Positions 1 through 64,000 of a DNA stretch of 64,000 nucleotides are shown one piece after another; the first letter of the stretch is position 1, and each line of letters opens with the position of its first letter. Source of the stretch: Gammaproteobacteria bacterium. GTDB lineage: Bacteria > Pseudomonadota > Gammaproteobacteria > Pseudomonadales > Pseudohongiellaceae. Below the pieces are notes generated by a model, which searched no databases, was not told where the DNA came from, and was given only the letters and a program-made list of their open reading frames with translations. The stretch is from contig PALV01000017.1 in NCBI GenBank assembly GCA_002706685.1, forward strand, positions 189,105 to 253,104. Direction: 5' to 3'. Position numbers and translations under genes: made by a program.

Positions 1-455
1 CCTTCAACTGCCTGGACACGCTCGGGTGCAGGGTCAGGCGTTACCGCTGCTTCGGTATTTTCATCAATGCTGTCCGTCACAGCGGCTGTGCCCGGCTGGC
101 GATAATCAAAGTCGACGCTGACGATCAGGCGGCGAGGTGGCACATCAAGCGTCTCAATGCGTTGTTGCAGAATGTCGAGATTCGCTGCGGTAGTGGCAAT
201 AATCAACTTATTGTCGATTTGCCCCATATAGCCGCGCTCATGCAACAGTGGCGTCAGCTGGTTACGAATCTCGCTGGGGCTGCGGTGCTCAATATCAATT
301 ATTTCGATGGTGACCAGATTGCCTTCCTGCGCCCATGAGGGTCCGGCGAGCAGCATCAGGCTCGTGGTCAATACGCTGATTGGCCTTGCCAGTGATCCTG
401 TCCAGCGAAATAGACCAGCAGAGACTCTTATCGGCATTTTCCACTCACTTCTCAT
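1..455 (-). CDS. Exported protein with a Secretin_N/NolW-like N-terminal domain (runs off the window start)
   Basis: Manual translation from ATG 455 (or 437): signal-peptide-like ...TTSLMLLAGPSWA-QE, then IIDIEHRSPSEIRNQLTPLL...IDNKLII...LDVPPRRLIVSV. Not in the ORF track because it is truncated. Confidence 0.6.
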   Translation of the reverse strand, partial: MRSEWKMPIRVSAGLFRWTGSLARPISVLTTSLMLLAGPSWAQEGNLVTIEIIDIEHRSPSEIRNQLTPLLHERGYMGQIDNKLIIATTAANLDILQQRIETLDVPPRRLIVSVDFDYRQPGTAAVTDSIDENTEAAVTPDPAPERVQAVE

Positions 456-462
456 CGTCGAA

Positions 463-3059
<2,597 letters not shown>

Positions 3060-3752
3060 TCAGTGAACGTTGTCAGAATCAGGTCTGGAAATGCTGAAGA
3101 GTTGTCTGCGCACACCTGCAAGGCACTGGTGTATGCGCTTTTTATAGACGAATAGATGCCAGCGGCGTCCGCCCAGTTGATGCCAGAGTACCGCCGAACG
3201 TATTCCCGCCAGTAACAGCGCCCGGATTCGGTCGGCCACCTCAGGATTGCGAAGGTGTTCCGGGTTGCCGGCAACATGGATGCGATAGCTGAGCTTACTG
3301 ATGGTGTCCTGATACAGACGTGCCAGGGCGGCACAGTCTGCCTGCAATGCCTGCTCGTGAGCTGGCTGGCTGTCGTCGCTTTCAGCCGCGGCCAGCTGGC
3401 CGATACGCTGACCAAGGAGCTGCTGCATTTCCGGTTGCTTGTTGAGATGCTGCTGAATGACAAGCATGCCGAGCATGTAGCGGACGGTGTTGGCGTGTTT
3501 GCGCAGGCCGGCGCTGTCAAAACTTTCCTGAAGCGCCTGGATGCCCTGGCTGAACTCGCTGATGTCCGGATAAAGTTCAGCGACGCTTCCGGCTTCTAGC
3601 TTGTAAACAGGATTCAGACAGGCAATCAATTTGTCAGTGGGTATGGTGCCATCGACAGCGAGCTGATTGACGCGCAATGCACACTCTGTCACGACGGCCA
3701 GAGCGATGTTGCGGTACTCCCACTCGGAAAAATCATTTGATGTACTGCTCAA
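3060..3752 (-). CDS. hflD: High frequency lysogenization protein HflD
   Basis: [11 protein letters not shown]...[23 protein letters not shown]; located between mnmA and purB. Start reassigned to TTG 3752, which has a GGAGG SD upstream. Confidence 0.92.
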
Positions 3753-4836
3753 TGATGCCTCCTCCCAGACAGATATCTCCCTGATAGAACACGATGGTTT
3801 GCCCAGGCGTGACCGCGCGTTGTGGCTGCGCGAATGTGACTCGAACCCGATCGCCATCCAGAGCTGTAATGGTACATTCCTGATCTGCCTGGCGATAGCG
3901 GATTTTTGCATGGCAAGTCAGAGGAAATTGTGCCGGTAAGCCATTGATCCAGTTAATCTGTGCAGCATCCAGGGCGCTGGAATAAAGTGCCGGATGCTTG
4001 CTGCCCTGCGCAACGACCAGGACATTCCGGTCCAGGTCTTTGGCGACCACATACCACGGAGCCTCGCTGTAGTCTGCCAGACCACCAATGCCCAGCCCCT
4101 GGCGCTGCCCGTAGGTGTGGTACATCAGGCCCTGATGTTCCCCGATGACATCACCATCCACGGTTTCTATACGTCCAGGCTGCGCTGGCAGGTAGCGCTG
4201 CAGGAAATCTTTGAATTTGCGTTCGCCGATAAAACAGATGCCGGTGCTGTCTTTTTTCTCACTGGTGACAAAGCCGTGTTCTGCTGCTATTTCTCGCACC
4301 CTGGGTTTCTCCAGCTCACCGACCGGGAACAGGCTGCGTGCCAGACTTGCTTCGCTCACCGCGCACAAAAAGTAGCTCTGATCCTTATTGGCATCGAGCC
4401 CCTTGAGCAGTTGTGTCTGGCCGTTGCTGTCATGGCGACGTGCATAGTGCCCGGTGGCGATACAGTCGGCACCAAGTTCCGTGGCATAGTCCAGAAACGC
4501 CTTGAACTTGATTTCGCGATTACACAGGATGTCCGGATTGGGCGTGCGGCCTGCCTGATACTCGGCCAGGAAATGTTCAAACACGCCGTCCCAGTATTCC
4601 GCGGAGAAATTGGCAGTGTGCAGATGGATGCCCAGTCGGTCACTGACTGCCTGCGCATCAGCAAGGTCAGCCTTGGCGGTGCAGTACTCGGTATCGTCAT
4701 CCTCTTCCCAGTTCTTCATGAACAGGCCTTCGACCTGATAACCCTGCTGCTTGAGCAGCAGCGCCGCTACTGAAGAGTCGACACCACCGGACATACCAAC
4801 GATGACACGTGTATTGCCAGGATTAAAAACCGTCAC
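3733..4836 (-). CDS. mnmA: tRNA 2-thiouridylase MnmA
   Basis: [52 protein letters not shown]. Confidence 0.98.
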
Positions 4837-4845
4837 TAATTGCTC

Positions 4846-5319
4846 CTACCAGGAACTGACCAGAGTGAGTGGATAACGAGCGCCGCCCAGATAGTCTTCA
4901 ACAACCCTGGCGACAAGCGGACTGCGCAACTGTGATTCGCGTTCTGTCAGCTCCTGCAGTGTCAGCCAGTGCGTGCGGATGATGTCCGCATCAAGCGCGC
5001 GTTCACTGTGGTGATGCACGGCGCGGGCCGCGAAACAGCTGCGGATATAACATTCGCCATTGGCCGGGGCGATATATTGATAGAGTCCGATAAACGCGGT
5101 CAGCTCCACCTGCCAGGCGGTTTCTTCAAGCGCCTCTCGAACAGCGGCCTGTTGCAGCGTTTCATCAGCCTCCAGATGGCCCGCTGGCTGATTGAGCACG
5201 ACGCGGCCGTCAGCGCTTTCCTCGACAAACAGAAACCGCGGTGCGGTATCGCTGGCGTCGCGCAGCCAGTCAGGCTGCTCAACAACAACGGCCACCGTTT
5301 TGTGGGGTTGGAAACTCAT
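4846..5319 (-). CDS. nudJ: NUDIX hydrolase (NudJ-like)
   Basis: NQPAGHLEADETLQQAAVREALEETAW Nudix box; conserved position upstream of mnmA. Confidence 0.85.
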   Translation of the reverse strand: MSFQPHKTVAVVVEQPDWLRDASDTAPRFLFVEESADGRVVLNQPAGHLEADETLQQAAVREALEETAWQVELTAFIGLYQYIAPANGECYIRSCFAARAVHHHSERALDADIIRTHWLTLQELTERESQLRSPLVARVVEDYLGGARYPLTLVSSW

Positions 5320-5465
5320 GGTTTATTGCTGGATGACTGATTTTAAGGGGCGCAAGTTTACCGGATTTCCCCACAAATTGCTCGCTCGACGTCCCGACAC
5401 TCCCATTGCAGCGGCAAAGCATGGATAATGGTCGGCCGTTAGGTTTTACATTCAAGGACAGAGTC

Positions 5466-5966
5466 ATGAGCAAGACTGCACCTGAAGGTGTGCTGACGCA
5501 TCTGGATGCCGGGGGCAATGCCCGGATGGTGGATGTGAGTGAAAAAGCGATTACTAACCGAGTTGCGGTCGCCGCCGGAGAGGTCAGTATGCAATCGCAG
5601 ACACTATCGCTGATAGCCAGTGGCGGACATGCCAAAGGCGATGTGCTGGCGGTCGCTCGTGTAGCAGGCATCATGGCTGCCAAAAAGTGTCCCGATCTGA
5701 TCCCGCTCTGCCATCCTCTGCTGTTGAATTCCGTTGACGTGAGTTTTGATCTGGATTCAGACAATAATCGTGTGCTGATCGAGGCACGTTGCGGACTGGA
5801 TGCCAAAACAGGTGTCGAGATGGAGGCGCTGACAGCTGTATCTGTCGCCGCGTTGACTCTTTACGACATGTGCAAGGCAGTCGATAAAAACATGGTCATA
5901 GGCGATATAAGACTGATTTCCAAGACTGGCGGCAAATCAGGCGACTTCAAGCGGATTGCAGATTGA
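5466..5966 (+). CDS. moaC: Cyclic pyranopterin monophosphate synthase MoaC
   Basis: LTHLD...[35 protein letters not shown]; start set at ATG 5466. Confidence 0.97.
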
Positions 5967-6002
5967 CCTGAATCAGTAGATGAAAAACAGGATTGAATTT
6001 TA

Positions 6003-6254
6003 ATGTTGAATTTACAGTACTTTGCCAGTGTCAGGGAGCAGCTCGGCCGCGAGTCGGAGCAGCTGGATTTGCCAGCAGACGTAACTACCGTTGCGGATCT
6101 TGCGGCCTGGCTGGCAGAGCGCGGTGCGCCATGGACATTGCTGACTGATACGCAGCAGGTTCTAGTTGCCGTTGATCAGGAAGTTGTGGATCGCGCGCAA
6201 ACCTTGACCGGACAGGAAGAGGTAGCCTTCTTTCCGCCGATGACGGGAGGTTAG
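6003..6254 (+). CDS. moaD: Molybdopterin synthase sulfur carrier
   Basis: YFASVRE...EVAFFPPMTGG C-terminal di-Gly; between moaC and moaE. Confidence 0.95.
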   Translation: MLNLQYFASVREQLGRESEQLDLPADVTTVADLAAWLAERGAPWTLLTDTQQVLVAVDQEVVDRAQTLTGQEEVAFFPPMTGG

Positions 6255-6255
6255 G

Positions 6256-6768
6256 GTGTCTGCCCAGGAAATATTCGACGTGCGTGTGCAGACGGCTGAT
6301 TTCGACGTGGCACACGAATATCAGGGCATTATCGCGGATGCCGGTAATCCGGGTGCGGTCGTCATGTTCAGCGGACTGGTCAGGGATGTCGCATCGGGTT
6401 CTGGAATTGATGGCCAGGCTTCGGCCGCAGCGGGTCAGTCGCTGACACTTGAGCATTACCCGGGCATGACCGAGAAGGCGTTGCGGGACATTGTCGAGCA
6501 GGCCAGAGCGCGTTGGCCACTGCAGGCCGTGCGTGTGGTACATCGTGTCGGTAAACTGCTGCCGCACGATCAGATTGTGCTGGTGCTGACAGCCAGTGCG
6601 CACCGCGAGGCCGCATTTGCGGCTGCGGAATTCATTATGGACTATCTTAAAACGTCCGCTCCTTTCTGGAAGAAGCAGCGTTTTGGTGAGCAGAGCGAAT
6701 GGGTGGCATCACGCCAGTCGGATTACCAGCGGGCGGCGCGCTGGGAAAATAAGTCGGGAGATGAGTAG
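6256..6768 (+). CDS. moaE: Molybdopterin synthase catalytic subunit
   Basis: GAVVMFSGLVR, LEHYPGMTEK, HRVGKL, HREAAF, MDYLKTSAPFWKK. Confidence 0.96.
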   Translation: MSAQEIFDVRVQTADFDVAHEYQGIIADAGNPGAVVMFSGLVRDVASGSGIDGQASAAAGQSLTLEHYPGMTEKALRDIVEQARARWPLQAVRVVHRVGKLLPHDQIVLVLTASAHREAAFAAAEFIMDYLKTSAPFWKKQRFGEQSEWVASRQSDYQRAARWENKSGDE

Positions 6769-6792
6769 CCAGGCTGAACGAAGCAGCAATTC

Positions 6793-7350
6793 TCAGCGCC
6801 ACCAGCGCTCAGGCAGTTCTATCATTCGCCATTCGCCGGGACTCAGACTGCCCAGTGTCCAGTCACCAATCTGATATCGAATCAGCCGCAGTGTTGGATA
6901 TCCCACCGCCGCCGTCATGCGCCTTACCTGCCTGTTCCGACCTTCGGTTATCGTGAGCTGCACCCAGCTGTCGGGTATCTGCTTGCGGACCCGTATCGGC
7001 GGCACACGGGGCCACAAATCTGTTGGTTCGATCAGTTCGGCCTGCGTCGGTCGAGTGGGGCCGTCCTTCAGCACTATGCCATTGCGCAGCTGCATGAGTG
7101 CCTTGTCGTCGGGAATGCCCTCTACCTGTGCCCAGTAAGTTTTGGCAAGTTTATAGCGCGGTTCAGCAATTCGATGCTGGGTCTGACCATCGTCGGTCAG
7201 CAATAGCAGACCTTCCGAGTCTTTATCGAGTCGTCCGGCCGGATAGAATCCAGGCTTGTCGATATAGTGAGCAAGAGTCTGTTCCGGCACATCGCCAGTG
7301 AATTGGGACAGAACGTTGAAGGGCTTGTTGAACAGTATGAGATTTGGCAT
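6793..7350 (-). CDS. rluE: 23S rRNA pseudouridine synthase E
   Basis: ILFNKPFNVLSQF, YPAGRLDKDSEGLLLLTDDG, ITEGRNRQVRRMTAAVG; no S4 domain. Confidence 0.9.
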   Translation of the reverse strand: MPNLILFNKPFNVLSQFTGDVPEQTLAHYIDKPGFYPAGRLDKDSEGLLLLTDDGQTQHRIAEPRYKLAKTYWAQVEGIPDDKALMQLRNGIVLKDGPTRPTQAELIEPTDLWPRVPPIRVRKQIPDSWVQLTITEGRNRQVRRMTAAVGYPTLRLIRYQIGDWTLGSLSPGEWRMIELPERWWR

Positions 7351-7472
7351 GCGCGCAAGTATAGCCAAAACTGGTGAGTAAAAAGTTTTTTATCTCAATT
7401 CGATGGTCAGAACGAGGAGGAGGGGCTTGCGTGTGAGCTGAGGCGGGAGCCTGTTCGGCTCCCGCCGACTCG

Positions 7473-7691
7473 TCAGGCTTGTGATTGTGCGACAGGTTTG
7501 ATGTTGGTCGCGTGAAGGCCCTTTGGACCTTCCAGGGTTTCAAAGGTTACGGTTTGACCTGCTTTCAGGGTTTTATATCCGTCCATACCGATCGCCGAAT
7601 AGTGGGCGAACAGATCACCGCCACCGTCGTCTGGAAGAATAAAACCAAAACCTTTAGCGTTGTTGAACCATTTAACTTGCCCCATTGCCAT
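7473..7691 (-). CDS. cspD: Cold-shock domain protein CspD
   Basis: GQVKWFNNAKGFGFI...DLFAHYSAIGMDGYKTLKAGQ; divergent from clpS. Confidence 0.92.
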   Translation of the reverse strand: MAMGQVKWFNNAKGFGFILPDDGGGDLFAHYSAIGMDGYKTLKAGQTVTFETLEGPKGLHATNIKPVAQSQA

Positions 7692-7971
7692 CGTAATACT
7701 CCATTGCACGTATAGTTCTAATTTTAATTGTGTTACACGCCAGGTATGACCTGAGTGTTAATCCTTAACGTATGTAAGTCGTCCCTGCAAGGCTTTATTA
7801 TTCATCATTTTTGTCTAATTGCAACAGTCTGTAATATGGAAGTAGACTGAAGTGGCGTGTGATAATGTGGCTCTGAAATAAATATACGCCTGCGTCGATC
7901 TTTGCAAATAGCATCTTTGTTGGCAATCACAGGCGATCAGCCAGAAATCAGATAGAGAGAAACAGCACAAC

Positions 7972-8322
7972 ATGCGCAGTATTTTCGCTCAGTCGCCAGA
8001 CGGCCAGAAACCCGATCAGCACTCGGATCGCGGGCTGGCGACGGCGGCTGACAAGCCCAAACTCGCCAAGCCACCGTTATACAAAGTTTTACTTATGAAC
8101 GACGACTACACACCCATGGAATTTGTGGTGGGGGTGCTGGTAGAGTTCTTTCAGATGCCGGTGGAAAAGGCGACCCAGATCATGTTGAAGGTCCACACCG
8201 AGGGGAAGGCCGTCTGTGGCGTTTACAGTCGCGATGTCGCCGAAACCAAGGCTCAGCAGGTCAATGAGTTTTCGCGCGAGAACCAGCAACCATTGCTTTG
8301 CCACGTTGAAGTTGATCAGTAG
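7972..8322 (+). CDS. clpS: ClpA adaptor ClpS
   Basis: [17 protein letters not shown]...[13 protein letters not shown]. Confidence 0.97.
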
Positions 8323-8336
8323 GGGAGGAAGACATC

Positions 8337-10628
8337 ATGCTCAGCCGTGATCTGGAAGCGACCTTGAATGCCGCGTTTGCGAATGCGCGCAGCAAACGTC
8401 ACGAATACATGACCGTAGAACACCTGCTGTTGTCATTGCTGGACAATGATCTGGCGATTGATGTGCTGCTGCATTGCGGAGCGGATATTTCCCGTCTGCG
8501 TGCTGGCCTGGTGGACTATATTGAAGCTACCACGCCGGTTCTTGCCGAGCATGACGAGGAGCGTGACACTCAGCCGACACTCGGATTCCAGCGTGTGCTG
8601 CAGCGTGCCGTCTTCCACGTGCAGTCCTCCGGCCGCCAGGAAGTCAGCGGCGGCAATGTGCTGGTTGCCATCTTTAGCGAACAGGAGAGCCAGGCGGTGT
8701 ACCTGCTGAGTCAGCAGGAAATCGCCCGCCTTGATGTGGTCAACTACATCAGTCACGGTATCAGCAAGCAGCAGGGTGACTCGCCAGATCCCGAAAAATC
8801 AGAGCAGGAAGGCACTGAAGAAGAGGGCAGCGGTTCCGCCAGTGCACTGGAAAACTATGCCACCAACCTCAACGAGCTGGCCCGGCAGGGTCGCATTGAT
8901 CCGCTGATTGGCCGCGACAAAGAAGTACTGCGCCTGATTCAGATATTGTGTCGACGACGCAAGAACAATCCACTGTTGGTGGGCGAATCCGGTGTCGGTA
9001 AAACGGCAGTAGTTGAAGGTCTGGCCCGTATGGTGGTCGAAGACCAGGTGCCGGATGTCCTCAAGGGGCATGTGATCTATTCGCTGGATATGGGTGCATT
9101 GCTGGCTGGCACCAAGTACCGTGGTGATTTTGAAAAACGCTTCAAGACACTGCTGGCCGAGTTGAAGAAACAGCCGGAATCCGTTCTTTTTATTGATGAA
9201 ATTCATACCATCATCGGTGCCGGCGCGGCTTCGGGCGGTGTCATGGACGCCTCCAATCTGCTGAAACCCATCCTGACGTCGGGTGACTTACGCTGCGTGG
9301 GTTCGACTACCTATCAGGAATACCGTGGCATCTTTGACAAAGACAGGGCGCTGTCACGGCGGTTTCAGAAAATCGATATCGAAGAACCGGATGTGGAAAC
9401 GACCTACAAGATTCTCAAAGGCCTTAAGTCGCGCTTTGAGGCACACCATGATCTTCGCTACAGCGATAACGCGCTGCGTGCGGCCTCAGAGCTGGCAGGG
9501 CGCTACATCAATGACCGCTATATGCCTGACAAGGCAATCGATGTAATTGACGAGGCGGGCGCCTGGCAGCGGCTGCAGCCTGATAGCAAACGCAAGAAGC
9601 TGATACAGGCACCCGACATGGAGCGTGTTGTTGCGTCAATTGCGCGTATCCCGCCGCAGCACGTGACATCCTCTGATGTTGAAGCCCTGCGTGGTCTGGA
9701 AGCAAACCTGAAGATGGTGGTATTTGGTCAGGATGAGGCCATTGAATCACTGGCAACGGCTATCAAGCTGTCGCGCGCCGGTCTCAACACGCCGGATAAG
9801 CCGATCGGCTCCTATCTGTTTGCCGGTCCTACTGGTGTTGGTAAGACCGAAGTCAGCCGTCAGCTGGCGCGAATTATGGGGATTGAGTTGTTGCGTTTCG
9901 ATATGTCCGAATACATGGAGCGACACACCGTGTCGCGCCTGATCGGTGCGCCCCCCGGATACGTCGGTTTTGATCAGGGCGGACTGCTGACCGAGGCAGT
10001 GACCAAGCATCCGCACTGTGTGCTGTTGCTGGATGAGATCGAGAAGGCGCACCCGGATGTCTTTAACATTCTGCTGCAGGTGATGGACCACGGTACCTTG
10101 ACGGACAACAATGGGCGCAAGGCCGATTTCCGTAATGTCATCCTGATCATGACCACCAATGCGGGAGCCCAGGAAATGTCACGACCATCCATCGGGTTCA
10201 CGGCTCAGGATCACAGCAGCGATGGCATGGAAGTCATCAAACGCAGCTTTACACCAGAGTTCCGCAACCGTCTGGACGCCGTTGTTCAGTTTGGCCCATT
10301 GCAGCCTGAGACAATCCGCACTGTGGTCGACAAGTTCCTGGTGGAGCTGCAGGTGCAGCTGGACAGCAAGAAGGTCACGCTGAGTGTTGATGACAGCGCC
10401 CGCGACTGGTTTGCAGTCCATGGCTACAGCCCGCAGATGGGGGCACGTCCAATGGCTCGCTTGATCCAGGAGAAACTGAAGAAAGCGCTGGCCGAAGAGA
10501 TCCTGTTTGGCAAGCTGGCCGAGGGCGGCGAAGTCACCGTGTCCATCGTTAATGATGAGGTGGAGCTGGATATCAATCGGCGCGGCAAGAAGTCGGAAAG
10601 CCGGGCATTAAGCTCGGCAGACAGTTAG
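8337..10628 (+). CDS. clpA: ATP-dependent Clp protease ATPase ClpA
   Basis: [11 protein letters not shown], two Walker A motifs ([16 protein letters not shown]); follows clpS. Confidence 0.98.
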
Positions 10629-10655
10629 CCGCATGCAGGCCTGAGCGCTCGTTAA

Positions 10656-10874
10656 TTAACGAGCGCGGTAGGTGATGCGACCCTTGGTCAGGTCGTAGGG
10701 TGTCAACTCTACCTTGACCATGTCGCCGGTCAGGATGCGAATGTAATTCTTGCGCATTTTGCCCGAAATATGGGCGGTCACAATGTGGCCGTTTTCGAGT
10801 TTGACGCGGAACATGGTGTTCGGAAGGGTGTCTACCACTTCGCCTTCCATTTCAATCTGGTCTTCTTTAGCCAT
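10656..10874 (-). CDS. infA: Translation initiation factor IF-1
   Basis: [11 protein letters not shown]...[18 protein letters not shown]. Confidence 0.99.
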
Positions 10875-10968
10875 CTAAAAGAAATTCTCACTGCTTGAAG
10901 TAAGCGCGCATTTTGCCTGAATTTTTTGTCGTTGGCAAAGCCTCGTCCGGGTTCGACTCAAAGTTAAG

Positions 10969-11679
10969 TCAAGCGACAAGGCAATTGTCATCAAATTGCC
11001 AGTGCTTATACTGATTGTCTTCAACGCGATTTTCGGCCAACAGCGCAAGAAACCTCTGCCTGCTCATGGGGGCGGCCCCGAGGCTGGCCAGGTGATCGGT
11101 GGGCAGCTGGCAGTCAATCAGTGTGAATGACCATTGTTGCAGCTGCCGACACAGCGCCACAAACGCCAGCTTGGATGTATTGGGCTGCCGGCTGAACATG
11201 GATTCTCCAAAAAACATCCGTCCCAGGCTGATGCCATAAAGCCCGCCAACCAGGGTTTGTTCTTGCCAGACCTCAACCGAATGGGCATAACCCAGGTGGT
11301 ACAGCTTGATATAGGCCTGTTGCATGTCTTCGGTGATCCAGGTGCCGGGCTGACCATCCCGGTGCGCCGCGCACTGTTGTATGACCTGATCAAACGCACT
11401 GTCCATGGTGACACGGTAAAGTCCGCGTCGTATCAGTTTACCGAGGCTGCGAGAGCAGTGGACATCGGCTGGGTTGAGCACCATTCGGGGGTCGGGCGAC
11501 CACCACAGGATAGGGCTGCTGTCATCAAACCACGGGAATATGCCCTGTCGATAGGCCGCCAGCAGCCGCTCGGGCCGCAGATCTCCACCCACTGCCAGCA
11601 GGCCTGGCGGATCCTCCAGCGCGTTGTCGGCTGGAGGAAAGTGGAGGTTGTCGGCGTGCAGCCGTGTCAGCTGCCCCAT
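10969..11679 (-). CDS. aat: Leucyl/phenylalanyl-tRNA-protein transferase
   Basis: GLLAVGGDL, AYRQGIFPWF, WWSPDPR, GYAHSVEVW, FFGESMFS. Confidence 0.97.
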   Translation of the reverse strand: MGQLTRLHADNLHFPPADNALEDPPGLLAVGGDLRPERLLAAYRQGIFPWFDDSSPILWWSPDPRMVLNPADVHCSRSLGKLIRRGLYRVTMDSAFDQVIQQCAAHRDGQPGTWITEDMQQAYIKLYHLGYAHSVEVWQEQTLVGGLYGISLGRMFFGESMFSRQPNTSKLAFVALCRQLQQWSFTLIDCQLPTDHLASLGAAPMSRQRFLALLAENRVEDNQYKHWQFDDNCLVA

Positions 11680-11682
11680 GAA

Positions 11683-12651
<969 letters not shown>

Positions 12652-12839
12652 TTATGGAAAAGCTTGCGATTATACATCTATGGAGACTGGCATAGCGATT
12701 ATCAAGGGTTTGAGTGTGCTATGCTGCGCCCAATATGGCAGTGGGTTTTTCTCGAACTGGAATAATGCTTGTCTTGCTCCGTATAATTCTGGAAAATGAA
12801 TTAAATTGATTCTGCAGGTTTCTGAAAAGTTTTAAAAAT

Positions 12840-15161
12840 ATGTCCAAACAAAAGACCGCCAAGGACGACGGGATGGCCAGCCTGTCACAACGTATAGCCC
12901 GCGAGGGGACCCTCATTGCGGCTTTTCTGCTGGGCCTGTTTTTGTTGATTGCGCTGCTCAGTTACTCTCCGGATGATCCCGGATTTACCACCACGGGCAC
13001 CGGTGAGCCGGTACAGAATGCGGTCGGCAATATGGGCGCCTGGCTGGCCGACATTTTGCTGCACATGCTGGGTTACTTCGCATATGTCCTGCCATTTGCC
13101 CTGGGCTTCAAGGTTTACAGGCTGTTCCGAAAGTCCGATGCGGACCAGGCGTTCTCATGGGGCGTTGTATCCATAAAGGTAGCCGGTATTGTGCTGCTGA
13201 TCATTGGCGCCTGCACTCTGGCTACGCTGCACTTCAGTATTCCTACTGGCAGCACCTGGCCTGCAGGCGGTCTGATTGGCGCAGCAATGGCGGATGCCAG
13301 CATTCCAGTGCTGGCCATGCTTGGCAGTACTCTGGTGTACCTGGCAATCTTCCTGTTTGGTCTGACGGTGACCTTTGAGATTTCCTGGCTTTCAGTTGTG
13401 GATGCTATTGGTTACTGGACGATTCATGGGCTTGCCCGGGCACGAGAGCAGTTTGCTGACTGGCAGGAAAAGCGCGCAGAAGCTGGTAAGGTAAAACAGG
13501 CAGTAGAACGGCGCCGCAAGGCTCTGGATGTGCGTATCGAGAAAGAGAAAGTGCGCACGCCGCCCAAGATTGAACCGGTGATCAGTGCACCGCCGCCACG
13601 CAGCAAGCGGGTCGAGAAGGAACGCCAGGGCACGCTGTTTACCGGCAGCAACCCGGGTGAGCTGCCGGCAATCGGTCTGCTTGACGAAAACCGCAATGCC
13701 GGCAAAAAGGGTTATTCCACCGAGTCGCTGGAAGCGATGTCAAAACTGCTGGAGTTGAAATTGCAGGACTTTGGCATTGATATCGAAGTTACGTCGGTGC
13801 ATCCGGGACCGGTGATTACCCGTTTCGAAGTGCAGCCGGCCCCTGGTGTTAAGGCCAGTCGCATCACCAGCCTGGGCAAGGATCTGGCGCGGTCCCTGGC
13901 CGTCATTAGCGTGCGTGTGGTCGAGGTTATTCCAGGCAAGACTGTCATCGGGATCGAGATCCCCAATGAACAGCGCGAAATGATCCTGCTGAGCCAGGTG
14001 CTGGCGTCGCCGGAGTTCGACAAGGCGCAGTCCGCGCTGAGTATGGCGCTGGGGCACGATATTGTTGGCAAACCGGTCATCGTAGACCTTGCCAAGATGC
14101 CGCACCTGCTGGTGGCAGGTACCACAGGCTCAGGCAAGTCGGTGGGCATCAACGCCATGATCCTCAGCCTGCTTTACAAGTCGACACCGGAACATGTCCG
14201 GATGATCATGATCGACCCCAAGATGCTTGAACTGTCCGTGTATGACGGGATTCCTCACCTGCTGACACCAGTTGTAACCGACATGAAGGATGCCGCGAAT
14301 GCGCTGCGCTGGTCGGTAGCCGAAATGGAGCGACGCTACAAATTGATGTCTGCACTGGGCGTGCGGAATCTGGCGGGCTACAACAAAAAAGTCCAGGATG
14401 CGATTAAAGCGGGTGAGCCTATCATAGACCCTATCTGGAAACCCGATCCAATGGCGCTGCAGGATGACCAGGAAGCACCACCCCTTGAACCGTTGCCTAA
14501 TATAGTGGTGATTGTCGACGAACTTGCTGACATGATGATGGTAGTTGGCAAGAAAGTTGAAGAGTTGATCGCACGCATTGCGCAGAAGGCAAGGGCCGCC
14601 GGTATTCACCTCATCCTTGCCACACAGCGGCCCTCCGTGGACGTGTTGACTGGTCTGATCAAGGCCAATATCCCGACCCGACTGTCATTTATGGTGCAGT
14701 CCAAAGTGGACTCCCGCACGATTCTGGGTGAAGGCGGCGCTGAACAGCTGCTGGGCAATGGCGACATGCTGTTTCTGCCTCCCGGTGGTGGCCTGGCCAA
14801 ACGCGTGCACGGTGCCTTTGTCAGTGATGAAGAAGTACACCGTGTCGTGGCTGACTGGAAACAGCGTGGCGAGCCGGTCTATATCGAAGAGATCACCCAG
14901 GGTGTCGAAGACCGCGAAATGAATATGGGTATGGGTGGCGGCAGCGGCGAAGGCGGCGAAGAAGATGATGCGCTGTATGATGAAGCCGTAGCGTTTGTGA
15001 CCGAGTCCCGCAAAGCGTCTATATCGGCAGTGCAGCGTAAGTTGCGAATTGGTTACAACCGCGCCGCCCGGATGATCGAGGCGATGGAAGCAGCCGGTGT
15101 AGTGTCGGAAATGGGCGCCAATGGTAGTCGTGAAGTACTTGCTCCGCCGCCACCCCGATAA
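12840..15161 (+). CDS. ftsK: DNA translocase FtsK
   Basis: N-terminal TM segments, [14 protein letters not shown]-terminal gamma domain ([21 protein letters not shown]). Confidence 0.98.
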
Positions 15162-15196
15162 ACAGGATTACCGGCCAGGCTGATAGCCCTGGCCCT

Positions 15197-15913
15197 GTGA
15201 GCGATTCAATGATGAAGTTCTCTAAATTTGTTCCTGTCCTGCTGGTCAGCTGCCTGATCGCACTGCCTGCCGCGAGCTCGCAGTCTGCAGATGAGTCTAG
15301 CTCATCAATGGCCGCGGCTGACGATACCGCCTTGCTGCAGACCATGCTGTCTGATCTGAGCACGTTTCGTGCTGACGTCCGGCAACTGGTGATGGAGTCC
15401 AGTGGCAGTGTGCTGGAAGAAAGTCAGATTCTGTTTATGCTCAAGCGGCCAGACGGATTTTACTGGGAGACGCTGGAGCCGTTTCCGGAGTTGATTGTCA
15501 CCGACGGTGAATCTCTCTGGAATTACCAGCCCGATCTGCTGCAGTTGACCATTGATGACTGGCAGACCGATCAGTCAGAGCTCGCTGCCCAGCTGCTGGG
15601 CGGTCAGATAAATGCTGTTGCTGAATCCTACGCAATCGAAGCTGTGGCTATCGAGGGACAGCCCGGGAGCGCAGAGTTTTACCTGACGCCGCTTGATCCG
15701 TCCAGCCTCTACGAACGCGTCACCCTGTATTTCGAAAACCGCGAACCCGCCTCGATTCTCCTTGTCAGTACCAATGGACAGCGCACCTTGTGGGAGTTCT
15801 ACAATCGTCAGGTCAACCTGTCTCTGGCGTCCGATCAGTTTGTTTTTCCGGTGCCAGACGATGAATTTCTTGACGTCATCGACAATCGCAGTCAAACCGC
15901 CCCGGCCCCCTGA
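15197..15913 (+). CDS. lolA: Outer-membrane lipoprotein chaperone LolA
   Basis: LKRPDGFYWE...IVTDGESLWNYQPDLLQLT; ftsK-lolA-rarA order; start may be 15209. Confidence 0.85.
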   Translation: MSDSMMKFSKFVPVLLVSCLIALPAASSQSADESSSSMAAADDTALLQTMLSDLSTFRADVRQLVMESSGSVLEESQILFMLKRPDGFYWETLEPFPELIVTDGESLWNYQPDLLQLTIDDWQTDQSELAAQLLGGQINAVAESYAIEAVAIEGQPGSAEFYLTPLDPSSLYERVTLYFENREPASILLVSTNGQRTLWEFYNRQVNLSLASDQFVFPVPDDEFLDVIDNRSQTAPAP

Positions 15914-15924
15914 AGTGAACCCAG

Positions 15925-17298
15925 ATGCAAGCTGATCTTGACGAGCTTGAAGACACATCACTTGCCTCGCAGCCCCTGGCAGCCCGCATGCGGCCGCGCA
16001 CACTGGAAGAATACATAGGCCAGAGTCACATCATGGGGGCAGGTAAGCCGCTGCGGCAGGCGCTAGAACGCGGTGCTCTGCACTCAATGATTTTCTGGGG
16101 CCCTCCCGGAACCGGCAAGACCACGCTGGCCCGTCTGATTGCACAGCGTGCCGATGCTGCTTTCGAAAGTCTGTCGGCCGTGCTGTCCGGAGTAAAGGAC
16201 ATCCGCGCCGCCGTCGACAGGGCACGTATCAGACGGCAGCAACATGTCCGCGCAACCCTGCTGTTCGTTGATGAGGTGCACAGATTCAATAAGAGCCAGC
16301 AGGATGCGTTTCTGCCGCACATCGAAGATGGCACACTGATATTTGTTGGTGCTACCACTGAAAACCCGTCGTTTGAGCTGAATAACGCCCTGTTGTCCAG
16401 AGCCCGCACCTATGTGCTGAAAAGCCTGAGTGATGAAGAGTTGCTGCAGGTGCTGGCTGCGGCACTCGCCGACGCTGACAGGGGGCTGGGCCGGCGCGCG
16501 CTGCAACTGGATGAAGCAGCGATGTCCCGACTGGCCGCAACAGCCGACGGCGATGCGCGGCGAGCCCTGAATCTGCTGGAGATTGCTTCTGATCTGGTTG
16601 AGGATGGTGGCACTGTAGATGATTCCATTCTGGACCAGGTGCTGCAGGGATTCAGCCGCCGCTTTGACAAGGGTGGTGATGTGTTCTACGAGCAGATTTC
16701 AGCCCTTCACAAAGCCGTGCGAGGCTCATCACCGGATGCGGCACTCTACTGGATGGTGCGGATGCTCGACGGCGGTTGTGATCCGGTCTATGTGGCCCGC
16801 CGGCTGGTTCGCATGGCCAGTGAGGACATAGGCAATGCCGACCCCAGGGCGCTGCAACTGGCCATGAATGCCTGGGATGCGCAAACCCGGCTGGGCAGCC
16901 CGGAGGGAGAACTGGTGCTGGCTCAGGCAGTTATCTACCTGGCAGCGGCACCCAAGAGTAACGCGGTTTACATGGCGTTTAATGACGTTCAGGCCGATAT
17001 AGCCGCACAACCGTCCTATGAGGTACCTGAGCACCTGCGTAACGCACCAACTCGTCTGATGAAGGATATGCAGTATGGTGCTGAGTATCGCTATGCTCAC
17101 GATGAGCCTGGCAGTTATGCCGCCGGCGAGAACTATTTTCCAGAGCCACTGAAGGACAGACAGTACTACCAGCCGGGCAGCAACGGCCTGGAGCTTAAAA
17201 TTGCGGAGAAACTGGCACATCTGCGCACCCTTGATGCAGCCAGCCCAACGCAGCGTTATGCAAAGCAGGGACGTGCTTCCTCAGGAGGGCGTAAATGA
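15925..17298 (+). CDS. rarA: Replication-associated recombination protein RarA/MgsA
   Basis: [50 protein letters not shown]. Confidence 0.97.
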
Positions 17299-17690
17299 AC
17301 CTGTGGCTGGTAATCGCTCTTGGCGGTGCTTTTGGTGCCGTTGGTCGCTACGCACTTATGCAGTGGGTCACGCGGGCCACGGCTTCTCTGGGACCGATTG
17401 GCCACAGCCTGCCGTGGGGCACACTGGCCGTGAATGTATTAGGGTCGGCATTGATTGGCGTGCTGTACGTATTGTTCTCTGAGAAGCTCGCCGTATCCGA
17501 GACAGTCAGGGGGCTCTGGGTAGTTGGTTTGCTGGGAGCCTTCACGACCTTTTCAACATTTTCGCTGGATACAGTATTGTTGATAGAGCAGGGCCAACTG
17601 GCCCAGGCAGTGGCCTACACGTTCATGAGCGTGGTGCTGTGTGTATTGATGGCATGGCTCGGCATAGCCTTGATGCGCCTGCTGACGTAA
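17295..17690 (+). CDS. crcB: Fluoride channel Fluc/CrcB
   Basis: [30 protein letters not shown]. Confidence 0.95.
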
Positions 17691-17731
17691 AATCACGCCC
17701 CTGACGCGGTACGCCTGTACTCGAACGCTAA

Positions 17732-19036
<1,305 letters not shown>

Positions 19037-19039
19037 GTA

Positions 19040-20425
19040 ATGGATTACCTGCCGCTGTTCATGAACGTCACACACCGTCGCTGCCTTCTGGTTGGCGCCG
19101 GTGAGGTGGCCAGCCGCAAAGCGGCATTGTTGAGTCGCTGTGGCGCGCATCTTGTCGTCGTCGCCCCCTGGATAAGTGATGAGGTGCGCGCACTCGCCGC
19201 GCAAACCGAGCTTGAGCTGCATGAGCGGCCATTTCAGGATGGGGATCTTGAAGAGGTCGATCTGGTCATAGCCGCCACCGACGATCCGGCGGTCAACATC
19301 AGGGTCTCGGAACTCGCCAGACAGCGCCGTCTTCCCGTGAATGTGGTCGATCAGCCGGACCTGTGCAGTTTTATTGTGCCCGCCATCGTGGACCGCTCAC
19401 CGGTGGTCATTGCGATTTCCACGGGTGGCAGTTCTCCCGTGCTGACCCGACGCATTAAGGAACAGATAGAGATTCTGCTGCCTGCCGCCTACGGCAGACT
19501 GGCTGACATGCTTGGTGGCTGGCGTTCTCGCGTAAAAGAGCGATTCGAAAGCTTCTCTGACCGCACGCGCTTCTGGGAATCACTGCTGAGTGGTATTTTG
19601 CCTGACAAAGTACTGCAGGGCCGGGACGACGAGGCTATTGAGCTGTTTGAGAACGCTCTGAAGCAGGGAGTCGATGATGCTCAGAACGGCGAGGTTTATC
19701 TGGTTGGTGCAGGTCCGGGCGATCCGGATCTGCTCACACTGAAGGCCTTGCGCTTGATGTATGCGGCAGATGTGGTGCTGTTTGACCGCCTGGTTTCGCC
19801 GGAAATCATGAAGCGCGTCCGGCCAGACGCCGACCGGGTTTTTGTCGGCAAGGAGGCCAGGCATCATCCGGTTCCGCAGGAAGAGATCAATGATCTGCTG
19901 GTGCGCCTGGCGAGCGAGGGCAAGAAGGTGCTGCGCCTCAAAGGCGGCGATCCCTTCATCTTCGGGCGCGGCGGCGAGGAAATAGACAGACTGACCGAGG
20001 CGGGTATTCCGTTTCAGGTGGTACCGGGTATCACGGCGGCCTCAGGTTGTTCAGCTTATGCGGGTATTCCACTGACGCATCGTGATTTTTCCCAATCAGT
20101 GCGCTTCGTTACGGGGCATCTCAAGAACGATCAACCTGACCTTGACTGGCAGGCGCTGGCAGCGGAGCAGCAAACGCTCGTGATCTACATGGGGCTGCTG
20201 ACACTGCCGTTGATCTGTGAACAGCTGCTGAGTCATGGCATGAGCACTGATATGCCGGTAGCGGTAGTAGAGCAGGGCACCTTGCCACAGCAGCGTGTGG
20301 TCAAGGGGACACTGACAACCATTGCTGACAAAGTGGCGGCGGCTGAAGTCAAGGCGCCCGCCATTATCATCATTGGACAGGTGGTTCGCCTGCAGAATCA
20401 GCTGGCATGGTTTGGTTCTGACTGA
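19040..20425 (+). CDS. cysG: Siroheme synthase CysG
   Basis: [12 protein letters not shown]-terminal domain plus [15 protein letters not shown] / [16 protein letters not shown] methyltransferase domain. Confidence 0.96.
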
Positions 20426-21734
20426 GTTTGAGTCGCAACGCCGGCAGGTAGGCAGCCAGCGTCAAAGCCCGGGCAAGGACATATATCACAAACGCCGCCC
20501 ACAGGCCGGACACCTGGTAGGCCGGCGTCAAAACCAGACTGGCGCCAAGAAACACCGCTACGGACATGATTGAGGCGTTGCGCATCTGACGCGTCTGGGT
20601 AGTGCCGATGAATATGCCGTCCAGCTGGAACGCCGCAAACGCCAGCGCGACATAAAGCGCGGCCAGCGGTAGCCCTTCACTGGCTGCCAGCCGCACAGCG
20701 TCATGCTGGTTCAACAGCGCCACAAAAAAATCTCCTGCAAACCAGATGATGGTGGCAAGAAGCACACTGCTGCCAGCCGCCAGCTCAGTACTGCGCCACA
20801 GGGCCTGATCAAAGGTATTCAGATCTCTAGCCCCCATGGCCTCGCCGACCAGGGCTTCTGCTATGTAGGCATAGGCATCGAGGAAAAACGCGGAAAAAGA
20901 AATCAGTTGTAACAGGATATGGTTGGCCGCCAATACATCATCACCGAACTGTGCACTCTGTCGCACGAACCAGGCAAAGCTGGCCACCATCAGAATCGTC
21001 CTGATCATGATGTCGCGATTGACACTTAAGGTTTGTCGAAGGGATTTTAAATCCTTCAGTTTTTCCCAGGGCAGCAGGGGAAATCTATCGCGATCGGGCA
21101 GAGCTCTGACCACTACAAACAGCGCCACACCCAGAGTAATCCACTCGGCGATCAGCGTGCCCAGTGCGATGCCAACAACGCCCATCTGCAAAACCCCGGC
21201 GAACAGGATGTCCAGTATCACATTTAATCCGTTCATCAAGATCTGTACAAACAGCAGCGTTTTGCTTTTTCCGAGTCCAATCAGGCATCCCATCAGGGCG
21301 AACAGTGCCAGCGCGGCCGGAGCGCCCCAGATTCGCATGTGGATGTAGTCATGTGTCAGCGTTTCTACGGCGACACTTCCCTGGAGAAGGGTGATAGAGA
21401 TGCTGCTTAGAGGATATTGAAGAATAATTAACAGACAGCCAATTATGGTGCCGAGAAACACGGCTCGCCACAGTGCTGCACGTATTTCCAATGCGTTTTT
21501 GGCACCAAGAGCCTGCGCCACGAAGCCGGTTGTGCCCATGCGCAAAAATCCGAAACTCCAGTAGGCAAAACTGAAAACGATCGCGCCGAATGCAATGGCG
21601 CCAAGTGCCTCCAGAGATCCAAAGTTTCCGATGACAGCGGTGTCAGATAGGCCCAGCAGGGGCACAGAGGCGTTGGCCAGCATTACTGGCCAGGCGCGTC
21701 GAAGAATTGTGCGACGTGTAACCGGAACGCTCAT
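20370..21734 (-). CDS. MATE family transporter (DinF-like)
   Basis: AWPVMLANASVPLLGLSDTAVIG, FGFLRMGTTG, about 12 hydrophobic segments. Confidence 0.9.
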   Translation of the reverse strand: MSVPVTRRTILRRAWPVMLANASVPLLGLSDTAVIGNFGSLEALGAIAFGAIVFSFAYWSFGFLRMGTTGFVAQALGAKNALEIRAALWRAVFLGTIIGCLLIILQYPLSSISITLLQGSVAVETLTHDYIHMRIWGAPAALALFALMGCLIGLGKSKTLLFVQILMNGLNVILDILFAGVLQMGVVGIALGTLIAEWITLGVALFVVVRALPDRDRFPLLPWEKLKDLKSLRQTLSVNRDIMIRTILMVASFAWFVRQSAQFGDDVLAANHILLQLISFSAFFLDAYAYIAEALVGEAMGARDLNTFDQALWRSTELAAGSSVLLATIIWFAGDFFVALLNQHDAVRLAASEGLPLAALYVALAFAAFQLDGIFIGTTQTRQMRNASIMSVAVFLGASLVLTPAYQVSGLWAAFVIYVLARALTLAAYLPALRLKLSQNQTMPADSAGEPPVQ

Positions 21735-22847
21735 TCAGTCAATGAGGTGGTAGTGATCGCGAAGTATGTCGATGATTTCCGCTTTGGGGTTATCCGGAAC
21801 ATAGACGTGTTGGCCGGTGATTTTTTCTGCCATTTTGATGTACGTGCGTGACACGTCCAGCAGGGCCTGTTGTGGCAGGGCGTTGTCGCGTGCCAGAGCA
21901 AGGCGTTCATCCATGCGATTTTTGTTGAGCAGAATATCGGGATCCGGGAAGTGATTCAGCAGAAACTGACGAAATGCTTCCTTGGATTGCTCTACGATCT
22001 GACCCTGCCGATAGTCTTCACCATTCCAGATTCGTGAGGAGTCGGGTGTGCCTACTTCGTCCATATAGATCAGACGCTGCTCGCCGTGGCGATCTGTGAC
22101 GTAACCGAATTCAAATTTGGTATCCACAAATATCTGGTCGATGGAGGAGAGTTCTTCACTTATTGCAGCAAAGCCCTCGGCCAGCAGCTTTTCGTAAACC
22201 GCAATGTCGTCTTGCGTCTTAAAGCCGAAGGCAGCGTAATTGTCCTGAATATCCTGGCGTGAAATGTTCACATCGTCGGCTTCCGGGACCCCGGGAATGC
22301 CTTTCAATATGCCTTTGGTGGAAGGCGTAATCAGCAGCTCAGGCAGACGCTGGTTCTTTTGCAGTCCTTCCGGCAGCTGGTTGCCACAGAAATCACGCTC
22401 ACCGTTCGCGTATGCCCGCCACATGGAGCCAGTAATGTACTGCCGACAGATGGCTTCGATCTTGACCGGCTGTGCCTGTTGCACAATCCAGACAAAGGGG
22501 TGGGGTATATCCACGATATGCGAGTCTGCCAGGCCTTCATTGCGAAACAGGCTGAACCAGTGGCTGGCGATGGCATTTAACGCCGCACCTTTGCCCGGCA
22601 CGCCATTCAGTCTACCTTCTGCGTGCCATATGCAATCGAATGCAGACAGACGGTCACTGATAACCATCACGGCCAGCGGCGCATCAGCCCGAACCGGGTA
22701 GTCGCGTTCGCGGATCAGTCGTGCGCTGTCCTCGGCGGTAAGCCAGTACACAGAGCGTACCTTGCCACTGTGAACCGGGCGGTTTGTTCGAATCGGGAGG
22801 TCGTCATTGACGGCCAGTACGCTGTTGGCATAGGTCATGGTTGTCAT
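21735..22847 (-). CDS. purC: SAICAR synthase, long (Vibrio-type) form
   Basis: [49 protein letters not shown]; 370 aa. Confidence 0.9.
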
Positions 22848-22942
22848 TCAACTCGCAGTTTGAAGGTCAGTCAGGCGCTGTCAGTTTGAAATCTGTCTCG
22901 CCGGAAGCCAAATCATAGCAGAAAGCCAAAGTCGAATGCTGT

Positions 22943-23281
22943 CTAGAAACAATTAGCAGGGCGGGGCAGTCCAGCTAGTTTGCTGACAGTCAATGCCGGC
23001 TTGCCTCCAAACAGCTTCATCAAATAGATACTGCGCCCTTTGTCAGGGCCGGCGCGTTGTGCCACCAGGCGGACCAGCGCACGAGTGGCAGGGGCCAGGC
23101 CGGTTTCTTCGTAGAACTGCTGGACCAGGTGGATGATTTCCCAGTGTGCGTCTGTCAGCGAGATGTTTTCGTTGTTAGCCAGCGTGCCGGCGACCTCGAT
23201 GCTCCAGTCATCCAGGGAGCGCAGGTAGCCATCCTTGTCCAGCGGGATACGGCGGCCATCAGGCAGGGACAGTGCATTCAT
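22943..23281 (-). CDS. tusE: Sulfur relay protein TusE/DsrC
   Basis: LDKDGYL..LDDWS, HWEII, LAGLPRPANCF C-terminal Cys. Confidence 0.93.
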   Translation of the reverse strand: MNALSLPDGRRIPLDKDGYLRSLDDWSIEVAGTLANNENISLTDAHWEIIHLVQQFYEETGLAPATRALVRLVAQRAGPDKGRSIYLMKLFGGKPALTVSKLAGLPRPANCF

Positions 23282-23282
23282 G

Positions 23283-23573
23283 TCAGGACCAGGTGACCGA
23301 ATTTTTGTGGCTGCAGACCAGCATCACGAAGTCATCATAGCCAGCGGCCTTTGCCTCGGACTTTGACAAAGCCTGTTCAAGGCCACGCGCCTGCGCGTCT
23401 TCTGTCAGTACGTAATAGTCCACTTTCAGCGCGGCCAAAGCCGCTTGATTCTGAAGTACCAACACGCCGTCCTGTGTAAACAGAATGCTGTCACCATCAA
23501 GACAGACAGACAGGCATTGCTCCAGTGATGTGCTGCCAAACGGCGACTGATTAATGATATGCAGGGTGCTCAT
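23283..23573 (-). CDS. tusB: Sulfur relay protein TusB/DsrH
   Basis: MSTLHIINQSP, DSILFTQDGV; operon position. Confidence 0.9.
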   Translation of the reverse strand: MSTLHIINQSPFGSTSLEQCLSVCLDGDSILFTQDGVLVLQNQAALAALKVDYYVLTEDAQARGLEQALSKSEAKAAGYDDFVMLVCSHKNSVTWS

Positions 23574-23935
23574 AGTGTGACCAGTACATCCGATTCGTGA
23601 ATCAGCGTGGCCAGCTGTTCTGTCGAAACCGATTCGACATCGATAGCCAGGCCGTCCAGGGACAGATTGCGTTGCTGCAGGGATTCGGCATCAACATAGA
23701 CAGATTCAATGCCATAAAGCGGAAGCGCTGTCAGTGCTGCGGAGGTGTTTTTAGCCAGGATGCCAGCGGGCTGCTGGTCCGGAAGCAACTGAAATACCCC
23801 ATCTGACATGAAAATCAGTTGCACATTCTGCTCGAAGACTGCGGCAGACAAGGCCATATCCAGAGCAGCCTTGGCTTTGCTGCTGCCGTACGGTGCCTGC
23901 TTGATCAGCAGCGTTATACTGCGTGTTTTGCTCAT
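23570..23935 (-). CDS. tusC: Sulfur relay protein TusC/DsrF
   Basis: QAPYGS...ALDMAL...FMSDGVFQL. Confidence 0.92.
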   Translation of the reverse strand: MSKTRSITLLIKQAPYGSSKAKAALDMALSAAVFEQNVQLIFMSDGVFQLLPDQQPAGILAKNTSAALTALPLYGIESVYVDAESLQQRNLSLDGLAIDVESVSTEQLATLIHESDVLVTL

Positions 23936-23956
23936 GGCTGATTTGATCCCTGACCT

Positions 23957-24343
23957 TTAAAAGCTGACCAGCCGATCGGAGTGTATACAGGCATCCACCC
24001 ACTGACCAAGGCCGGAGATGGTGAATCCTTTTGCCAGATTGGCGGCAGGTCTTTCGTAGCGCTCGGCTTCCTCTTCGTTAAGGAGCCCGCGTTTCAGCGC
24101 TGACGCCACACAGACAACAGCGTCCAGATCGTGCTGCTGGATCAGTTCCTGCCATGCTGCTCTGAGATCGTATTCATCCTGCGGGACGACGGCGAGATTT
24201 GTACCAGTACCTACACCCTGTTCGTAGAAAAACAGCCTGTAAATTTCGTGTCCTGCATCAAGAGCTGCACGTGCGAAGCTCAAGGCGGACTGATTGGATT
24301 GATTCTCGCCCGGTGCGGACATGATAAGCAGACTGATTTTCAC
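23957..24343 (-). CDS. tusD: Sulfur relay protein TusD/DsrE
   Basis: FFYEQGV, VCVASALKRG, GFTISGLGQ. Confidence 0.93.
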   Translation of the reverse strand: MKISLLIMSAPGENQSNQSALSFARAALDAGHEIYRLFFYEQGVGTGTNLAVVPQDEYDLRAAWQELIQQHDLDAVVCVASALKRGLLNEEEAERYERPAANLAKGFTISGLGQWVDACIHSDRLVSF

Positions 24344-24416
24344 AGCGGTCTCTCAGTAATATGCCAGCTGGCCAAAAGTGATAGCTGCGTATTATGCACC
24401 ATTACTACTCACTAAC

Positions 24417-24443
24417 AAAAAGCCCCGGGAAACCGGGGCTTTT
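24417..24443. terminator. Intrinsic terminator after yccA (possibly bidirectional)
   Basis: AAAAAGCCCCGG-GAAA-CCGGGGCTTTT; GC stem with A/T tracts on both sides. Confidence 0.85.
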
Positions 24444-24524
24444 ATGTCAAAGCGAATTAATATTACGGCCAGAGCCACAGGCTGCAGATGTTTGTTAGCA
24501 CCGGCAGCCGCGTTTCACCTGGTC

Positions 24525-25193
24525 TTACTCTTCGCCGCCAAAGGCTGTCAGCAGATTCAGCAGGCTGATAAAGATGTTGTACAGCGAGACGTAAAGAGTA
24601 ACGGTAGCCAGAATGTAGTTGCGCTCACCGCCATTTATGATCGCGCCAGTCTGCATCAGGATAGCGGCGCTGGAGAACAGCATGAAGGCGCCTGACAGGA
24701 CCAGTTGCAGAGCCGGAATCTGCAGGAACAGATTGGCTACGAACATGGCCAGAATGACAAAGAAACCTGCCATCATGAAACCGTTCAGGAAGCTGAAGTC
24801 CTTACGGGAGATCAAGGCGTAGGCTGACAGCCCCAGGAAGATGAAGGCTGTACCACCCATGGCTGTCATCACCAGCTGGCTGCCGTTGGCGGTTGCGGTG
24901 TAGTAGCCGAGAATAGGGCCCAGTGTGTAACCCATAAAACCAGTCAGTGCGAAAACGGACAACAGGCCCCAGGCACTGTCAGCGAGTTTGTGCGTGAGGA
25001 ACAGCAATCCGTAGAAGCCAATCAGCATTACCCAGATGTTGACTGGGGCTGCGTTGCTTGCCATTGCGAATCCGGCAGTCAGCGCACTGAAAGCCAGCGT
25101 CAGGGCAAGCAGCATATAGGTGTTTTTAAGAACCTTGTTGACTACAACCGCTGACTCGCGGCTCTGTGTGGTACCAATCTGGTACTGGCTCAT
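24525..25193 (-). CDS. yccA: Bax inhibitor-1/YccA family membrane protein
   Basis: NKVLKNTYMLL, GGERNYILATVTLYVSLYNIF; adjacent to tRNA-Ser as in enterobacteria. Confidence 0.93.
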   Translation of the reverse strand: MSQYQIGTTQSRESAVVVNKVLKNTYMLLALTLAFSALTAGFAMASNAAPVNIWVMLIGFYGLLFLTHKLADSAWGLLSVFALTGFMGYTLGPILGYYTATANGSQLVMTAMGGTAFIFLGLSAYALISRKDFSFLNGFMMAGFFVILAMFVANLFLQIPALQLVLSGAFMLFSSAAILMQTGAIINGGERNYILATVTLYVSLYNIFISLLNLLTAFGGEE

Positions 25194-25332
25194 ACAGGTA
25201 AACCTCCAAAAAATACTATGGTTAACGTCCTTCAGTCGCTAATCATACCGACTGCCTACCCGAAATCAATGCATTTCGGATTGACTTCGACCTTTAAAAA
25301 GACCGGGTACCAGGTGATTTTTATTCTGGCTG

Positions 25333-25360
25333 TTGACTGCTGCCAGAATTGTAGTAACAT
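25333..25360 (+). promoter_or_regulatory. Putative sigma70 promoter of tRNA-Ser
   Basis: TTGACT-16 bp-TAACAT followed by GC-rich GCCGC, 17 bp upstream of the tRNA. Confidence 0.5.
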
Positions 25361-25377
25361 GCCGCTTCTCGCGCTGC

Positions 25378-25467
25378 GGAGGGGTGGCAGAGCGGTTGAA
25401 TGCACCGGTCTTGAAAACCGGCGAGGGTGAAAGCCCTCCGAGAGTTCGAATCTCTCCCCCTCCGCCA
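25378..25467 (+). tRNA. tRNA-Ser (anticodon TGA)
   Basis: GGAGGGG acceptor strand pairs with CCCCTCC, encoded CCA end, anticodon loop CT-TGA-AA, long variable arm GAGGG-TGAAAG-CCCTC, GTTCGAATC T-loop; 90 nt. Confidence 0.97.
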
Positions 25468-25475
25468 TTTATAGT

Positions 25476-25569
25476 ATCCTCGCAGTCCATTGCCATCCCC
25501 TGACGACATTAATTTTTCCACTGCCCAGCAGCGGGGAGAGATTTGAACGTCAGAGTTCGACACCTTGCG
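25476..25569 (+). repeat. 94-bp direct repeat, copy A (tRNA-downstream)
   Basis: ATCCTCGCAGTC...CAGCAGCGG(G/A)GAGAGATTTGAACGTCA(G/C)AGTTCGACACCTTGCG; aligns without gaps to 25765-25858. Confidence 0.85.
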
Positions 25570-25658
25570 CAGCAAGGTGCGACGAGCGCGCCAGCGCGAA
25601 GCCCCGGCTTCTGCGAAGCAGGGGTTGTAAACAGCCCACAGGCTGTTTGCAATCAATC

Positions 25659-25671
25659 CTCCCCCTCCGCC
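25659..25671 (+). repeat. Copy of the tRNA-Ser 3' end
   Basis: CTCCCCCTCCGCC identical to tRNA 25454-25466, preceded by AATC as in the tRNA. Confidence 0.75.
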
Positions 25672-25764
25672 GCTAACCGAAACCGAGACTCAAGACAGTG
25701 AGCTCTGTTGATGGCAACCAACAACTTAAAAAGCCTCGAGTTCCAGCGTTCGAATTAAGGATAG

Positions 25765-25858
25765 ATCCTCGCAGTCTATTACCACCCTAAAACGTTGAAA
25801 ATTTCTTCTCTGCTCAGCAGCGGAGAGAGATTTGAACGTCACAGTTCGACACCTTGCG
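25765..25858 (+). repeat. 94-bp direct repeat, copy B
   Basis: Diverged copy of 25476-25569. Confidence 0.85.
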
Positions 25859-25868
25859 TGATGCGCAG

Positions 25869-26816
25869 TCAGAGTTCGGTAATCACCGTACCCTCACGCA
25901 CCTGCTCCAGCCAATCCATATTCTCGAGCTGATTTCCCGGCGTGCTGATCGCTGCTGCTGCCGCCGCAACACCGTAAGCAAAGGCCTCCTGAACAGGCTG
26001 GCCCTGGTAGAGTTTGCAGGTCATGACAGACACGAATGCATCTCCCGCACCGGCATGGCTGACTACCTCGACCCTGGGAGGCATGGCATGTAATTGCAGG
26101 CCTTCACGACTGACCAGCATTGCGCCATTAGGACCAAGTGTCAGTACCATGTGGTCTGCCATTCCCTCAGCCAGCATCGCCTTGAGTGCTGGCAGTCTTT
26201 CAGCGGGCGACTCGCCGCCAACGTAACCAAGCGCCTTAAAATCCTCGCGGTTCAGCTTTACCAGATGGACACCTTTGGCGAGAGCCAGGCGCAGGGGATT
26301 ACCTGAGGTATCGAGCACTACGCGAAGATGATGTTCATGGCATTGCTCAACAAGCTCGGCAAAAAAGGAGTCCGGGACAGAAGGGGGCAGGGACCCACTG
26401 ATGACCAGTAGTTGTGGTTTAGGCGTGAACTCACGTATGGTCTTCTGACAGGACAGCCATTCCTCTTGTACAAGCGTCGCGCCCGGAAACACCAAGTGCA
26501 ATGCCAGGCCGGATGCCTGCTCATCAAGCACAATGTTCTGTGTAGTTTCGTTTGCAATAGGGACGCGAATGAAGCTCTGGCCATCATCGTCCAGTAGTCT
26601 CGACAACAGCTCTCCATGGTAACCTCCGGCCGGGAATACTGCCGTTGTGCTGACGCCCATGCGCCGGAGATTGCGAGCGACGTTGATACCTCCGCCACCA
26701 GGCAGCTGTCTGGTGATCTGGCATCGTGTCTTGCTGTCGTGGAAAAACTGCTCGGTGACGGCAAACATGTCCACGGCCGGGCTCATGGTGAGCGTCAGGA
26801 TCACTTGCGGCTCCAT
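25869..26816 (-). CDS. PfkB/1-phosphofructokinase family hexose kinase
   Basis: TLTMSPAVD, PGGGGINVAR, SGSLPP, VKLNRED, HAGAGDAF PfkB motif. Confidence 0.9.
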   Translation of the reverse strand: MEPQVILTLTMSPAVDMFAVTEQFFHDSKTRCQITRQLPGGGGINVARNLRRMGVSTTAVFPAGGYHGELLSRLLDDDGQSFIRVPIANETTQNIVLDEQASGLALHLVFPGATLVQEEWLSCQKTIREFTPKPQLLVISGSLPPSVPDSFFAELVEQCHEHHLRVVLDTSGNPLRLALAKGVHLVKLNREDFKALGYVGGESPAERLPALKAMLAEGMADHMVLTLGPNGAMLVSREGLQLHAMPPRVEVVSHAGAGDAFVSVMTCKLYQGQPVQEAFAYGVAAAAAAISTPGNQLENMDWLEQVREGTVITEL

Positions 26817-27811
26817 TGTTCGTTGAACTGATAGCTCAACGCCTGGTGTTTTACCAGATCCTGAAGCAGCGCCAGTGCTATGGCCATGCCTCCCTCGACA
26901 ACGCTGTTGTGTTGCCCAGGTTGCGACGCCGTGCTGTCAGCGCCCCGACTGGACAATAGTGGTGGACGATGGACCGGCTGGCTGGCTAGGAACAGATTGT
27001 CGCGAATCTCCTGTAATTCGCGAATGCAGTCGGCACCTTCTGGGATGTCCCCCAGAATAGCGCGCAGTCGCGATCCCAACCGGTTCTGCAGACCTGACGG
27101 ACGGCAGGCCAGCAGGGTTTCGAGCAGATAGGCGACCAGCATGGCAGTCCGGGCGCTGTATTCCTGTCGCTGCTGGGCGACTTTCAGGAAGGTGAACAGC
27201 GCTTTGTTGATGTCTTTTAATGCCGTGTGGGTGCTGCTGGATTCGGTCTGGTCAAGCCAGGTCCAGACCTGACTGAAAGGCAGTGAATCTAGTGCCGGCC
27301 ATTCATTCATGGCTGCAGCCTGATATGCGCCATGCAAAAGATGCGAGTCGAAGGTTTGCGCCTCGTAGTGTGCGGATCCATCACCGGTAAACCAGGTCCC
27401 AACCAGCTGAATGGATCCCGGTACGCTGATGTTGGCAGCCAGCACCAGTTGCTGGAAAAACACACTGGCCACGCCGTATGCGTCCGCCTCCGGCATACTG
27501 TTCCTGGTGCTTATTGTGACCTGCAGATCGGCGCCTGATGGCGGTTTATCTTCTGTCCCCAGTGCCTGCCGATACTTGTCAAAACTGTCGCTTTGACGCA
27601 GTGCCTGTTCCATCAGCTCAACCATCGATGCAGCGTCAAATGTCACCTGATAGTCTTGTTCATTGTCTGTGGTGTCGCCACTGGCGCGAAACGGCCTGTC
27701 GCGAAAGAAGGCTGCGATATCCTGCCATAAGCCGAGTATATCCTGGCTATGTGCCTGATTGCCGTGAGGTAATGCATTGGAGATATGGAGATTTATGGTT
27801 ACAGATGTCAT
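26801..27811 (-). CDS. Hypothetical protein with a HEPN-like C-terminal region
   Basis: Open frame; C-terminal LLETLL...RLGSRLRAILG...IRELQEIRDNL pattern. Similarity judged by eye only; start set at MTSVT. Confidence 0.55.
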   Translation of the reverse strand: MTSVTINLHISNALPHGNQAHSQDILGLWQDIAAFFRDRPFRASGDTTDNEQDYQVTFDAASMVELMEQALRQSDSFDKYRQALGTEDKPPSGADLQVTISTRNSMPEADAYGVASVFFQQLVLAANISVPGSIQLVGTWFTGDGSAHYEAQTFDSHLLHGAYQAAAMNEWPALDSLPFSQVWTWLDQTESSSTHTALKDINKALFTFLKVAQQRQEYSARTAMLVAYLLETLLACRPSGLQNRLGSRLRAILGDIPEGADCIRELQEIRDNLFLASQPVHRPPLLSSRGADSTASQPGQHNSVVEGGMAIALALLQDLVKHQALSYQFNEQWSRK

Positions 27812-27900
27812 GATCGGAATCACCTTGAATACATGAAACAAATGAAACGCAGAGTTGTTCTCTGGACTTTCTCACTCTATCACGCTGAAAAGCGGAGGCC

Positions 27901-29286
27901 ATGATGAAGATCAAGTGGGTTAAACATAGCCTGGCACTGGCAGGTGCATTATTGTTAAGTGGCACGGTCAGCGCACAAAGTGCGCTTGAATCGCAGGCTG
28001 TCCAATGGCTGCAGGAATTTGTAAGGATCGACACGATAAACCCGCCAGGCAATGAATACCGTGCGGTAGATTTTTACGCGCAGATTTTTGAGGCTGAGGG
28101 TATCGAATATGAGACCGCCGAGAGCGCTCCCGGAAGGGGCAATATCTGGGCGCGCATACCAGGCGGTGACGAACCTGGTCTGATCCTTCTGCAACATACC
28201 GATGTTGTACCGGCAGATCGTGAATTCTGGTCTTTTGACCCGCTGTCAGGCGATATCAGTGATGGCTACATTTATGGTCGCGGCACCCGTGACATGAAAG
28301 GCCTGGGTATTGCCCACCTGGTCGCATTCCTGGAGCTTCACCGATCCGGCCTGCCGCTGAACCGCGATGTCATTTTCCTGGCGACTGCCGATGAAGAGGC
28401 CGGTGGAGAATTCGGTGTCGGCTGGCTGATAGACAATCACCCTGAGATTTTTGAAGGGGTCGGCATCCTGCTGAATGAGGGCGGCGGTGGATCGCGCATC
28501 GAAGACGATGTCACTTTTGGCGTGGAAGTCACGCAAAAGGTTCCTGTGTGGTTGCGCCTGACGGCCATCGATGAACCAGGCCACGGCTCGTCTCCCAGAG
28601 TTACCAGTTCGGTTACCCGAATCGTGCAGGCCCTGAATACACTGATGGAAAATCCATTCCCGCCGCGGGTGATCCCGCCGGTGCAGGAATATTTTGCGGG
28701 ACTGTCGGTGAACATGACATCCGAGTGGCGCGCGGCCTACGCGAATCTCGCATCGGCAATCAATGATCCTGACTTCATGCAGCGCCTGCATGCTGAGCGT
28801 CCCGGCCATCATGCACTGACACGGGACACGTGTTCCATGACCCGTTTCGAAGGTTCCAACAAAATAAACGTGGTACCACCGACCGCCTGGGCTGAGCTGG
28901 ATTGCCGTATCCTGCCAGACAAACCTGCGGCACAGTTTGTCAGCGAACTGGAGGCACTGGTGGCAGAAAGTGGCGTGGAAGTTGAGGTCATCATGGCATT
29001 CACACCCGCCATCTCCACAACAAATTCGCGGCTGTATCGCGCGATTGAAAGTGTCACAGGAGAGTTGCACCCAGGCTCGCGTGTGCTGCCTTCAGTCAGC
29101 ACCGGATTTACCGACAGTCACTTTACGCGTGACCTGGGGATCATCAGCTACGGATTTAATCCGATGATCACTGACCAGGGCGAACATACCGGTGTGCATG
29201 GCAACGATGAACGCGTGCCGGAAGCGGTGTTCCGGCGCGGTGTCAGCGACTTCCATGCAGTGATTCGTAACGTCGTATACGACTGA
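27901..29286 (+). CDS. Exported M20/M25/M40 family metallopeptidase
   Basis: Signal peptide, LLQHTDVVPA, YGRGTRDMKG, ADEEAGG, GFTDSH, HGNDERV. Confidence 0.9.
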   Translation: MMKIKWVKHSLALAGALLLSGTVSAQSALESQAVQWLQEFVRIDTINPPGNEYRAVDFYAQIFEAEGIEYETAESAPGRGNIWARIPGGDEPGLILLQHTDVVPADREFWSFDPLSGDISDGYIYGRGTRDMKGLGIAHLVAFLELHRSGLPLNRDVIFLATADEEAGGEFGVGWLIDNHPEIFEGVGILLNEGGGGSRIEDDVTFGVEVTQKVPVWLRLTAIDEPGHGSSPRVTSSVTRIVQALNTLMENPFPPRVIPPVQEYFAGLSVNMTSEWRAAYANLASAINDPDFMQRLHAERPGHHALTRDTCSMTRFEGSNKINVVPPTAWAELDCRILPDKPAAQFVSELEALVAESGVEVEVIMAFTPAISTTNSRLYRAIESVTGELHPGSRVLPSVSTGFTDSHFTRDLGIISYGFNPMITDQGEHTGVHGNDERVPEAVFRRGVSDFHAVIRNVVYD

Positions 29287-29303
29287 TTACGTCCGGCGGC
29301 TGT

Positions 29304-29339
29304 GTAACTGACTGGCTAAGAGATCTGGTCAGTCAGTTA
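29304..29339. terminator. Hairpin between convergent peptidase genes
   Basis: TAACTGACTG...CAGTCAGTTA 10-bp perfect inverted repeat. Confidence 0.5.
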
Positions 29340-29340
29340 T

Positions 29341-30735
29341 TCAGAATGCGCCGGCAGGACCCGGAAATACAACAGGGCTCTGCACGCCAGTCTCCGACAC
29401 ACTGGAGACGCCAAAGAAGTAGTTGTCGATGACAATATTCTCCAGTGTAAACTCCGAGACATCACCAACCAGGCGCGAATAGGTCCATTGCGGTTCGGTC
29501 GTCAGTCGCCAGTGAACACGATACTGGGCTGCGCCAGGAACTTTAGTCCAGCTGAGCGTCGTATCCGGACTCACCTGACCACTGATGCTTACATCTGCAG
29601 GAGGAGCCGGTGCCCAGGCCATGGCTGCCAGGGTAACAGCGTTAAGCGCGGTCAGTTTGGCTGCATAGTCAAAGTCCACATGCTCCAGAACATCGCCATA
29701 GGCGATGCCATTTTCAACACGAATATCCTGATGCTGCCAATGGTAATGTTCATTGGTTTCCATGATGCGGACAGCCGGGAAGCCGACTTCATTAAACGGG
29801 CGGTGATGCCCGCCACGACCGAACCTGTCCAGTCGGTAAATCATCATGACATCAAGATTGGGGATGTAAAGGTCAGCCATCAGGTCGATGTAACGGGCCA
29901 GATTGCGTGAAGCAGAATCGACCTCACCACCCTGGAATCGTCGCTGGCGGGCCTCGTCTTCAGTTTCAACGTAGCGGGTGCCTTCTGAAAACACGCGCGC
30001 TGTTGTGTTGTTGACTACACCATTGATGCCCTGGCTGTTGCCAATCATGTCATTGTTGATGACAGCCTGTATGTCCCAGCCCTGCTCAAGGGCGTATTCT
30101 GCAAGAATGGCGCCGCCATTGAGTCCCTGTTCTTCACCTGATAGTCCGGTGTAGATGATCGATCCGGGGAACTCATACTGCGTCAGCACCCGGGCTGCTT
30201 CGAGCGTTCCTGCCAGCCCCGATGCGTTATCATTTGCACCCGGGGCATCGTCGGTGTAATTCATGATGTCGGAGATACGACTGTCGATATCACCACTCAT
30301 CATGACAAAACGGTTGGTATCACGAGTACCGCGCTGAATCGCCACAACATTGACGACTTCTACTGGATCCGGGACCCGTGCAGTGCCAGATACCACATCA
30401 CTCACGTAAAACACCTCAAGGCAGCCGCCACAGGCTTCTGAAATGCTGTCGAACTCCGCTTTCAGCCAACGGCGGGCGGCGCCTATTCCGCGGGTATCTG
30501 AGTCAGTTTCCGACAATGTATGACGCGTACCGAATCCGGCCAGAGTCGTGATGTCACGTTCAATTCTCTCCGCAGAGGGACTGACTGCGATTTGATGCAG
30601 GGCCGCATCATCGGCAGATGCCAGGGAAGGCAATACTGCGAGTGGTGCTGCCAGCATTAGATATGCAGAGCCATGCAGGGTGGGGCGTGATGCTGAAAAA
30701 CGAGAGATCACCTGACGGATACAGTTTGTTTTCAT
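29341..30735 (-). CDS. Exported M28 family metallopeptidase
   Basis: GFGTRHTLS, SGDIDSR, APGANDNASG, SGEEQGLNG, NNDMIG, RGGHHRPF. Confidence 0.9.
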   Translation of the reverse strand: MKTNCIRQVISRFSASRPTLHGSAYLMLAAPLAVLPSLASADDAALHQIAVSPSAERIERDITTLAGFGTRHTLSETDSDTRGIGAARRWLKAEFDSISEACGGCLEVFYVSDVVSGTARVPDPVEVVNVVAIQRGTRDTNRFVMMSGDIDSRISDIMNYTDDAPGANDNASGLAGTLEAARVLTQYEFPGSIIYTGLSGEEQGLNGGAILAEYALEQGWDIQAVINNDMIGNSQGINGVVNNTTARVFSEGTRYVETEDEARQRRFQGGEVDSASRNLARYIDLMADLYIPNLDVMMIYRLDRFGRGGHHRPFNEVGFPAVRIMETNEHYHWQHQDIRVENGIAYGDVLEHVDFDYAAKLTALNAVTLAAMAWAPAPPADVSISGQVSPDTTLSWTKVPGAAQYRVHWRLTTEPQWTYSRLVGDVSEFTLENIVIDNYFFGVSSVSETGVQSPVVFPGPAGAF

Positions 30736-30769
30736 TGAATCACCTTTGGGTCATTTACTCTTGCCGATT

Positions 30770-32224
30770 TCAGGCGGCGGCCATATGCTCGGATTCGGGT
30801 TCGGTTTTTACGATACGAATCCTGAACCAGGCAAACGCCAGCGTCATTAATGGGCTGATCAGACAGAACAGTGCCCACGGAGCATAGGACAGGGTCGCAA
30901 CCCCGAGTACGCCAGCATGATAGGCACCGCAGGTATTCCAGGGCACCAGAACAGATGTCACAGTGCCGGTATCTTCCAGTGTTCTGCTGAGGTTTTGCGG
31001 AGCCAGGTTAGCTTTCTGATAGGCTTGCGTGAACATTCGTCCTGGCACGACAATGGAAAGGTACTGATCCGATGCCGATACGTTGGTGACCATACAGGTT
31101 GCACCTGTCGCCGTTACCAGTCCTGCTGCCGACTTGACGCGACTGATAAGCGCATTGGTGATTCTGGCCAGAAAGCCGGAGGCTTCCATCGCGCCACCAA
31201 AAATCATCGCGGAGAGAATCAGCCAGATGGTGTAAAGCATGCCCGCCATACCACCGGTGCTGAGCAGATCATCCAGAATGGCATTGCCAGTGGGTATCGC
31301 AGTGTCGCCATAAATAGCCTGCATCAGCGTCTGGTAAGTACCACCTGTGGCGGCAGACAGTTCAGCGAGCAATGGCTGTTGAAACACGAAGGCACAGATC
31401 AGACCTGCCAGGACACCCATAAACAGGGCTGGCAGTGCGGCGACTTTCTTGATGATCAGAAATATGACACCTGCAGGAACCAGCAGCAATAGCGGGTTGA
31501 GGGTGAATTTCTCGCTGATTAATTGCTGGTAAATGGCTGTGTTACTGGTGTCGGCCGCTTCGCCGCCGGCAAACCAGCCCACCACAAGGTAGATCAGCAA
31601 GGTAAGCAGTATCGAGGGAAATGCCGTCAGCGCCAGGTAGCGTATGTGAGTAAACAAGTCGACGCCGGCAACCCCGGACGCCAGGTTGGTAGTGTCAGAC
31701 AGTGGCGACATTTTGTCGCCGAAATACGCACCAGAGATCAGCGCACCGGCTACCAGGCCTGGATTGATACCCATGGCGTGCCCGATGCTCATCAGTGCCA
31801 CACCCAGCGTGGCTGATGTAGACCAGGAACTGCCAATCACAACAGCGGCCAACGCGGTCAGCAGACAGGCACTGGCGATAAAAAACGAAGGGTTGAAGAT
31901 CTCCAGGCCATAATAAATCATCGCTGGCACGATGCCACTGACAAGCCAGCTGCCGGTCAGCGCACCCACCATCAACAGAATCAGGATGGCCAGCGTAGCG
32001 GCCTTGATATTGTCAATGATGAAGTCCTGGATTCGCTGCCAGGACGTGCCCTGTACAAGGCCGAGGGCGGCGGCCAGGGCGGCAGCGGCAATCAGGGCTG
32101 CCTGGTTGGCTCCGCTCAGTGAGTCGTCGCCATAAACAGCCACGTTGTAACCAAGCAGGGTGAACAGCAACAGTAATGGGAGTACGCAAACCATCAGGGA
32201 GGGGGGCGTTTGCTGGGAAGTCAT
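30770..32224 (-). CDS. nhaC: NhaC family Na+/H+ antiporter or amino-acid transporter
   Basis: GSSWSTSATLG, SGAYFGDKMSPLSDTTNLA, SRTLEDTGT, LVPWNTCG. Confidence 0.88.
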   Translation of the reverse strand: MTSQQTPPSLMVCVLPLLLLFTLLGYNVAVYGDDSLSGANQAALIAAAALAAALGLVQGTSWQRIQDFIIDNIKAATLAILILLMVGALTGSWLVSGIVPAMIYYGLEIFNPSFFIASACLLTALAAVVIGSSWSTSATLGVALMSIGHAMGINPGLVAGALISGAYFGDKMSPLSDTTNLASGVAGVDLFTHIRYLALTAFPSILLTLLIYLVVGWFAGGEAADTSNTAIYQQLISEKFTLNPLLLLVPAGVIFLIIKKVAALPALFMGVLAGLICAFVFQQPLLAELSAATGGTYQTLMQAIYGDTAIPTGNAILDDLLSTGGMAGMLYTIWLILSAMIFGGAMEASGFLARITNALISRVKSAAGLVTATGATCMVTNVSASDQYLSIVVPGRMFTQAYQKANLAPQNLSRTLEDTGTVTSVLVPWNTCGAYHAGVLGVATLSYAPWALFCLISPLMTLAFAWFRIRIVKTEPESEHMAAA

Positions 32225-32361
32225 CCGGAAAGTTACCGCCTGTTATTCGTTTTATCGTAAACAAACACTTTAACACCAGTTTCGCCTTGTGACGAGATGA
32301 ACGAATCATCTATGCTGACTTCGGTTTGCCAAGCTGGAAAACACAATTTGGGGGAAACAAA

Positions 32362-33543
32362 ATGATTTTGAAAAAACACGTCGCGGGGCACCTGTGGCTG
32401 GCAGGTGCGGCGCTGGGCGGTGTACTTGGAGTCTCAGCTGCACATGCCCAGTCGGGCGCCGAGGCCATTGATTATTCAAATTCGTCCAACTGGCTCTGCC
32501 GTCCGGACAACCCACGCGCCTGTGCAGTTGACATGAGTACAACCATCGTGGAAGCAGATGGCAATATTCATCTGGAGCCCTGGACCTCTGATCCACTGGC
32601 TCCGATAGACTGTTTCTACGTCTATCCGACCGTGTCCCAGGATGCCGGAGCCAACAGTGATATGGTTGCCGGGCCGGAGGAATACAACGTCGTGCGGAGT
32701 CAGTTCGCACGCCTTGGCTCGCAGTGCAGAACCTTCGCACCTCTGTATCGTCAGGTCACTTTGACGGCCCTGAGAGCCGGTATGTCTGGCGGCAGCGATA
32801 TGCGCCCGGATAGAAATCTGGGTTATAACGATGTACTGAACGCCTGGAACTACTACCTGGAGAACCATAACGACGGCCGTGGTGTAGTATTGATTGGCCA
32901 CTCGCAGGGCGCGGGTGTCCTGGCTCGTATGATCGCAGCGGAAATAGAAGGCACGCCAGTTCAGGAGCAGATCGTATCGGCGATGATTCTGGGCAGCAAT
33001 GTGCAGGTCCCCGAGGGCGAACTGGTAGGCGGTACTTTCAAGGAGCTGCCGCTGTGTGAGGCCGGAGATCAGATCGGTTGTGTGATTACCTATGCGTCGT
33101 TCCGCGAAGAAGTTCCGCCACCGGCAACGGCTCTTTTTGGCCGGGGTGGTCAGGGCACAGAAGCTGCCTGCACCAATCCTGCACAACTGGCCAAGGGCAG
33201 CAACGAGTTGCATGCTTACCTGAGCAACAATGCCGCCGAAGGTTTCTCATCAACCGGGCCGTCGCCCTGGATAGATGGTGGGGTAGCAATCCACACGCCG
33301 TTTGTCAGTGTTCCGGGTCTGTTGACTGGTGAATGTGTCAGCAATAATGGCTTTAACTACCTGCAGGTGACAGTCAATGCCGATCCTGATGACCCCAGAA
33401 CAGATGAAATATCAGGCGACGTGATGAATCCGGATGGCAGTGTGAACGCTGGTTGGGGACTTCACCTGATTGATGCCAACGTGGCCATGGGTGATCTTGA
33501 AACGATTGTTCACAAGCAGTCGCAGGCCTACCGACGGCCTTGA
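32362..33543 (+). CDS. DUF3089 family alpha/beta hydrolase (exported)
   Basis: IDCFYVYPTV, FAPLYRQVTL, LIGHSQGA nucleophile elbow, GLHLID; start set at MILKK. Confidence 0.85.
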   Translation: MILKKHVAGHLWLAGAALGGVLGVSAAHAQSGAEAIDYSNSSNWLCRPDNPRACAVDMSTTIVEADGNIHLEPWTSDPLAPIDCFYVYPTVSQDAGANSDMVAGPEEYNVVRSQFARLGSQCRTFAPLYRQVTLTALRAGMSGGSDMRPDRNLGYNDVLNAWNYYLENHNDGRGVVLIGHSQGAGVLARMIAAEIEGTPVQEQIVSAMILGSNVQVPEGELVGGTFKELPLCEAGDQIGCVITYASFREEVPPPATALFGRGGQGTEAACTNPAQLAKGSNELHAYLSNNAAEGFSSTGPSPWIDGGVAIHTPFVSVPGLLTGECVSNNGFNYLQVTVNADPDDPRTDEISGDVMNPDGSVNAGWGLHLIDANVAMGDLETIVHKQSQAYRRP

Positions 33544-33575
33544 TGAAACACTGACTGGGGCGCGTAATTACCCCC

Positions 33576-33624
33576 GGAAAGCAATCGGCCCGGGTCAGAC
33601 TCTGACCCGGGCCGATTGCTTTCC
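33576..33624. repeat. Perfect 23-bp inverted repeat between convergent genes (REP-like / bidirectional terminator)
   Basis: GGAAAGCAATCGGCCCGGGTCAG-ACT-CTGACCCGGGCCGATTGCTTTCC. Confidence 0.85.
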
Positions 33625-33639
33625 AGATACTGAATTTCT

Positions 33640-36048
33640 TTACAGAGTGCCGGGAAGTGAATCCATCTGCTCTGCGTCGACACGAGCCGCCGAGCGGGTA
33701 GCGTCGGCCGGGAATGCAGCAGCCATCGGGTTGCCCAGCAGCTCTGCCATGTCGACCAGAATGCGTCCGCTTTCCATCAGCAGTGGGTCATCTTCTTCGC
33801 GCTCTTCTTCAGACTCTTCCTCTTCAACAGCAGCGATTTCGTCTTCAGCTTCTGAATCTGACTCGAGGTCACGCCATTCTTCCAGAGGCAGTCCTTTCGC
33901 CTGCAGGCGCTGATTATTCGCTTCAAATTCTGCGCGGCGGTCAGCCTCGCGCTGCGACTTCAGTTCTTCACGCTGCAGCGGGATGGTTTTGCGCTGACGC
34001 ACGTCAATCATGCGCTGAACGGCGTCCTCCAGATAAACGAAGTCAGGATCTTCTGCCGCACGGGCTTCGTGTCTGGCCTGCAGCTCTGGCATGATGCCGC
34101 GCAGGTCATTATAGGAGCGATACTCCACAGGGCGGACGGTGTCCCAGGGCAGGGCGCCGTCGAGGTTGCTTTCACCCATGGTTTCGATGGCCTGATAGCG
34201 GTCCGGGAACTCGATATCCGGCAGTACGCCACGGTGTTGCGTGCTGGCACCGGAAATACGATAGAACTTGGATCGGGTGAGTTTCACCTGACCATAGTTC
34301 ATCGGAATGATTTCCTGCACGGTGCCTTTACCGAAGGTCTGGCCGCCGAGCACAACACCACGCTGGTAGTCCTGAATGGCGCCAGCAAAAATCTCTGACG
34401 CAGAAGCACTGGCGCGGTTCACCAGCACAGCCAGCGGACCGTCATAGACGATCTCCTGGTCTGCATCGCCATAGGAGCGGACAAAACCATTGCGCTGACC
34501 GGAGTAGCGAATCTGCACAGTCGGGCCAGATTCAATAAACAGGCCCACCAATTCATTGGCTTCATTCAAGGATCCACCGCCGTTGTAGCGCAGATCAACA
34601 ACCACGGCTTCGACATCGTCTTCTTTCAGTTCTTCGAGCAGAGCGCGCACATCGCGGGCAGAACTTCTGTAGTTCGGCAGCCCGGCTGCAGCCGCTTCGA
34701 AGTCAAAGTAGAACGAGGGCAGGGTGATCACGCCGACGCGGTAAATGTCGTCCTGAACCTCTACCTCAATAACTTCGCTTTTTGCGAATTGCTCTGAAAG
34801 CTCAACGGTATCGCGTACGATCACGATCTCGCGGGCTGCCGCTTCACTGGTGGCCGCCGCCGGAATGACATTCAGACGGATGGTTGTCCCTTCTTCACCA
34901 CGAATCTGGTCAACCACATCATCAAGACGCAGACCGATGACGTCCTGCATTTCACCTTCTTCACCCTGCGCGATACCGATAATGCGATCGCCAGCTTTCA
35001 GCTCTCCACCACGTTCAGCCGGGCCACCTTTGATCAGCTCGGCGACTTTGGTGTATTCATCTTCCGATGTCAGCTGCGCGCCGATACCCTGCAGTGATCC
35101 ACGCAGACCCATATTAAAAGTTTCTGAGTCTCGTGGAGAGAAGTAGCTGGTATGCGGATCCACGGTGCGTGCCACAGTAGCCAGGTAGGCCTGAAACACA
35201 TCACGGTCGTTGGTTTTGGCGACCTGATTCAGCTGGTTTCGATAACGTTTGCTGAGACGCTCCTCAATCAGATCGGGTTCCATGCCTGTCAGTGACAGAC
35301 TGAGTGCGCTGCTCTTGATACGCTGACGCCACAGCTCATCAAGCGATGCTGTGTCAGAGGCCCAGGCAGCGTCCTCACGGTCTATCTCAAGATACTCTTG
35401 AACACTGTAGTCCAGTGAACCCAGCTCGTTCTCTACAAAATTGACGGTCCACACCAGACGTTCGAGGACGCGCCGATGGTAAAGGTTGTAGATTTCGTAG
35501 GCTGGCTGCAGATCACCGTTCTTGAGGGAGTCATCAAGTGTGTCACGGTAGGCGTTGAGCTGCTGGATATCGCTGGCATCAAAGTACAGCTTCTGACCGT
35601 CCAGAGCTTCGATGTAGTGATCGTAAAGTTCAACGCTGAAGCCGTCGTCAAATACGACCGGCGAGTAATGCTTGGTTTCCAGTTCGCGCAGCAGTTCAAT
35701 GGCGGTGCGGCCATAAATGACAGCAGGCGCCATTTCCTGGTACAGCACGTCTACGTCCAGCGGAATGTTGTCCAGCGCTGACGGTTCAGGCGTCGCTACC
35801 TCCAACGGCGCCTCAACGGCAGCAGGTTGGGGCTCTGCCGCTGGCTGTGCCTCTTCCTGAGCCCAGGCGCCAGTGGCCATCAAGCCAATCAAAGCGCTGC
35901 TGAACACCAGGCGGACAGCCCGTGCGAGGTTAATGCGCTCAGAGCCGAACCAGCCGACACCTCCGGTGTCAGCACTGCGAACGGGTGTGGAGTCTCGATT
36001 CACTTGGCTCACTATGGTGTTAGTAGTACTCAACGTCATACCTCGCAA
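33640..36048 (-). CDS. prc: Tail-specific (carboxy-terminal processing) protease Prc/Tsp
   Basis: DPHTSYFSPR, PDZ (GIGAQL), DLRYNGGGSL, SASASEIFAGAIQDY, TFGKGTVQ, C-terminal DUF3340-like ALPWD. Confidence 0.93.
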   Translation of the reverse strand: MRGMTLSTTNTIVSQVNRDSTPVRSADTGGVGWFGSERINLARAVRLVFSSALIGLMATGAWAQEEAQPAAEPQPAAVEAPLEVATPEPSALDNIPLDVDVLYQEMAPAVIYGRTAIELLRELETKHYSPVVFDDGFSVELYDHYIEALDGQKLYFDASDIQQLNAYRDTLDDSLKNGDLQPAYEIYNLYHRRVLERLVWTVNFVENELGSLDYSVQEYLEIDREDAAWASDTASLDELWRQRIKSSALSLSLTGMEPDLIEERLSKRYRNQLNQVAKTNDRDVFQAYLATVARTVDPHTSYFSPRDSETFNMGLRGSLQGIGAQLTSEDEYTKVAELIKGGPAERGGELKAGDRIIGIAQGEEGEMQDVIGLRLDDVVDQIRGEEGTTIRLNVIPAAATSEAAAREIVIVRDTVELSEQFAKSEVIEVEVQDDIYRVGVITLPSFYFDFEAAAAGLPNYRSSARDVRALLEELKEDDVEAVVVDLRYNGGGSLNEANELVGLFIESGPTVQIRYSGQRNGFVRSYGDADQEIVYDGPLAVLVNRASASASEIFAGAIQDYQRGVVLGGQTFGKGTVQEIIPMNYGQVKLTRSKFYRISGASTQHRGVLPDIEFPDRYQAIETMGESNLDGALPWDTVRPVEYRSYNDLRGIMPELQARHEARAAEDPDFVYLEDAVQRMIDVRQRKTIPLQREELKSQREADRRAEFEANNQRLQAKGLPLEEWRDLESDSEAEDEIAAVEEEESEEEREEDDPLLMESGRILVDMAELLGNPMAAAFPADATRSAARVDAEQMDSLPGTL

Positions 36049-36121
36049 TACTGGAGCGGTTTGTTCATCCTTGATATTACGTTTAGCCGGGCGCTGTCAA
36101 GGTCGCCGCTGTGACTAAAAG

Positions 36122-37333
36122 TCACGGCTTCACCCGTTTGTGACGGGCTGATGCATGGCGCTCTGCGCGTTCGACATCAATATAGCGATCGGTGATCGCG
36201 CTCGATCCGTGTCCGGCGTCATCCCGGACATGTTCCCGGGGACGGTATTTAACATCCTCCGAGATGCCGGTATGTCGTAACCAGTGCACGGTTGCTTCGG
36301 CCAGTCGTTCTGCTTCTTCTACAGACCCTTCTTCGCGCAGCTTTGCTTCAGCGCGATCAAAACATTTTTGCACAATGCCGCGTATCTGACGGGTACTGGT
36401 GATGCCACCCTTGCCACGGGTCTTGTGAATAAGCGGCGTAGACTCGCCGGGCAGCGGCAGGGAGGACAGCCCGCGTGATTCGCGATATCGGCGCAGTGCA
36501 CGCAACATGTCATCACTGACAGAAACTTCCCTTTCCTTGTTGCCCTTGCCAACGGTCAGAAACCACCAGTTGCCCTCCAGGTCGCGTTGAAAGTGTCCCA
36601 TCTGCGGTATCCAGCGTTCGGTCTCGACCAGTTCCGATACCCTGAGATACATGGCAAACAGGGCGCTCATCACGAACAAGGTGCGTTCATGGACTTCCGG
36701 CTCCTGCTGTGCCATCTCTTCGGCACATTCGATCACCACATCCCACTGTATCTGGGATAAGCGACGAATCTTGTCCTGTCCCTGACGTTTGCGCAGAAAT
36801 TTGCCTTTCTGGCGAATACGGGCGACCGGGTTGGCCTTTAGGCGGTTTTCCTGCACCAGATAATTAAAAAAGCTGCTCAGCACCGAGAACTTGGCCTGCA
36901 GCGCTGATTGAGAAAGGGAGTAGGGCTGGTCTGGCGCAGTCTGATAGGGGCGCCAGTCAGGGTTGGCCACTCTTTGTCCCTGCCTGTCGATAAAGCGTGG
37001 CACCTGCTTCTGGCCTATCCAGGCATCCGGGGGCTGACGCGAGAACTCGACGTAGGATTCAAGATGCTCGCGCTGGATCTCAGGCAGTGACAGACCGGCA
37101 ACCAGCCACATCCATTGCAGAAAATGCTCCAACTCACGGCGATAGGCGGTAAAGGTGTCGGGACTGCCACGATAGCTGTATAGAAACTCGCTGGCGAAAC
37201 GGAAGTCATCTGCGGCGCTGTCGGGTAATGGTTTTTTGCAGGAAGCCAGGAGTTCCGGACTGAGCACTGGTGGTTCACGCCAGGGGTTGGGCATGCTGTC
37301 CAGCGTGTCAAACAAAGGGTGTGGTGATTTCAT
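36122..37333 (-). CDS. Standalone tyrosine recombinase (phage integrase family)
   Basis: Core-binding TFTAYRRELEHFLQW; intact catalytic set: LRVSEL (R), GKGNK (K), HWLRH (HxxR), DAGH (H), TDRY (Y). Confidence 0.93.
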   Translation of the reverse strand: MKSPHPLFDTLDSMPNPWREPPVLSPELLASCKKPLPDSAADDFRFASEFLYSYRGSPDTFTAYRRELEHFLQWMWLVAGLSLPEIQREHLESYVEFSRQPPDAWIGQKQVPRFIDRQGQRVANPDWRPYQTAPDQPYSLSQSALQAKFSVLSSFFNYLVQENRLKANPVARIRQKGKFLRKRQGQDKIRRLSQIQWDVVIECAEEMAQQEPEVHERTLFVMSALFAMYLRVSELVETERWIPQMGHFQRDLEGNWWFLTVGKGNKEREVSVSDDMLRALRRYRESRGLSSLPLPGESTPLIHKTRGKGGITSTRQIRGIVQKCFDRAEAKLREEGSVEEAERLAEATVHWLRHTGISEDVKYRPREHVRDDAGHGSSAITDRYIDVERAERHASARHKRVKP

Positions 37334-37421
37334 GGTCCGCTATTTTCGTTGTATTTGCCGGGCGATGATAGTTATGCTTGTGAACAATAACCATTAATTA
37401 CCTAAAAACAGGCCACTGTCC

Positions 37422-38777
37422 ATGCTGCAGCTGCTACAGGACCGCTTCCAGCAGATTATCGTGATTCTGCAGAATCCAGAATACTGGTGGCAGTTTTTGA
37501 TCCTGGCTATCGCGGCCTGTCTTTCAGCCCTGATAAATGTCCGGCTTCAGCAGCGGCTGGAACAGAACAACACACAGAGCAGAGGTCTGCGGCATATTGC
37601 AGTCCGTGCCGCACAACGCATTGTCTGGCCATTGACCGCACTTGGCCTGATTCTGGTCGGCACCGGCATCCTTAGAAACTATCAGCTGCCAACCACAATT
37701 CTGGATGTGGTTGTGCCTATCCTGGCTGCGCTGGCCCTTATCCGACTGTGTGTCTACATTCTGCGCAAGTCCTTTTCGCAAAATCCATTGCTGCATTCAT
37801 CGGAGAATCTGCTGGTACTGCTGGTCTGGTCAATTGTGATCATGCACCTGATGGGCTGGCTGCCTACCGTATTGTCCATGCTCGACAGCATGGCATTCAC
37901 GATGGGAGAGACCCGCATTACGCTGCTTTCAACACTGCAGCTGCTGCTCATTGTGGTTCTGGCCTTCATTCTCGCCATATGGCTTTCGGAGCTTATCAAC
38001 CATCAGGTGGCGCGGATGCCGGGGATGTCCCTCAGCATGCAGGTGGGCATCAATAAGTTCAGCCGTTTCCTGTTGCTGACCCTTGCCTTTTTGCTGGCCC
38101 TGAACGCGGTTGGCATCAACCTGAGTTCCCTGGCCATTTTTGGCGGTGCACTCGGTGTGGGTCTGGGCTTTGGCCTGCAGCAGATTGCCTCAAACTTTAT
38201 CAGTGGATTCATACTGGTCCTGGATCGCTCCATCAAGCCCGGCGATGTCATCACGGTGGGTGAAAAGTTTGGCTGGGTGCAGGAGTTAAAAGCCCGCTAC
38301 ATCGTGGTTCGCAACCGTGAAGGCGTGGATACCCTGATTCCCAATGAGAACCTGATTACTTCGGAAGTGATCAACTGGAGTTATGCGGATCCCAATGTGC
38401 GGGTGTCTGTGCCAGTGCAGATCAGTTATGAGGACGATCCGGAGGAGGCCATGCAGCTGATGCTGGAATGTGCAACAGCCTCTGAACGTGTACTTGAAAA
38501 CCCGCCGCCCACGGTCAGGCTGACAGAATTTGGAGACAACGGAATCTGTCTGGAAGTCAGAGTCTGGATTGCTGATCCGGTCAATGGCTTCATGCCGGTA
38601 AGGTCGGATATCAATGTGGCCATCTGGCGCGCATTCAAGAAAGCCGGTATCACCATCCCCTACCCACAGCGGGATCTGCACATCAAATCCATGCCCTCGG
38701 AAAGGGATTTGACCATCGCGACGCGGGCGGATGCTGTGCCCGGGACCCAGCCTGCGCAAGATGATTTGCCTGAATAA
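37422..38777 (+). CDS. MscS family mechanosensitive channel
   Basis: GALGVGLGFGLQQIASNFISG, IKPGDVI, LIPNENLITSEVINWS, ITIPYPQRDLH. Confidence 0.92.
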   Translation: MLQLLQDRFQQIIVILQNPEYWWQFLILAIAACLSALINVRLQQRLEQNNTQSRGLRHIAVRAAQRIVWPLTALGLILVGTGILRNYQLPTTILDVVVPILAALALIRLCVYILRKSFSQNPLLHSSENLLVLLVWSIVIMHLMGWLPTVLSMLDSMAFTMGETRITLLSTLQLLLIVVLAFILAIWLSELINHQVARMPGMSLSMQVGINKFSRFLLLTLAFLLALNAVGINLSSLAIFGGALGVGLGFGLQQIASNFISGFILVLDRSIKPGDVITVGEKFGWVQELKARYIVVRNREGVDTLIPNENLITSEVINWSYADPNVRVSVPVQISYEDDPEEAMQLMLECATASERVLENPPPTVRLTEFGDNGICLEVRVWIADPVNGFMPVRSDINVAIWRAFKKAGITIPYPQRDLHIKSMPSERDLTIATRADAVPGTQPAQDDLPE

Positions 38778-38859
38778 TACGTCTCTTTGACTCTGAATTC
38801 CTATTAAGCAGCGTGTTGCTTTAGGTAACACATTTCTGTTAAGCTCGCCTCATCTACTG

Positions 38860-38875
38860 TACCATCCAGACGGTA
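38860..38875. promoter_or_regulatory. Putative TetR autoregulatory operator
   Basis: TACCATCCAGACGGTA imperfect palindrome (6 of 8 pairs), 5 bp before the tetR ATG. Confidence 0.5.
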
Positions 38876-38880
38876 AAGAC

Positions 38881-39429
38881 ATGAGTGAGTCAAAAGCTAA
38901 TCCACGTGACAATATATTGGACGCTGCCCAGCGTGTTGCCGGCAAAGAAGGGGCGGGCAATCTGACCCTGGACAAGGTGGCCTGTGAATGTGGCATGAGC
39001 AAGGGCGGCCTGCTTTATAACTTTCCCAATAAGGATGCTTTGCTGGCTGGCATGCTTGATCGTCTGCTGGAACAGCACAAGTCCATGATGGACTCTGAGG
39101 AAAAGAGTCTGGCCGGTGAACCCAATGCCTGTCTGAAAGCCATGCTTGGCGCCAACGCGTGTCACGAGGTGGCAGACCCGGGAGTCTATCTTTCGCTGTT
39201 GGCAGCTTCTGCACACAAGCCAGAGCTGATGGCACCCGTCAAGGAAACGCTCGCTGAATACTATCAGCGGCTGCAAAACGAAAGCAGTGACCCCGATATG
39301 GCGACGATACTCTGGCTGGCGGCCGAAGGTTTGATTTTTCACGCCATTCTAGGTCTTGCGCCCTACAGTCAGAGCGAAAAAAACAGATTATTTCAGAAAC
39401 TTATGCAGATATCCGAGGAAGCATTATGA
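38881..39429 (+). CDS. TetR/AcrR family regulator
   Basis: ILDAA...LTLDKVACECGMSKGGLLYNFPNKDALL HTH. Confidence 0.93.
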   Translation: MSESKANPRDNILDAAQRVAGKEGAGNLTLDKVACECGMSKGGLLYNFPNKDALLAGMLDRLLEQHKSMMDSEEKSLAGEPNACLKAMLGANACHEVADPGVYLSLLAASAHKPELMAPVKETLAEYYQRLQNESSDPDMATILWLAAEGLIFHAILGLAPYSQSEKNRLFQKLMQISEEAL

Positions 39430-40505
39430 GAAGTCCGGCTGCACGTGGATTGATGACAATCGTGGGCGCAGTAGCGCTTATGGCGACCTTACAGGCATGT
39501 CAGGAATCGACAGCCGAGCAGGCGCCCGGTGATACCCTGCGCACTGCCCGGGTAGAAACAATCACAGCAGGGCCGGCATACGCGGAGCGCCGCTTTGTTG
39601 GTCGTGTGGCGGCGTCGAGCACCGTCGATCTGTCGTTCCAGGTGGGAGGCCGCATCGTCAACATGCCTGTGCAGGAAGGCAGCATCGTGCCCGCTGGTAA
39701 TCTGATTGCCGAACTGGACAAGACGGACTACGAGCGGGCCGTACGCGAAGCGCAGGTAGCACTTGAGCTGTCCGAGCTGGACCATCAGCGAAATCAGCAG
39801 ATGCTGAATAATGGCGCTATCCCGCAGGCAACTTACGACCGGGCCCTGGCGGATCTGGAGATGCGACGGCTGGCTCTCGCAGCCGCAGAGCGAAACCTGG
39901 GCTATGCCAGCATCGAGGTGCCATTTGACGCGCTGGTAACGCGCCGCCTGGTCGACTCGTTTACTCAAGTTCAGGCGGGCACCGAGGTTGTCAGAGTGCA
40001 GGATGTCACCGAGCTCCGTGTCAACATCTCGGTTCCGGAGAGTCTCATGAGTGTGCTGCAGACGCCTGAGCGTTTCAGCGTTGTAGCCCAGCTTTCTGCA
40101 TATCCGGGGCAGTCATTTGAGCTGGAATACCGTGAACACGCTACAGAAGCGGATCCTGTGACTCAGACTTATCCCATCAGTTTTGCACTGGATCGCAGTG
40201 AGGCGCCCGGGGCATTGCCCGGCATGACTGCCACTGTGATTGTCACATCCCGTCAGGGTGCTATGCCGGACCTGATCACCGTGCCCGTCGCAGCACTGGA
40301 TACTGCGGCAGATGGATCATTCCGTCTGTGGGTTTACGATCAGCAGACAGCACAGGTCTCACCGCGAACGGTGACGGTAGGCACACTGGGTTCAGAGCGC
40401 GTAGAGATTGAGTCGGGCGTACAGATCGGTGAACAGATTGTGACCGCGGGTGCGCATCTGTTACGTGATGGCATGCGAGTGACTCCTTACGTTTCTGTGC
40501 GCTAA
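39426..40505 (+). CDS. RND efflux periplasmic adaptor (lipoprotein)
   Basis: Lipobox-like TLQAC, DLSFQVGGRI, LGYASIEVPFDA, DPVTQTY. Confidence 0.93.
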   Translation: MRSPAARGLMTIVGAVALMATLQACQESTAEQAPGDTLRTARVETITAGPAYAERRFVGRVAASSTVDLSFQVGGRIVNMPVQEGSIVPAGNLIAELDKTDYERAVREAQVALELSELDHQRNQQMLNNGAIPQATYDRALADLEMRRLALAAAERNLGYASIEVPFDALVTRRLVDSFTQVQAGTEVVRVQDVTELRVNISVPESLMSVLQTPERFSVVAQLSAYPGQSFELEYREHATEADPVTQTYPISFALDRSEAPGALPGMTATVIVTSRQGAMPDLITVPVAALDTAADGSFRLWVYDQQTAQVSPRTVTVGTLGSERVEIESGVQIGEQIVTAGAHLLRDGMRVTPYVSVR

Positions 40506-40519
40506 GAAGGACGTATTAC

Positions 40520-43500
40520 ATGGACTTTGCGCGCTATGCTATTGAAAAGCCGGTTAATACCTGGCTGCTGATTATTGTTCTGCTGCTGGGCGGCTGGTGG
40601 GGTATCGAAACTGTCGGGCGACTCGAGGATCCTGCCTTCACCCTGAAGCAGGCAGTTGTGGTCACACCTTATCCGGGCGCGACTGCCAGGGAAGTTGAAC
40701 AGGAAGTCACCGAACACCTGGAGTCCGCCATCCAGCAGCTCGGCCAATTGAAACGTATTCGCTCCAAATCGACGCCCGGCCGTTCTGAGATAACTGTCGA
40801 GATCCAGGATACTTATACCGGCGAGCAGATACCTCAGATATGGGATGAGCTGCGCCGCAAGGTGAATGATTTTCAGCGCAGCCTGCCAGAAGGTGCCGGA
40901 CCGAGCATTGTCAACGATGACTTCAGTGATGTTTTTGGTATTTTCTACGCCGTAACCGCTGATGGTTACACAATCAGAGAAGTACGTGACATATCGAGAT
41001 TTTTACGACGGGAATTACTGACCGTCAATGGTGTCGCCAAGGTTGAAATTCGTGGCCTGCCCAACGAAGCCATTTACGTGGAAGTACCCAACGACAAGCT
41101 GATCAGCTCCGGTATTCCGTTGTCGCAGGTCATCAACAGCATCGAGTCCGAGAATGCGGTTCAGCCGGCTGGGGCCGCGAGAATAGGGGACTTGAACGTT
41201 CGGATCGCCAACTCGCCTGGGTTCGACAGCGTGGCCAATATCGAATCTTTGCGGATCGGGCGACCTGGCAGCACCGATCAGATCAGTCTGGTGGACATGG
41301 CGTCGGTTAGCCGCGAGGCTCAGGAAATCCCTGATCAGCCCATCCGTTTTAATGGCCAGGATGCCTTTACACTGGCAGTTGCCGGCATTGCTGATGCCAA
41401 TATTGTTGAAGTAGGGCAGGCAGTGTCAGCCAAACTGTCCGAATTGCAGACCCAGATTCCGCTGGGTGTTGAACTCCACCCAATTTATGAACAGCACATT
41501 GTCGTTGATGAGGCTATCAACGCCTTCATCGTTAATCTCGCAATGTCCGTTGCCATTGTTGTCGGCGTGCTTTGCCTGTTCATGGGTTGGCGAGTAGGGC
41601 TGGTCGTGGGCCTGACACTGTTACTGACCGTCCTTGGTACCGTGTTTTTCATGCGCATCTTTAACATCGAGATGGAGCGTATCTCGCTGGGCGCATTGAT
41701 TATTGCTATGGGGATGCTGGTTGATAACGCCATCGTTATTGCCGAAGGCATGCTGATCAATATGCAACGTGGCATGAAAGCCCACAAGGCCGCCAGCGAA
41801 GCCGCGGTACGTACTCAGTGGCCGCTTCTGGGTGCGACCCTGATCGGTATCATGGCGTTTTCCGGTATCGGCCTGTCCCAGGACACCACGGGAGAGTTCC
41901 TGTTCTCATTGTTCGCCGTGATCGGTATTTCACTGTTGCTGAGCTGGCTGCTGGCTGTCACCGTCACACCTCTGTTCGGGGACTATTTGCTGAAGGTCAA
42001 AGGCGGTGGTGATTCAGGGGCCGATCCGTATCGTGGCCTGTTCTACGCCCTGTACCGTCGCATTCTGCATACGACACTGGCCATGCGGGCTGTCACTGTG
42101 CTTGCTTTGCTGCTGATCACAGTAGTCAGTTATTGGGGTTTCGGGTCAGTCAAACAGGCGTTTTTCCCCGATTCCAACACGCCGATCTTTTTTGTTGATT
42201 ACAGACTGCCGCAGGGCAGCGATATCCGGGCCACGGCTCGTGATACGGCACGGCTGGACGAACAGGTGCTGGCACTTCCAGGGGTGCAGAGTGTCGCCAG
42301 CTTTGTAGGGCAGGGTGCCTCACGCTTCATGCTGACCTATGAGCCCGAGCAGCCTGATGATTCATACGGTCACTTGATTGTCCGCACCGAAAACCGTGAT
42401 GTGATAGATGATCTGACAGCTCAGATTCGAACTGACCTGGCGCAGCAGTATCCGGCGGCAGATATCCGTACGCGACGCCTGGTATTTGGACCTGGCGCCG
42501 GTGCCAAACTGGAAGCGCGTTTCAGCGGTCCAGACCCGCGCGAATTGCGGCGGCTGGCAGATGAGGCAATCACAGTGCTTTCGCAGGATCCCGATGTTAT
42601 CGATCTGCGGCACAACTGGTACCAGCGCGAACTGGTCATCGCACCGCAATTCAACGATGAGAGAGCGCGTCTTGCCGGTGTGGCCCGCAGCGATCTGGCG
42701 CAGACGCTGGAGTTTGCCAGCACAGGTGTGCGTGCAGGATCATACCGCGAGGGTGATGAAAGGGTGCCTATCATCATCCGGCCGCCGGATCAGGAGCGGC
42801 TGGCCGTAGAGCGATTTCAGGAGCGGCTGGTATGGAGCAGTGGCGAGCAGCGTTACGTGCCTATCACGCAGGTAGTCGACCAGTTCACCACAGATGCCGA
42901 AGAAACCATGATTATCCGCCGGGACAGGGCAAGGACGATTTCAGTCCTGGCAGACCCGGTCATGGGTAAAACGGCTGATGAGGTACTGCGACAGGTGAGG
43001 CCACATATTGAGGCTATCCCTCTGCCGCCGGGTTACACATTAACCTGGGGTGGTGAGTTTGAGGCTTCAAGCGAAGCACAGGCTTCGCTGGGTGCTCAGC
43101 TGCCATTAAGCTTCCTGTCGATGCTTATCATATCCGTGCTCATCTTTGGCAAGGTACGCCAGCCGCTGATCATCTGGCTGGTTGTGCCAATGTCGGTCTG
43201 CGGTGTGGTGGCAGGACTGTTGCTCAGCAATCTGCCTTTCAGCTTCACTGCCTTGTTGGGCCTGTTGAGTCTTTCGGGCATGCTGATGAAAAACGCAATT
43301 GTCCTGGTAGACGAAATCGATGCACAGCGGGAAGAGGGCAAGGATGACTTTAAGGCGGTTGTTGATGCCTCGGTAAGTCGTCTGCGTCCCGTGTTCCTGG
43401 CGGCGGCGACAACCATTCTGGGTATGATTCCACTGTTGTCAGATGCATTTTTTGCCAGCATGGCAGTCACAATTATGGGCGGTTTGGCGTTTGCGACCGT

Positions 43501-43576
43501 ATTGACACTGGTGGCAGTGCCCGTATTTTATGCGATATTGTTCCGCATCAAAGCTGCTGGCACCGCCACAGTTTAA
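40520..43576 (+). CDS. RND efflux permease (AcrB family)
   Basis: 1018 aa; GRLEDPAF, GMLVDNAIV, MKNAIVLVD, SRLRPVFL. Confidence 0.95.
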   Translation: MDFARYAIEKPVNTWLLIIVLLLGGWWGIETVGRLEDPAFTLKQAVVVTPYPGATAREVEQEVTEHLESAIQQLGQLKRIRSKSTPGRSEITVEIQDTYTGEQIPQIWDELRRKVNDFQRSLPEGAGPSIVNDDFSDVFGIFYAVTADGYTIREVRDISRFLRRELLTVNGVAKVEIRGLPNEAIYVEVPNDKLISSGIPLSQVINSIESENAVQPAGAARIGDLNVRIANSPGFDSVANIESLRIGRPGSTDQISLVDMASVSREAQEIPDQPIRFNGQDAFTLAVAGIADANIVEVGQAVSAKLSELQTQIPLGVELHPIYEQHIVVDEAINAFIVNLAMSVAIVVGVLCLFMGWRVGLVVGLTLLLTVLGTVFFMRIFNIEMERISLGALIIAMGMLVDNAIVIAEGMLINMQRGMKAHKAASEAAVRTQWPLLGATLIGIMAFSGIGLSQDTTGEFLFSLFAVIGISLLLSWLLAVTVTPLFGDYLLKVKGGGDSGADPYRGLFYALYRRILHTTLAMRAVTVLALLLITVVSYWGFGSVKQAFFPDSNTPIFFVDYRLPQGSDIRATARDTARLDEQVLALPGVQSVASFVGQGASRFMLTYEPEQPDDSYGHLIVRTENRDVIDDLTAQIRTDLAQQYPAADIRTRRLVFGPGAGAKLEARFSGPDPRELRRLADEAITVLSQDPDVIDLRHNWYQRELVIAPQFNDERARLAGVARSDLAQTLEFASTGVRAGSYREGDERVPIIIRPPDQERLAVERFQERLVWSSGEQRYVPITQVVDQFTTDAEETMIIRRDRARTISVLADPVMGKTADEVLRQVRPHIEAIPLPPGYTLTWGGEFEASSEAQASLGAQLPLSFLSMLIISVLIFGKVRQPLIIWLVVPMSVCGVVAGLLLSNLPFSFTALLGLLSLSGMLMKNAIVLVDEIDAQREEGKDDFKAVVDASVSRLRPVFLAAATTILGMIPLLSDAFFASMAVTIMGGLAFATVLTLVAVPVFYAILFRIKAAGTATV

Positions 43577-43606
43577 CGCCTGTCTTGCAGATATCGAGGT
43601 AAGTAA

Positions 43607-44182
43607 ATGAAAAGAAAGTTGATATTGAAAGTTGCCGGTGCACTACTGGGGGTGCTCATTGCCGCAAGTGTCAATGCTCAGTCTACTTTGTCGGATGTAT
43701 TGAACCTGCGTGAGTACAGCGACACCTTTGCCAGCGCTGGTCAGCCGACAGCCGAGCAGTTTGAGGCCATCCGCGATGCCGGCTACGAGCGTGTCATCTA
43801 CATTGCGTTTACCACGAATGACAACGCACTGGCCAATGCTGATCAGGTCGTCAAAGGGCTTGGCATGGATTACCTGCATATCCCGGTGGACTGGAACAAC
43901 CCGACCAAGCGTGATTTCTATGCGTTTGCCGATGCCATGCAACGCAACCCTGAACAGAAAACGCTGCTGCATTGCCAGGTTAATGCGCGCGCCACGGCAT
44001 TCAGTTTTATGTATCGCGTCGTCTATGAGGATGTACCGGTCGCAGAAGCCAAAGCTGACATGAACACAGTCTGGCAGCCCAACGAAACCTGGCGCGACCT
44101 GATTTTTGAGGTACTGGCAGATCACGGCATTTCACCAGATTGCGAAGGCTGCGACTGGACGCCGTCGCAGGTTGGTGGCTGA
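43607..44182 (+). CDS. Exported PTP-fold / DUF442-like phosphatase-family protein
   Basis: Signal peptide; SAGQPT, HIPVDW, LLHCQVNAR (CX5R-like loop). Confidence 0.75.
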   Translation: MKRKLILKVAGALLGVLIAASVNAQSTLSDVLNLREYSDTFASAGQPTAEQFEAIRDAGYERVIYIAFTTNDNALANADQVVKGLGMDYLHIPVDWNNPTKRDFYAFADAMQRNPEQKTLLHCQVNARATAFSFMYRVVYEDVPVAEAKADMNTVWQPNETWRDLIFEVLADHGISPDCEGCDWTPSQVGG

Positions 44183-44313
44183 TTCGATTCCGCCAAAGTC
44201 TCACCGGTGTTTATATTGTAAGCATCGGTGAGCAATGAAAATGGACCCGCACTGATAGATATATTTCATATAAAACAATCAGGTAGTGGCTTTGCCTGGT
44301 GTGCTGACGTAGG

Positions 44314-44853
44314 TCAGGGGAGCCGGTTGTCCAGGTCCAGTGAGAAACTCCCATTGACTTTGTTGTTTACTGAAACCTTGTAATCGCCTGCCGCTAACTC
44401 AAAGACTGGTAAGGGGATAGTTTTCGAAAAAACCACAGAATCAGCAGTGCAGCTGATCTCCGGCGGCGAAAGAGACTCTGGGTCAAAATACACAAACACC
44501 TTAAATGCACTATCTTCCTTATCAACCGCGTATGCGCCAACCTCAACACAACTCGAAATCCAGCCTGAGACTTTCAAAAAGACCTGAACCGGACGCTCGG
44601 TTGTTTTGATAATTTCTAAGGCATCAACAGTGTTTATTAGCTGGCCTTCGTCAACTGATACAAGCGACCAGGACAGCTCAGATTCTTCGCTTCTTAGAGT
44701 CGCATTCAGAAATTTACCTGGCTCGCCTTCAAAACCTATGAACGGAATAGTCAGGGTATACTTCTGGTCAAAACTTAATTCAGTCGTAGCAGTCTGAGAA
44801 AAGAGCGTCTGGGGTATTAGAACGACGAACAAACCGATTAACTGTGATTTCAT
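44314..44853 (-). CDS. Exported hypothetical protein
   Basis: Signal-peptide-like N-terminus, two Cys, AT-richer codon use than its neighbours. Confidence 0.7.
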   Translation of the reverse strand: MKSQLIGLFVVLIPQTLFSQTATTELSFDQKYTLTIPFIGFEGEPGKFLNATLRSEESELSWSLVSVDEGQLINTVDALEIIKTTERPVQVFLKVSGWISSCVEVGAYAVDKEDSAFKVFVYFDPESLSPPEISCTADSVVFSKTIPLPVFELAAGDYKVSVNNKVNGSFSLDLDNRLP

Positions 44854-44954
44854 TGCTGTATTCCTTTACGTTGCAAAATTACCGTGAGCTACAAATTTAA
44901 ACGACAGGTGCAGTCGGGCACAACTCATCAGCAGGGTGCCATAACAATCGCCAC

Positions 44955-44976
44955 TATTTCCGGTAATCTTTATTAC
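44955..44976 (+). repeat. attL: 22-bp direct repeat
   Basis: TATTTCCGGTAATCTTTATTAC, identical to 48395-48416. Confidence 0.92.
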
Positions 44977-45000
44977 TAAATTCAATGACTTGCAGCTCCC

Positions 45001-45180
45001 CTAAAAGGGGAGCTTCCTGAATTTGTTAGCTACCAGGTATGACACCGCTGTTTCTAACCGTCTCAATTCCCTATCTATCTGTAAAAATTCATCACCTTCC
45101 GCAACGCTATGCTTTTCTAGCACAGCGTTCATTTCTTTAACTATCTCAGCCTCTGCCTCGTTAAACGTTACCTGGTACAT
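45001..45180 (-). CDS. 59-aa hypothetical protein (below the ORF-track cutoff)
   Basis: MYQVTFNEAEAEIVKEMNAVLEKHSVAEGDEFLQIDRELRRLETAVSYLVANKFRKLPF; GGGAG SD upstream; stop overlaps the AGCTCCCCT-AAA-AGGGGAGCT hairpin. Confidence 0.6.
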   Translation of the reverse strand: MYQVTFNEAEAEIVKEMNAVLEKHSVAEGDEFLQIDRELRRLETAVSYLVANKFRKLPF

Positions 45181-45187
45181 AGTATAT

Positions 45188-45470
45188 GCTCCCGTATCAG
45201 CACCCCCAGCGGGTGCCTCTCGGGAGCCTGCGTACCTCCACGCGCAGGCCTGTCAATGGTGTCCTGGACACGCTTGCGCTTGCCATTGACAGGCTGAGCA
45301 TGGAGGTATGCTGAGCGGACGTAGGCATACGCGCTCTGGCTTACGGAGTGAGGGTTTTATAACGTGGACGGGGGGCTTGCTCCCTGTAGGCCCTTACAGG
45401 GCCTTTCCGCGGCTCCAGAACCCCTCGATCGACAAGGTGCGGTGAATGTAATACTGCACCTTTGTACCAT
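45188..45470. other. Hairpin-dense noncoding region, probable ssDNA/rolling-circle origin region
   Basis: Nested inverted repeats including GCTCCCG/CGGGAGC, GCCTGTCAATGG/CCATTGACAGGC (12 bp), TACCTCCA/TGGAGGTA, AAGGTGC/GCACCTT. Confidence 0.55.
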
Positions 45471-45486
45471 TTTTGGTAATTTCTCT

Positions 45487-45536
45487 ACCTGGCGGGGTTT
45501 GCTGGTGAGCCCTCGAACCGGCAAAGCCTGCCAGGT
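45487..45536. repeat. Structured repeat R1 (about 50-nt hairpin)
   Basis: ACCTGGC...TTTGCTGGTGAGCCCTCGAACCGGCAAAGC...GCCAGGT; 30-bp core matches R2 with 1 mismatch. Confidence 0.85.
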
Positions 45537-45613
45537 CCTCAGCCGTCCTTCCTGTCAAACTTTAACCAGGTAAATCCCGTCATACGTATCAACCACCACA
45601 TATCGGTATAACT

Positions 45614-45838
45614 ATGACATCGTCCTGGTATGAGTCTTACGGCAGCAATGTTCTACACTTGCTGCCCACTGACGAAGAGCATCTGCACAAGGATGACTAT
45701 ATCCAAGCCCTCTGCGGGCATGTCGTTTTCGGCAACTGGGCGACCAGGTCAGACTCTGCTGATGCACGTCAGCCACTTCCTCCCCAATGCAAACGATGCC
45801 AAAAGAAGGCCCTTTCCGGCTCCATCGCTAAATCGTAG
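45614..45838 (+). CDS. 74-aa hypothetical protein with a possible Zn-binding motif
   Basis: H...ALCG...CKRC; no clear SD; followed by a 10-bp inverted repeat at 45842-45869. Confidence 0.45.
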   Translation: MTSSWYESYGSNVLHLLPTDEEHLHKDDYIQALCGHVVFGNWATRSDSADARQPLPPQCKRCQKKALSGSIAKS

Positions 45839-45932
45839 GGCAGTACCGGTGCTATGTATCACCGGTACTTAGTCTCATGGGTGAGACTTTGCGTGCAAAT
45901 ACAGCGCCTTTTACCATTTATGCTACTCGCCC

Positions 45933-45984
45933 CACCTGGGTGGCTTTGCTGGTGAGTCCTCGAACCGGCAAAGCATCCCAGGTG
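45933..45984. repeat. Structured repeat R2 (about 52-nt hairpin)
   Basis: CACCTGGG...TTTGCTGGTGAGTCCTCGAACCGGCAAAGC...CCCAGGTG; directly after the XRE stop codon. Confidence 0.85.
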
Positions 45985-45985
45985 C

Positions 45986-46399
45986 TCAACCTTCCTTGCG
46001 CTTCAATATCGGATCGAGGTCGCCGGACGACCATAGGATGTTTGGTAAAATCCCGTTACGTTCGCGTTTAAGCATCTTCTGAGCCGCTTTAGCCATGCAG
46101 TAGTGATCTACCATGTCGATCACAACCGCTTTGCTATCGTCGTCCAGCTTTTCTGCACGTTCCAGTGTGGTCGCCAGCAGGGCAGACAGCCCAACTTCCT
46201 CGCCGTCCTGTAGCAGAGAGTTTGGCGAGCATTCCAGGGCATTTATCAGCTTGTATACCGTCGACAGCTTCGGATCGGCGCTGTCGCTGCTCTCCATCGT
46301 TGATATGTGGCTGCTCTTAATCCCTGCCATAGCAGCCAGTTGGTGCTGAGTCAGGTTTTTATCCCTTCTGAGCCTTCTTAGATTTTCCCCAAAAGACAT
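45986..46399 (-). CDS. XRE-family HTH repressor (RstR/cI-like)
   Basis: FGENLRRLRRDKNLTQHQLAAMAGIKSSHISTMES...DPKLSTVYKLINALECS; divergent from rep. Confidence 0.9.
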   Translation of the reverse strand: MSFGENLRRLRRDKNLTQHQLAAMAGIKSSHISTMESSDSADPKLSTVYKLINALECSPNSLLQDGEEVGLSALLATTLERAEKLDDDSKAVVIDMVDHYCMAKAAQKMLKRERNGILPNILWSSGDLDPILKRKEG

Positions 46400-46445
46400 A
46401 TAAGACCCTCATAGAAGTGTTTGACCCCATCAGAGCTGAAAGTAT

Positions 46446-46515
46446 ATACCCCCTGTAGAGGGTATTTTGTTGACTATCCCTTGCGCCTGGTATAAAAATT
46501 CCCCTGTAGGGGTAT
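46446..46515. promoter_or_regulatory. Two operator-like palindromes flanking a promoter-like sequence between XRE and rep
   Basis: ATACCCCCTGTAGAGGGTAT (46446-46465) and ATTCCCCTGTAGGGGTAT (46498-46515); TTGACT...TGGTATAAA between them (15-bp spacing, extended -10). Confidence 0.6.
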
Positions 46516-46584
46516 TGACAGGTTTTTATCCAGGTGATTTTCGAGCCACATTTCGACATTGAAAAAGAGCATGAGCACTCTGGC

Positions 46585-47595
46585 ATGCTTGATTGGCTTT
46601 CCCTGAAAATTAACCTTATGCATCTCTCCGAGCCTGTTGTACGCCACCTGCAATCACTCTCTGGCATGGTCTTTAAGATAAATGCCCTAACAGGGGAAGA
46701 AGACTGGAGGACTTATTGCTGGACCAAGATACCTTCTGACTCAACGGATATTCATTTTCGGGTAACAGACTCACTTCATATTCAAGGAAGCCCCGCCCGC
46801 ATAGGTATGCCCAACAACGTATTTGGCGCCATTGATATTCGCTATTGCGCGCAGAAGATGATCGGTTTCGCAGCCCAGCAACTCGGTTATCCACTACCTG
46901 TTATCGAGTCCTGGGGGTGCACCAGGATCGACGTCACTCGCAACTATCTGATGCAATCAGAGTCCGAAGCTCGACAGGCACTGGCTTACTTGAAACAGGC
47001 TCCAGAGAGCCGCCAAGCTCATAGCTACGAGCAAAATGGTTTCTACATAGGCAAAGGTTCGTCGTTACAGAAGGGAAAAATATATCTAAAGGGTAGGGAA
47101 GCCGTAGCCAATCAACGTAAAAAGAGGAGGGCGCACTACACTGAAGAACAACTGAGCAAATGCCAGAGATTACTAAGAGCTGAACATACAATTGGCCGTC
47201 ATTTGCTACGCCGTTTGCGTGAACAGCAAGCCATAGAATGGTACCAACTTAGTCCGAATTATCTAATTCAAATGCATAATTTATATTTTAAAGAATATTT
47301 CTCCGATATGGAGCTGACTGATATGTCAACAATACTTGAGAAGCTAACTACTGTATCGCCTACTGAAGGCCAGGCCCGTGCAGCCTATGACTGTTACGTA
47401 CGTATTCGAATGGTTGGTTATGAACAAGCCAGGGTTACTTTCACAAAACCCTCGTGGTATCGCCACATAAAACACCTTAAGGCTATTGGTCTCACTCGCG
47501 CGGATCTCCAGCCCATTAATGTCATCCCGCTCCGTAAGCGAGCTATTGAGCTGTCGCAGCCCATTCGTCACTGGGACGATATTCGGGCAGCTTAA
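46585..47595 (+). CDS. Phage/plasmid replication initiator, gene II/X (Cri-like) family
   Basis: MLDWLSLKI start, IQGSPAR, NNVFG, TRIDVTRNY, KIYLKG, LLRAEHTIG, YRHIKHLKAIG pattern typical of gpII/X-type Reps; ORF-track GTG start is 46534. Confidence 0.85.
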   Translation: MLDWLSLKINLMHLSEPVVRHLQSLSGMVFKINALTGEEDWRTYCWTKIPSDSTDIHFRVTDSLHIQGSPARIGMPNNVFGAIDIRYCAQKMIGFAAQQLGYPLPVIESWGCTRIDVTRNYLMQSESEARQALAYLKQAPESRQAHSYEQNGFYIGKGSSLQKGKIYLKGREAVANQRKKRRAHYTEEQLSKCQRLLRAEHTIGRHLLRRLREQQAIEWYQLSPNYLIQMHNLYFKEYFSDMELTDMSTILEKLTTVSPTEGQARAAYDCYVRIRMVGYEQARVTFTKPSWYRHIKHLKAIGLTRADLQPINVIPLRKRAIELSQPIRHWDDIRAA

Positions 47596-47657
47596 TCGGT
47601 GCCAATTAAACGTTACCGTAACAAAAAATTAAACATGGTCTTTAGGAGATTCCCGCG

Positions 47658-47999
47658 ATGGTCACAACCACCAACAATCCTGAACTTGTTAATCTAATTG
47701 GTATGCAGTTTCACGTCCGCGACATCGATGACTTTGAAGAATATCCAAAGAGCGTCAGACACATTCTCGCTACCAACGCACTGAACGCAGATGTGTTTAT
47801 CCATTCAATTGTGTTCAACGCCGACACTCCGCCTGATATCGGTCTTGTTAACGATATTGATTCACCCGATGACATGGAATATTACAAGCCTTGGCAGTTG
47901 GTGTTTTCACCCCCATCCGGGTCATCTCAGCCACTACCAGGTGGTTTATTCAACAAAGACGGTACATTGATTGCGCTTATCCATCATAAGCAGATTTAG
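47658..47999 (+). CDS. 113-aa acidic hypothetical protein
   Basis: AGGAG SD upstream; directly downstream of rep; no family recognised. Confidence 0.7.
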   Translation: MVTTTNNPELVNLIGMQFHVRDIDDFEEYPKSVRHILATNALNADVFIHSIVFNADTPPDIGLVNDIDSPDDMEYYKPWQLVFSPPSGSSQPLPGGLFNKDGTLIALIHHKQI

Positions 48000-48098
48000 G
48001 CCGCTTAGATGGCCTCGCTTCAGTTCGAGCACTCGCCGACAACTGTCCATTGGTTTGTCCAGGTAGATGGACTTTAGGCCAGCTGCCTGGACACACCA

Positions 48099-48386
48099 AT
48101 GACCTTACGCGCGGCTAACAAAGATTCGGAAATTACTGATCACACGTGGGATGGTCTGATCAGGATCGCACTGAAATACCAAGGAAGGATGGGCCGGTAT
48201 CACAATATCCGCTATGATCGAAAGCACCTGTACATTGTGCTGAACGTTCGCCAGTTAGCGTCGATCCTCGTGGATAAAAAGATAATCAGCTCTTGGCCTG
48301 CTGGGTTCACGCGGTTAACCACGATAGAAGAGGCTGTCATCAGAGAATTTAAGAAGCTTCACGGGAAAACCCACCTAGATACCTAG
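48099..48386 (+). CDS. 95-aa basic hypothetical protein
   Basis: ORF ends 9 bp before attR; weak SD; no family recognised. Confidence 0.55.
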   Translation: MTLRAANKDSEITDHTWDGLIRIALKYQGRMGRYHNIRYDRKHLYIVLNVRQLASILVDKKIISSWPAGFTRLTTIEEAVIREFKKLHGKTHLDT

Positions 48387-48394
48387 GGTTATCT

Positions 48395-48427
48395 TATTTC
48401 CGGTAATCTTTATTACCGGAAATAGTG
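48395..48427 (+). repeat. attR: 22-bp direct repeat inside a palindrome
   Basis: TATTTCCGGTAA-TCTTTA-TTACCGGAAATA(GTG); right arm is the exact reverse complement of 44952-44966. Confidence 0.92.
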
Positions 48428-48540
48428 TTACGAGGTACGGGAAGCGGTCAAGATCCGAAATCTGGCACTTTAGGTAATTTAAACGTAATATCCCGGGTCA
48501 TAAAACATATGACTCGAAAATGGCATAGCTGGGCATCAAA

Positions 48541-48945
48541 TTGATAAGCCGATCGCTGATACGAACAACAAGCCTGATCGTCATGCTGCTCCTGCCATTG
48601 CAGGCGCTGGCTAGTGGTCTGTTGGCCTGTGAACAGCATCAAAAGTCCGCAATGTCACAACTGCATCAAGTCAGTGAGCAAAATTCTCATACGATGACTG
48701 CCGCGACACCCGATTGTCATGGACAATTAGCGCCAAGAGCCTCGTCAACAGACGAAACCAGTTCGCCTCCCGCGCCTGAGCTCGAATGTCGCCACTGCAT
48801 CAATACCTGTCAAACCAAACTTGGCCTGGATGATTCAAATAGTGACCGTCTGGCCGCGTACACGTCTGATGACTCGCTAAATAGCGGCGTGTCAGTCACG
48901 CTTCCCGGTTTTAATAATCTCCCTCAACGTCCCCCGTGCGTTTAA
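48541..48945 (+). CDS. Small Cys/His-rich metal-related protein (DUF2946/CopL-like)
   Basis: LLLPLQALA, DCHG, CRHCINTC, C-terminal PQRPP; precedes TolC and copper oxidase. Confidence 0.65.
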   Translation: MISRSLIRTTSLIVMLLLPLQALASGLLACEQHQKSAMSQLHQVSEQNSHTMTAATPDCHGQLAPRASSTDETSSPPAPELECRHCINTCQTKLGLDDSNSDRLAAYTSDDSLNSGVSVTLPGFNNLPQRPPCV

Positions 48946-49072
48946 TCCTTTCGCCGTTCTTCTAGCACGTCGCCTGCGTTTTGTTATGCGTTTACGCGTG
49001 GCGATATGATTTAGCGATATTGTGACGTTTTGGCTGCTCGCCACGGGCATCAAACGTCGATGGGATTAAATA

Positions 49073-50476
49073 ATGACTTTCGAATCATTGTCACGCAGCT
49101 TGGTGTTGCTGACATTAACGTTGCTTGTTGGGTGCAGCAGCCTGCAACCACCGGCTGAAACAAACCTGATTTCACCGCTGGCTGTCATCGCCGCAAACAT
49201 CGAGTTGGAACACAGACAATCAACATTGCCCGGCCAGCACGTGGAACGGGCCGCCGTCGATGCTGGGACCGGGCTTGTCTGGCCAGATCCCGGACACGCC
49301 CAGCGCTGGGCCATCCGGCATTCGCCCGTGGTCCAGGAAATGGTCGCAAGGCTACATCAGAGTCAGGCGGAAGCCTGGAACGAATCGATGCTGGAGAATC
49401 CTGGTTTCGAATTAGGTTTGCTGGAGCCTGAAGGCGGCTCCGGCAGATGGCAGCTTGAGGCTGGCGTCGAACTGGGACTGGCAGACTGGCTGACGCGCTC
49501 TGCCCGTGTCGATCGTGCGGATGCCACACACCTTGTAAATCAACTGGATGTGCTGGATGAGCTGACAGATTATCTGCATCAGGTCAGGGACGCCTGGCTG
49601 AATGCCGTTGCCGCAAGGCAGCAACGGCAGGTTCATGAAGGTCTTTACCAGACCGCCGCAACCCTGCTGGAGTTTGCGCAGCAGGTGCAGGCTGCCGGAA
49701 ATATGAATGAGCTTGATTTTCTGGTGTATGAGACTGAGCACGCCCGTCAACATCGCGCGTTGCACATGGCAAACCTTTCTGAAGACATCGCAATCAGCGA
49801 ACTACAAGCCCTGCTCGGCCTGCTGCCCGACCAGCAACCGGAACTGCCGGACTCACTGCCCGAAGTGCCTAACCTCGATTCAATGGCGTCGTTGAGTACC
49901 GACCAGGCAATGAATCTGGCGGCACAGCATCAACCCCGGTTGCGCCTGCTGAATGGATCATTGAATCAGCAATTCGCGAGGGAGCGCCTGATCAGGCGGC
50001 AATACGGTCTGCTTGACGGTGCGATTCAGCTCGGCGCAGAGCGCGAATCCAGTGGCGAGCGTAGACTCGCTCTCGGTGCGTCCTTCGAATTGCCCCTGTT
50101 TGACCGAGGGCAGGCTCACCTGGCAGAAGTTGAAGCAGCCAGGTCTGCCTTGCTCGCCCAGATTGAGCAGACTCGAAATACGACCCGCCACAGCATCACG
50201 CAGGCTCTGATGTCCCAGCAGGCGGCGATTGAGCTTGCCCAACAGGTGAGTCGCGAAGACCTGCCCCGGCATCAGCGCATGTTGGAACTGGCCCTGCAGG
50301 AATATAACTTCATGTTGCGCGATACATTTTCTCTGCTGATCTTACGAGAGCAGATATTTGATGCACAACTCGAATACATCGAGCACACACTGGCTTACTG
50401 GCATGCACAAAGCCTGCTACTGAGTGTCATGGGCACTGAAGCAGTCGTGGTGACTCAGACAGGAGATACCCTATGA
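49073..50476 (+). CDS. TolC family outer-membrane lipoprotein
   Basis: Lipobox LLVGC, LENPG, ELPLFDRGQA; 4-bp overlap with the oxidase gene. Confidence 0.85.
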   Translation: MTFESLSRSLVLLTLTLLVGCSSLQPPAETNLISPLAVIAANIELEHRQSTLPGQHVERAAVDAGTGLVWPDPGHAQRWAIRHSPVVQEMVARLHQSQAEAWNESMLENPGFELGLLEPEGGSGRWQLEAGVELGLADWLTRSARVDRADATHLVNQLDVLDELTDYLHQVRDAWLNAVAARQQRQVHEGLYQTAATLLEFAQQVQAAGNMNELDFLVYETEHARQHRALHMANLSEDIAISELQALLGLLPDQQPELPDSLPEVPNLDSMASLSTDQAMNLAAQHQPRLRLLNGSLNQQFARERLIRRQYGLLDGAIQLGAERESSGERRLALGASFELPLFDRGQAHLAEVEAARSALLAQIEQTRNTTRHSITQALMSQQAAIELAQQVSREDLPRHQRMLELALQEYNFMLRDTFSLLILREQIFDAQLEYIEHTLAYWHAQSLLLSVMGTEAVVVTQTGDTL

Positions 50477-51762
50477 ACAGACGACAGCTTATTTCGGGCG
50501 CAGCAACTTTGTTGGGCGCTGGACTTGTTTCAAAAGCGGGCGCGCAGTCGTCAGCAGTGCTGGATGATCTGGCACAATCCACGACGCCTGCGGCAGATAC
50601 ACTTCCCTACACGCCTGTTATCACCCCGAACGCTCGTACCCTGCCCTGGCGTATGCGTGATGGCGTCAAAGAGTTTCACTTGATCGCAGAGCCGGTGGAA
50701 CACGAGTTCGCGCCCGGCACACGAATCAAAGCCTGGGGATACAACGGATCGACGCCGGGGCCTACCATTGAGGCGGTCGAAGGTGATCTTGTCCGCATTT
50801 ATGTGACCAATCGGCTGCAGGAGCCTACTACTATCCACTGGCATGGCCTGATCCTGCCATTTGGTATGGACGGTGTAGCCGGACTGACGCAGCGCGCCAT
50901 CGATCCGGGTGAAACCTGGGTTTACGAGTTTGAACTGAAGCAACACGGCACACACATGTATCACCCTCATTCTGATGAAATGGTTCAGATGGCCATGGGC
51001 ATGATGGGTATGTTTATTATTCACCCGCGGGCTGGCAACAATCCGCCTGTTGATCGGGACTACGCCCTGCTGCTGCATAACTGGGCTGTGCACCCTGGCA
51101 CCTACCGTCCGGACCCCAGTGTTATGGTCGACTTCGATTTATGGACCATGAACAGTAAGGTGTTTCCAGCTATTGCTCCGCTCATGGCAAGAACCGGCGA
51201 ACGGGTGCGTGTGAGAATTGGTAATCTGTCCATGTGGAACCATCCCATGCACATGCATGGTGTGCAGTTCGACGTGACCGGCTCTGACGGTGGCCGCTGG
51301 CCCCGCGAGCAATGGCGTAAGGAGGTGACAGAGCTTGTTGGTGTCGGCCAGACGCGAGACCTTGAGTTTGTTGCAGTCGCTGGCGACTGGCCTCTGCATT
51401 GCCATATGGCGCACCACACCATGAATGCCATGGGTCATGACATCACCAATACCATCGGCGTTAACCAGAGAGAGGTGGCGAGGCGTATCAGGCAACTGGT
51501 TCCCGGCTATATGCCGATGGGCGAACACGGGATGTCAGAGCATCAGATGCATATCGATATGGGACATATGCAGGGGCCTGAGAATACCCTGCCGATGATG
51601 GGTGGCATGGGTCCATTCGGGTCCATGGAGATGGGTGGCATGTTTACCCTGATCAAGGTTCGCGATGCAGGCGAAGACCTGGATCCGGCCGGCTGGTTCA
51701 GTATCCCGGAGGGGACCCAGGCGTATCGTGTCGAGGGCCCTCCGGACGATCTGCCGACTTAA
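50473..51762 (+). CDS. Tat-exported multicopper oxidase
   Basis: NRRQL twin-Arg, IHWHG, MYHPH, HPMHMHG, HCHMAHH copper motifs; Met/His-rich tail. Confidence 0.92.
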   Translation: MNRRQLISGAATLLGAGLVSKAGAQSSAVLDDLAQSTTPAADTLPYTPVITPNARTLPWRMRDGVKEFHLIAEPVEHEFAPGTRIKAWGYNGSTPGPTIEAVEGDLVRIYVTNRLQEPTTIHWHGLILPFGMDGVAGLTQRAIDPGETWVYEFELKQHGTHMYHPHSDEMVQMAMGMMGMFIIHPRAGNNPPVDRDYALLLHNWAVHPGTYRPDPSVMVDFDLWTMNSKVFPAIAPLMARTGERVRVRIGNLSMWNHPMHMHGVQFDVTGSDGGRWPREQWRKEVTELVGVGQTRDLEFVAVAGDWPLHCHMAHHTMNAMGHDITNTIGVNQREVARRIRQLVPGYMPMGEHGMSEHQMHIDMGHMQGPENTLPMMGGMGPFGSMEMGGMFTLIKVRDAGEDLDPAGWFSIPEGTQAYRVEGPPDDLPT

Positions 51763-52742
51763 ACCGGATCGAAACAGACCCAGTTGCGGCCCATCTGTTT
51801 GGCTTTGTATAAAGCCTGATCAGCCCGGGCCACAACGGCCTCTGTTGATTCGCCAGCCTGCAGTTCGGCAAGGCCAATGGAGACAGTTAACTCATTGGCC
51901 TTCTCGACGCGGCGTCGAATGTCTTCTGCCAGATAGGCCGCCTGGTCCAGAGTCGTGTTGTCGGCAATGATGACAAACTCTTCGCCGCCATATCGGAATA
52001 AAGAATCCGTGGCGCGCAATCGGGCGCGCAGCAGATCGGCAAGGCGCTTCAGTACTTTGTCACCTGCACTGTGGCCTTCTGTGTCATTGATCTTTTTGAA
52101 GTGGTCCAGATCAAGCATCAACACGGTCACTGGGGTGTTGTGGCGCAAATGCTGGTTTTTAACGCGGATCAATGCGTTCTCAAGCGCCGTTCGATTGCCA
52201 GCGCGGGTCAACGGGTCCTTGGTGAGCAACTCTTCAAGTTCACGATTTTTAGTTTCGAGCTGTCTGGCATAGGCATACAGGAATACATTGATCATGGCGT
52301 TGGCCATAGCGAATCTGAACATGATATCACTTGATTCGAAGGCCAGTGGAAGAACGGCGATACAGGCTATGACATTGATGGCCAGCGCTCTGTTGCGGCT
52401 GACAATATAGTAGTTGGCAACAGCACTGGCGATAACCCAGTAGCTGCCAAGAACGCCCATCTGGATGTTGATAATGACGGTCACGCCCATCTGAACAGAA
52501 GCCAGAAAAAGCGCAATCCAATGATTGAAACCATGTCGGATAAGCAAAACCAGAGACACTATCTGCAGCGCGATGACCGGAAGCAGCAGGTAGGTAATCA
52601 GCGGATTGCCCCAAATGAAGTGCCAGGCGGCAAAAGGCATGGCTACGGTGACACCGCAAAGCGCTACGGCTATTAAAACCTGGCGGTAAAATACGACATC
52701 GCGATAATAAATCTGGTGATCAGTATGTTGGGGTTTCTGCAT
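51759..52742 (-). CDS. Membrane-bound diguanylate cyclase
   Basis: Several TM helices, DPLTRAGNR, DLDHFKKIND, RYGGEEF; TAATG coupling to gor. Confidence 0.93.
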   Translation of the reverse strand: MQKPQHTDHQIYYRDVVFYRQVLIAVALCGVTVAMPFAAWHFIWGNPLITYLLLPVIALQIVSLVLLIRHGFNHWIALFLASVQMGVTVIINIQMGVLGSYWVIASAVANYYIVSRNRALAINVIACIAVLPLAFESSDIMFRFAMANAMINVFLYAYARQLETKNRELEELLTKDPLTRAGNRTALENALIRVKNQHLRHNTPVTVLMLDLDHFKKINDTEGHSAGDKVLKRLADLLRARLRATDSLFRYGGEEFVIIADNTTLDQAAYLAEDIRRRVEKANELTVSIGLAELQAGESTEAVVARADQALYKAKQMGRNWVCFDPV

Positions 52743-54142
52743 TATTGAGTATCAGCCACTGGCTCCCGCATGGTAACGAATTCCTCTGCAGCAGTGGGAT
52801 GAATACCGACAGTGGCATCGAAATCAGCCTTGGTGGCACCGCACTTTATGGCTACCGCCATCCCCTGCACTATTTCTGCCGCGTCGTCTCCGACCATGTG
52901 TAGCCCGAGGACGCGATCACTTTTTCTGTCTACGACGAGCTTCATCATACTGTATTTTTCTTTGCGGCTCAGCGTGTATTTTAGTGGTCTGAATTGACTG
53001 CGATAGATGTCGATTTCTGGGTAGTCTGCGCGTGCCTGCGCTTCGGTTAAACCGACCGTTGCGATTTGCGGGTCACTGAAAACTGCCGACGGAATGTTGT
53101 CCCAGGCATAGTCAGTGGCTGAACTGCCGAAAAGGCGGCGTGCCAGAACCTGGCCCTGACCCAGGGCAACAGGTGTCAGGTTGACACGATTGATGACATC
53201 GCCAACGGCATATACGCCTTTGGCGCTGCTCTCAAAAACGCTATCGACGATGATGGAGCCATTCTTTTCGGTAGACACCCCTACTCGCTCCAGGCCCAGT
53301 CCAGAGGTTGCAGGTCGCCGCCCGGTGGCAAACAGCACTTTCTCAACCTCAATTTCACTGCCATCAGTAAGGCTCACTCGACAGGGGCCATCACTGGTTT
53401 TGCTTATCTGGCTGACTTCTGAGTTCAAATGAAGATCGAAATCATGCTTTGCACAATTGGTGTAAAAGCTGCGTATATCCTGGTCAAAGCCACTCAGCAA
53501 TTGTTCGCCGCGGTGGATCAGGTGAACATGGCTGCCCAGCCCCTTGAAAATCCCCGCCAGCTCGGTGGCAATAAATCCACCGCCGACAATCGCCACGCTG
53601 CGTGGTTGTTCAGTGAGTTCAAAAAAATCATCGGAGTTGATAGCGTGTTCAATGCCTGGAATGTCTGGCATCCAGGGTTGACCACCGGTCGCAATCAGAA
53701 TGTGCTCTGCGCTTACGGTCTGCTCGCCTACACGAATGGTGTTTGCTGCTTCGAAAGTGGCAAAGCCACGCAATAGTGTGACACCTGCTGTTTTCAGTAG
53801 ATTCTCGTATATGCCATTTAGTCGTTTGATTTCATTATCTTTATTCGACTTTAATGATGACCAGTCAAAACCTGGCTTTTTAAACTCCTGCCAGCCAAAG
53901 GCAGCACTTTCCTGGAAGTCAGCGGCAAAATGTGCAGCGTAGGCATAAAGTTTTTTGGGTATGCAGCCAACATTGACGCAGGTGCCTCCCATAAATCGCG
54001 CTTCGGCAATTGCCGTCCGGGCGCCAAGCCCTGCAGCAATTCTGGCGGCTCTTACGCCACCGGAACCGGCGCCAATCACAAAAAAGTCGTAGTCGAATCC
54101 AGACATAACGTTATAGTCTATTCCGCGGTAAACAGACGGCAT
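52742..54142 (-). CDS. gor: Glutathione reductase
   Basis: GAGSGGVRAAR, GGTCVNVGCIPKK, NLTPVA, TVGIHPTAAEE. Confidence 0.95.
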   Translation of the reverse strand: MPSVYRGIDYNVMSGFDYDFFVIGAGSGGVRAARIAAGLGARTAIAEARFMGGTCVNVGCIPKKLYAYAAHFAADFQESAAFGWQEFKKPGFDWSSLKSNKDNEIKRLNGIYENLLKTAGVTLLRGFATFEAANTIRVGEQTVSAEHILIATGGQPWMPDIPGIEHAINSDDFFELTEQPRSVAIVGGGFIATELAGIFKGLGSHVHLIHRGEQLLSGFDQDIRSFYTNCAKHDFDLHLNSEVSQISKTSDGPCRVSLTDGSEIEVEKVLFATGRRPATSGLGLERVGVSTEKNGSIIVDSVFESSAKGVYAVGDVINRVNLTPVALGQGQVLARRLFGSSATDYAWDNIPSAVFSDPQIATVGLTEAQARADYPEIDIYRSQFRPLKYTLSRKEKYSMMKLVVDRKSDRVLGLHMVGDDAAEIVQGMAVAIKCGATKADFDATVGIHPTAAEEFVTMREPVADTQ

Positions 54143-54208
54143 TGTACATGCTCTGAAGTTTTTTTTTCATAGTATTCAGATACAAAACTTATCATCTGGT
54201 AGGAATTT

Positions 54209-55384
54209 TTGAACTTCGAAGTTGATATTTGCATAGTAGGCGCTGGCGTCTGCGGGCTGGCGATCGCCCGGCAGCTTAACCAGTCACTGCCCAGTTCAAG
54301 CATTGCCCTGATTGAGCAGGCTGACAGCGTTGGACAGGGCACCAGTAGTCGAAACAGTGAAGTGATCCACGCGGGACTCTACTATGCGCCTGACAGCCTG
54401 AAAGCGCGCCTATGTGTCGCTGGTCGGCATCTGCTTTACGAATACTGTCGACAGTATCAGGTCCCTGTTCGTCAGATCGGCAAACTGATTGTGGCTCAGA
54501 CAGGCGAAGAAGATACTCTGTCTCGGATCGCGGATAATGCGCGCGCCAGCGGGGTTGAGAATCTGCAGAGCTTGAATGCTTCCCAGATCGCCAGTCTCGC
54601 GCCTGCAGTAAGGGCTGATACTGGCTTATGGTCGCCCAGTACAGGCATCATCGATAGCCATGAGTACATGCAGTCCTTGCTGGAACAGGCGCGTGGCAAT
54701 GGAGTCATGTTGGCTCTGGCGACACGGCTGAGCGATGTGAGGCCCGAGGACAATGGCAAAAAGCTGGAGCTTGAATTGACCAGCAACTGGCATCGCAAGA
54801 GTGCGGAAACTTCAAGGGTCTCTTGTCGATTACTGATTAACTGCGCTGGCCTGGGTGCCCTTGCTATAGCAGAGCGCCTGCACCAGGCAGGTGTCGCAAG
54901 GAGTCAGGCACTTCCGTGTATCAAATGGGTAAAAGGCAATTATTTTGCCTATCAGGGGCGCTCCCCGTTCAGTCATCTGATCTATCCGGTGCCCGACCCG
55001 ACGGGCAATGGTCTGGGGATCCACGCCACACTGGACATGGCTGGAAATTGCCGGTTCGGGCCAGATGTAGAGCAATTGGCGCACGACATTAACAATGAAG
55101 AGGTGCTGGATTTGAGTGTCAATGCGTCGCGGCGCGACATGTTTGCGAAACAGATCCGGCGCTACTTCCCTGCCCTGGATGAATCACGTCTGGTGCCCGA
55201 TTATGCAGGCATTCGCACACGCATCACAGGTGATGGCTTTCAAGATTTCCAGATTGCGGAGCAACAGCTGGAAAGCTGTGCGGCGATCCATTTGCTGGGA
55301 ATTGAATCGCCCGGGCTTACGGCCAGCCTCGCGCTCGCGAAACACATAGCAGAGCGCGTCTGGCAACTCGAGTTATTCAACTGA
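54209..55384 (+). CDS. FAD-dependent oxidoreductase (L-2-hydroxyglutarate oxidase-like)
   Basis: IVGAGVCG, TSSRNSEVIHAGLYY, HLIYPVP, LGIHATLD, GIESPGLTASLA; TTG start with AGGA SD. Confidence 0.85.
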   Translation: MNFEVDICIVGAGVCGLAIARQLNQSLPSSSIALIEQADSVGQGTSSRNSEVIHAGLYYAPDSLKARLCVAGRHLLYEYCRQYQVPVRQIGKLIVAQTGEEDTLSRIADNARASGVENLQSLNASQIASLAPAVRADTGLWSPSTGIIDSHEYMQSLLEQARGNGVMLALATRLSDVRPEDNGKKLELELTSNWHRKSAETSRVSCRLLINCAGLGALAIAERLHQAGVARSQALPCIKWVKGNYFAYQGRSPFSHLIYPVPDPTGNGLGIHATLDMAGNCRFGPDVEQLAHDINNEEVLDLSVNASRRDMFAKQIRRYFPALDESRLVPDYAGIRTRITGDGFQDFQIAEQQLESCAAIHLLGIESPGLTASLALAKHIAERVWQLELFN

Positions 55385-55900
55385 CGCCGTCTGATATTGA
55401 GACTCGAAGTCTCCAACATGGGTATAAACCTCAGCGGTACCATCGGCGTTAAGCAGATAGACGTCGTAAGGCTGAAAACGGTCGCCTACTTCCATTCCCG
55501 GGCTACCGATCGGCATGCCAGGTACCGCCAGGCCAATTGCGTTTTCCGGCTTGTCTGCCAGGAACTGATGGATCAGATAGGCTGGAACATGACCTTCAAA
55601 GACTGACCCGTCTTCAGCCACCGCAGTGTGGCAGGAGTGATACCGCAGGCCGATGCCGCGGCGCAGTTTCTCAAGTGTCAATTCCTCATTATCAAGATGC
55701 TGGACAGTGAACGCAAAACCCCGCGCTGAGGCGTGATCTACCCACATACCGCAGCACCCGCAGGTCGGGCTTTTGTAGACCTCTAGCGCAATGGGCTGTT
55801 CGGCTGCGCTGGCAACGCCAGGATTATTGTCTGGCGAACAGCTGACAAGCCACATCAGCATACTCAGGCTTGCAAGTTTTATCATTGACTTCAATGGCAT
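55373..55900 (-). CDS. DUF411 family metal-binding lipoprotein
   Basis: VYKSPTCGCCGMW, SCHTA, FEGHVPA, GLAVPGMPIGSPGME. Confidence 0.9.
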   Translation of the reverse strand: MPLKSMIKLASLSMLMWLVSCSPDNNPGVASAAEQPIALEVYKSPTCGCCGMWVDHASARGFAFTVQHLDNEELTLEKLRRGIGLRYHSCHTAVAEDGSVFEGHVPAYLIHQFLADKPENAIGLAVPGMPIGSPGMEVGDRFQPYDVYLLNADGTAEVYTHVGDFESQYQTASVE

Positions 55901-56004
55901 GGCGTATTCTCCTGGGAGCGGACTGCAGGTTCAGGATGATGATCTGCGCTGCCTGAACTGTTGACCGCTTCGATGATCCGAGAAAGGTAAATCCTGCGAA
56001 CAGT

Positions 56005-56388
56005 TTACCATGATCCCAGGAAAGCGCTGCCCTGCACTGCGCTGAATGGCGAAATTATCTCTCGAATTCGTGCGGCCGCCCCGGCCGTCTCGGCGTTGAA
56101 GCCCAGCCCTATTCCGGCCGGCTGTTTGCCTGGCATACCCAGTGGTGTGCTGCATACAACGTCAAGTCGCAGCATTTCGGCCTGTGAATCGCCCGGCAAT
56201 CGCAACAGCAGGATCACTGCGTCGCAGCTGAGTTCGTCATAGTTACCCGGTATGAACAGGCCACCCTGCCTGAGAAACGGCAGGTAGCAGGCGGCGAGTG
56301 TGGCCGGATCGTCAAAGCAAATCTTCAAAAGGCGCGGCGGCTGATGAGCCGACGAGGCGAGGCTTGTGTGCAAGAGTCCATTCTCCAT
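56005..56388 (-). CDS. pilZ: PilZ (type IV pilus, PA2960-like)
   Basis: YLPFLRQGGLFIP, LLLRLP, PAGIGLGF; follows holB as in Pseudomonas. Confidence 0.75.
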   Translation of the reverse strand: MENGLLHTSLASSAHQPPRLLKICFDDPATLAACYLPFLRQGGLFIPGNYDELSCDAVILLLRLPGDSQAEMLRLDVVCSTPLGMPGKQPAGIGLGFNAETAGAAARIREIISPFSAVQGSAFLGSW

Positions 56389-56449
56389 GCGTGATTGTTT
56401 TCTTCCATGTAGCGTGCAGGCGTAAATCTGTTACCTGAAACGAACGCAG

Positions 56450-58125
<1,676 letters not shown>

Positions 58126-59157
58126 CTAGTCACTCGCGCGATTGAGAATGTATTGACGTACAGCAGCGTTGTGCTCTTCCAGTGTGTCGGAAAACTGATG
58201 ACTGCCATCGCCTCTGGAAACGAAATACAGTGCTGTTCCTTCTGCCGGGTGCAGACTTGCCTCGATCGACGCCCGACCGCTGAGGGAAATCGGTGTCGGC
58301 GGAAGCCCATTTATTCGGTATGTGTTCCAGGGCGTGGTCGTCTCAAGATCGCGGCGCCTGATATCTCCCTGATACTCGGCGCCCATCCCGTAAATTACCG
58401 TGGGGTCCGATTGCAGACGCATGCCACGTTGCAGGCGGCGCACAAAGACGCCTGCGATTGCATTCTTTTCGGCATTGTATCCTGACTCGCGCTCGATGAT
58501 TGAGGCCATGATCAGGGCTTCCCACGGGGATTCGTATGGCAGCGCCGCGTCCCGCGCCGGCCAGAGCTCATTCATTGTCTGCTGCAGTCGCTGATTGGCG
58601 CGTCGCAGAATATCAATATCGGTGGTGCCACGTGTGTGGAAATAGGTGTCAGGAAATATGCTGCCTTCCAGAGCGGGATAAGGAGACTGCAGTTGTGCCA
58701 GTATTTCCTCGTGCGTCAGGCCCTGCAGAGTGCTGGTAATCGTATCGATGGCCCATAACTGACTCAGGGCCTGGTCGATGGTCCAACCCTCAACCAGTGT
58801 GACCGGATATTGCACATTGCGCCCGGAGACCAGCAAGGCAAGAATTTCTGGAGGCGTCATCGACAGCTCTATTGCAAACTCACCACTGCGGATGGAACGA
58901 TCCTGGCCTTGTGAGCGAGTCCAGGCTGCGAAAATACGTGGCCACTTAAGGCCCGCTTCGCGATGCAACAGCGCGGCTACCTGATTTACACCAAATCCGG
59001 CAGGGATATCGATCACGATGCTTTCCGTGCTTGAGTGGCCGTCTGCTATCGGTGTTTCCAGGTAACGGTTCAGGCTCAACCAGCCAAGCAGCGCCGCACC
59101 GATGCACAGTGCCACCATGATGCTGAAGAATTTGATAAGCCGGGATCGGGAAAGCAT
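58126..59157 (-). CDS. mltG: Endolytic transglycosylase MltG
   Basis: EGSIFPDTY, MASIIERE, RLQSDPTVIYG, PWNTYRINGLPPTPI; start set after the pabC stop. Confidence 0.95.
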   Translation of the reverse strand: MLSRSRLIKFFSIMVALCIGAALLGWLSLNRYLETPIADGHSSTESIVIDIPAGFGVNQVAALLHREAGLKWPRIFAAWTRSQGQDRSIRSGEFAIELSMTPPEILALLVSGRNVQYPVTLVEGWTIDQALSQLWAIDTITSTLQGLTHEEILAQLQSPYPALEGSIFPDTYFHTRGTTDIDILRRANQRLQQTMNELWPARDAALPYESPWEALIMASIIERESGYNAEKNAIAGVFVRRLQRGMRLQSDPTVIYGMGAEYQGDIRRRDLETTTPWNTYRINGLPPTPISLSGRASIEASLHPAEGTALYFVSRGDGSHQFSDTLEEHNAAVRQYILNRASD

Positions 59158-59164
59158 GGCGGCA

Positions 59165-60034
59165 TTATGCCAGAACTTGCTGAATTTCTCTGGCAAAACG
59201 GTGCTGAGGAAACAGGATATCCTGTCCGCCAACGGAGACACAGTTCACAGGCCATATGCCGATGATGGAATTACAGACAAACATTTCCTGAAAACTTTGT
59301 ATTTGGGTGACTGGAAGCTGCCCCACCACCAATGACCAGCCACGCTGCTCTGCCAGCGTCAGCACCAACTGGCGCATGATTCCCGCGATGCCAGCTTCGG
59401 CAATTGAAGGCGTAAACAGGCTGTCTTCGTTGGCCAGAAAGATATTACTCTTGGTACCTTCCAGCAGATTGCCGGCAGAATCAACCATCAGCGCTTCCTG
59501 TATGTCCTCATGCTGCTGCGTAGCCTGCTGCAGCTCAATACTGGCGAGAACCTGTTCAAGACGATTGAGATGCTTTACGCCTGGCAGAGCGGCAGGACTG
59601 CTGACAGTCTGTTTCGCCGTAATGCAGGTGATACCGTGTTGTCGGTAATGTGACAGCATGGCTGGCAAGGGAAATGATTGCAGGATGATGCGGGGCTTCG
59701 CGTCAACTGGCGGCTGGTAACCACGGCCACCGCTACCGCGAGTGATGATCAATTTGATAACGGCGTTATTGAGTGTCTGATGCTGCAGCTGAGACAGAAA
59801 ACTCTGCAGCTGGCTTTCGATGCTTGCAGGCGATACCGGGATAGCGAGTTGCTTGCAACCGGCAAGCAGCCGTTGCAGGTGTTGCTCGAGGTGACGCAAC
59901 TTGCCTGCCTGCAGGCGCATGGTTTCGAACAGGCCATCGCCGTACATCAGACCGCGGTCTGATGCCGGCAACTGGTCAGTCATCATGCCGTTTACCTGAG
60001 TAAGCTGTGTCGGCATCTGCATGACGTCCGCCAC
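59165..60034 (-). CDS. pabC: Aminodeoxychorismate lyase
   Basis: DRGLMYGDGLFETM, KLIITRGSGGRGY, KHLNRLEQV, EGTKSNIF. Confidence 0.95.
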   Translation of the reverse strand: MADVMQMPTQLTQVNGMMTDQLPASDRGLMYGDGLFETMRLQAGKLRHLEQHLQRLLAGCKQLAIPVSPASIESQLQSFLSQLQHQTLNNAVIKLIITRGSGGRGYQPPVDAKPRIILQSFPLPAMLSHYRQHGITCITAKQTVSSPAALPGVKHLNRLEQVLASIELQQATQQHEDIQEALMVDSAGNLLEGTKSNIFLANEDSLFTPSIAEAGIAGIMRQLVLTLAEQRGWSLVVGQLPVTQIQSFQEMFVCNSIIGIWPVNCVSVGGQDILFPQHRFAREIQQVLA

Positions 60035-60044
60035 GGTGACGGAC

Positions 60045-61307
60045 TCAGGGTGCTTTGGTAAAAATCAGTGAGCCGTTGGTGCCACCGAATCCGAACGAAT
60101 TGGTGAGCACGGCCCGTAATTTGGCATCGCGCGCCGTATTAGGCACGTAGTCCAGATCGCAGCCTTCATCCGGTTCATCGAGATTGATGGTCGGTGTAAC
60201 GACCTGATCGTGCAGTGACAGCACACTGATGATGGCTTCGACCGCACCGGCCGCGCCCAGCAGGTGACCAATCATGGATTTGCTGGAACTGACTGACAGT
60301 TTACTGGCGTGTTCACCGAAAACCGTTTTGATGGCCTGGGTTTCTGCTATGTCGCCAGCCAGCGTGGACGTGCCGTGCGCATTGATGTAATCAATGTCGC
60401 TGGCGTCAAGTCCGGCACTGTTCAAGGCGTTTTGCATGCAGGTCGCCGCGCCGCGTCCGTTCTCTGAAGGTGAGGTCATGTGGAATGCGTCAGCGCTCAT
60501 GCCAAAGCCGGTCAACTCAGCGTATATTTTTGCACCGCGTTTGACCGCATGTTCATACTCCTCAAGAACCATAATGCCAGCCCCATCGCTCAGCACAAAG
60601 CCGTCGCGTGATTTGTCCCAGGGACGGCTTGCGGCCTGAGGGTCGTCATTGCGAGTCGATAACGCACGTGCGGCACAGAATCCGCCCAAGCCTACCGGTG
60701 ATGTTGCCATCTCGGCGCCGCCGGCCAACATGAGATCGGCCTGACCGAGAGCAATCATCTGAGCGGCGAGGCCAATATTGTGTGTGCCGGTTGTGCAGGC
60801 GGTGGTTATCGCGATATTGGGTCCCTGCAGGTTGTAACGAATGGACAGCGAGCCGCCGATCATGTTGATGATCGAGCCCGGTACAAAAAATGGGGAAACC
60901 TTGCGGGGGCCAGAGTTGCGAATCAGCTCAGCGGTATCTTCGATAGCACTGATACCACCAATGCCCGAACCGATCGCCGCACCAAATCTGGCAGGGTCGA
61001 ATGCAGCTTCGTCGCCGTCCAGACCGGCATCCCGCATCGCCTGGACACCGGCACTGACGCCGTAGACCAGGAAGACATCCATACGTTTGGCGTCTTTGGG
61101 AGCAATGTAGGGTTCGCTATCAAATGCTTTGATCGAACCGCCGAAACGTGTGCTGAATGCAGACACGTCAAAATGCTCGATCAGGTTGATGCCGCTGTTC
61201 CCTGCTTTAAGTCCATCCCAGGTGCTTGTCACATCGTTGCCTAGCGGCGTGACCATACCCAGGCCGGTAACTACTACTCGTCTGCCGTTCAAAGCGTAGT
61301 TCTCCAC
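60045..61307 (-). CDS. fabF: Beta-ketoacyl-ACP synthase II
   Basis: [36 protein letters not shown]. Confidence 0.98.
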
Positions 61308-61320
61308 GTAATAAACAAAA

Positions 61321-61348
61321 GCTACTCCAAGTCTGTCCCCGGAGTAGC
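61321..61348 (-). terminator. Terminator/attenuator between acpP and fabF
   Basis: GCTACTCC/GGAGTAGC 8-bp stem followed on the minus strand by TTTTGTTT. Confidence 0.7.
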
Positions 61349-61382
61349 TTCTATTAGAGTCAATCCGATATGCGGAATGCTA

Positions 61383-61616
61383 TTACAGGTGCTGGTTGAT
61401 GTAGTCGATTGCCAGCTGGACAGTTGTGATCTTCTCGGCTTCTTCGTCCGGAATTTCAGTCTCAAACTCTTCTTCGAGAGCCATAACCAATTCCACGGTG
61501 TCCAAAGAATCGGCGCCCAGATCTTCAACAAAAGAAGAGGAGGCTTTGACATCTTCTTCTTTCACGCCAAGCTGCTCGCAGACAATTTTTTTCACGCGTT
61601 CTTCAATGCTGCTCAT
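61383..61616 (-). CDS. acpP: Acyl carrier protein
   Basis: [20 protein letters not shown]. Confidence 0.99.
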
Positions 61617-61849
61617 AACTCTTATTAGCTCCTAGTACCTTAAGGTTTGTCATGCATTCCGATTAAATTGGTTATTATTTGACCAACTGACATAATCCGA
61701 ATCGCAAGTTTACATCTATTTTACTGCGCTTGTAATCTCAAACTCGAAAATAATTGAATGCTTTAAATTATTTTTCATAAAATTCAGCATCTTACTATTT
61801 CATCTTCACTAATTACTTATCCTATAATCGAACCCTCGTCAGTGTTGGT

Positions 61850-62596
61850 TCAGGCCATGTACATACCACCATTGACCTGAATGGTTTCACCTGTGATGTA
61901 GGCGCCGGCATCGGAAGCCAGGAAACTGGCAACTGAAGCGATTTCCTCTGGTTTACCGAAGCGGGCCAACGGTATCTGAGCCAGTAGCGTTTCAATCTGT
62001 TTTTCGTTCAGCGCTCGGGTCATATCGGTGTCGATAAACCCGGGAGCAATAGCATTAACGGTAATACCGCGCGAACCAATTTCTCGGGCCAAAGATCGCG
62101 TGAATCCCTCTGCCGCAGCCTTGCTGGCAGCATAATTGCTCTGCCCGGGATTGCCACTTGAAGCGACCACCGAGCTGATATTAATAATTCTTCCCCAACG
62201 GGCCTTTGTCATGGCTTTCAGCGCAGACCGGCATACGCGATAGAGTGAGTTAAGATTGGTATTGATTACACTGTCCCACTCGTCCTCTTTCATGCGCATC
62301 AGCAGATTGTCGCGCGTGATCCCTGCGTTATTGACAAGAATCAGTGGCGGCTCACCCAGTTCATTACTGATGGCCTGCATGACACTGTCTACTGCCTCCA
62401 TGGACGATACGTCGAGGCAAAATCCTTTGCCTTTGATGCCATTTTCGGCAAAAAATTCCGTAATTGCCTGAGCGCCATTCTCGGTGGTTGCAGTGCCAGC
62501 CACAATGACTCCCTGAGCGCCCAGCTCTGCAGCGATGGCACGACCAATTCCTCGGCTGGCACCAGTGACCAGTGCAACTTTTCCTGAAATGCTCAT
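61850..62596 (-). CDS. fabG: 3-oxoacyl-ACP reductase
   Basis: VTGASRGIG, NNAGITRDNL, NYAASK, NAIAPGFI. Confidence 0.98.
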   Translation of the reverse strand: MSISGKVALVTGASRGIGRAIAAELGAQGVIVAGTATTENGAQAITEFFAENGIKGKGFCLDVSSMEAVDSVMQAISNELGEPPLILVNNAGITRDNLLMRMKEDEWDSVINTNLNSLYRVCRSALKAMTKARWGRIINISSVVASSGNPGQSNYAASKAAAEGFTRSLAREIGSRGITVNAIAPGFIDTDMTRALNEKQIETLLAQIPLARFGKPEEIASVASFLASDAGAYITGETIQVNGGMYMA

Positions 62597-62626
62597 CAGC
62601 ATTGACTCCTTGTTCGCTACGTTGTG

Positions 62627-63562
62627 CTATTTGACGTTCTGCAGCGCTGATGCCAGCGCTTCTGATGAATCTGCCGCAAAACACTCAAGCTCTGGGTGAA
62701 TGCGTTTCACCAGACCACTGAGCACTTTGCCGGGGCCGCATTCTACAACCTTGGCGATACCAAAGTCGCGCATACAGTAAATTGTGTCTACCCACTGCAC
62801 GGGCATATAAAGCTGTTTAAGCAGATTATCCTTGATCTCGCCGGGCTCTCGCGTCGCACGACCATTGATATTCTGCACCACGGGAATTTCCGGGCGACGG
62901 AAATCAACTTTTGCCAGATCGTCAGCCAGGCGATCGGCAGCCGGTTTCATCAAGGCGCAGTGAGAAGGAACGCTGACGTTAAGTGGCAGTGCCCGCTTCG
63001 CGCCGGCGGCTTTGCATGCCTCCATGGCGCGTTCAACGGCTGCTTTGCTGCCAGCAATCACTGTCTGTCCGGGTGAATTGAAATTCGCTGCTGAGACTGT
63101 GTCACCATTGGCGACGCCTGCGCAAATATCATCAATGCGATTGTCGTCCATTCCGATTATGGCAGCCATGCCGCCGGTTCCAGCCGGAACGGCGTCCTGC
63201 ATGTACCGGCCGCGGTTGTGGACCAGTGATACGGCGTCAGTGAAGCTCAATACACCGGCGCATACCAGTGCTGAGTATTCACCCAGGCTATGACCTGCCA
63301 GCATGTCCGGCAACGGCCCCTTTTCCTGCATCCAAGTACGCCACAGCGCCACCGAGGCCGTCAACAGGGCTGGCTGAGTGATGTAGGTCTGATCCAGCAG
63401 ACCGTCTGGATTGTCGACGACGATCTGCCACAGGTCCTGACCAATCACAGCCGAGGCTTCTGAAAAGGTGGAGCTGATAACTGGGTGCTGGTCAATCATG
63501 TCCGCAAGCATCCCGCTGCGCTGGGAACCCTGGCCAGGAAATACGAATCCAATCTTTGGCAT
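62627..63562 (-). CDS. fabD: Malonyl-CoA:ACP transacylase
   Basis: FPGQGSQ, TQPALL, GHSLGEY, VSVPSHC. Confidence 0.98.
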   Translation of the reverse strand: MPKIGFVFPGQGSQRSGMLADMIDQHPVISSTFSEASAVIGQDLWQIVVDNPDGLLDQTYITQPALLTASVALWRTWMQEKGPLPDMLAGHSLGEYSALVCAGVLSFTDAVSLVHNRGRYMQDAVPAGTGGMAAIIGMDDNRIDDICAGVANGDTVSAANFNSPGQTVIAGSKAAVERAMEACKAAGAKRALPLNVSVPSHCALMKPAADRLADDLAKVDFRRPEIPVVQNINGRATREPGEIKDNLLKQLYMPVQWVDTIYCMRDFGIAKVVECGPGKVLSGLVKRIHPELECFAADSSEALASALQNVK

Positions 63563-63578
63563 ATCTGTTACTCGCTTT

Positions 63579-64000
63579 TTACACCATTTTACCGGCAATC
63601 AGCGCCGGAACGTTATCGTTGATCTGTCTGAGGGCATGCTCTATCGCTTTCAGGAAGCCCTGCTCATTGGCATTGCCGTGGCTTTTTACAATGATACCCT
63701 GCAGTCCCACAAGCGTTGCGCCATTATAGCGGGCGGGATCTATTTCTCTGCGCAGATCCCGCAACAGTGGTTTGAGAATCCAGCTGAACGTCTTGTAATA
63801 CCATCGTCTGGCGATACTGCGTCGCATCAGGGCCTGAAGTGCCTTGACTGCTCCCGCACTGGTCTTGATGGTTATGTTGCCTGTGAATCCGTCACAGACG
63901 ATGACGTCGGCGTGTCCGGAGAACAGCTGATTGCCTTCGATGTAGCCCAGATATTCAAAGTCCGGATTATCGGCCAGCAGTCCCGCGGCTTCCTGAATAA
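63579..64000 (-). CDS. plsX: Phosphate acyltransferase PlsX (starts beyond the window end)
   Basis: Manual translation GYIEGNQLFSGHADVIVCDGFTGN; YNGATLVGLQGIIVKSHG. Confidence 0.95.
   Translation of the reverse strand, partial: IQEAAGLLADNPDFEYLGYIEGNQLFSGHADVIVCDGFTGNITIKTSAGAVKALQALMRRSIARRWYYKTFSWILKPLLRDLRREIDPARYNGATLVGLQGIIVKSHGNANEQGFLKAIEHALRQINDNVPALIAGKMV

What the first reader, a model, noticed from the sequence alone, without database searches (positions are those of the whole stretch)
36122..48427. Candidate non-canonical single-recombinase Xer/dif-like system: orphan tyrosine recombinase plus a perfectly symmetric TAA-N6-TTA site
Seen: joining attL (44952-44976) to the right of attR (48417-48427) rebuilds CACTATTTCCGGTAA-TCTTTA-TTACCGGAAATAGTG, two identical 15-bp inverted arms around a 6-bp spacer. 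A catalytically intact tyrosine recombinase (36122-37333) lies about 7.6 kb away among ordinary chromosomal genes, with no phage genes near it. No canonical dif was found in the window. Established: TAA-N6-TTA is the dif core geometry; XerC/XerD sites have two different arms, whereas single-recombinase systems (XerS/difSL, XerH/difH, archaeal XerA) use one protein on both arms. Inference: identical arms imply one protein, this recombinase is the nearest candidate, and the pair may act at the terminus.
Basis: partly seen in the sequence, partly recalled or inferred. Interest (0 to 1): 0.85.

Follow-up and report, generated by a model that had tools for sequence, protein, structure and literature searches.

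The report
XerL/dif dimer-resolution system with IMEX
This marine Pseudohongiella bacterium lacks the usual XerC/XerD pair and instead has the single-recombinase XerL/dif chromosome-dimer resolution system so far described only in Legionella and Coxiella, with a small filamentous-phage-like element inserted in its dif site.

Summary
The recombinase at 36122-37333(-) is an orthologue of Legionella pneumophila XerL (53% identity, E 8e-147), with all catalytic residues kept (Tyr384 = Lp Tyr387). The palindrome at 48395-48424 is unique in the genome. It lies about 0.5-4 kb from the cumulative GC-skew maximum of its contig. It is conserved, spacer included, across Pseudohongiellaceae while its flanks are unrelated. 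In a closed relative it lies 4.7 kb from the point opposite dnaA. The genome has no XerC/XerD and no gamma-type dif. Over 400 sampled Gammaproteobacteria, XerL-type and XerD genes almost exclude each other (79 / 286 / 3 both; p 5e-53). 55 of 80 named loci carry one such palindrome within 10 kb upstream of xerL, with symmetric compensatory arm changes. The 3.4-kb insert (44977-48394) is an integrase-less inovirus-like element (Rep + RstR-like repressor). It left one degenerate and one intact dif; two conspecific genomes show the exact empty 36-bp site, and another species has a tandem array. New here: XerL/dif well outside Legionellales, tight dif-xerL linkage, and a new IMEX type. Function is inferred, not assayed.

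The parts
36122..37333 (-). xerL orthologue: 403-aa tyrosine recombinase; catalytic R231, K263/K266, H350, R353, H375, Y384
   Evidence: BLASTP against L. pneumophila XerL gives 53% identity over 374 aa, E 8e-147. Pfam PF02899 + PF00589 match weakly; NCBIfam XerC scores only 67 bits against a 335 cut-off. The catalytic residues are invariant in alignment A1. It is single-copy in all 25 Pseudohongiellaceae genomes searched.
48395..48424 (+). Functional dif (attR): TATTTCCGGTAA-TCTTTA-TTACCGGAAATA, 12-bp perfect inverted arms around a 6-bp asymmetric spacer. The chromosomal right arm continues to 48427 (GTG).
   Evidence: Unique in the genome. Identical core and spacer in more than 20 related genomes with unrelated flanks. 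Arm symmetry and compensatory changes.
44952..44987 (+). attL, a crippled dif: the chromosomal left arm CACTATTTCCGGTAA plus spacer TCTTTA plus an element-derived right arm TTACTAAATTCA (6 of 12 positions differ from a true arm)
   Evidence: The G012 tandem array has the same layout.
44977..48394 (+). Integrated 3.4-kb IMEX-type element (inovirus-like satellite) with no integrase, coat or assembly genes
   Evidence: Bounded by the 22-bp repeat. Absent from the intact site in G011 and G013. A related element sits in tandem at dif in G012. It occurs once only in this genome.
46534..47595 (+). Rolling-circle replication initiator of the element (filamentous-phage G2P/Cri type), 353 aa
   Evidence: PF05144 E 1.4e-17; TIGR01629 E 1.1e-18; phrog_702 E 4.7e-42. 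Only 22-24% identical to known inovirus Reps.
45986..46399 (-). RstR-like XRE-family repressor of the element, 137 aa
   Evidence: PF01381 E 2.8e-11; NCBIfam phage_RstR 59.8 bits, below its cut-off of 80. 73% identical to the repressor of the G012 elements.
47658..48386 (+). Two small element ORFs of unknown function (47658-47999, 113 aa; 48099-48386, 95 aa)
   Evidence: No Pfam or PHROG match.
44482..44482 (.). Cumulative GC-skew maximum of the contig (C17:233,586), i.e. the replication terminus
   Evidence: skew is positive over 230 kb to the left and negative to the right.
12840..15161 (+). ftsK (773 aa) with a gamma domain; a possible partner of XerL, with no evidence of dependence
   Evidence: PF09397 E 2.3e-27 at C17:204062-204247; ORF.

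Best explanation
The region holds the chromosome-dimer resolution system of a Pseudohongiella species, and it is of the XerL/dif type.

One tyrosine recombinase, XerL (36122-37333, minus strand), is proposed to bind both identical 12-13-bp arms of the single dif site at the replication terminus (48395-48424). After an odd number of sister-chromosome crossovers, two dif sites on the dimer synapse and XerL exchanges the strands across the 6-bp spacer TCTTTA using Tyr384. The asymmetry of the spacer sets the alignment of the two sites.

A 3.4-kb filamentous-phage-like element has no integrase of its own. It carries an attP made of one good arm, the same spacer and only TTAC of the second arm. It has used this machinery to integrate at dif. 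Integration left a crippled site on the left (attL) and regenerated a working dif on the right. That keeps dimer resolution intact and should slow re-excision.

Shown here: homology to XerL, catalytic residues, uniqueness and conservation of the site, terminus position, absence of XerCD, co-occurrence of gene and site, and the insertion structure.

Inferred: binding, catalysis at this site, the dimer-resolution role, any role of FtsK, and that XerL mediated the integration.
For: 1. Homology: 53% identity and E 8e-147 to the experimentally characterised L. pneumophila XerL. Lp Tyr387, whose Y387F mutant is inactive, aligns with Tyr384. R-K-H-R-H-Y is invariant in 12 diverse members. Legionella XerLs nest inside the same family tree.

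2. No alternative Xer: the genome has six PF00589 proteins in total. Four of the other five were scanned: three carry Arm DNA-binding domains like phage integrases, and none scores as Xer. The fifth is a 1017-aa protein. The best XerD-model hit is only E 1e-14.

3. Phyletic complementarity. In 41 relatives, 32 have XerL and no XerD and 9 have XerD and no XerL (p 2.9e-9). In 400 class-wide genomes the counts are 79 XerL only, 286 XerD only, 3 both and 32 neither (p 4.6e-53).

4. Terminus. The skew maximum is 473 bp from attL. In closed G012 the site lies 4.7 kb from the dnaA antipode and 4.2 kb from the local skew maximum. In closed G033 (another family) a variant site lies 5 kb from the skew maximum.

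5. Site under selection. The 30-bp core and spacer are identical across genus and family while the flanks are unrelated. 55 of 80 named loci have exactly one such site, always upstream of xerL, against 0-5 in shuffles. The arms are at least 90% symmetric to position 12, with paired compensatory changes at positions 5, 9, 10 and 12.

6. IMEX. The exact empty 36-bp site is present in G011 and G013. G012 has a tandem array with attL, a hybrid site and an intact dif, and the same element-side junction. This is the same logic as LME-1, whose 22-nt att leaves one intact and one modified dif.
Against: There is no experimental evidence for this organism: no binding, cleavage, recombination or phenotype data.

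The dif arms share only about 5 of 9 positions with the Legionella arms as inferred from the LME-1 att, so site specificity has diverged and cannot be transferred by homology.

Three of 82 XerL-bearing genomes also gave XerD-model hits (G183, G316, G403). One of them (G316) has a full XerC/XerD pair, though it is a 7%-contaminated, 810-contig assembly.

25 of the 80 named loci showed no site within the sequence held. Many of these are short contigs, and in G016 the site is 35 kb away.

Because the site often lies 100-250 bp upstream of xerL, it could also act as an operator.

FtsK dependence is unknown even in Legionella.
Confidence: 0.87

Rival explanations
1. The palindrome is mainly a regulatory operator for xerL (autoregulation) or for neighbouring genes, and not a recombination site. 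Its conservation reflects transcriptional control.
For: In many relatives the site lies only 100-250 bp upstream of the xerL start, and it is always upstream, never downstream.
Against: In this genome and in several others the site is 7-35 kb from xerL with other genes in between. It tracks the GC-skew switch or dnaA antipode in three genomes. Integrase-less elements have recombined precisely within it in two species. The homologous Legionella protein recombines exactly this kind of site. No extra half-sites lie near xerL in the window. An operator role could exist alongside the dif role.
Confidence: 0.05
2. The site is only the attachment site of the small element, and the 403-aa protein is an unrelated phage or island integrase that happens to lie nearby. 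Dimer resolution in this organism is done by something else or not at all.
For: The Pfam integrase match is weak (27.7 bits, just over cut-off). The protein is about 400 aa long, the usual size of phage integrases.
Against: The protein has no Arm DNA-binding domain, unlike three of the four other recombinases scanned in this genome. It is single-copy and about 70% identical across a whole family, in a chromosomal context. It is mutually exclusive with XerD across 400 genomes. It is 53% identical to XerL. The intact site is present in genomes that lack the element.
Confidence: 0.03
3. The dif-xerL pair is a self-contained mobile or plasmid-derived resolution cassette, like a plasmid multimer-resolution module captured by the chromosome. 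Its main role is maintaining such elements and not chromosome dimer resolution.
For: Gene and site are tightly linked like a module. In C. burnetii xerL and a dif-like site sit together on a plasmid, and a Legionella sp. plasmid carries a XerL homologue. G027 has two paralogues on one contig.
Against: There is one copy per genome at the terminus in closed chromosomes of two families. XerCD is absent in all carriers. The flanking genes are ordinary chromosomal genes with synteny to conspecifics.
Confidence: 0.05

Closest known systems
XerL/dif of Legionellales (L. pneumophila lpg1867 and its dif; C. burnetii XerL), Nicholson, Deecker & Ensminger, mBio 2022 (PMC9765430)
   Same: Orthologous recombinase of about 400 aa (53% identity, same catalytic Tyr). 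One recombinase and no XerC/XerD. The dif has uninterrupted perfectly inverted arms (10-12 bp there, 12-13 bp here). The site is unique, intergenic and at the GC-skew terminus. It is exploited by an integrase-less element whose 22-nt att covers one arm, the spacer and a few bases of the other arm, leaving one intact and one modified dif.
   Different: The host is Pseudohongiella (GTDB order Pseudomonadales sensu lato), not Legionellales; the paper describes XerL as restricted to Legionellales. The arm sequence differs: TTCCGGTAA here, against GTCTGATTA as inferred from the LME-1 att. Here dif lies 0.1-35 kb upstream of xerL, whereas the two are more than 400 kb apart in L. pneumophila. The exploiting element is a 3.4-kb inovirus-like Rep/RstR satellite, not LME-1. 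Nothing has been tested experimentally here.
XerS/difSL (streptococci, lactococci) and XerH/difH (Helicobacter, Campylobacter)
   Same: Single-recombinase Xer systems in which the dif site lies next to the xer gene as a module.
   Different: Different recombinase families: NCBIfam XerS scores 35.5 bits against a cut-off of 267. Their dif arms are only partly symmetric.
Canonical XerC/XerD-dif of Proteobacteria
   Same: Same proposed job, a TAA-N6-TTA core geometry, terminus location, and exploitation by IMEX elements.
   Different: XerCD uses two paralogous recombinases of about 300 aa and a 28-bp dif with two different arms. Neither is present in this genome.
IMEX elements derived from filamentous phages (Vibrio cholerae TLC-phi and RS1 satellites, CTX-phi) and Legionella LME-1
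   Same: No integrase. Integration at dif by the host Xer machinery. G2P/Cri-type Rep plus an RstR-like repressor. An attP with one degenerate arm. A working dif is regenerated. Tandem arrays occur (G012).
   Different: The element uses XerL/dif and not XerCD/dif. Its Rep is only 22-24% identical to known inovirus Reps. It has no coat, Zot or cargo genes. Mobility has not been shown.

Membership tests
XerL/dif single-recombinase system | Recombinase homologous to the characterised L. pneumophila XerL (lpg1867) | tested here: met
   BLASTP gives 53% identity over 374 aa, E 8e-147. Legionella XerLs nest within the same family tree.
XerL/dif single-recombinase system | Intact tyrosine-recombinase catalytic set, including the Tyr equivalent to Lp Y387 | tested here: met
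   R231, K263/K266, H350, R353, H375 and Y384 are invariant in A1. Y384 aligns with Lp Y387.
XerL/dif single-recombinase system | dif with long, uninterrupted, perfectly inverted arms around a short spacer, unique in the chromosome | tested here: met
   12-bp perfect arms and a 6-bp spacer. One copy in 3.64 Mb. Symmetry is conserved to position 12-13 in 78 sites.
XerL/dif single-recombinase system | dif located at the replication terminus (cumulative GC-skew maximum) | tested here: met
   473 bp (attL) to 3.9 kb (dif) from the skew maximum on the contig. 4.7 kb from the dnaA antipode in closed G012. 5 kb from the skew maximum in closed G033.
XerL/dif single-recombinase system | No XerC/XerD (or XerS/XerH) in the genome | tested here: met
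   Only six PF00589 proteins. Best XerD-model hit is E 1.3e-14. Class-wide mutual exclusion.
XerL/dif single-recombinase system | XerL is necessary and sufficient for RecA-independent recombination at dif; deleting xerL or dif gives filamentation | not testable with these tools
   Requires genetics or biochemistry. Shown only for Legionella and Coxiella proteins.
XerL/dif single-recombinase system | Taxonomic range as published (order Legionellales) | tested here: not met
   Carriers are named Pseudohongiella, OM182, Reinekea, Saccharospirillum and Granulosicoccus. This is a description of range and not a mechanistic criterion, so it widens the family and does not exclude this member.
Canonical XerCD/dif | Two paralogous recombinases of about 300 aa that reach the XerC/XerD model cut-offs, and a 28-bp dif with distinct arms | tested here: not met
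   XerC scores 67 bits against a 335 cut-off; XerD scores 56 bits against 330. No dif-like site within 7 mismatches.
IMEX (integrative mobile element exploiting Xer) | Integrated exactly at dif, flanked by dif and a dif-like site, with no recombinase of its own | tested here: met
   22-bp repeat and attL/attR anatomy. No integrase domain in any element ORF. Empty site in G011 and G013, and a tandem array in G012.
IMEX (integrative mobile element exploiting Xer) | Integration or excision shown to depend on the host Xer recombinase | not testable with these tools

The most novel reading that the evidence does not exclude
XerL/dif is not a Legionellales peculiarity. It is the second major chromosome-dimer resolution system of Gammaproteobacteria. 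It was found in about 20% of 400 genomes sampled evenly across the class, including abundant marine clades (Pseudohongiellaceae/OM182, Saccharospirillaceae, Reinekea, Granulosicoccus). It almost perfectly excludes XerCD. Outside Legionella it exists as a linked dif-xerL module at the terminus. It supports its own class of inovirus-derived IMEX satellites. The module may have displaced XerCD once anciently or repeatedly by transfer.
Probability: 0.6. Interest if true: 0.65.

Novelty: new member of a known kind. Interest (0 to 1): 0.55.

Why it matters
A 2009 survey (PMC2731167) left open how gamma-proteobacteria with large genomes but no XerCD or dif resolve chromosome dimers. The 2022 XerL work answered this for Legionellales only and described XerL as confined to that order.

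The data here indicate that the same system serves many other lineages. Its presence is almost perfectly complementary to XerCD. In these lineages the site and the gene form a linked module.

This gives three things. First, a simple annotation rule for a gene now labelled 'tyrosine-type recombinase/integrase' or mislabelled XerD. Second, dif and terminus markers for many marine genomes and MAGs. Third, natural arm variants with compensatory changes that map the recognition code of XerL.

It also shows that filamentous-phage-like satellites exploit XerL/dif, as they exploit XerCD/dif in Vibrio.

Tried and rejected
- Canonical dif: fuzzy search of the whole genome with the E. coli, V. cholerae and P. 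aeruginosa dif sequences (up to 7 mismatches) found nothing.
- tRNA or known RNA at the att site: none. Only two sub-threshold miRNA-model hits on a hairpin at 45227-45314.
- REP or terminator reading of the palindrome: rejected, because it is unique per genome, AT-rich at the centre, and has a conserved asymmetric spacer.
- A strict palindrome scan (at least 10 of 11 arm matches) near the distant homologues in G033, G027 and G026 found nothing dif-like. A relaxed TAA-N6-TTA scan then found variant sites in G033 and G027, but none for the 37%-identity G026 protein, which the tree shows to be an outlier.
- The 'half-sites near the recombinase gene' idea: no ATTTCCGGTAA-like motif (up to 1 mismatch) lies near 36-38 kb.
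- The 9-kb segment beside dif in G011 and G013 was suspected to be another IMEX. It encodes GGDEF/EAL and histidine-kinase genes, so it is ordinary terminus-region variation.
- The Legionella dif sequence is not printed in the XerL paper's text or tables. Only the 22-nt LME-1 att from PMC5071653 was available, and the second arm was completed by inference.
- The phage database gave only remote Rep matches.
- Whether Saccharophagus degradans and Colwellia psychrerythraea (the 2009 orphans) carry XerL was not tested.

Full report
**1. The observation.**
A 22-bp direct repeat TATTTCCGGTAATCTTTATTAC lies at 44955-44976 and 48395-48416.

The left copy is preceded by CAC and followed by unrelated sequence (taaattca...). 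The right copy runs on into CGGAAATAGTG. So the right site is by itself a perfect palindrome, TATTTCCGGTAA-TCTTTA-TTACCGGAAATA (48395-48424).

The core occurs once in the window, against 0.03 expected. The full site occurs once in the 3.64-Mb, 99.99%-complete genome.

The ORF 36122-37333(-) encodes a 403-aa tyrosine recombinase. It lies between a tail-specific protease gene and an MscS channel gene.

**2. What lies between the repeats.**
The 3,418 bp between the repeats encode:
- a filamentous-phage G2P/Cri-type replication initiator (PF05144, TIGR01629, phrog_702);
- a divergently transcribed RstR-like XRE repressor;
- a few small ORFs without matches.

There is no integrase, coat or assembly gene. 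The Rep is only 22-24% identical to known inovirus Reps.

Two genomes whose XerL is 99% identical (G011, G013) contain the uninterrupted 36-bp site CACTATTTCCGGTAATCTTTATTACCGGAAATAGTG.

A closed genome of another species (G012) has two tandem copies (period 2,442 bp) of a related element (repressor 73% identical) next to its dif. The order is:
- chromosomal left arm + degenerate right arm;
- element copy 1;
- hybrid site;
- element copy 2;
- intact dif.

The element-side junction there is GTTATnTTATTTCCGG, as in the window.

This is the anatomy of an IMEX. The element's attP has one good arm, the spacer, and only TTAC of the other arm. Integration leaves a crippled attL (6 of 12 right-arm positions changed) and regenerates a working dif.

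**3. The recombinase is XerL.**
The genome has only six PF00589 proteins. Four of the other five were scanned; three carry Arm DNA-binding domains like phage integrases, and none scores as a Xer. The fifth is a 1017-aa protein. The best hit of the XerD model in the genome is E 1e-14.

The literature search led to the XerL/dif system of Legionellales (PMC9765430):
- a dif with perfectly inverted 10-12-bp arms at the terminus;
- LME-1, which integrates through a 22-bp att and leaves one intact and one modified dif.

The L. pneumophila XerL sequence from that paper's Table S3 is 53% identical to the window protein over 374 residues, E 8e-147. Y387 aligns with Y384. The C-terminal motif ATVHWLRHTGISEDVKxRPREHVRDDAGHxSSAxTDRYID is nearly the same in both.

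R231, K263/K266, H350, R353, H375 and Y384 are invariant in an alignment of 12 diverse members.

In a maximum-likelihood tree the chromosomal Legionella XerLs form a sub-branch inside the family. The Pseudohongiellaceae proteins sit in the large, poorly resolved sister assemblage.

**4. The palindrome behaves as dif.**

(a) Terminus position.
- On contig C17 the GC skew is positive for 230 kb and then negative. The cumulative maximum is at C17:233,586 (window 44,482), 473 bp from attL.
- In closed genome G012, dnaA is at 208 and the chromosome is 3,345,119 bp. The site lies at 1,677,505. That is 4.7 kb from the antipode and 4.2 kb from the local skew maximum.
- In closed G033 (another family) a variant site, TACCGATAA-TAATAA-TTATCGGAG, lies 5 kb from the skew maximum and 13 kb from xerL.

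(b) Conservation. The 30-bp site, including the asymmetric spacer, is identical in over 20 genomes of the genus and family, while the sequence just outside it is unrelated.

(c) Linkage. Of 80 named loci fetched with ±10 kb around xerL homologues, 55 have exactly one such palindrome. It is always upstream of xerL and often 100-250 bp away. Shuffled controls give 0-5.

(d) One protein for both arms. Across 78 distinct sites the arms are at least 90% symmetric out to position 12, 69% at position 13, and at background beyond that. Paired compensatory changes occur at positions 5, 9, 10 and 12. The spacer TCTTTA is kept in 71 of 78 sites. So the arms under selection are 12-13 bp; the 15-bp symmetry is local to this species.

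**5. Distribution.**
Names attached to close homologues identify the organism as Pseudohongiella.

In the 41 nearest genomes:
- all 32 without XerD have the XerL-type gene, nearly always as one copy;
- all 9 with XerD (and XerC) lack it (Fisher p 2.9e-9).

In 400 genomes drawn evenly from the class:
- 79 have XerL only;
- 286 have XerD only;
- 3 have both;
- 32 have neither (p 4.6e-53).

Named carriers include Pseudohongiella nitratireducens, OM182, Reinekea blandensis, Saccharospirillum alexandrii and Granulosicoccus.

The XerL paper's sequence table contains none of these, and its text calls XerL restricted to Legionellales. In the held library, 'XerL' in this sense appears only in that paper and one other Legionella paper.

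**6. Comparison with Legionella dif.**
The LME-1 att is AAGTCTGATTATTTTGATAATC (PMC5071653). Completing the second arm by the stated perfect symmetry gives AGTCTGATTA-TTTTGA-TAATCAGACT. This completion is my inference.

The architecture is the same, and so is the 22-nt extent of the element's att. The arm sequences share only about 5 of 9 positions. Specificity has therefore diverged with the protein.

**7. Mechanism and limits.**
The best-supported reading is single-recombinase dimer resolution by XerL at a terminus dif, with an inovirus-like satellite integrated as an IMEX.

FtsK with a gamma domain is encoded in the window at 12840-15161. Whether XerL needs FtsK is unknown, even in Legionella.

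An additional operator role for the site is possible where it abuts xerL.

Nothing here has been tested by experiment.

**8. Verdict.**
The system is a new member of a known kind (XerL/dif). The new information is a much wider host range, tight dif-xerL linkage, and a new IMEX type. Interest is moderate.

Noticed in passing
window 45462-45550 and 45909-45997: An 89-nt direct repeat (81% identical) inside the element, on either side of the end of the repressor gene. An earlier first-reader note calls these twin hairpins. They could be Rep origin or terminator structures.
   Followed up: no
window 44183-44951: A 770-bp segment between the conserved left flank and attL, holding a 179-aa ORF (44314-44853, minus strand) with a signal-peptide-like N-terminus. 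It is absent from conspecific G013, where the flank gene ends about 55 bp from dif.
   Followed up: partly
L085 10867-19870 (G013:C2:816,866-825,869), and the same position in G011: About 9 kb of GGDEF/EAL response-regulator and PAS/GAF/CHASE histidine-kinase genes lies between dif and the conserved right flank in two conspecific genomes. The window lacks this segment. It shows strain-level variability right at the terminus.
   Followed up: partly
L083 (G012:C1:1,679,684 and 1,682,126): Each copy of the tandem element in G012 carries a second perfect palindrome, CCCCAAGTTAC-TCTATA-GTAACTTGGGG, which also has 11-bp arms and a 6-bp spacer. Its function is unknown; it may be the Rep origin.
   Followed up: no
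G041, G067, G075, G084, G095, G112 and others: A second tier of proteins of about 400 aa, 29-37% identical to XerL (E 1e-30 to 1e-47). It occurs in some genomes that have neither XerD nor a close XerL. This may be a further divergent single-recombinase family. The G026 homologue is of this kind, and no dif-like palindrome was found near it.
   Followed up: no
L091 (G027:C757): Two XerL-family paralogues (53% and 39% identity) lie on one 14.6-kb contig. One site, TTCCGATAA-TAATAA-TTATCGGTA, is 77 bp upstream of the first paralogue. A second related site, CGCCGATAA-GATGAG-TTATCGGAA, is 6.7 kb away.
   Followed up: no
L127, L131, L181, L184: MAG records titled Rhodoferax, Klebsiella, Enterobacteriaceae and Candidatus Acidoferrum carry Pseudohongiella-type xerL (65-78% identity) together with the matching dif. 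These are probably mis-binned or mislabelled contigs.
   Followed up: no
G183, G316, G403: Three genomes gave both a strong XerL hit and a XerD-model hit. Only G316 (810 contigs, 7% contamination) has a full XerC/XerD pair. This could be true coexistence or an assembly mixture.
   Followed up: no
window 12840-15161: ftsK lies about 30 kb from dif on the same replichore.
   Followed up: partly

Follow-up and report, generated by a model that had tools for sequence, protein, structure and literature searches.

Several small replicons integrate at dif without carrying an integrase. [quoted passage not shown] CTX builds its attP by folding single-stranded DNA from two inverted sites. TLC is a small rolling-circle replicon with a Rep of the Cri/Phage_CRI type and a repressor, TlcR; its attP is double-stranded, with one good and one degenerate arm, and XerC and XerD integrate it at dif, where it too forms arrays. 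To our knowledge, LME-1 of Legionella pneumophila is the one IMEX that has been linked to dif/XerL until now; it is a phage-like episome of far greater size, not a 3.4-kb rolling-circle element of the gene II type. The dif/XerL system is a single-recombinase system described by Nicholson et al. 2022 from a search limited to the Legionellales, and XerL is both necessary and sufficient at the Legionella dif (PMC9765430). The att of LME-1 is a 22-bp subset of dif. Once the element has integrated, one dif is intact and the other modified, and the modified site is believed to keep the element stably in the chromosome (PMC9765430). Two other systems, XerS/difSL of streptococci and XerH/difH of Helicobacter and Campylobacter, also pair one recombinase with a fairly symmetric dif and a linked xer gene (PMC9765430).

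We believe that a 3,440-bp segment in a 64,000-nucleotide window from a marine Pseudohongiella genome is very probably an IMEX, a rolling-circle replicon without a recombinase of its own that sits in a dif served by XerL. An integrase-less element in such a site is best read, therefore, as a hitchhiker like the TLC of cholera that has adapted to XerL. The target behaves as the host's own dif, so the element is ordinary in its logic and it is the Xer system it exploits that is unusual. Until now dif/XerL has been described only in Legionella and its relatives, and here an IMEX appears to have adapted to XerL outside that group. Close homologues carry the names Pseudohongiella, Pseudohongiellaceae or OM182, and the host does not belong to the Legionellales as originally delimited. 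Since the original search was restricted to that order, this extends the range of the system and does not contradict it.

The element unit (44955..48394, plus strand) is bounded by a 22-bp exact direct repeat, TATTTCCGGTAATCTTTATTAC, whose two copies at 44955-44976 and 48395-48416 of the window lie 3440 bp apart. The shuffled-sequence control gave 0 matches, even at 3 mismatches, and there is no third copy across the 3.64-Mb genome. The crossover lies somewhere inside the repeat, so the borders are resolved only to within this 22-bp core. Rejoining the flanks in silico gives a perfect 36-bp palindrome, CACTATTTCCGGTAAT-CTTT-ATTACCGGAAATAGTG. On the left of the element is attL (44952..44987), a hybrid in which the chromosomal left arm and CTTT centre run into the degenerate right arm of the element (CACTATTTCCGGTAATCTTTATTAC followed by TAAATTCAATG); the same junction recurs in independent metagenome contigs. 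On the right is attR (48392..48427), a regenerated and, we predict, functionally intact dif, TCTTATTTCCGGTAAT-CTTT-ATTACCGGAAATAGTG. It differs from the empty site only in the three outermost bases, and these outer positions of the palindrome are also variable among relatives. Both attL and attR match the sequences predicted for dif-type integration.

The attP of the circle would read GGGTTATCT-TATTTCCGGTAAT-CTTT-ATTAC-TAAATTC. It mimics the arm-centre-arm layout of dif through a 22-bp copy, duplicated on integration, that spans the left arm, CTTT and 5 bp from the right arm, and like the TLC site it pairs a good arm with a degenerate one. The circle has one dif-like site, which implies recombination of a double-stranded attP, as in TLC and in contrast to the two inverted sites of CTX. 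The element also resembles LME-1: both exploit dif/XerL with a 22-bp att and leave one intact and one modified dif. The two differ in the order of their hosts and in the outcome. In LME-1 the intact dif lies upstream and the modified copy is off by three bases, whereas here most of one arm is replaced. The GC content of the element is 43-50% against about 55% in the flanks.

An earlier note on this DNA, made from its letters alone, had described a rolling-circle element resembling TLC and other IMEXs, in which the exact repeats enclose a gpII/X-type Rep, a divergent XRE gene and orphan ORFs, but no integrase, Zot or coat-like ORF. All of this holds up. The Rep (46534..47595, plus strand, 353 aa) belongs to the gene II/X family of rolling-circle initiators, with matches to Phage_CRI of Pfam (1.4e-17) and to the "replication protein" family PHROG 702 (4.7e-42) and a weak one to G2P_X_C; the Pfam family is all it has in common with Cri of TLC. 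Divergent from it is a repressor of the XRE/Cro-CI type (45986..46399, minus strand, 137 aa, HTH_3 at 2.8e-11), the counterpart of TlcR. Its identity to the XRE of a 2.4-kb element in the complete relative G012 is 73%, and to the XRE proteins of other family members 36-46%. Of four orphan ORFs, none of which has a Pfam or PHROG match above cut-off, the 59-aa ORF at the left end (45001..45180, minus strand) has been annotated as a gene in metagenome records and has no counterpart among the related elements compared. The 74-aa ORF (45614..45838, plus strand) is a doubtful gene, with a zf-HC3 match below cut-off (E 0.05) and no call in those records. Downstream of Rep lie a 113-aa ORF (47658..47999, plus strand), 45% identical to a 115-aa ORF of the related element L013, and a 95-aa ORF (48099..48386, plus strand), whose stop codon is 8 bp ahead of attP. 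The Pfam and PHROG scans of ORFs of at least 59 aa found no recombinase in the element, where only the Rep and XRE genes are long enough to encode one, and all genome-wide PF00589 matches lie outside it. The orphan products include nothing hydrophobic or coat-like, as judged by eye.

An 89-nt repeat (family D1, copies 81% identical) occurs at 45462..45550, where it duplicates the 3' end of the XRE gene (..RKDG and stop) and forms a long hairpin, and again with its hairpin at 45909..45997, just downstream of the XRE stop codon; both copies are on the plus strand. As single-stranded DNA, the plus strand of the first copy folds at -23 kcal/mol (z -4.7) and its minus strand more weakly, and the second copy has a z of -3.4 on the plus strand. 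Between them, also on the plus strand, lies the non-coding motif GTACCGGTG-N7-CACCGGTAC followed by an TTAGTCTCATGGGTGAGAC hairpin (45838..45890). It is 87-98% identical in the related elements L013, L014, L015 and L018, whose Rep DNA reaches just 65-71% identity, and it is absent from the compared elements with unrelated Reps. We propose it as a candidate for the plus-strand origin, including the nick site, used by Reps of this lineage.

The locus occurs in metagenomes in three states: unoccupied, occupied by a single copy and occupied by two copies in tandem. The empty 36-bp site that the earlier note had postulated exists in three metagenome contigs, which carry a single intact palindrome and match the joined flanks at 99.1% over 1,460 bp; about 25 bp directly left of the palindrome differ, so the empty and occupied alleles are not strictly isogenic. 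In the tandem arrays the second copy has integrated at attR, again at a spacing of 3440 bp, and in forming arrays at dif the element resembles TLC. The circular junction postulated in the same note fares less clearly. One metagenome contig of 3,539 bp, whose ends overlap by 99 bp, closes into a circle of 3,440 bp with 100% identity to the element, and it contains the predicted attP junction, GGGTTATCT-core-TAAATTC. The same junction lies between tandem copies, so the contig can equally be read as part of an array and does not prove free circles.

How the element spreads is a separate question, and here we consider it about an even bet that it is a satellite packaged by a helper inovirus and not a plain integrative plasmid. 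A Phage_CRI Rep and a repressor without morphogenesis genes is the composition of a TLC-type satellite. It would also suit an autonomous integrative rolling-circle plasmid, a small circle with the same integration logic that parks in the chromosome through its dif-like site and is never packaged by a phage, and we give this alternative a good chance, somewhat short of even. By Pfam and PHROG scans the element has no morphogenesis, coat or ssDNA-binding genes, unlike VGJ-phi, CTX-phi and RS1, and at 3.4 kb it is smaller than TLC. Most of the 51 Rep homologues are on contigs of 3-4 kb, dozens of them standing alone, and the accessory ORFs vary from relative to relative. A co-resident inovirus, proposed earlier as the helper, was sought and not found: there is no inovirus, and no Zot, anywhere in the host genome. 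With Zot or an inovirus in just 2 of 121 genomes of the family, this weakens the satellite reading for the copy under study, and in lacking a recognised helper phage the element differs from TLC.

Other observations speak against a plasmid. Filamentous phages and their satellites have Reps of this family, and the strong hairpins favour the plus strand, as expected of single-stranded DNA signals. Close Rep relatives behave in XerCD hosts as the VGJ-phi, CTX-phi and RS1 elements do. Those in L015 and L018 (61-63% identity) have canonical dif-type sites at their ends; L018 holds a pair of copies of the related mini-element in one array with a tandem inovirus, and the 63%-identical relatives in a dif array with an inovirus have 39 bp in common with it at the junction. 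A Rep with 45% identity, in L020, belongs to a complete tandem inovirus. Within the same bacterial family as our host, a 5.3-kb inovirus encoding Zot occupies the XerL dif of one or more related genomes, and so does a second mini-element with an unrelated Rep; both show the geometry of attL and intact dif seen here. Elements whose Reps are just 22-26% identical use the same attP at the XerL dif, while a single Rep lineage is found at XerCD dif in other hosts. The choice of target therefore tracks the Xer system of the host and not the Rep.

The integration site itself had been taken for a non-dif site. We find instead that the 36-bp palindrome is almost certainly, on bioinformatic grounds, the dif of this Pseudohongiella, ATTTCCGGTAAT-CTTT-ATTACCGGAAAT, perfectly symmetric and served by a single XerL in place of XerCD. 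The genome contains no canonical dif within 7 mismatches. KOPS (GGGNAGGG) number 22 on the plus and 3 on the minus strand to the left of the site and 0 and 10 to the right, and their polarity flips between 231,412 and 239,743 of the contig, an interval that brackets the palindrome. Cumulative GC skew reaches a plateau and maximum at 230-261 kb; the plateau spans the palindrome and the maximum is displaced about 10-15 kb to its right. In the complete genome G012, with dnaA at 208, the palindrome lies at 1,677,501 of 3,345,119 bp, 50.1% of the way round the chromosome. The arms match each other perfectly over 16 bp, of which 13 bp are widely conserved, around a 4-bp centre. More than 120 species genomes carry the 24-bp core without a mismatch, once in each stretch retrieved. 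In 20 relatives the palindrome is single-copy and 0.2-35 kb from xerL (7.6 kb in the genome under study), whereas the distance between xerL and dif in L. pneumophila exceeds 400 kb. As an AT-rich intergenic site of about 30 bp with uninterrupted inverted-repeat arms near the terminus, it has the layout described for the dif of the XerL system. These results, together with the lack of XerCD and the orthology of XerL, argue strongly against the non-dif reading.

The earlier note probably did point to the right enzyme. The gene at 36122..37333 (minus strand) encodes a 403-aa tyrosine recombinase, the only Xer-type one of the host, with predicted catalytic residues R231, H350, R353, H375 and Y384. 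Compared with the reference sequences in Table S3 of PMC9765430, it is 53% identical to L. pneumophila XerL over its full length (E 8e-147) and 57%, again over full length, to Aquicella XerL. It is orthologous to Lpg1867, and its RYID tyrosine Y384 aligns to the region of Y387. Six proteins in the genome match PF00589, five of 380-406 aa and one of 1,039 aa; the five fall below the NCBIfam Xer cut-offs, and the genome has no XerC, XerD, XerS or XerH. From orthology, linkage and position we infer that XerL integrates and excises the element, where TLC uses XerC and XerD. With one recombinase, a symmetric dif and a linked xer gene the system is of the XerS/difSL and XerH/difH kind; it differs in the XerL lineage of its recombinase (35 bits against NCBIfam XerS) and in the perfect symmetry of its arms, where theirs are fairly symmetric.

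It could be argued that this protein is a domesticated phage-type integrase and the palindrome its private att site with no role in dimer resolution, which would make the element an ordinary satellite of an integrase-bearing island. Its length is that of a phage integrase, and its matches to Pfam Phage_integrase and to the Xer models are weak. We think this very unlikely. The gene is a single-copy core gene in every Pseudohongiella genome examined, occurs in several other families and was found in 87 of 400 sampled Gammaproteobacteria. It is present precisely where XerCD is missing: across 41 relatives, XerD/XerC and XerL never occur together. Its orthologue is the enzyme that suffices at the Legionella dif (PMC9765430), and the palindrome is where KOPS converge, opposite dnaA.

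As an IMEX of the XerL dif, the element would work as follows. Rep would drive its replication from the conserved motif, and XerL would recombine the double-stranded attP of the circle with dif, giving a crippled hybrid attL on the left and a working dif, attR, on the right. Because attR would be a working dif, the cell would retain dimer resolution and the site would stay open to a further copy. The perfect palindrome could extrude as a hairpin, and a Rep of the HUH nuclease class (PMC6744903) might nick and join there with no part for XerL, but this is scarcely credible given the 22 bp that attP and attB share in the layout of a tyrosine-recombinase core, the use of one attP by elements with such dissimilar Reps, the presence of the same Rep lineage at XerCD-type dif, and the distance of about 880 bp between the Rep-linked motif and attP.

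The small accessory gene XafT lies next to the TLC attP (PMC6744903), and the 95-aa ORF has the same place here. The resemblance does not extend to the domain, since no ORF of the element or its relatives matches XafT (DUF3653). The structure model of the 95-aa protein (pLDDT 89.8) is a three-helix bundle that matches nothing in the PDB, and its family is small, with 18 clusters. We consider it a candidate accessory factor for XerL-type integration. A more speculative possibility, which we rate as less likely than not, is that it is an analogue of XafT specific to XerL, either activating the recombinase or directing it onto the attP with the crippled arm. It would then form with attP a portable integration cassette that three or more unrelated rolling-circle backbones have acquired, and a swap of this end module would let one satellite lineage switch between XerCD dif and XerL dif. 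Homologues of the 95-aa protein adjoin XerL-type attP in L013, in the element of G012 and in L053, though the Reps of these elements are unrelated.

The element is a 3,440-bp segment enclosed by an exact 22-bp direct repeat, TATTTCCGGTAATCTTTATTAC, whose copies at 44955-44976 and 48395-48416 are the only two in the window. No third copy exists in the 3.64-Mb genome, and a shuffled-sequence control gave 0 matches even at up to 3 mismatches. GC content falls from about 55% outside to 43-50% across the element. Inside the repeats are a Rep of 353 aa (Pfam Phage_CRI, 1.4e-17; PHROG 702, 4.7e-42), an XRE repressor of 137 aa divergent from it, and ORFs of 59, 74, 113 and 95 aa that have no family match in Pfam or PHROG scans. 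It holds no tyrosine recombinase, as the genome-wide matches all map elsewhere. The earlier note described the element accurately in these respects, and the gene II/X type it gave the Rep is borne out by the Phage_CRI match. At the left junction the sequence is CAC-core-TAAATTC and at the right one TCT-core-CGGAAATAGTG, core being the 22-bp repeat, so taking out one unit restores a perfect 36-bp palindrome, CACTATTTCCGGTAAT-CTTT-ATTACCGGAAATAGTG. By its logic the element is an IMEX (integrative mobile element exploiting Xer) of the TLC type, and the exploitation of XerL has a precedent in LME-1 of Legionella. Unlike TLC, the element has XerL as its host enzyme and carries no XafT.

The palindrome had been called a non-dif site used by a non-XerCD recombinase. 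The second half of this claim is supported, but the palindrome behaves as the dif of the host. The host genome, assembled into 24 contigs, has a completeness of 99.99%, and the window is C17:189105-253104. Nowhere in the genome is there a sequence within 7 mismatches of the canonical gammaproteobacterial dif consensus. Its tyrosine-recombinase matches number six: five proteins in the range 380-406 aa and a sixth, much longer, of 1,039 aa. An NCBIfam scan covered the five short ones, and none comes near the cut-offs for XerC, XerD, XerS or XerA. The palindrome is present once per genome in 20 relatives and lies 0.2-35 kb from xerL in every one. An exact copy of its 24-bp core is present in over 120 species genomes, with a single match per retrieved stretch; the titles of these genomes are Pseudohongiella, Pseudohongiellaceae or OM182. 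Two relatives have matched changes in both arms (CTAATTCCGG...CCGGAATTAG) that keep the dyad. The FtsK-orienting motif GGGNAGGG occurs on contig C17 22 times forward and 3 times reverse to the left of the site, and 0 and 10 times to its right. This polarity flips between 231,412 and 239,743, an interval that contains the site (234,056-237,531), and cumulative GC skew reaches a plateau at 230-261 kb of the same contig. The complete genome G012 of the same genus (3,345,119 bp) has dnaA at 208 and the palindrome at 1,677,501. Because the lack of a conventional system, the orthology of XerL, the distribution of the site, its conservation and linkage, and its position at the terminus all combine, we believe the palindrome is almost certainly the dif of this organism, served by XerL.

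The recombinase encoded at 36122-37333 on the minus strand is an orthologue of Legionella pneumophila XerL, with 53% identity over the full length (E 8e-147), and it is 57% identical to the Aquicella XerL; both reference proteins were taken from Table S3 in Nicholson et al. 2022 (PMC9765430). Its catalytic signature is complete (R231, H350, R353, H375, Y384). In Legionella, XerL is both necessary and sufficient for recombination at dif (PMC9765430). Each of the 21 genomes sampled from the genus has one copy of the gene, and members of the family and of several further families within the order have it too. True XerD and XerC are confined to relatives lacking xerL, a strict complementarity within the order. 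Taking E <= 1e-60, we found orthologues in 87 of 400 evenly sampled gammaproteobacterial genomes (77 of 321 genera), at 42-66% identity with one exception at 38%. The original search was limited to Legionellales (PMC9765430), and in the literature searched we found no report of XerL outside that order, so that its published range is Legionellales only. The host of the present system lies outside it, and XerL with dif would resolve chromosome dimers in an abundant family of marine gammaproteobacteria.

Identical copies of the element, in the same chromosomal context, occur in many marine metagenomes, and the locus exists in several natural states. The empty site predicted by the earlier note is found in three contigs (L049-L051), each with one intact palindrome and 99.1% identity over 1,460 bp of joined flanks. 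Two contigs (L042, L043) have a single copy. Three others (L037, L040, L041) have two tandem copies, with a copy-to-copy junction that is exactly the predicted attP, the junction site of an element circle, and an intact dif at the right end. Given this structure, with attP between the copies and the intact dif rightmost, the second integration used attR, the regenerated right dif. The layout matches a working regenerated dif at the right and a disabled hybrid at the left. A circular junction had also been predicted. A JGI contig of 3,539 bp closes through a 99-bp terminal overlap to 3,440 bp, is 100% identical to the element and contains attP, so the junction itself has been seen, here and in the tandems. 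We reject this contig as proof of a free circle because tandem arrays carry the identical junction and a chromosomal contig from the same sample ends just inside the element.

Some smaller features of the locus should be recorded. A Tara scaffold (L036, 6297-6506) has an attP-type junction followed by an intact dif only 188 bp on, probably a tandem copy collapsed in assembly. About 25 bp immediately to the left of dif (window 44925-44954) are not the same in the occupied allele (…GGGTGCCATAACAATCGCCAC) as in the empty contigs (…GGGGTGGTATAAAGACTACTCTGC); the other flank sequence is about 99% identical. Between a phosphatase gene and dif is a segment of low GC (44183-44951, 43-49%) with a 179-aa gene that metagenome records assign to Pfam ORF11_beta. 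Because the empty-site alleles carry this segment, it does not belong to the element. The segment is missing from the close relative G013, where the right flank of dif is unrelated too. The sequence around dif varies greatly, as has been reported for Legionella.

The non-coding parts of the element suggest how it might replicate. A motif of about 48 nt at 45838-45890 combines GTACCGGTG-N7-CACCGGTAC with a second hairpin. Four relatives have it at 87-98% identity, against only 65-71% for their Rep DNA, and it is not present in elements with unrelated Reps. We infer that it is a putative plus-strand origin cognate to this Rep. Twin 89-nt repeats (45462-45550 and 45909-45997) each consist of a duplicated 3' end of the XRE gene (last codons RKEG-stop and RKDG-stop) and a long hairpin, for which the plus strand gives the greater stability (z -4.7 and -3.4, respectively). 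Their sequence is not conserved in related elements; the hairpins are a possible minus-strand origin or packaging signal. An Rfam search gave only sub-threshold eukaryotic miRNA noise.

We propose that Rep would nick the conserved motif and start rolling-circle replication of the 3.44-kb circle, while the XRE protein would keep Rep repressed. The double-stranded circle would offer a half-site attP in which the left arm is whole, CTTT forms the centre and only 5 bp of the right arm are kept. A folded single-stranded attP of the CTX type, which needs two inverted sites, was sought, and there is no second dif-like site close to attP. XerL, possibly aided by the 95-aa protein, would recombine attP with dif to give an intact dif and an attL whose crippled right arm should disfavour excision. 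A modified dif that disfavours excision has been reported for LME-1 (PMC9765430). Repeated integration would build tandem arrays, which could template new circles driven by Rep, as CTX-type prophages do.

The 95-aa ORF (48099-48386, plus strand) stops 8 bp before attP. Homologues are similarly placed in three other elements (L013, L053 and that of G012) whose Reps are 22-80% identical; in L053 attP is TATTTCCGGTAAT-TCTT. The family is very small, comprising 18 clusters among 1.8 billion representatives. The predicted model is a three-helix bundle (pLDDT 89.8) for which Foldseek found only generic helical bundles in the PDB, at E > 0.7. The likeness to TLC is one of position: the gene for XafT sits within the 1 kb that adjoins the attP of TLC (PMC6744903), and the 95-aa ORF adjoins attP here. 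DUF3653, the XafT domain, has no match in the element or in its XerCD-type relatives, and an inovirus in the related genome G843 has integrated with no gene of the 95-aa type. An accessory role in integration is a tentative idea that we consider rather unlikely.

Relatives of the Rep show how the choice of target has changed. We detected 51 homologues, mostly on contigs of 3-4 kb and mostly metagenome-derived; a peptide-pattern scan of genome contigs gave no match. Among 400 genomes of the order, the search returned the window copy, one decayed copy at 61%, and a few distant ones at 34-36% in four other genomes. L013 (Rep 80% identical; 3,649 bp with a 30-bp overlap) has attP ACTATTTCCGGTAATCTTTA followed by unrelated sequence; L014 (70%) has no convincing attP. 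In XerCD hosts, members of this Rep lineage occupy the canonical dif, and the Gilvimarinus copy (61%) terminates at TATGCGCATAATGTATATTATGTTAAAT. To the left of that mini-element, two inverted dif-like sites about 120 bp apart (L015, 5811-5959) resemble a remnant of a CTX-type folded attP and suggest a further IMEX in the same array. One gene-II-type mini-replicon lineage has retargeted between XerCD-dif and XerL-dif.

Whether the element is a satellite packaged by a helper inovirus or a plain integrative plasmid is in our opinion about evenly balanced. A search for a co-resident helper had been proposed; no Zot was found anywhere in the host genome. On a JGI contig with a Rep at 63% (L018), two tandem mini-elements precede a tandem inovirus (G5P, gp8-like, Zot), and all joints are ACTGCGCATAAT-type sites. 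This dif array from an XerCD host (2828-16147) consists of two 3,144-bp mini-elements and then tandem 5,537-bp inoviruses; the only sequence common to satellite and phage is 39 bp long and lies where they join (…CATCACCACCCTGTTGACCGCTTTTGAACTGCGCATAAT). In Motiliproteus a 45%-identical Rep lies within a complete tandem inovirus beside dif. In G843 a 5.3-kb inovirus (L180 = C4:236000-254000, 4439-9766) has a hybrid attL on one side and an intact XerL-type dif on the other; xerL is 1.7 kb upstream. Its coding capacity comprises a CI-like repressor, a Rep ORF2-G2P, a 45-aa coat-like ORF, a TspB-like protein of 476 aa, DUF2523 and Zot, and a phage of this type might serve the mini-elements as helper. 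Insertion by the element's own Rep is very unlikely, since the target follows the host Xer system rather than the type of Rep.

IMEX biology rests almost wholly on XerCD hosts (Vibrio, Xanthomonas, Neisseria). To our knowledge LME-1, from one order, is the only XerL-exploiting element described. LME-1 is a much larger, phage-like episome, from which the present element would differ as a gene-II-type mini-replicon. The locus offers a natural, non-pathogenic system for asking how a single recombinase with a symmetric site accepts a half-site attP, and whether XerL needs an element-encoded activator, with natural alleles of 0, 1 and 2 copies at hand.

As a hot spot, the XerL dif has taken in several hitchhikers that are unrelated to one another: the element described here (3.4 kb), one of 2.4 kb and a true inovirus. 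The second of these is a different IMEX of 2,442 bp, present in two tandem copies at the dif of G012 (L034 = C1:1672000-1690000, 5508-10415), with an XRE protein 73% identical to the one in the window. Its Rep, a strong match to Phage_CRI and G2P_X_C, is only 26% identical, and its 91-aa ORF is homologous to the 95-aa one. Four viral contigs from IMG/VR (L054-L057) contain an exact 18-bp half-dif, TATTTCCGGTAATCTTTA. Two of them (L056, L057) are AT-rich and pair a near-complete dif mimic with a 423-aa ORF that looks terminase-like by eye from its translation, so tailed phages may use the XerL dif as well.
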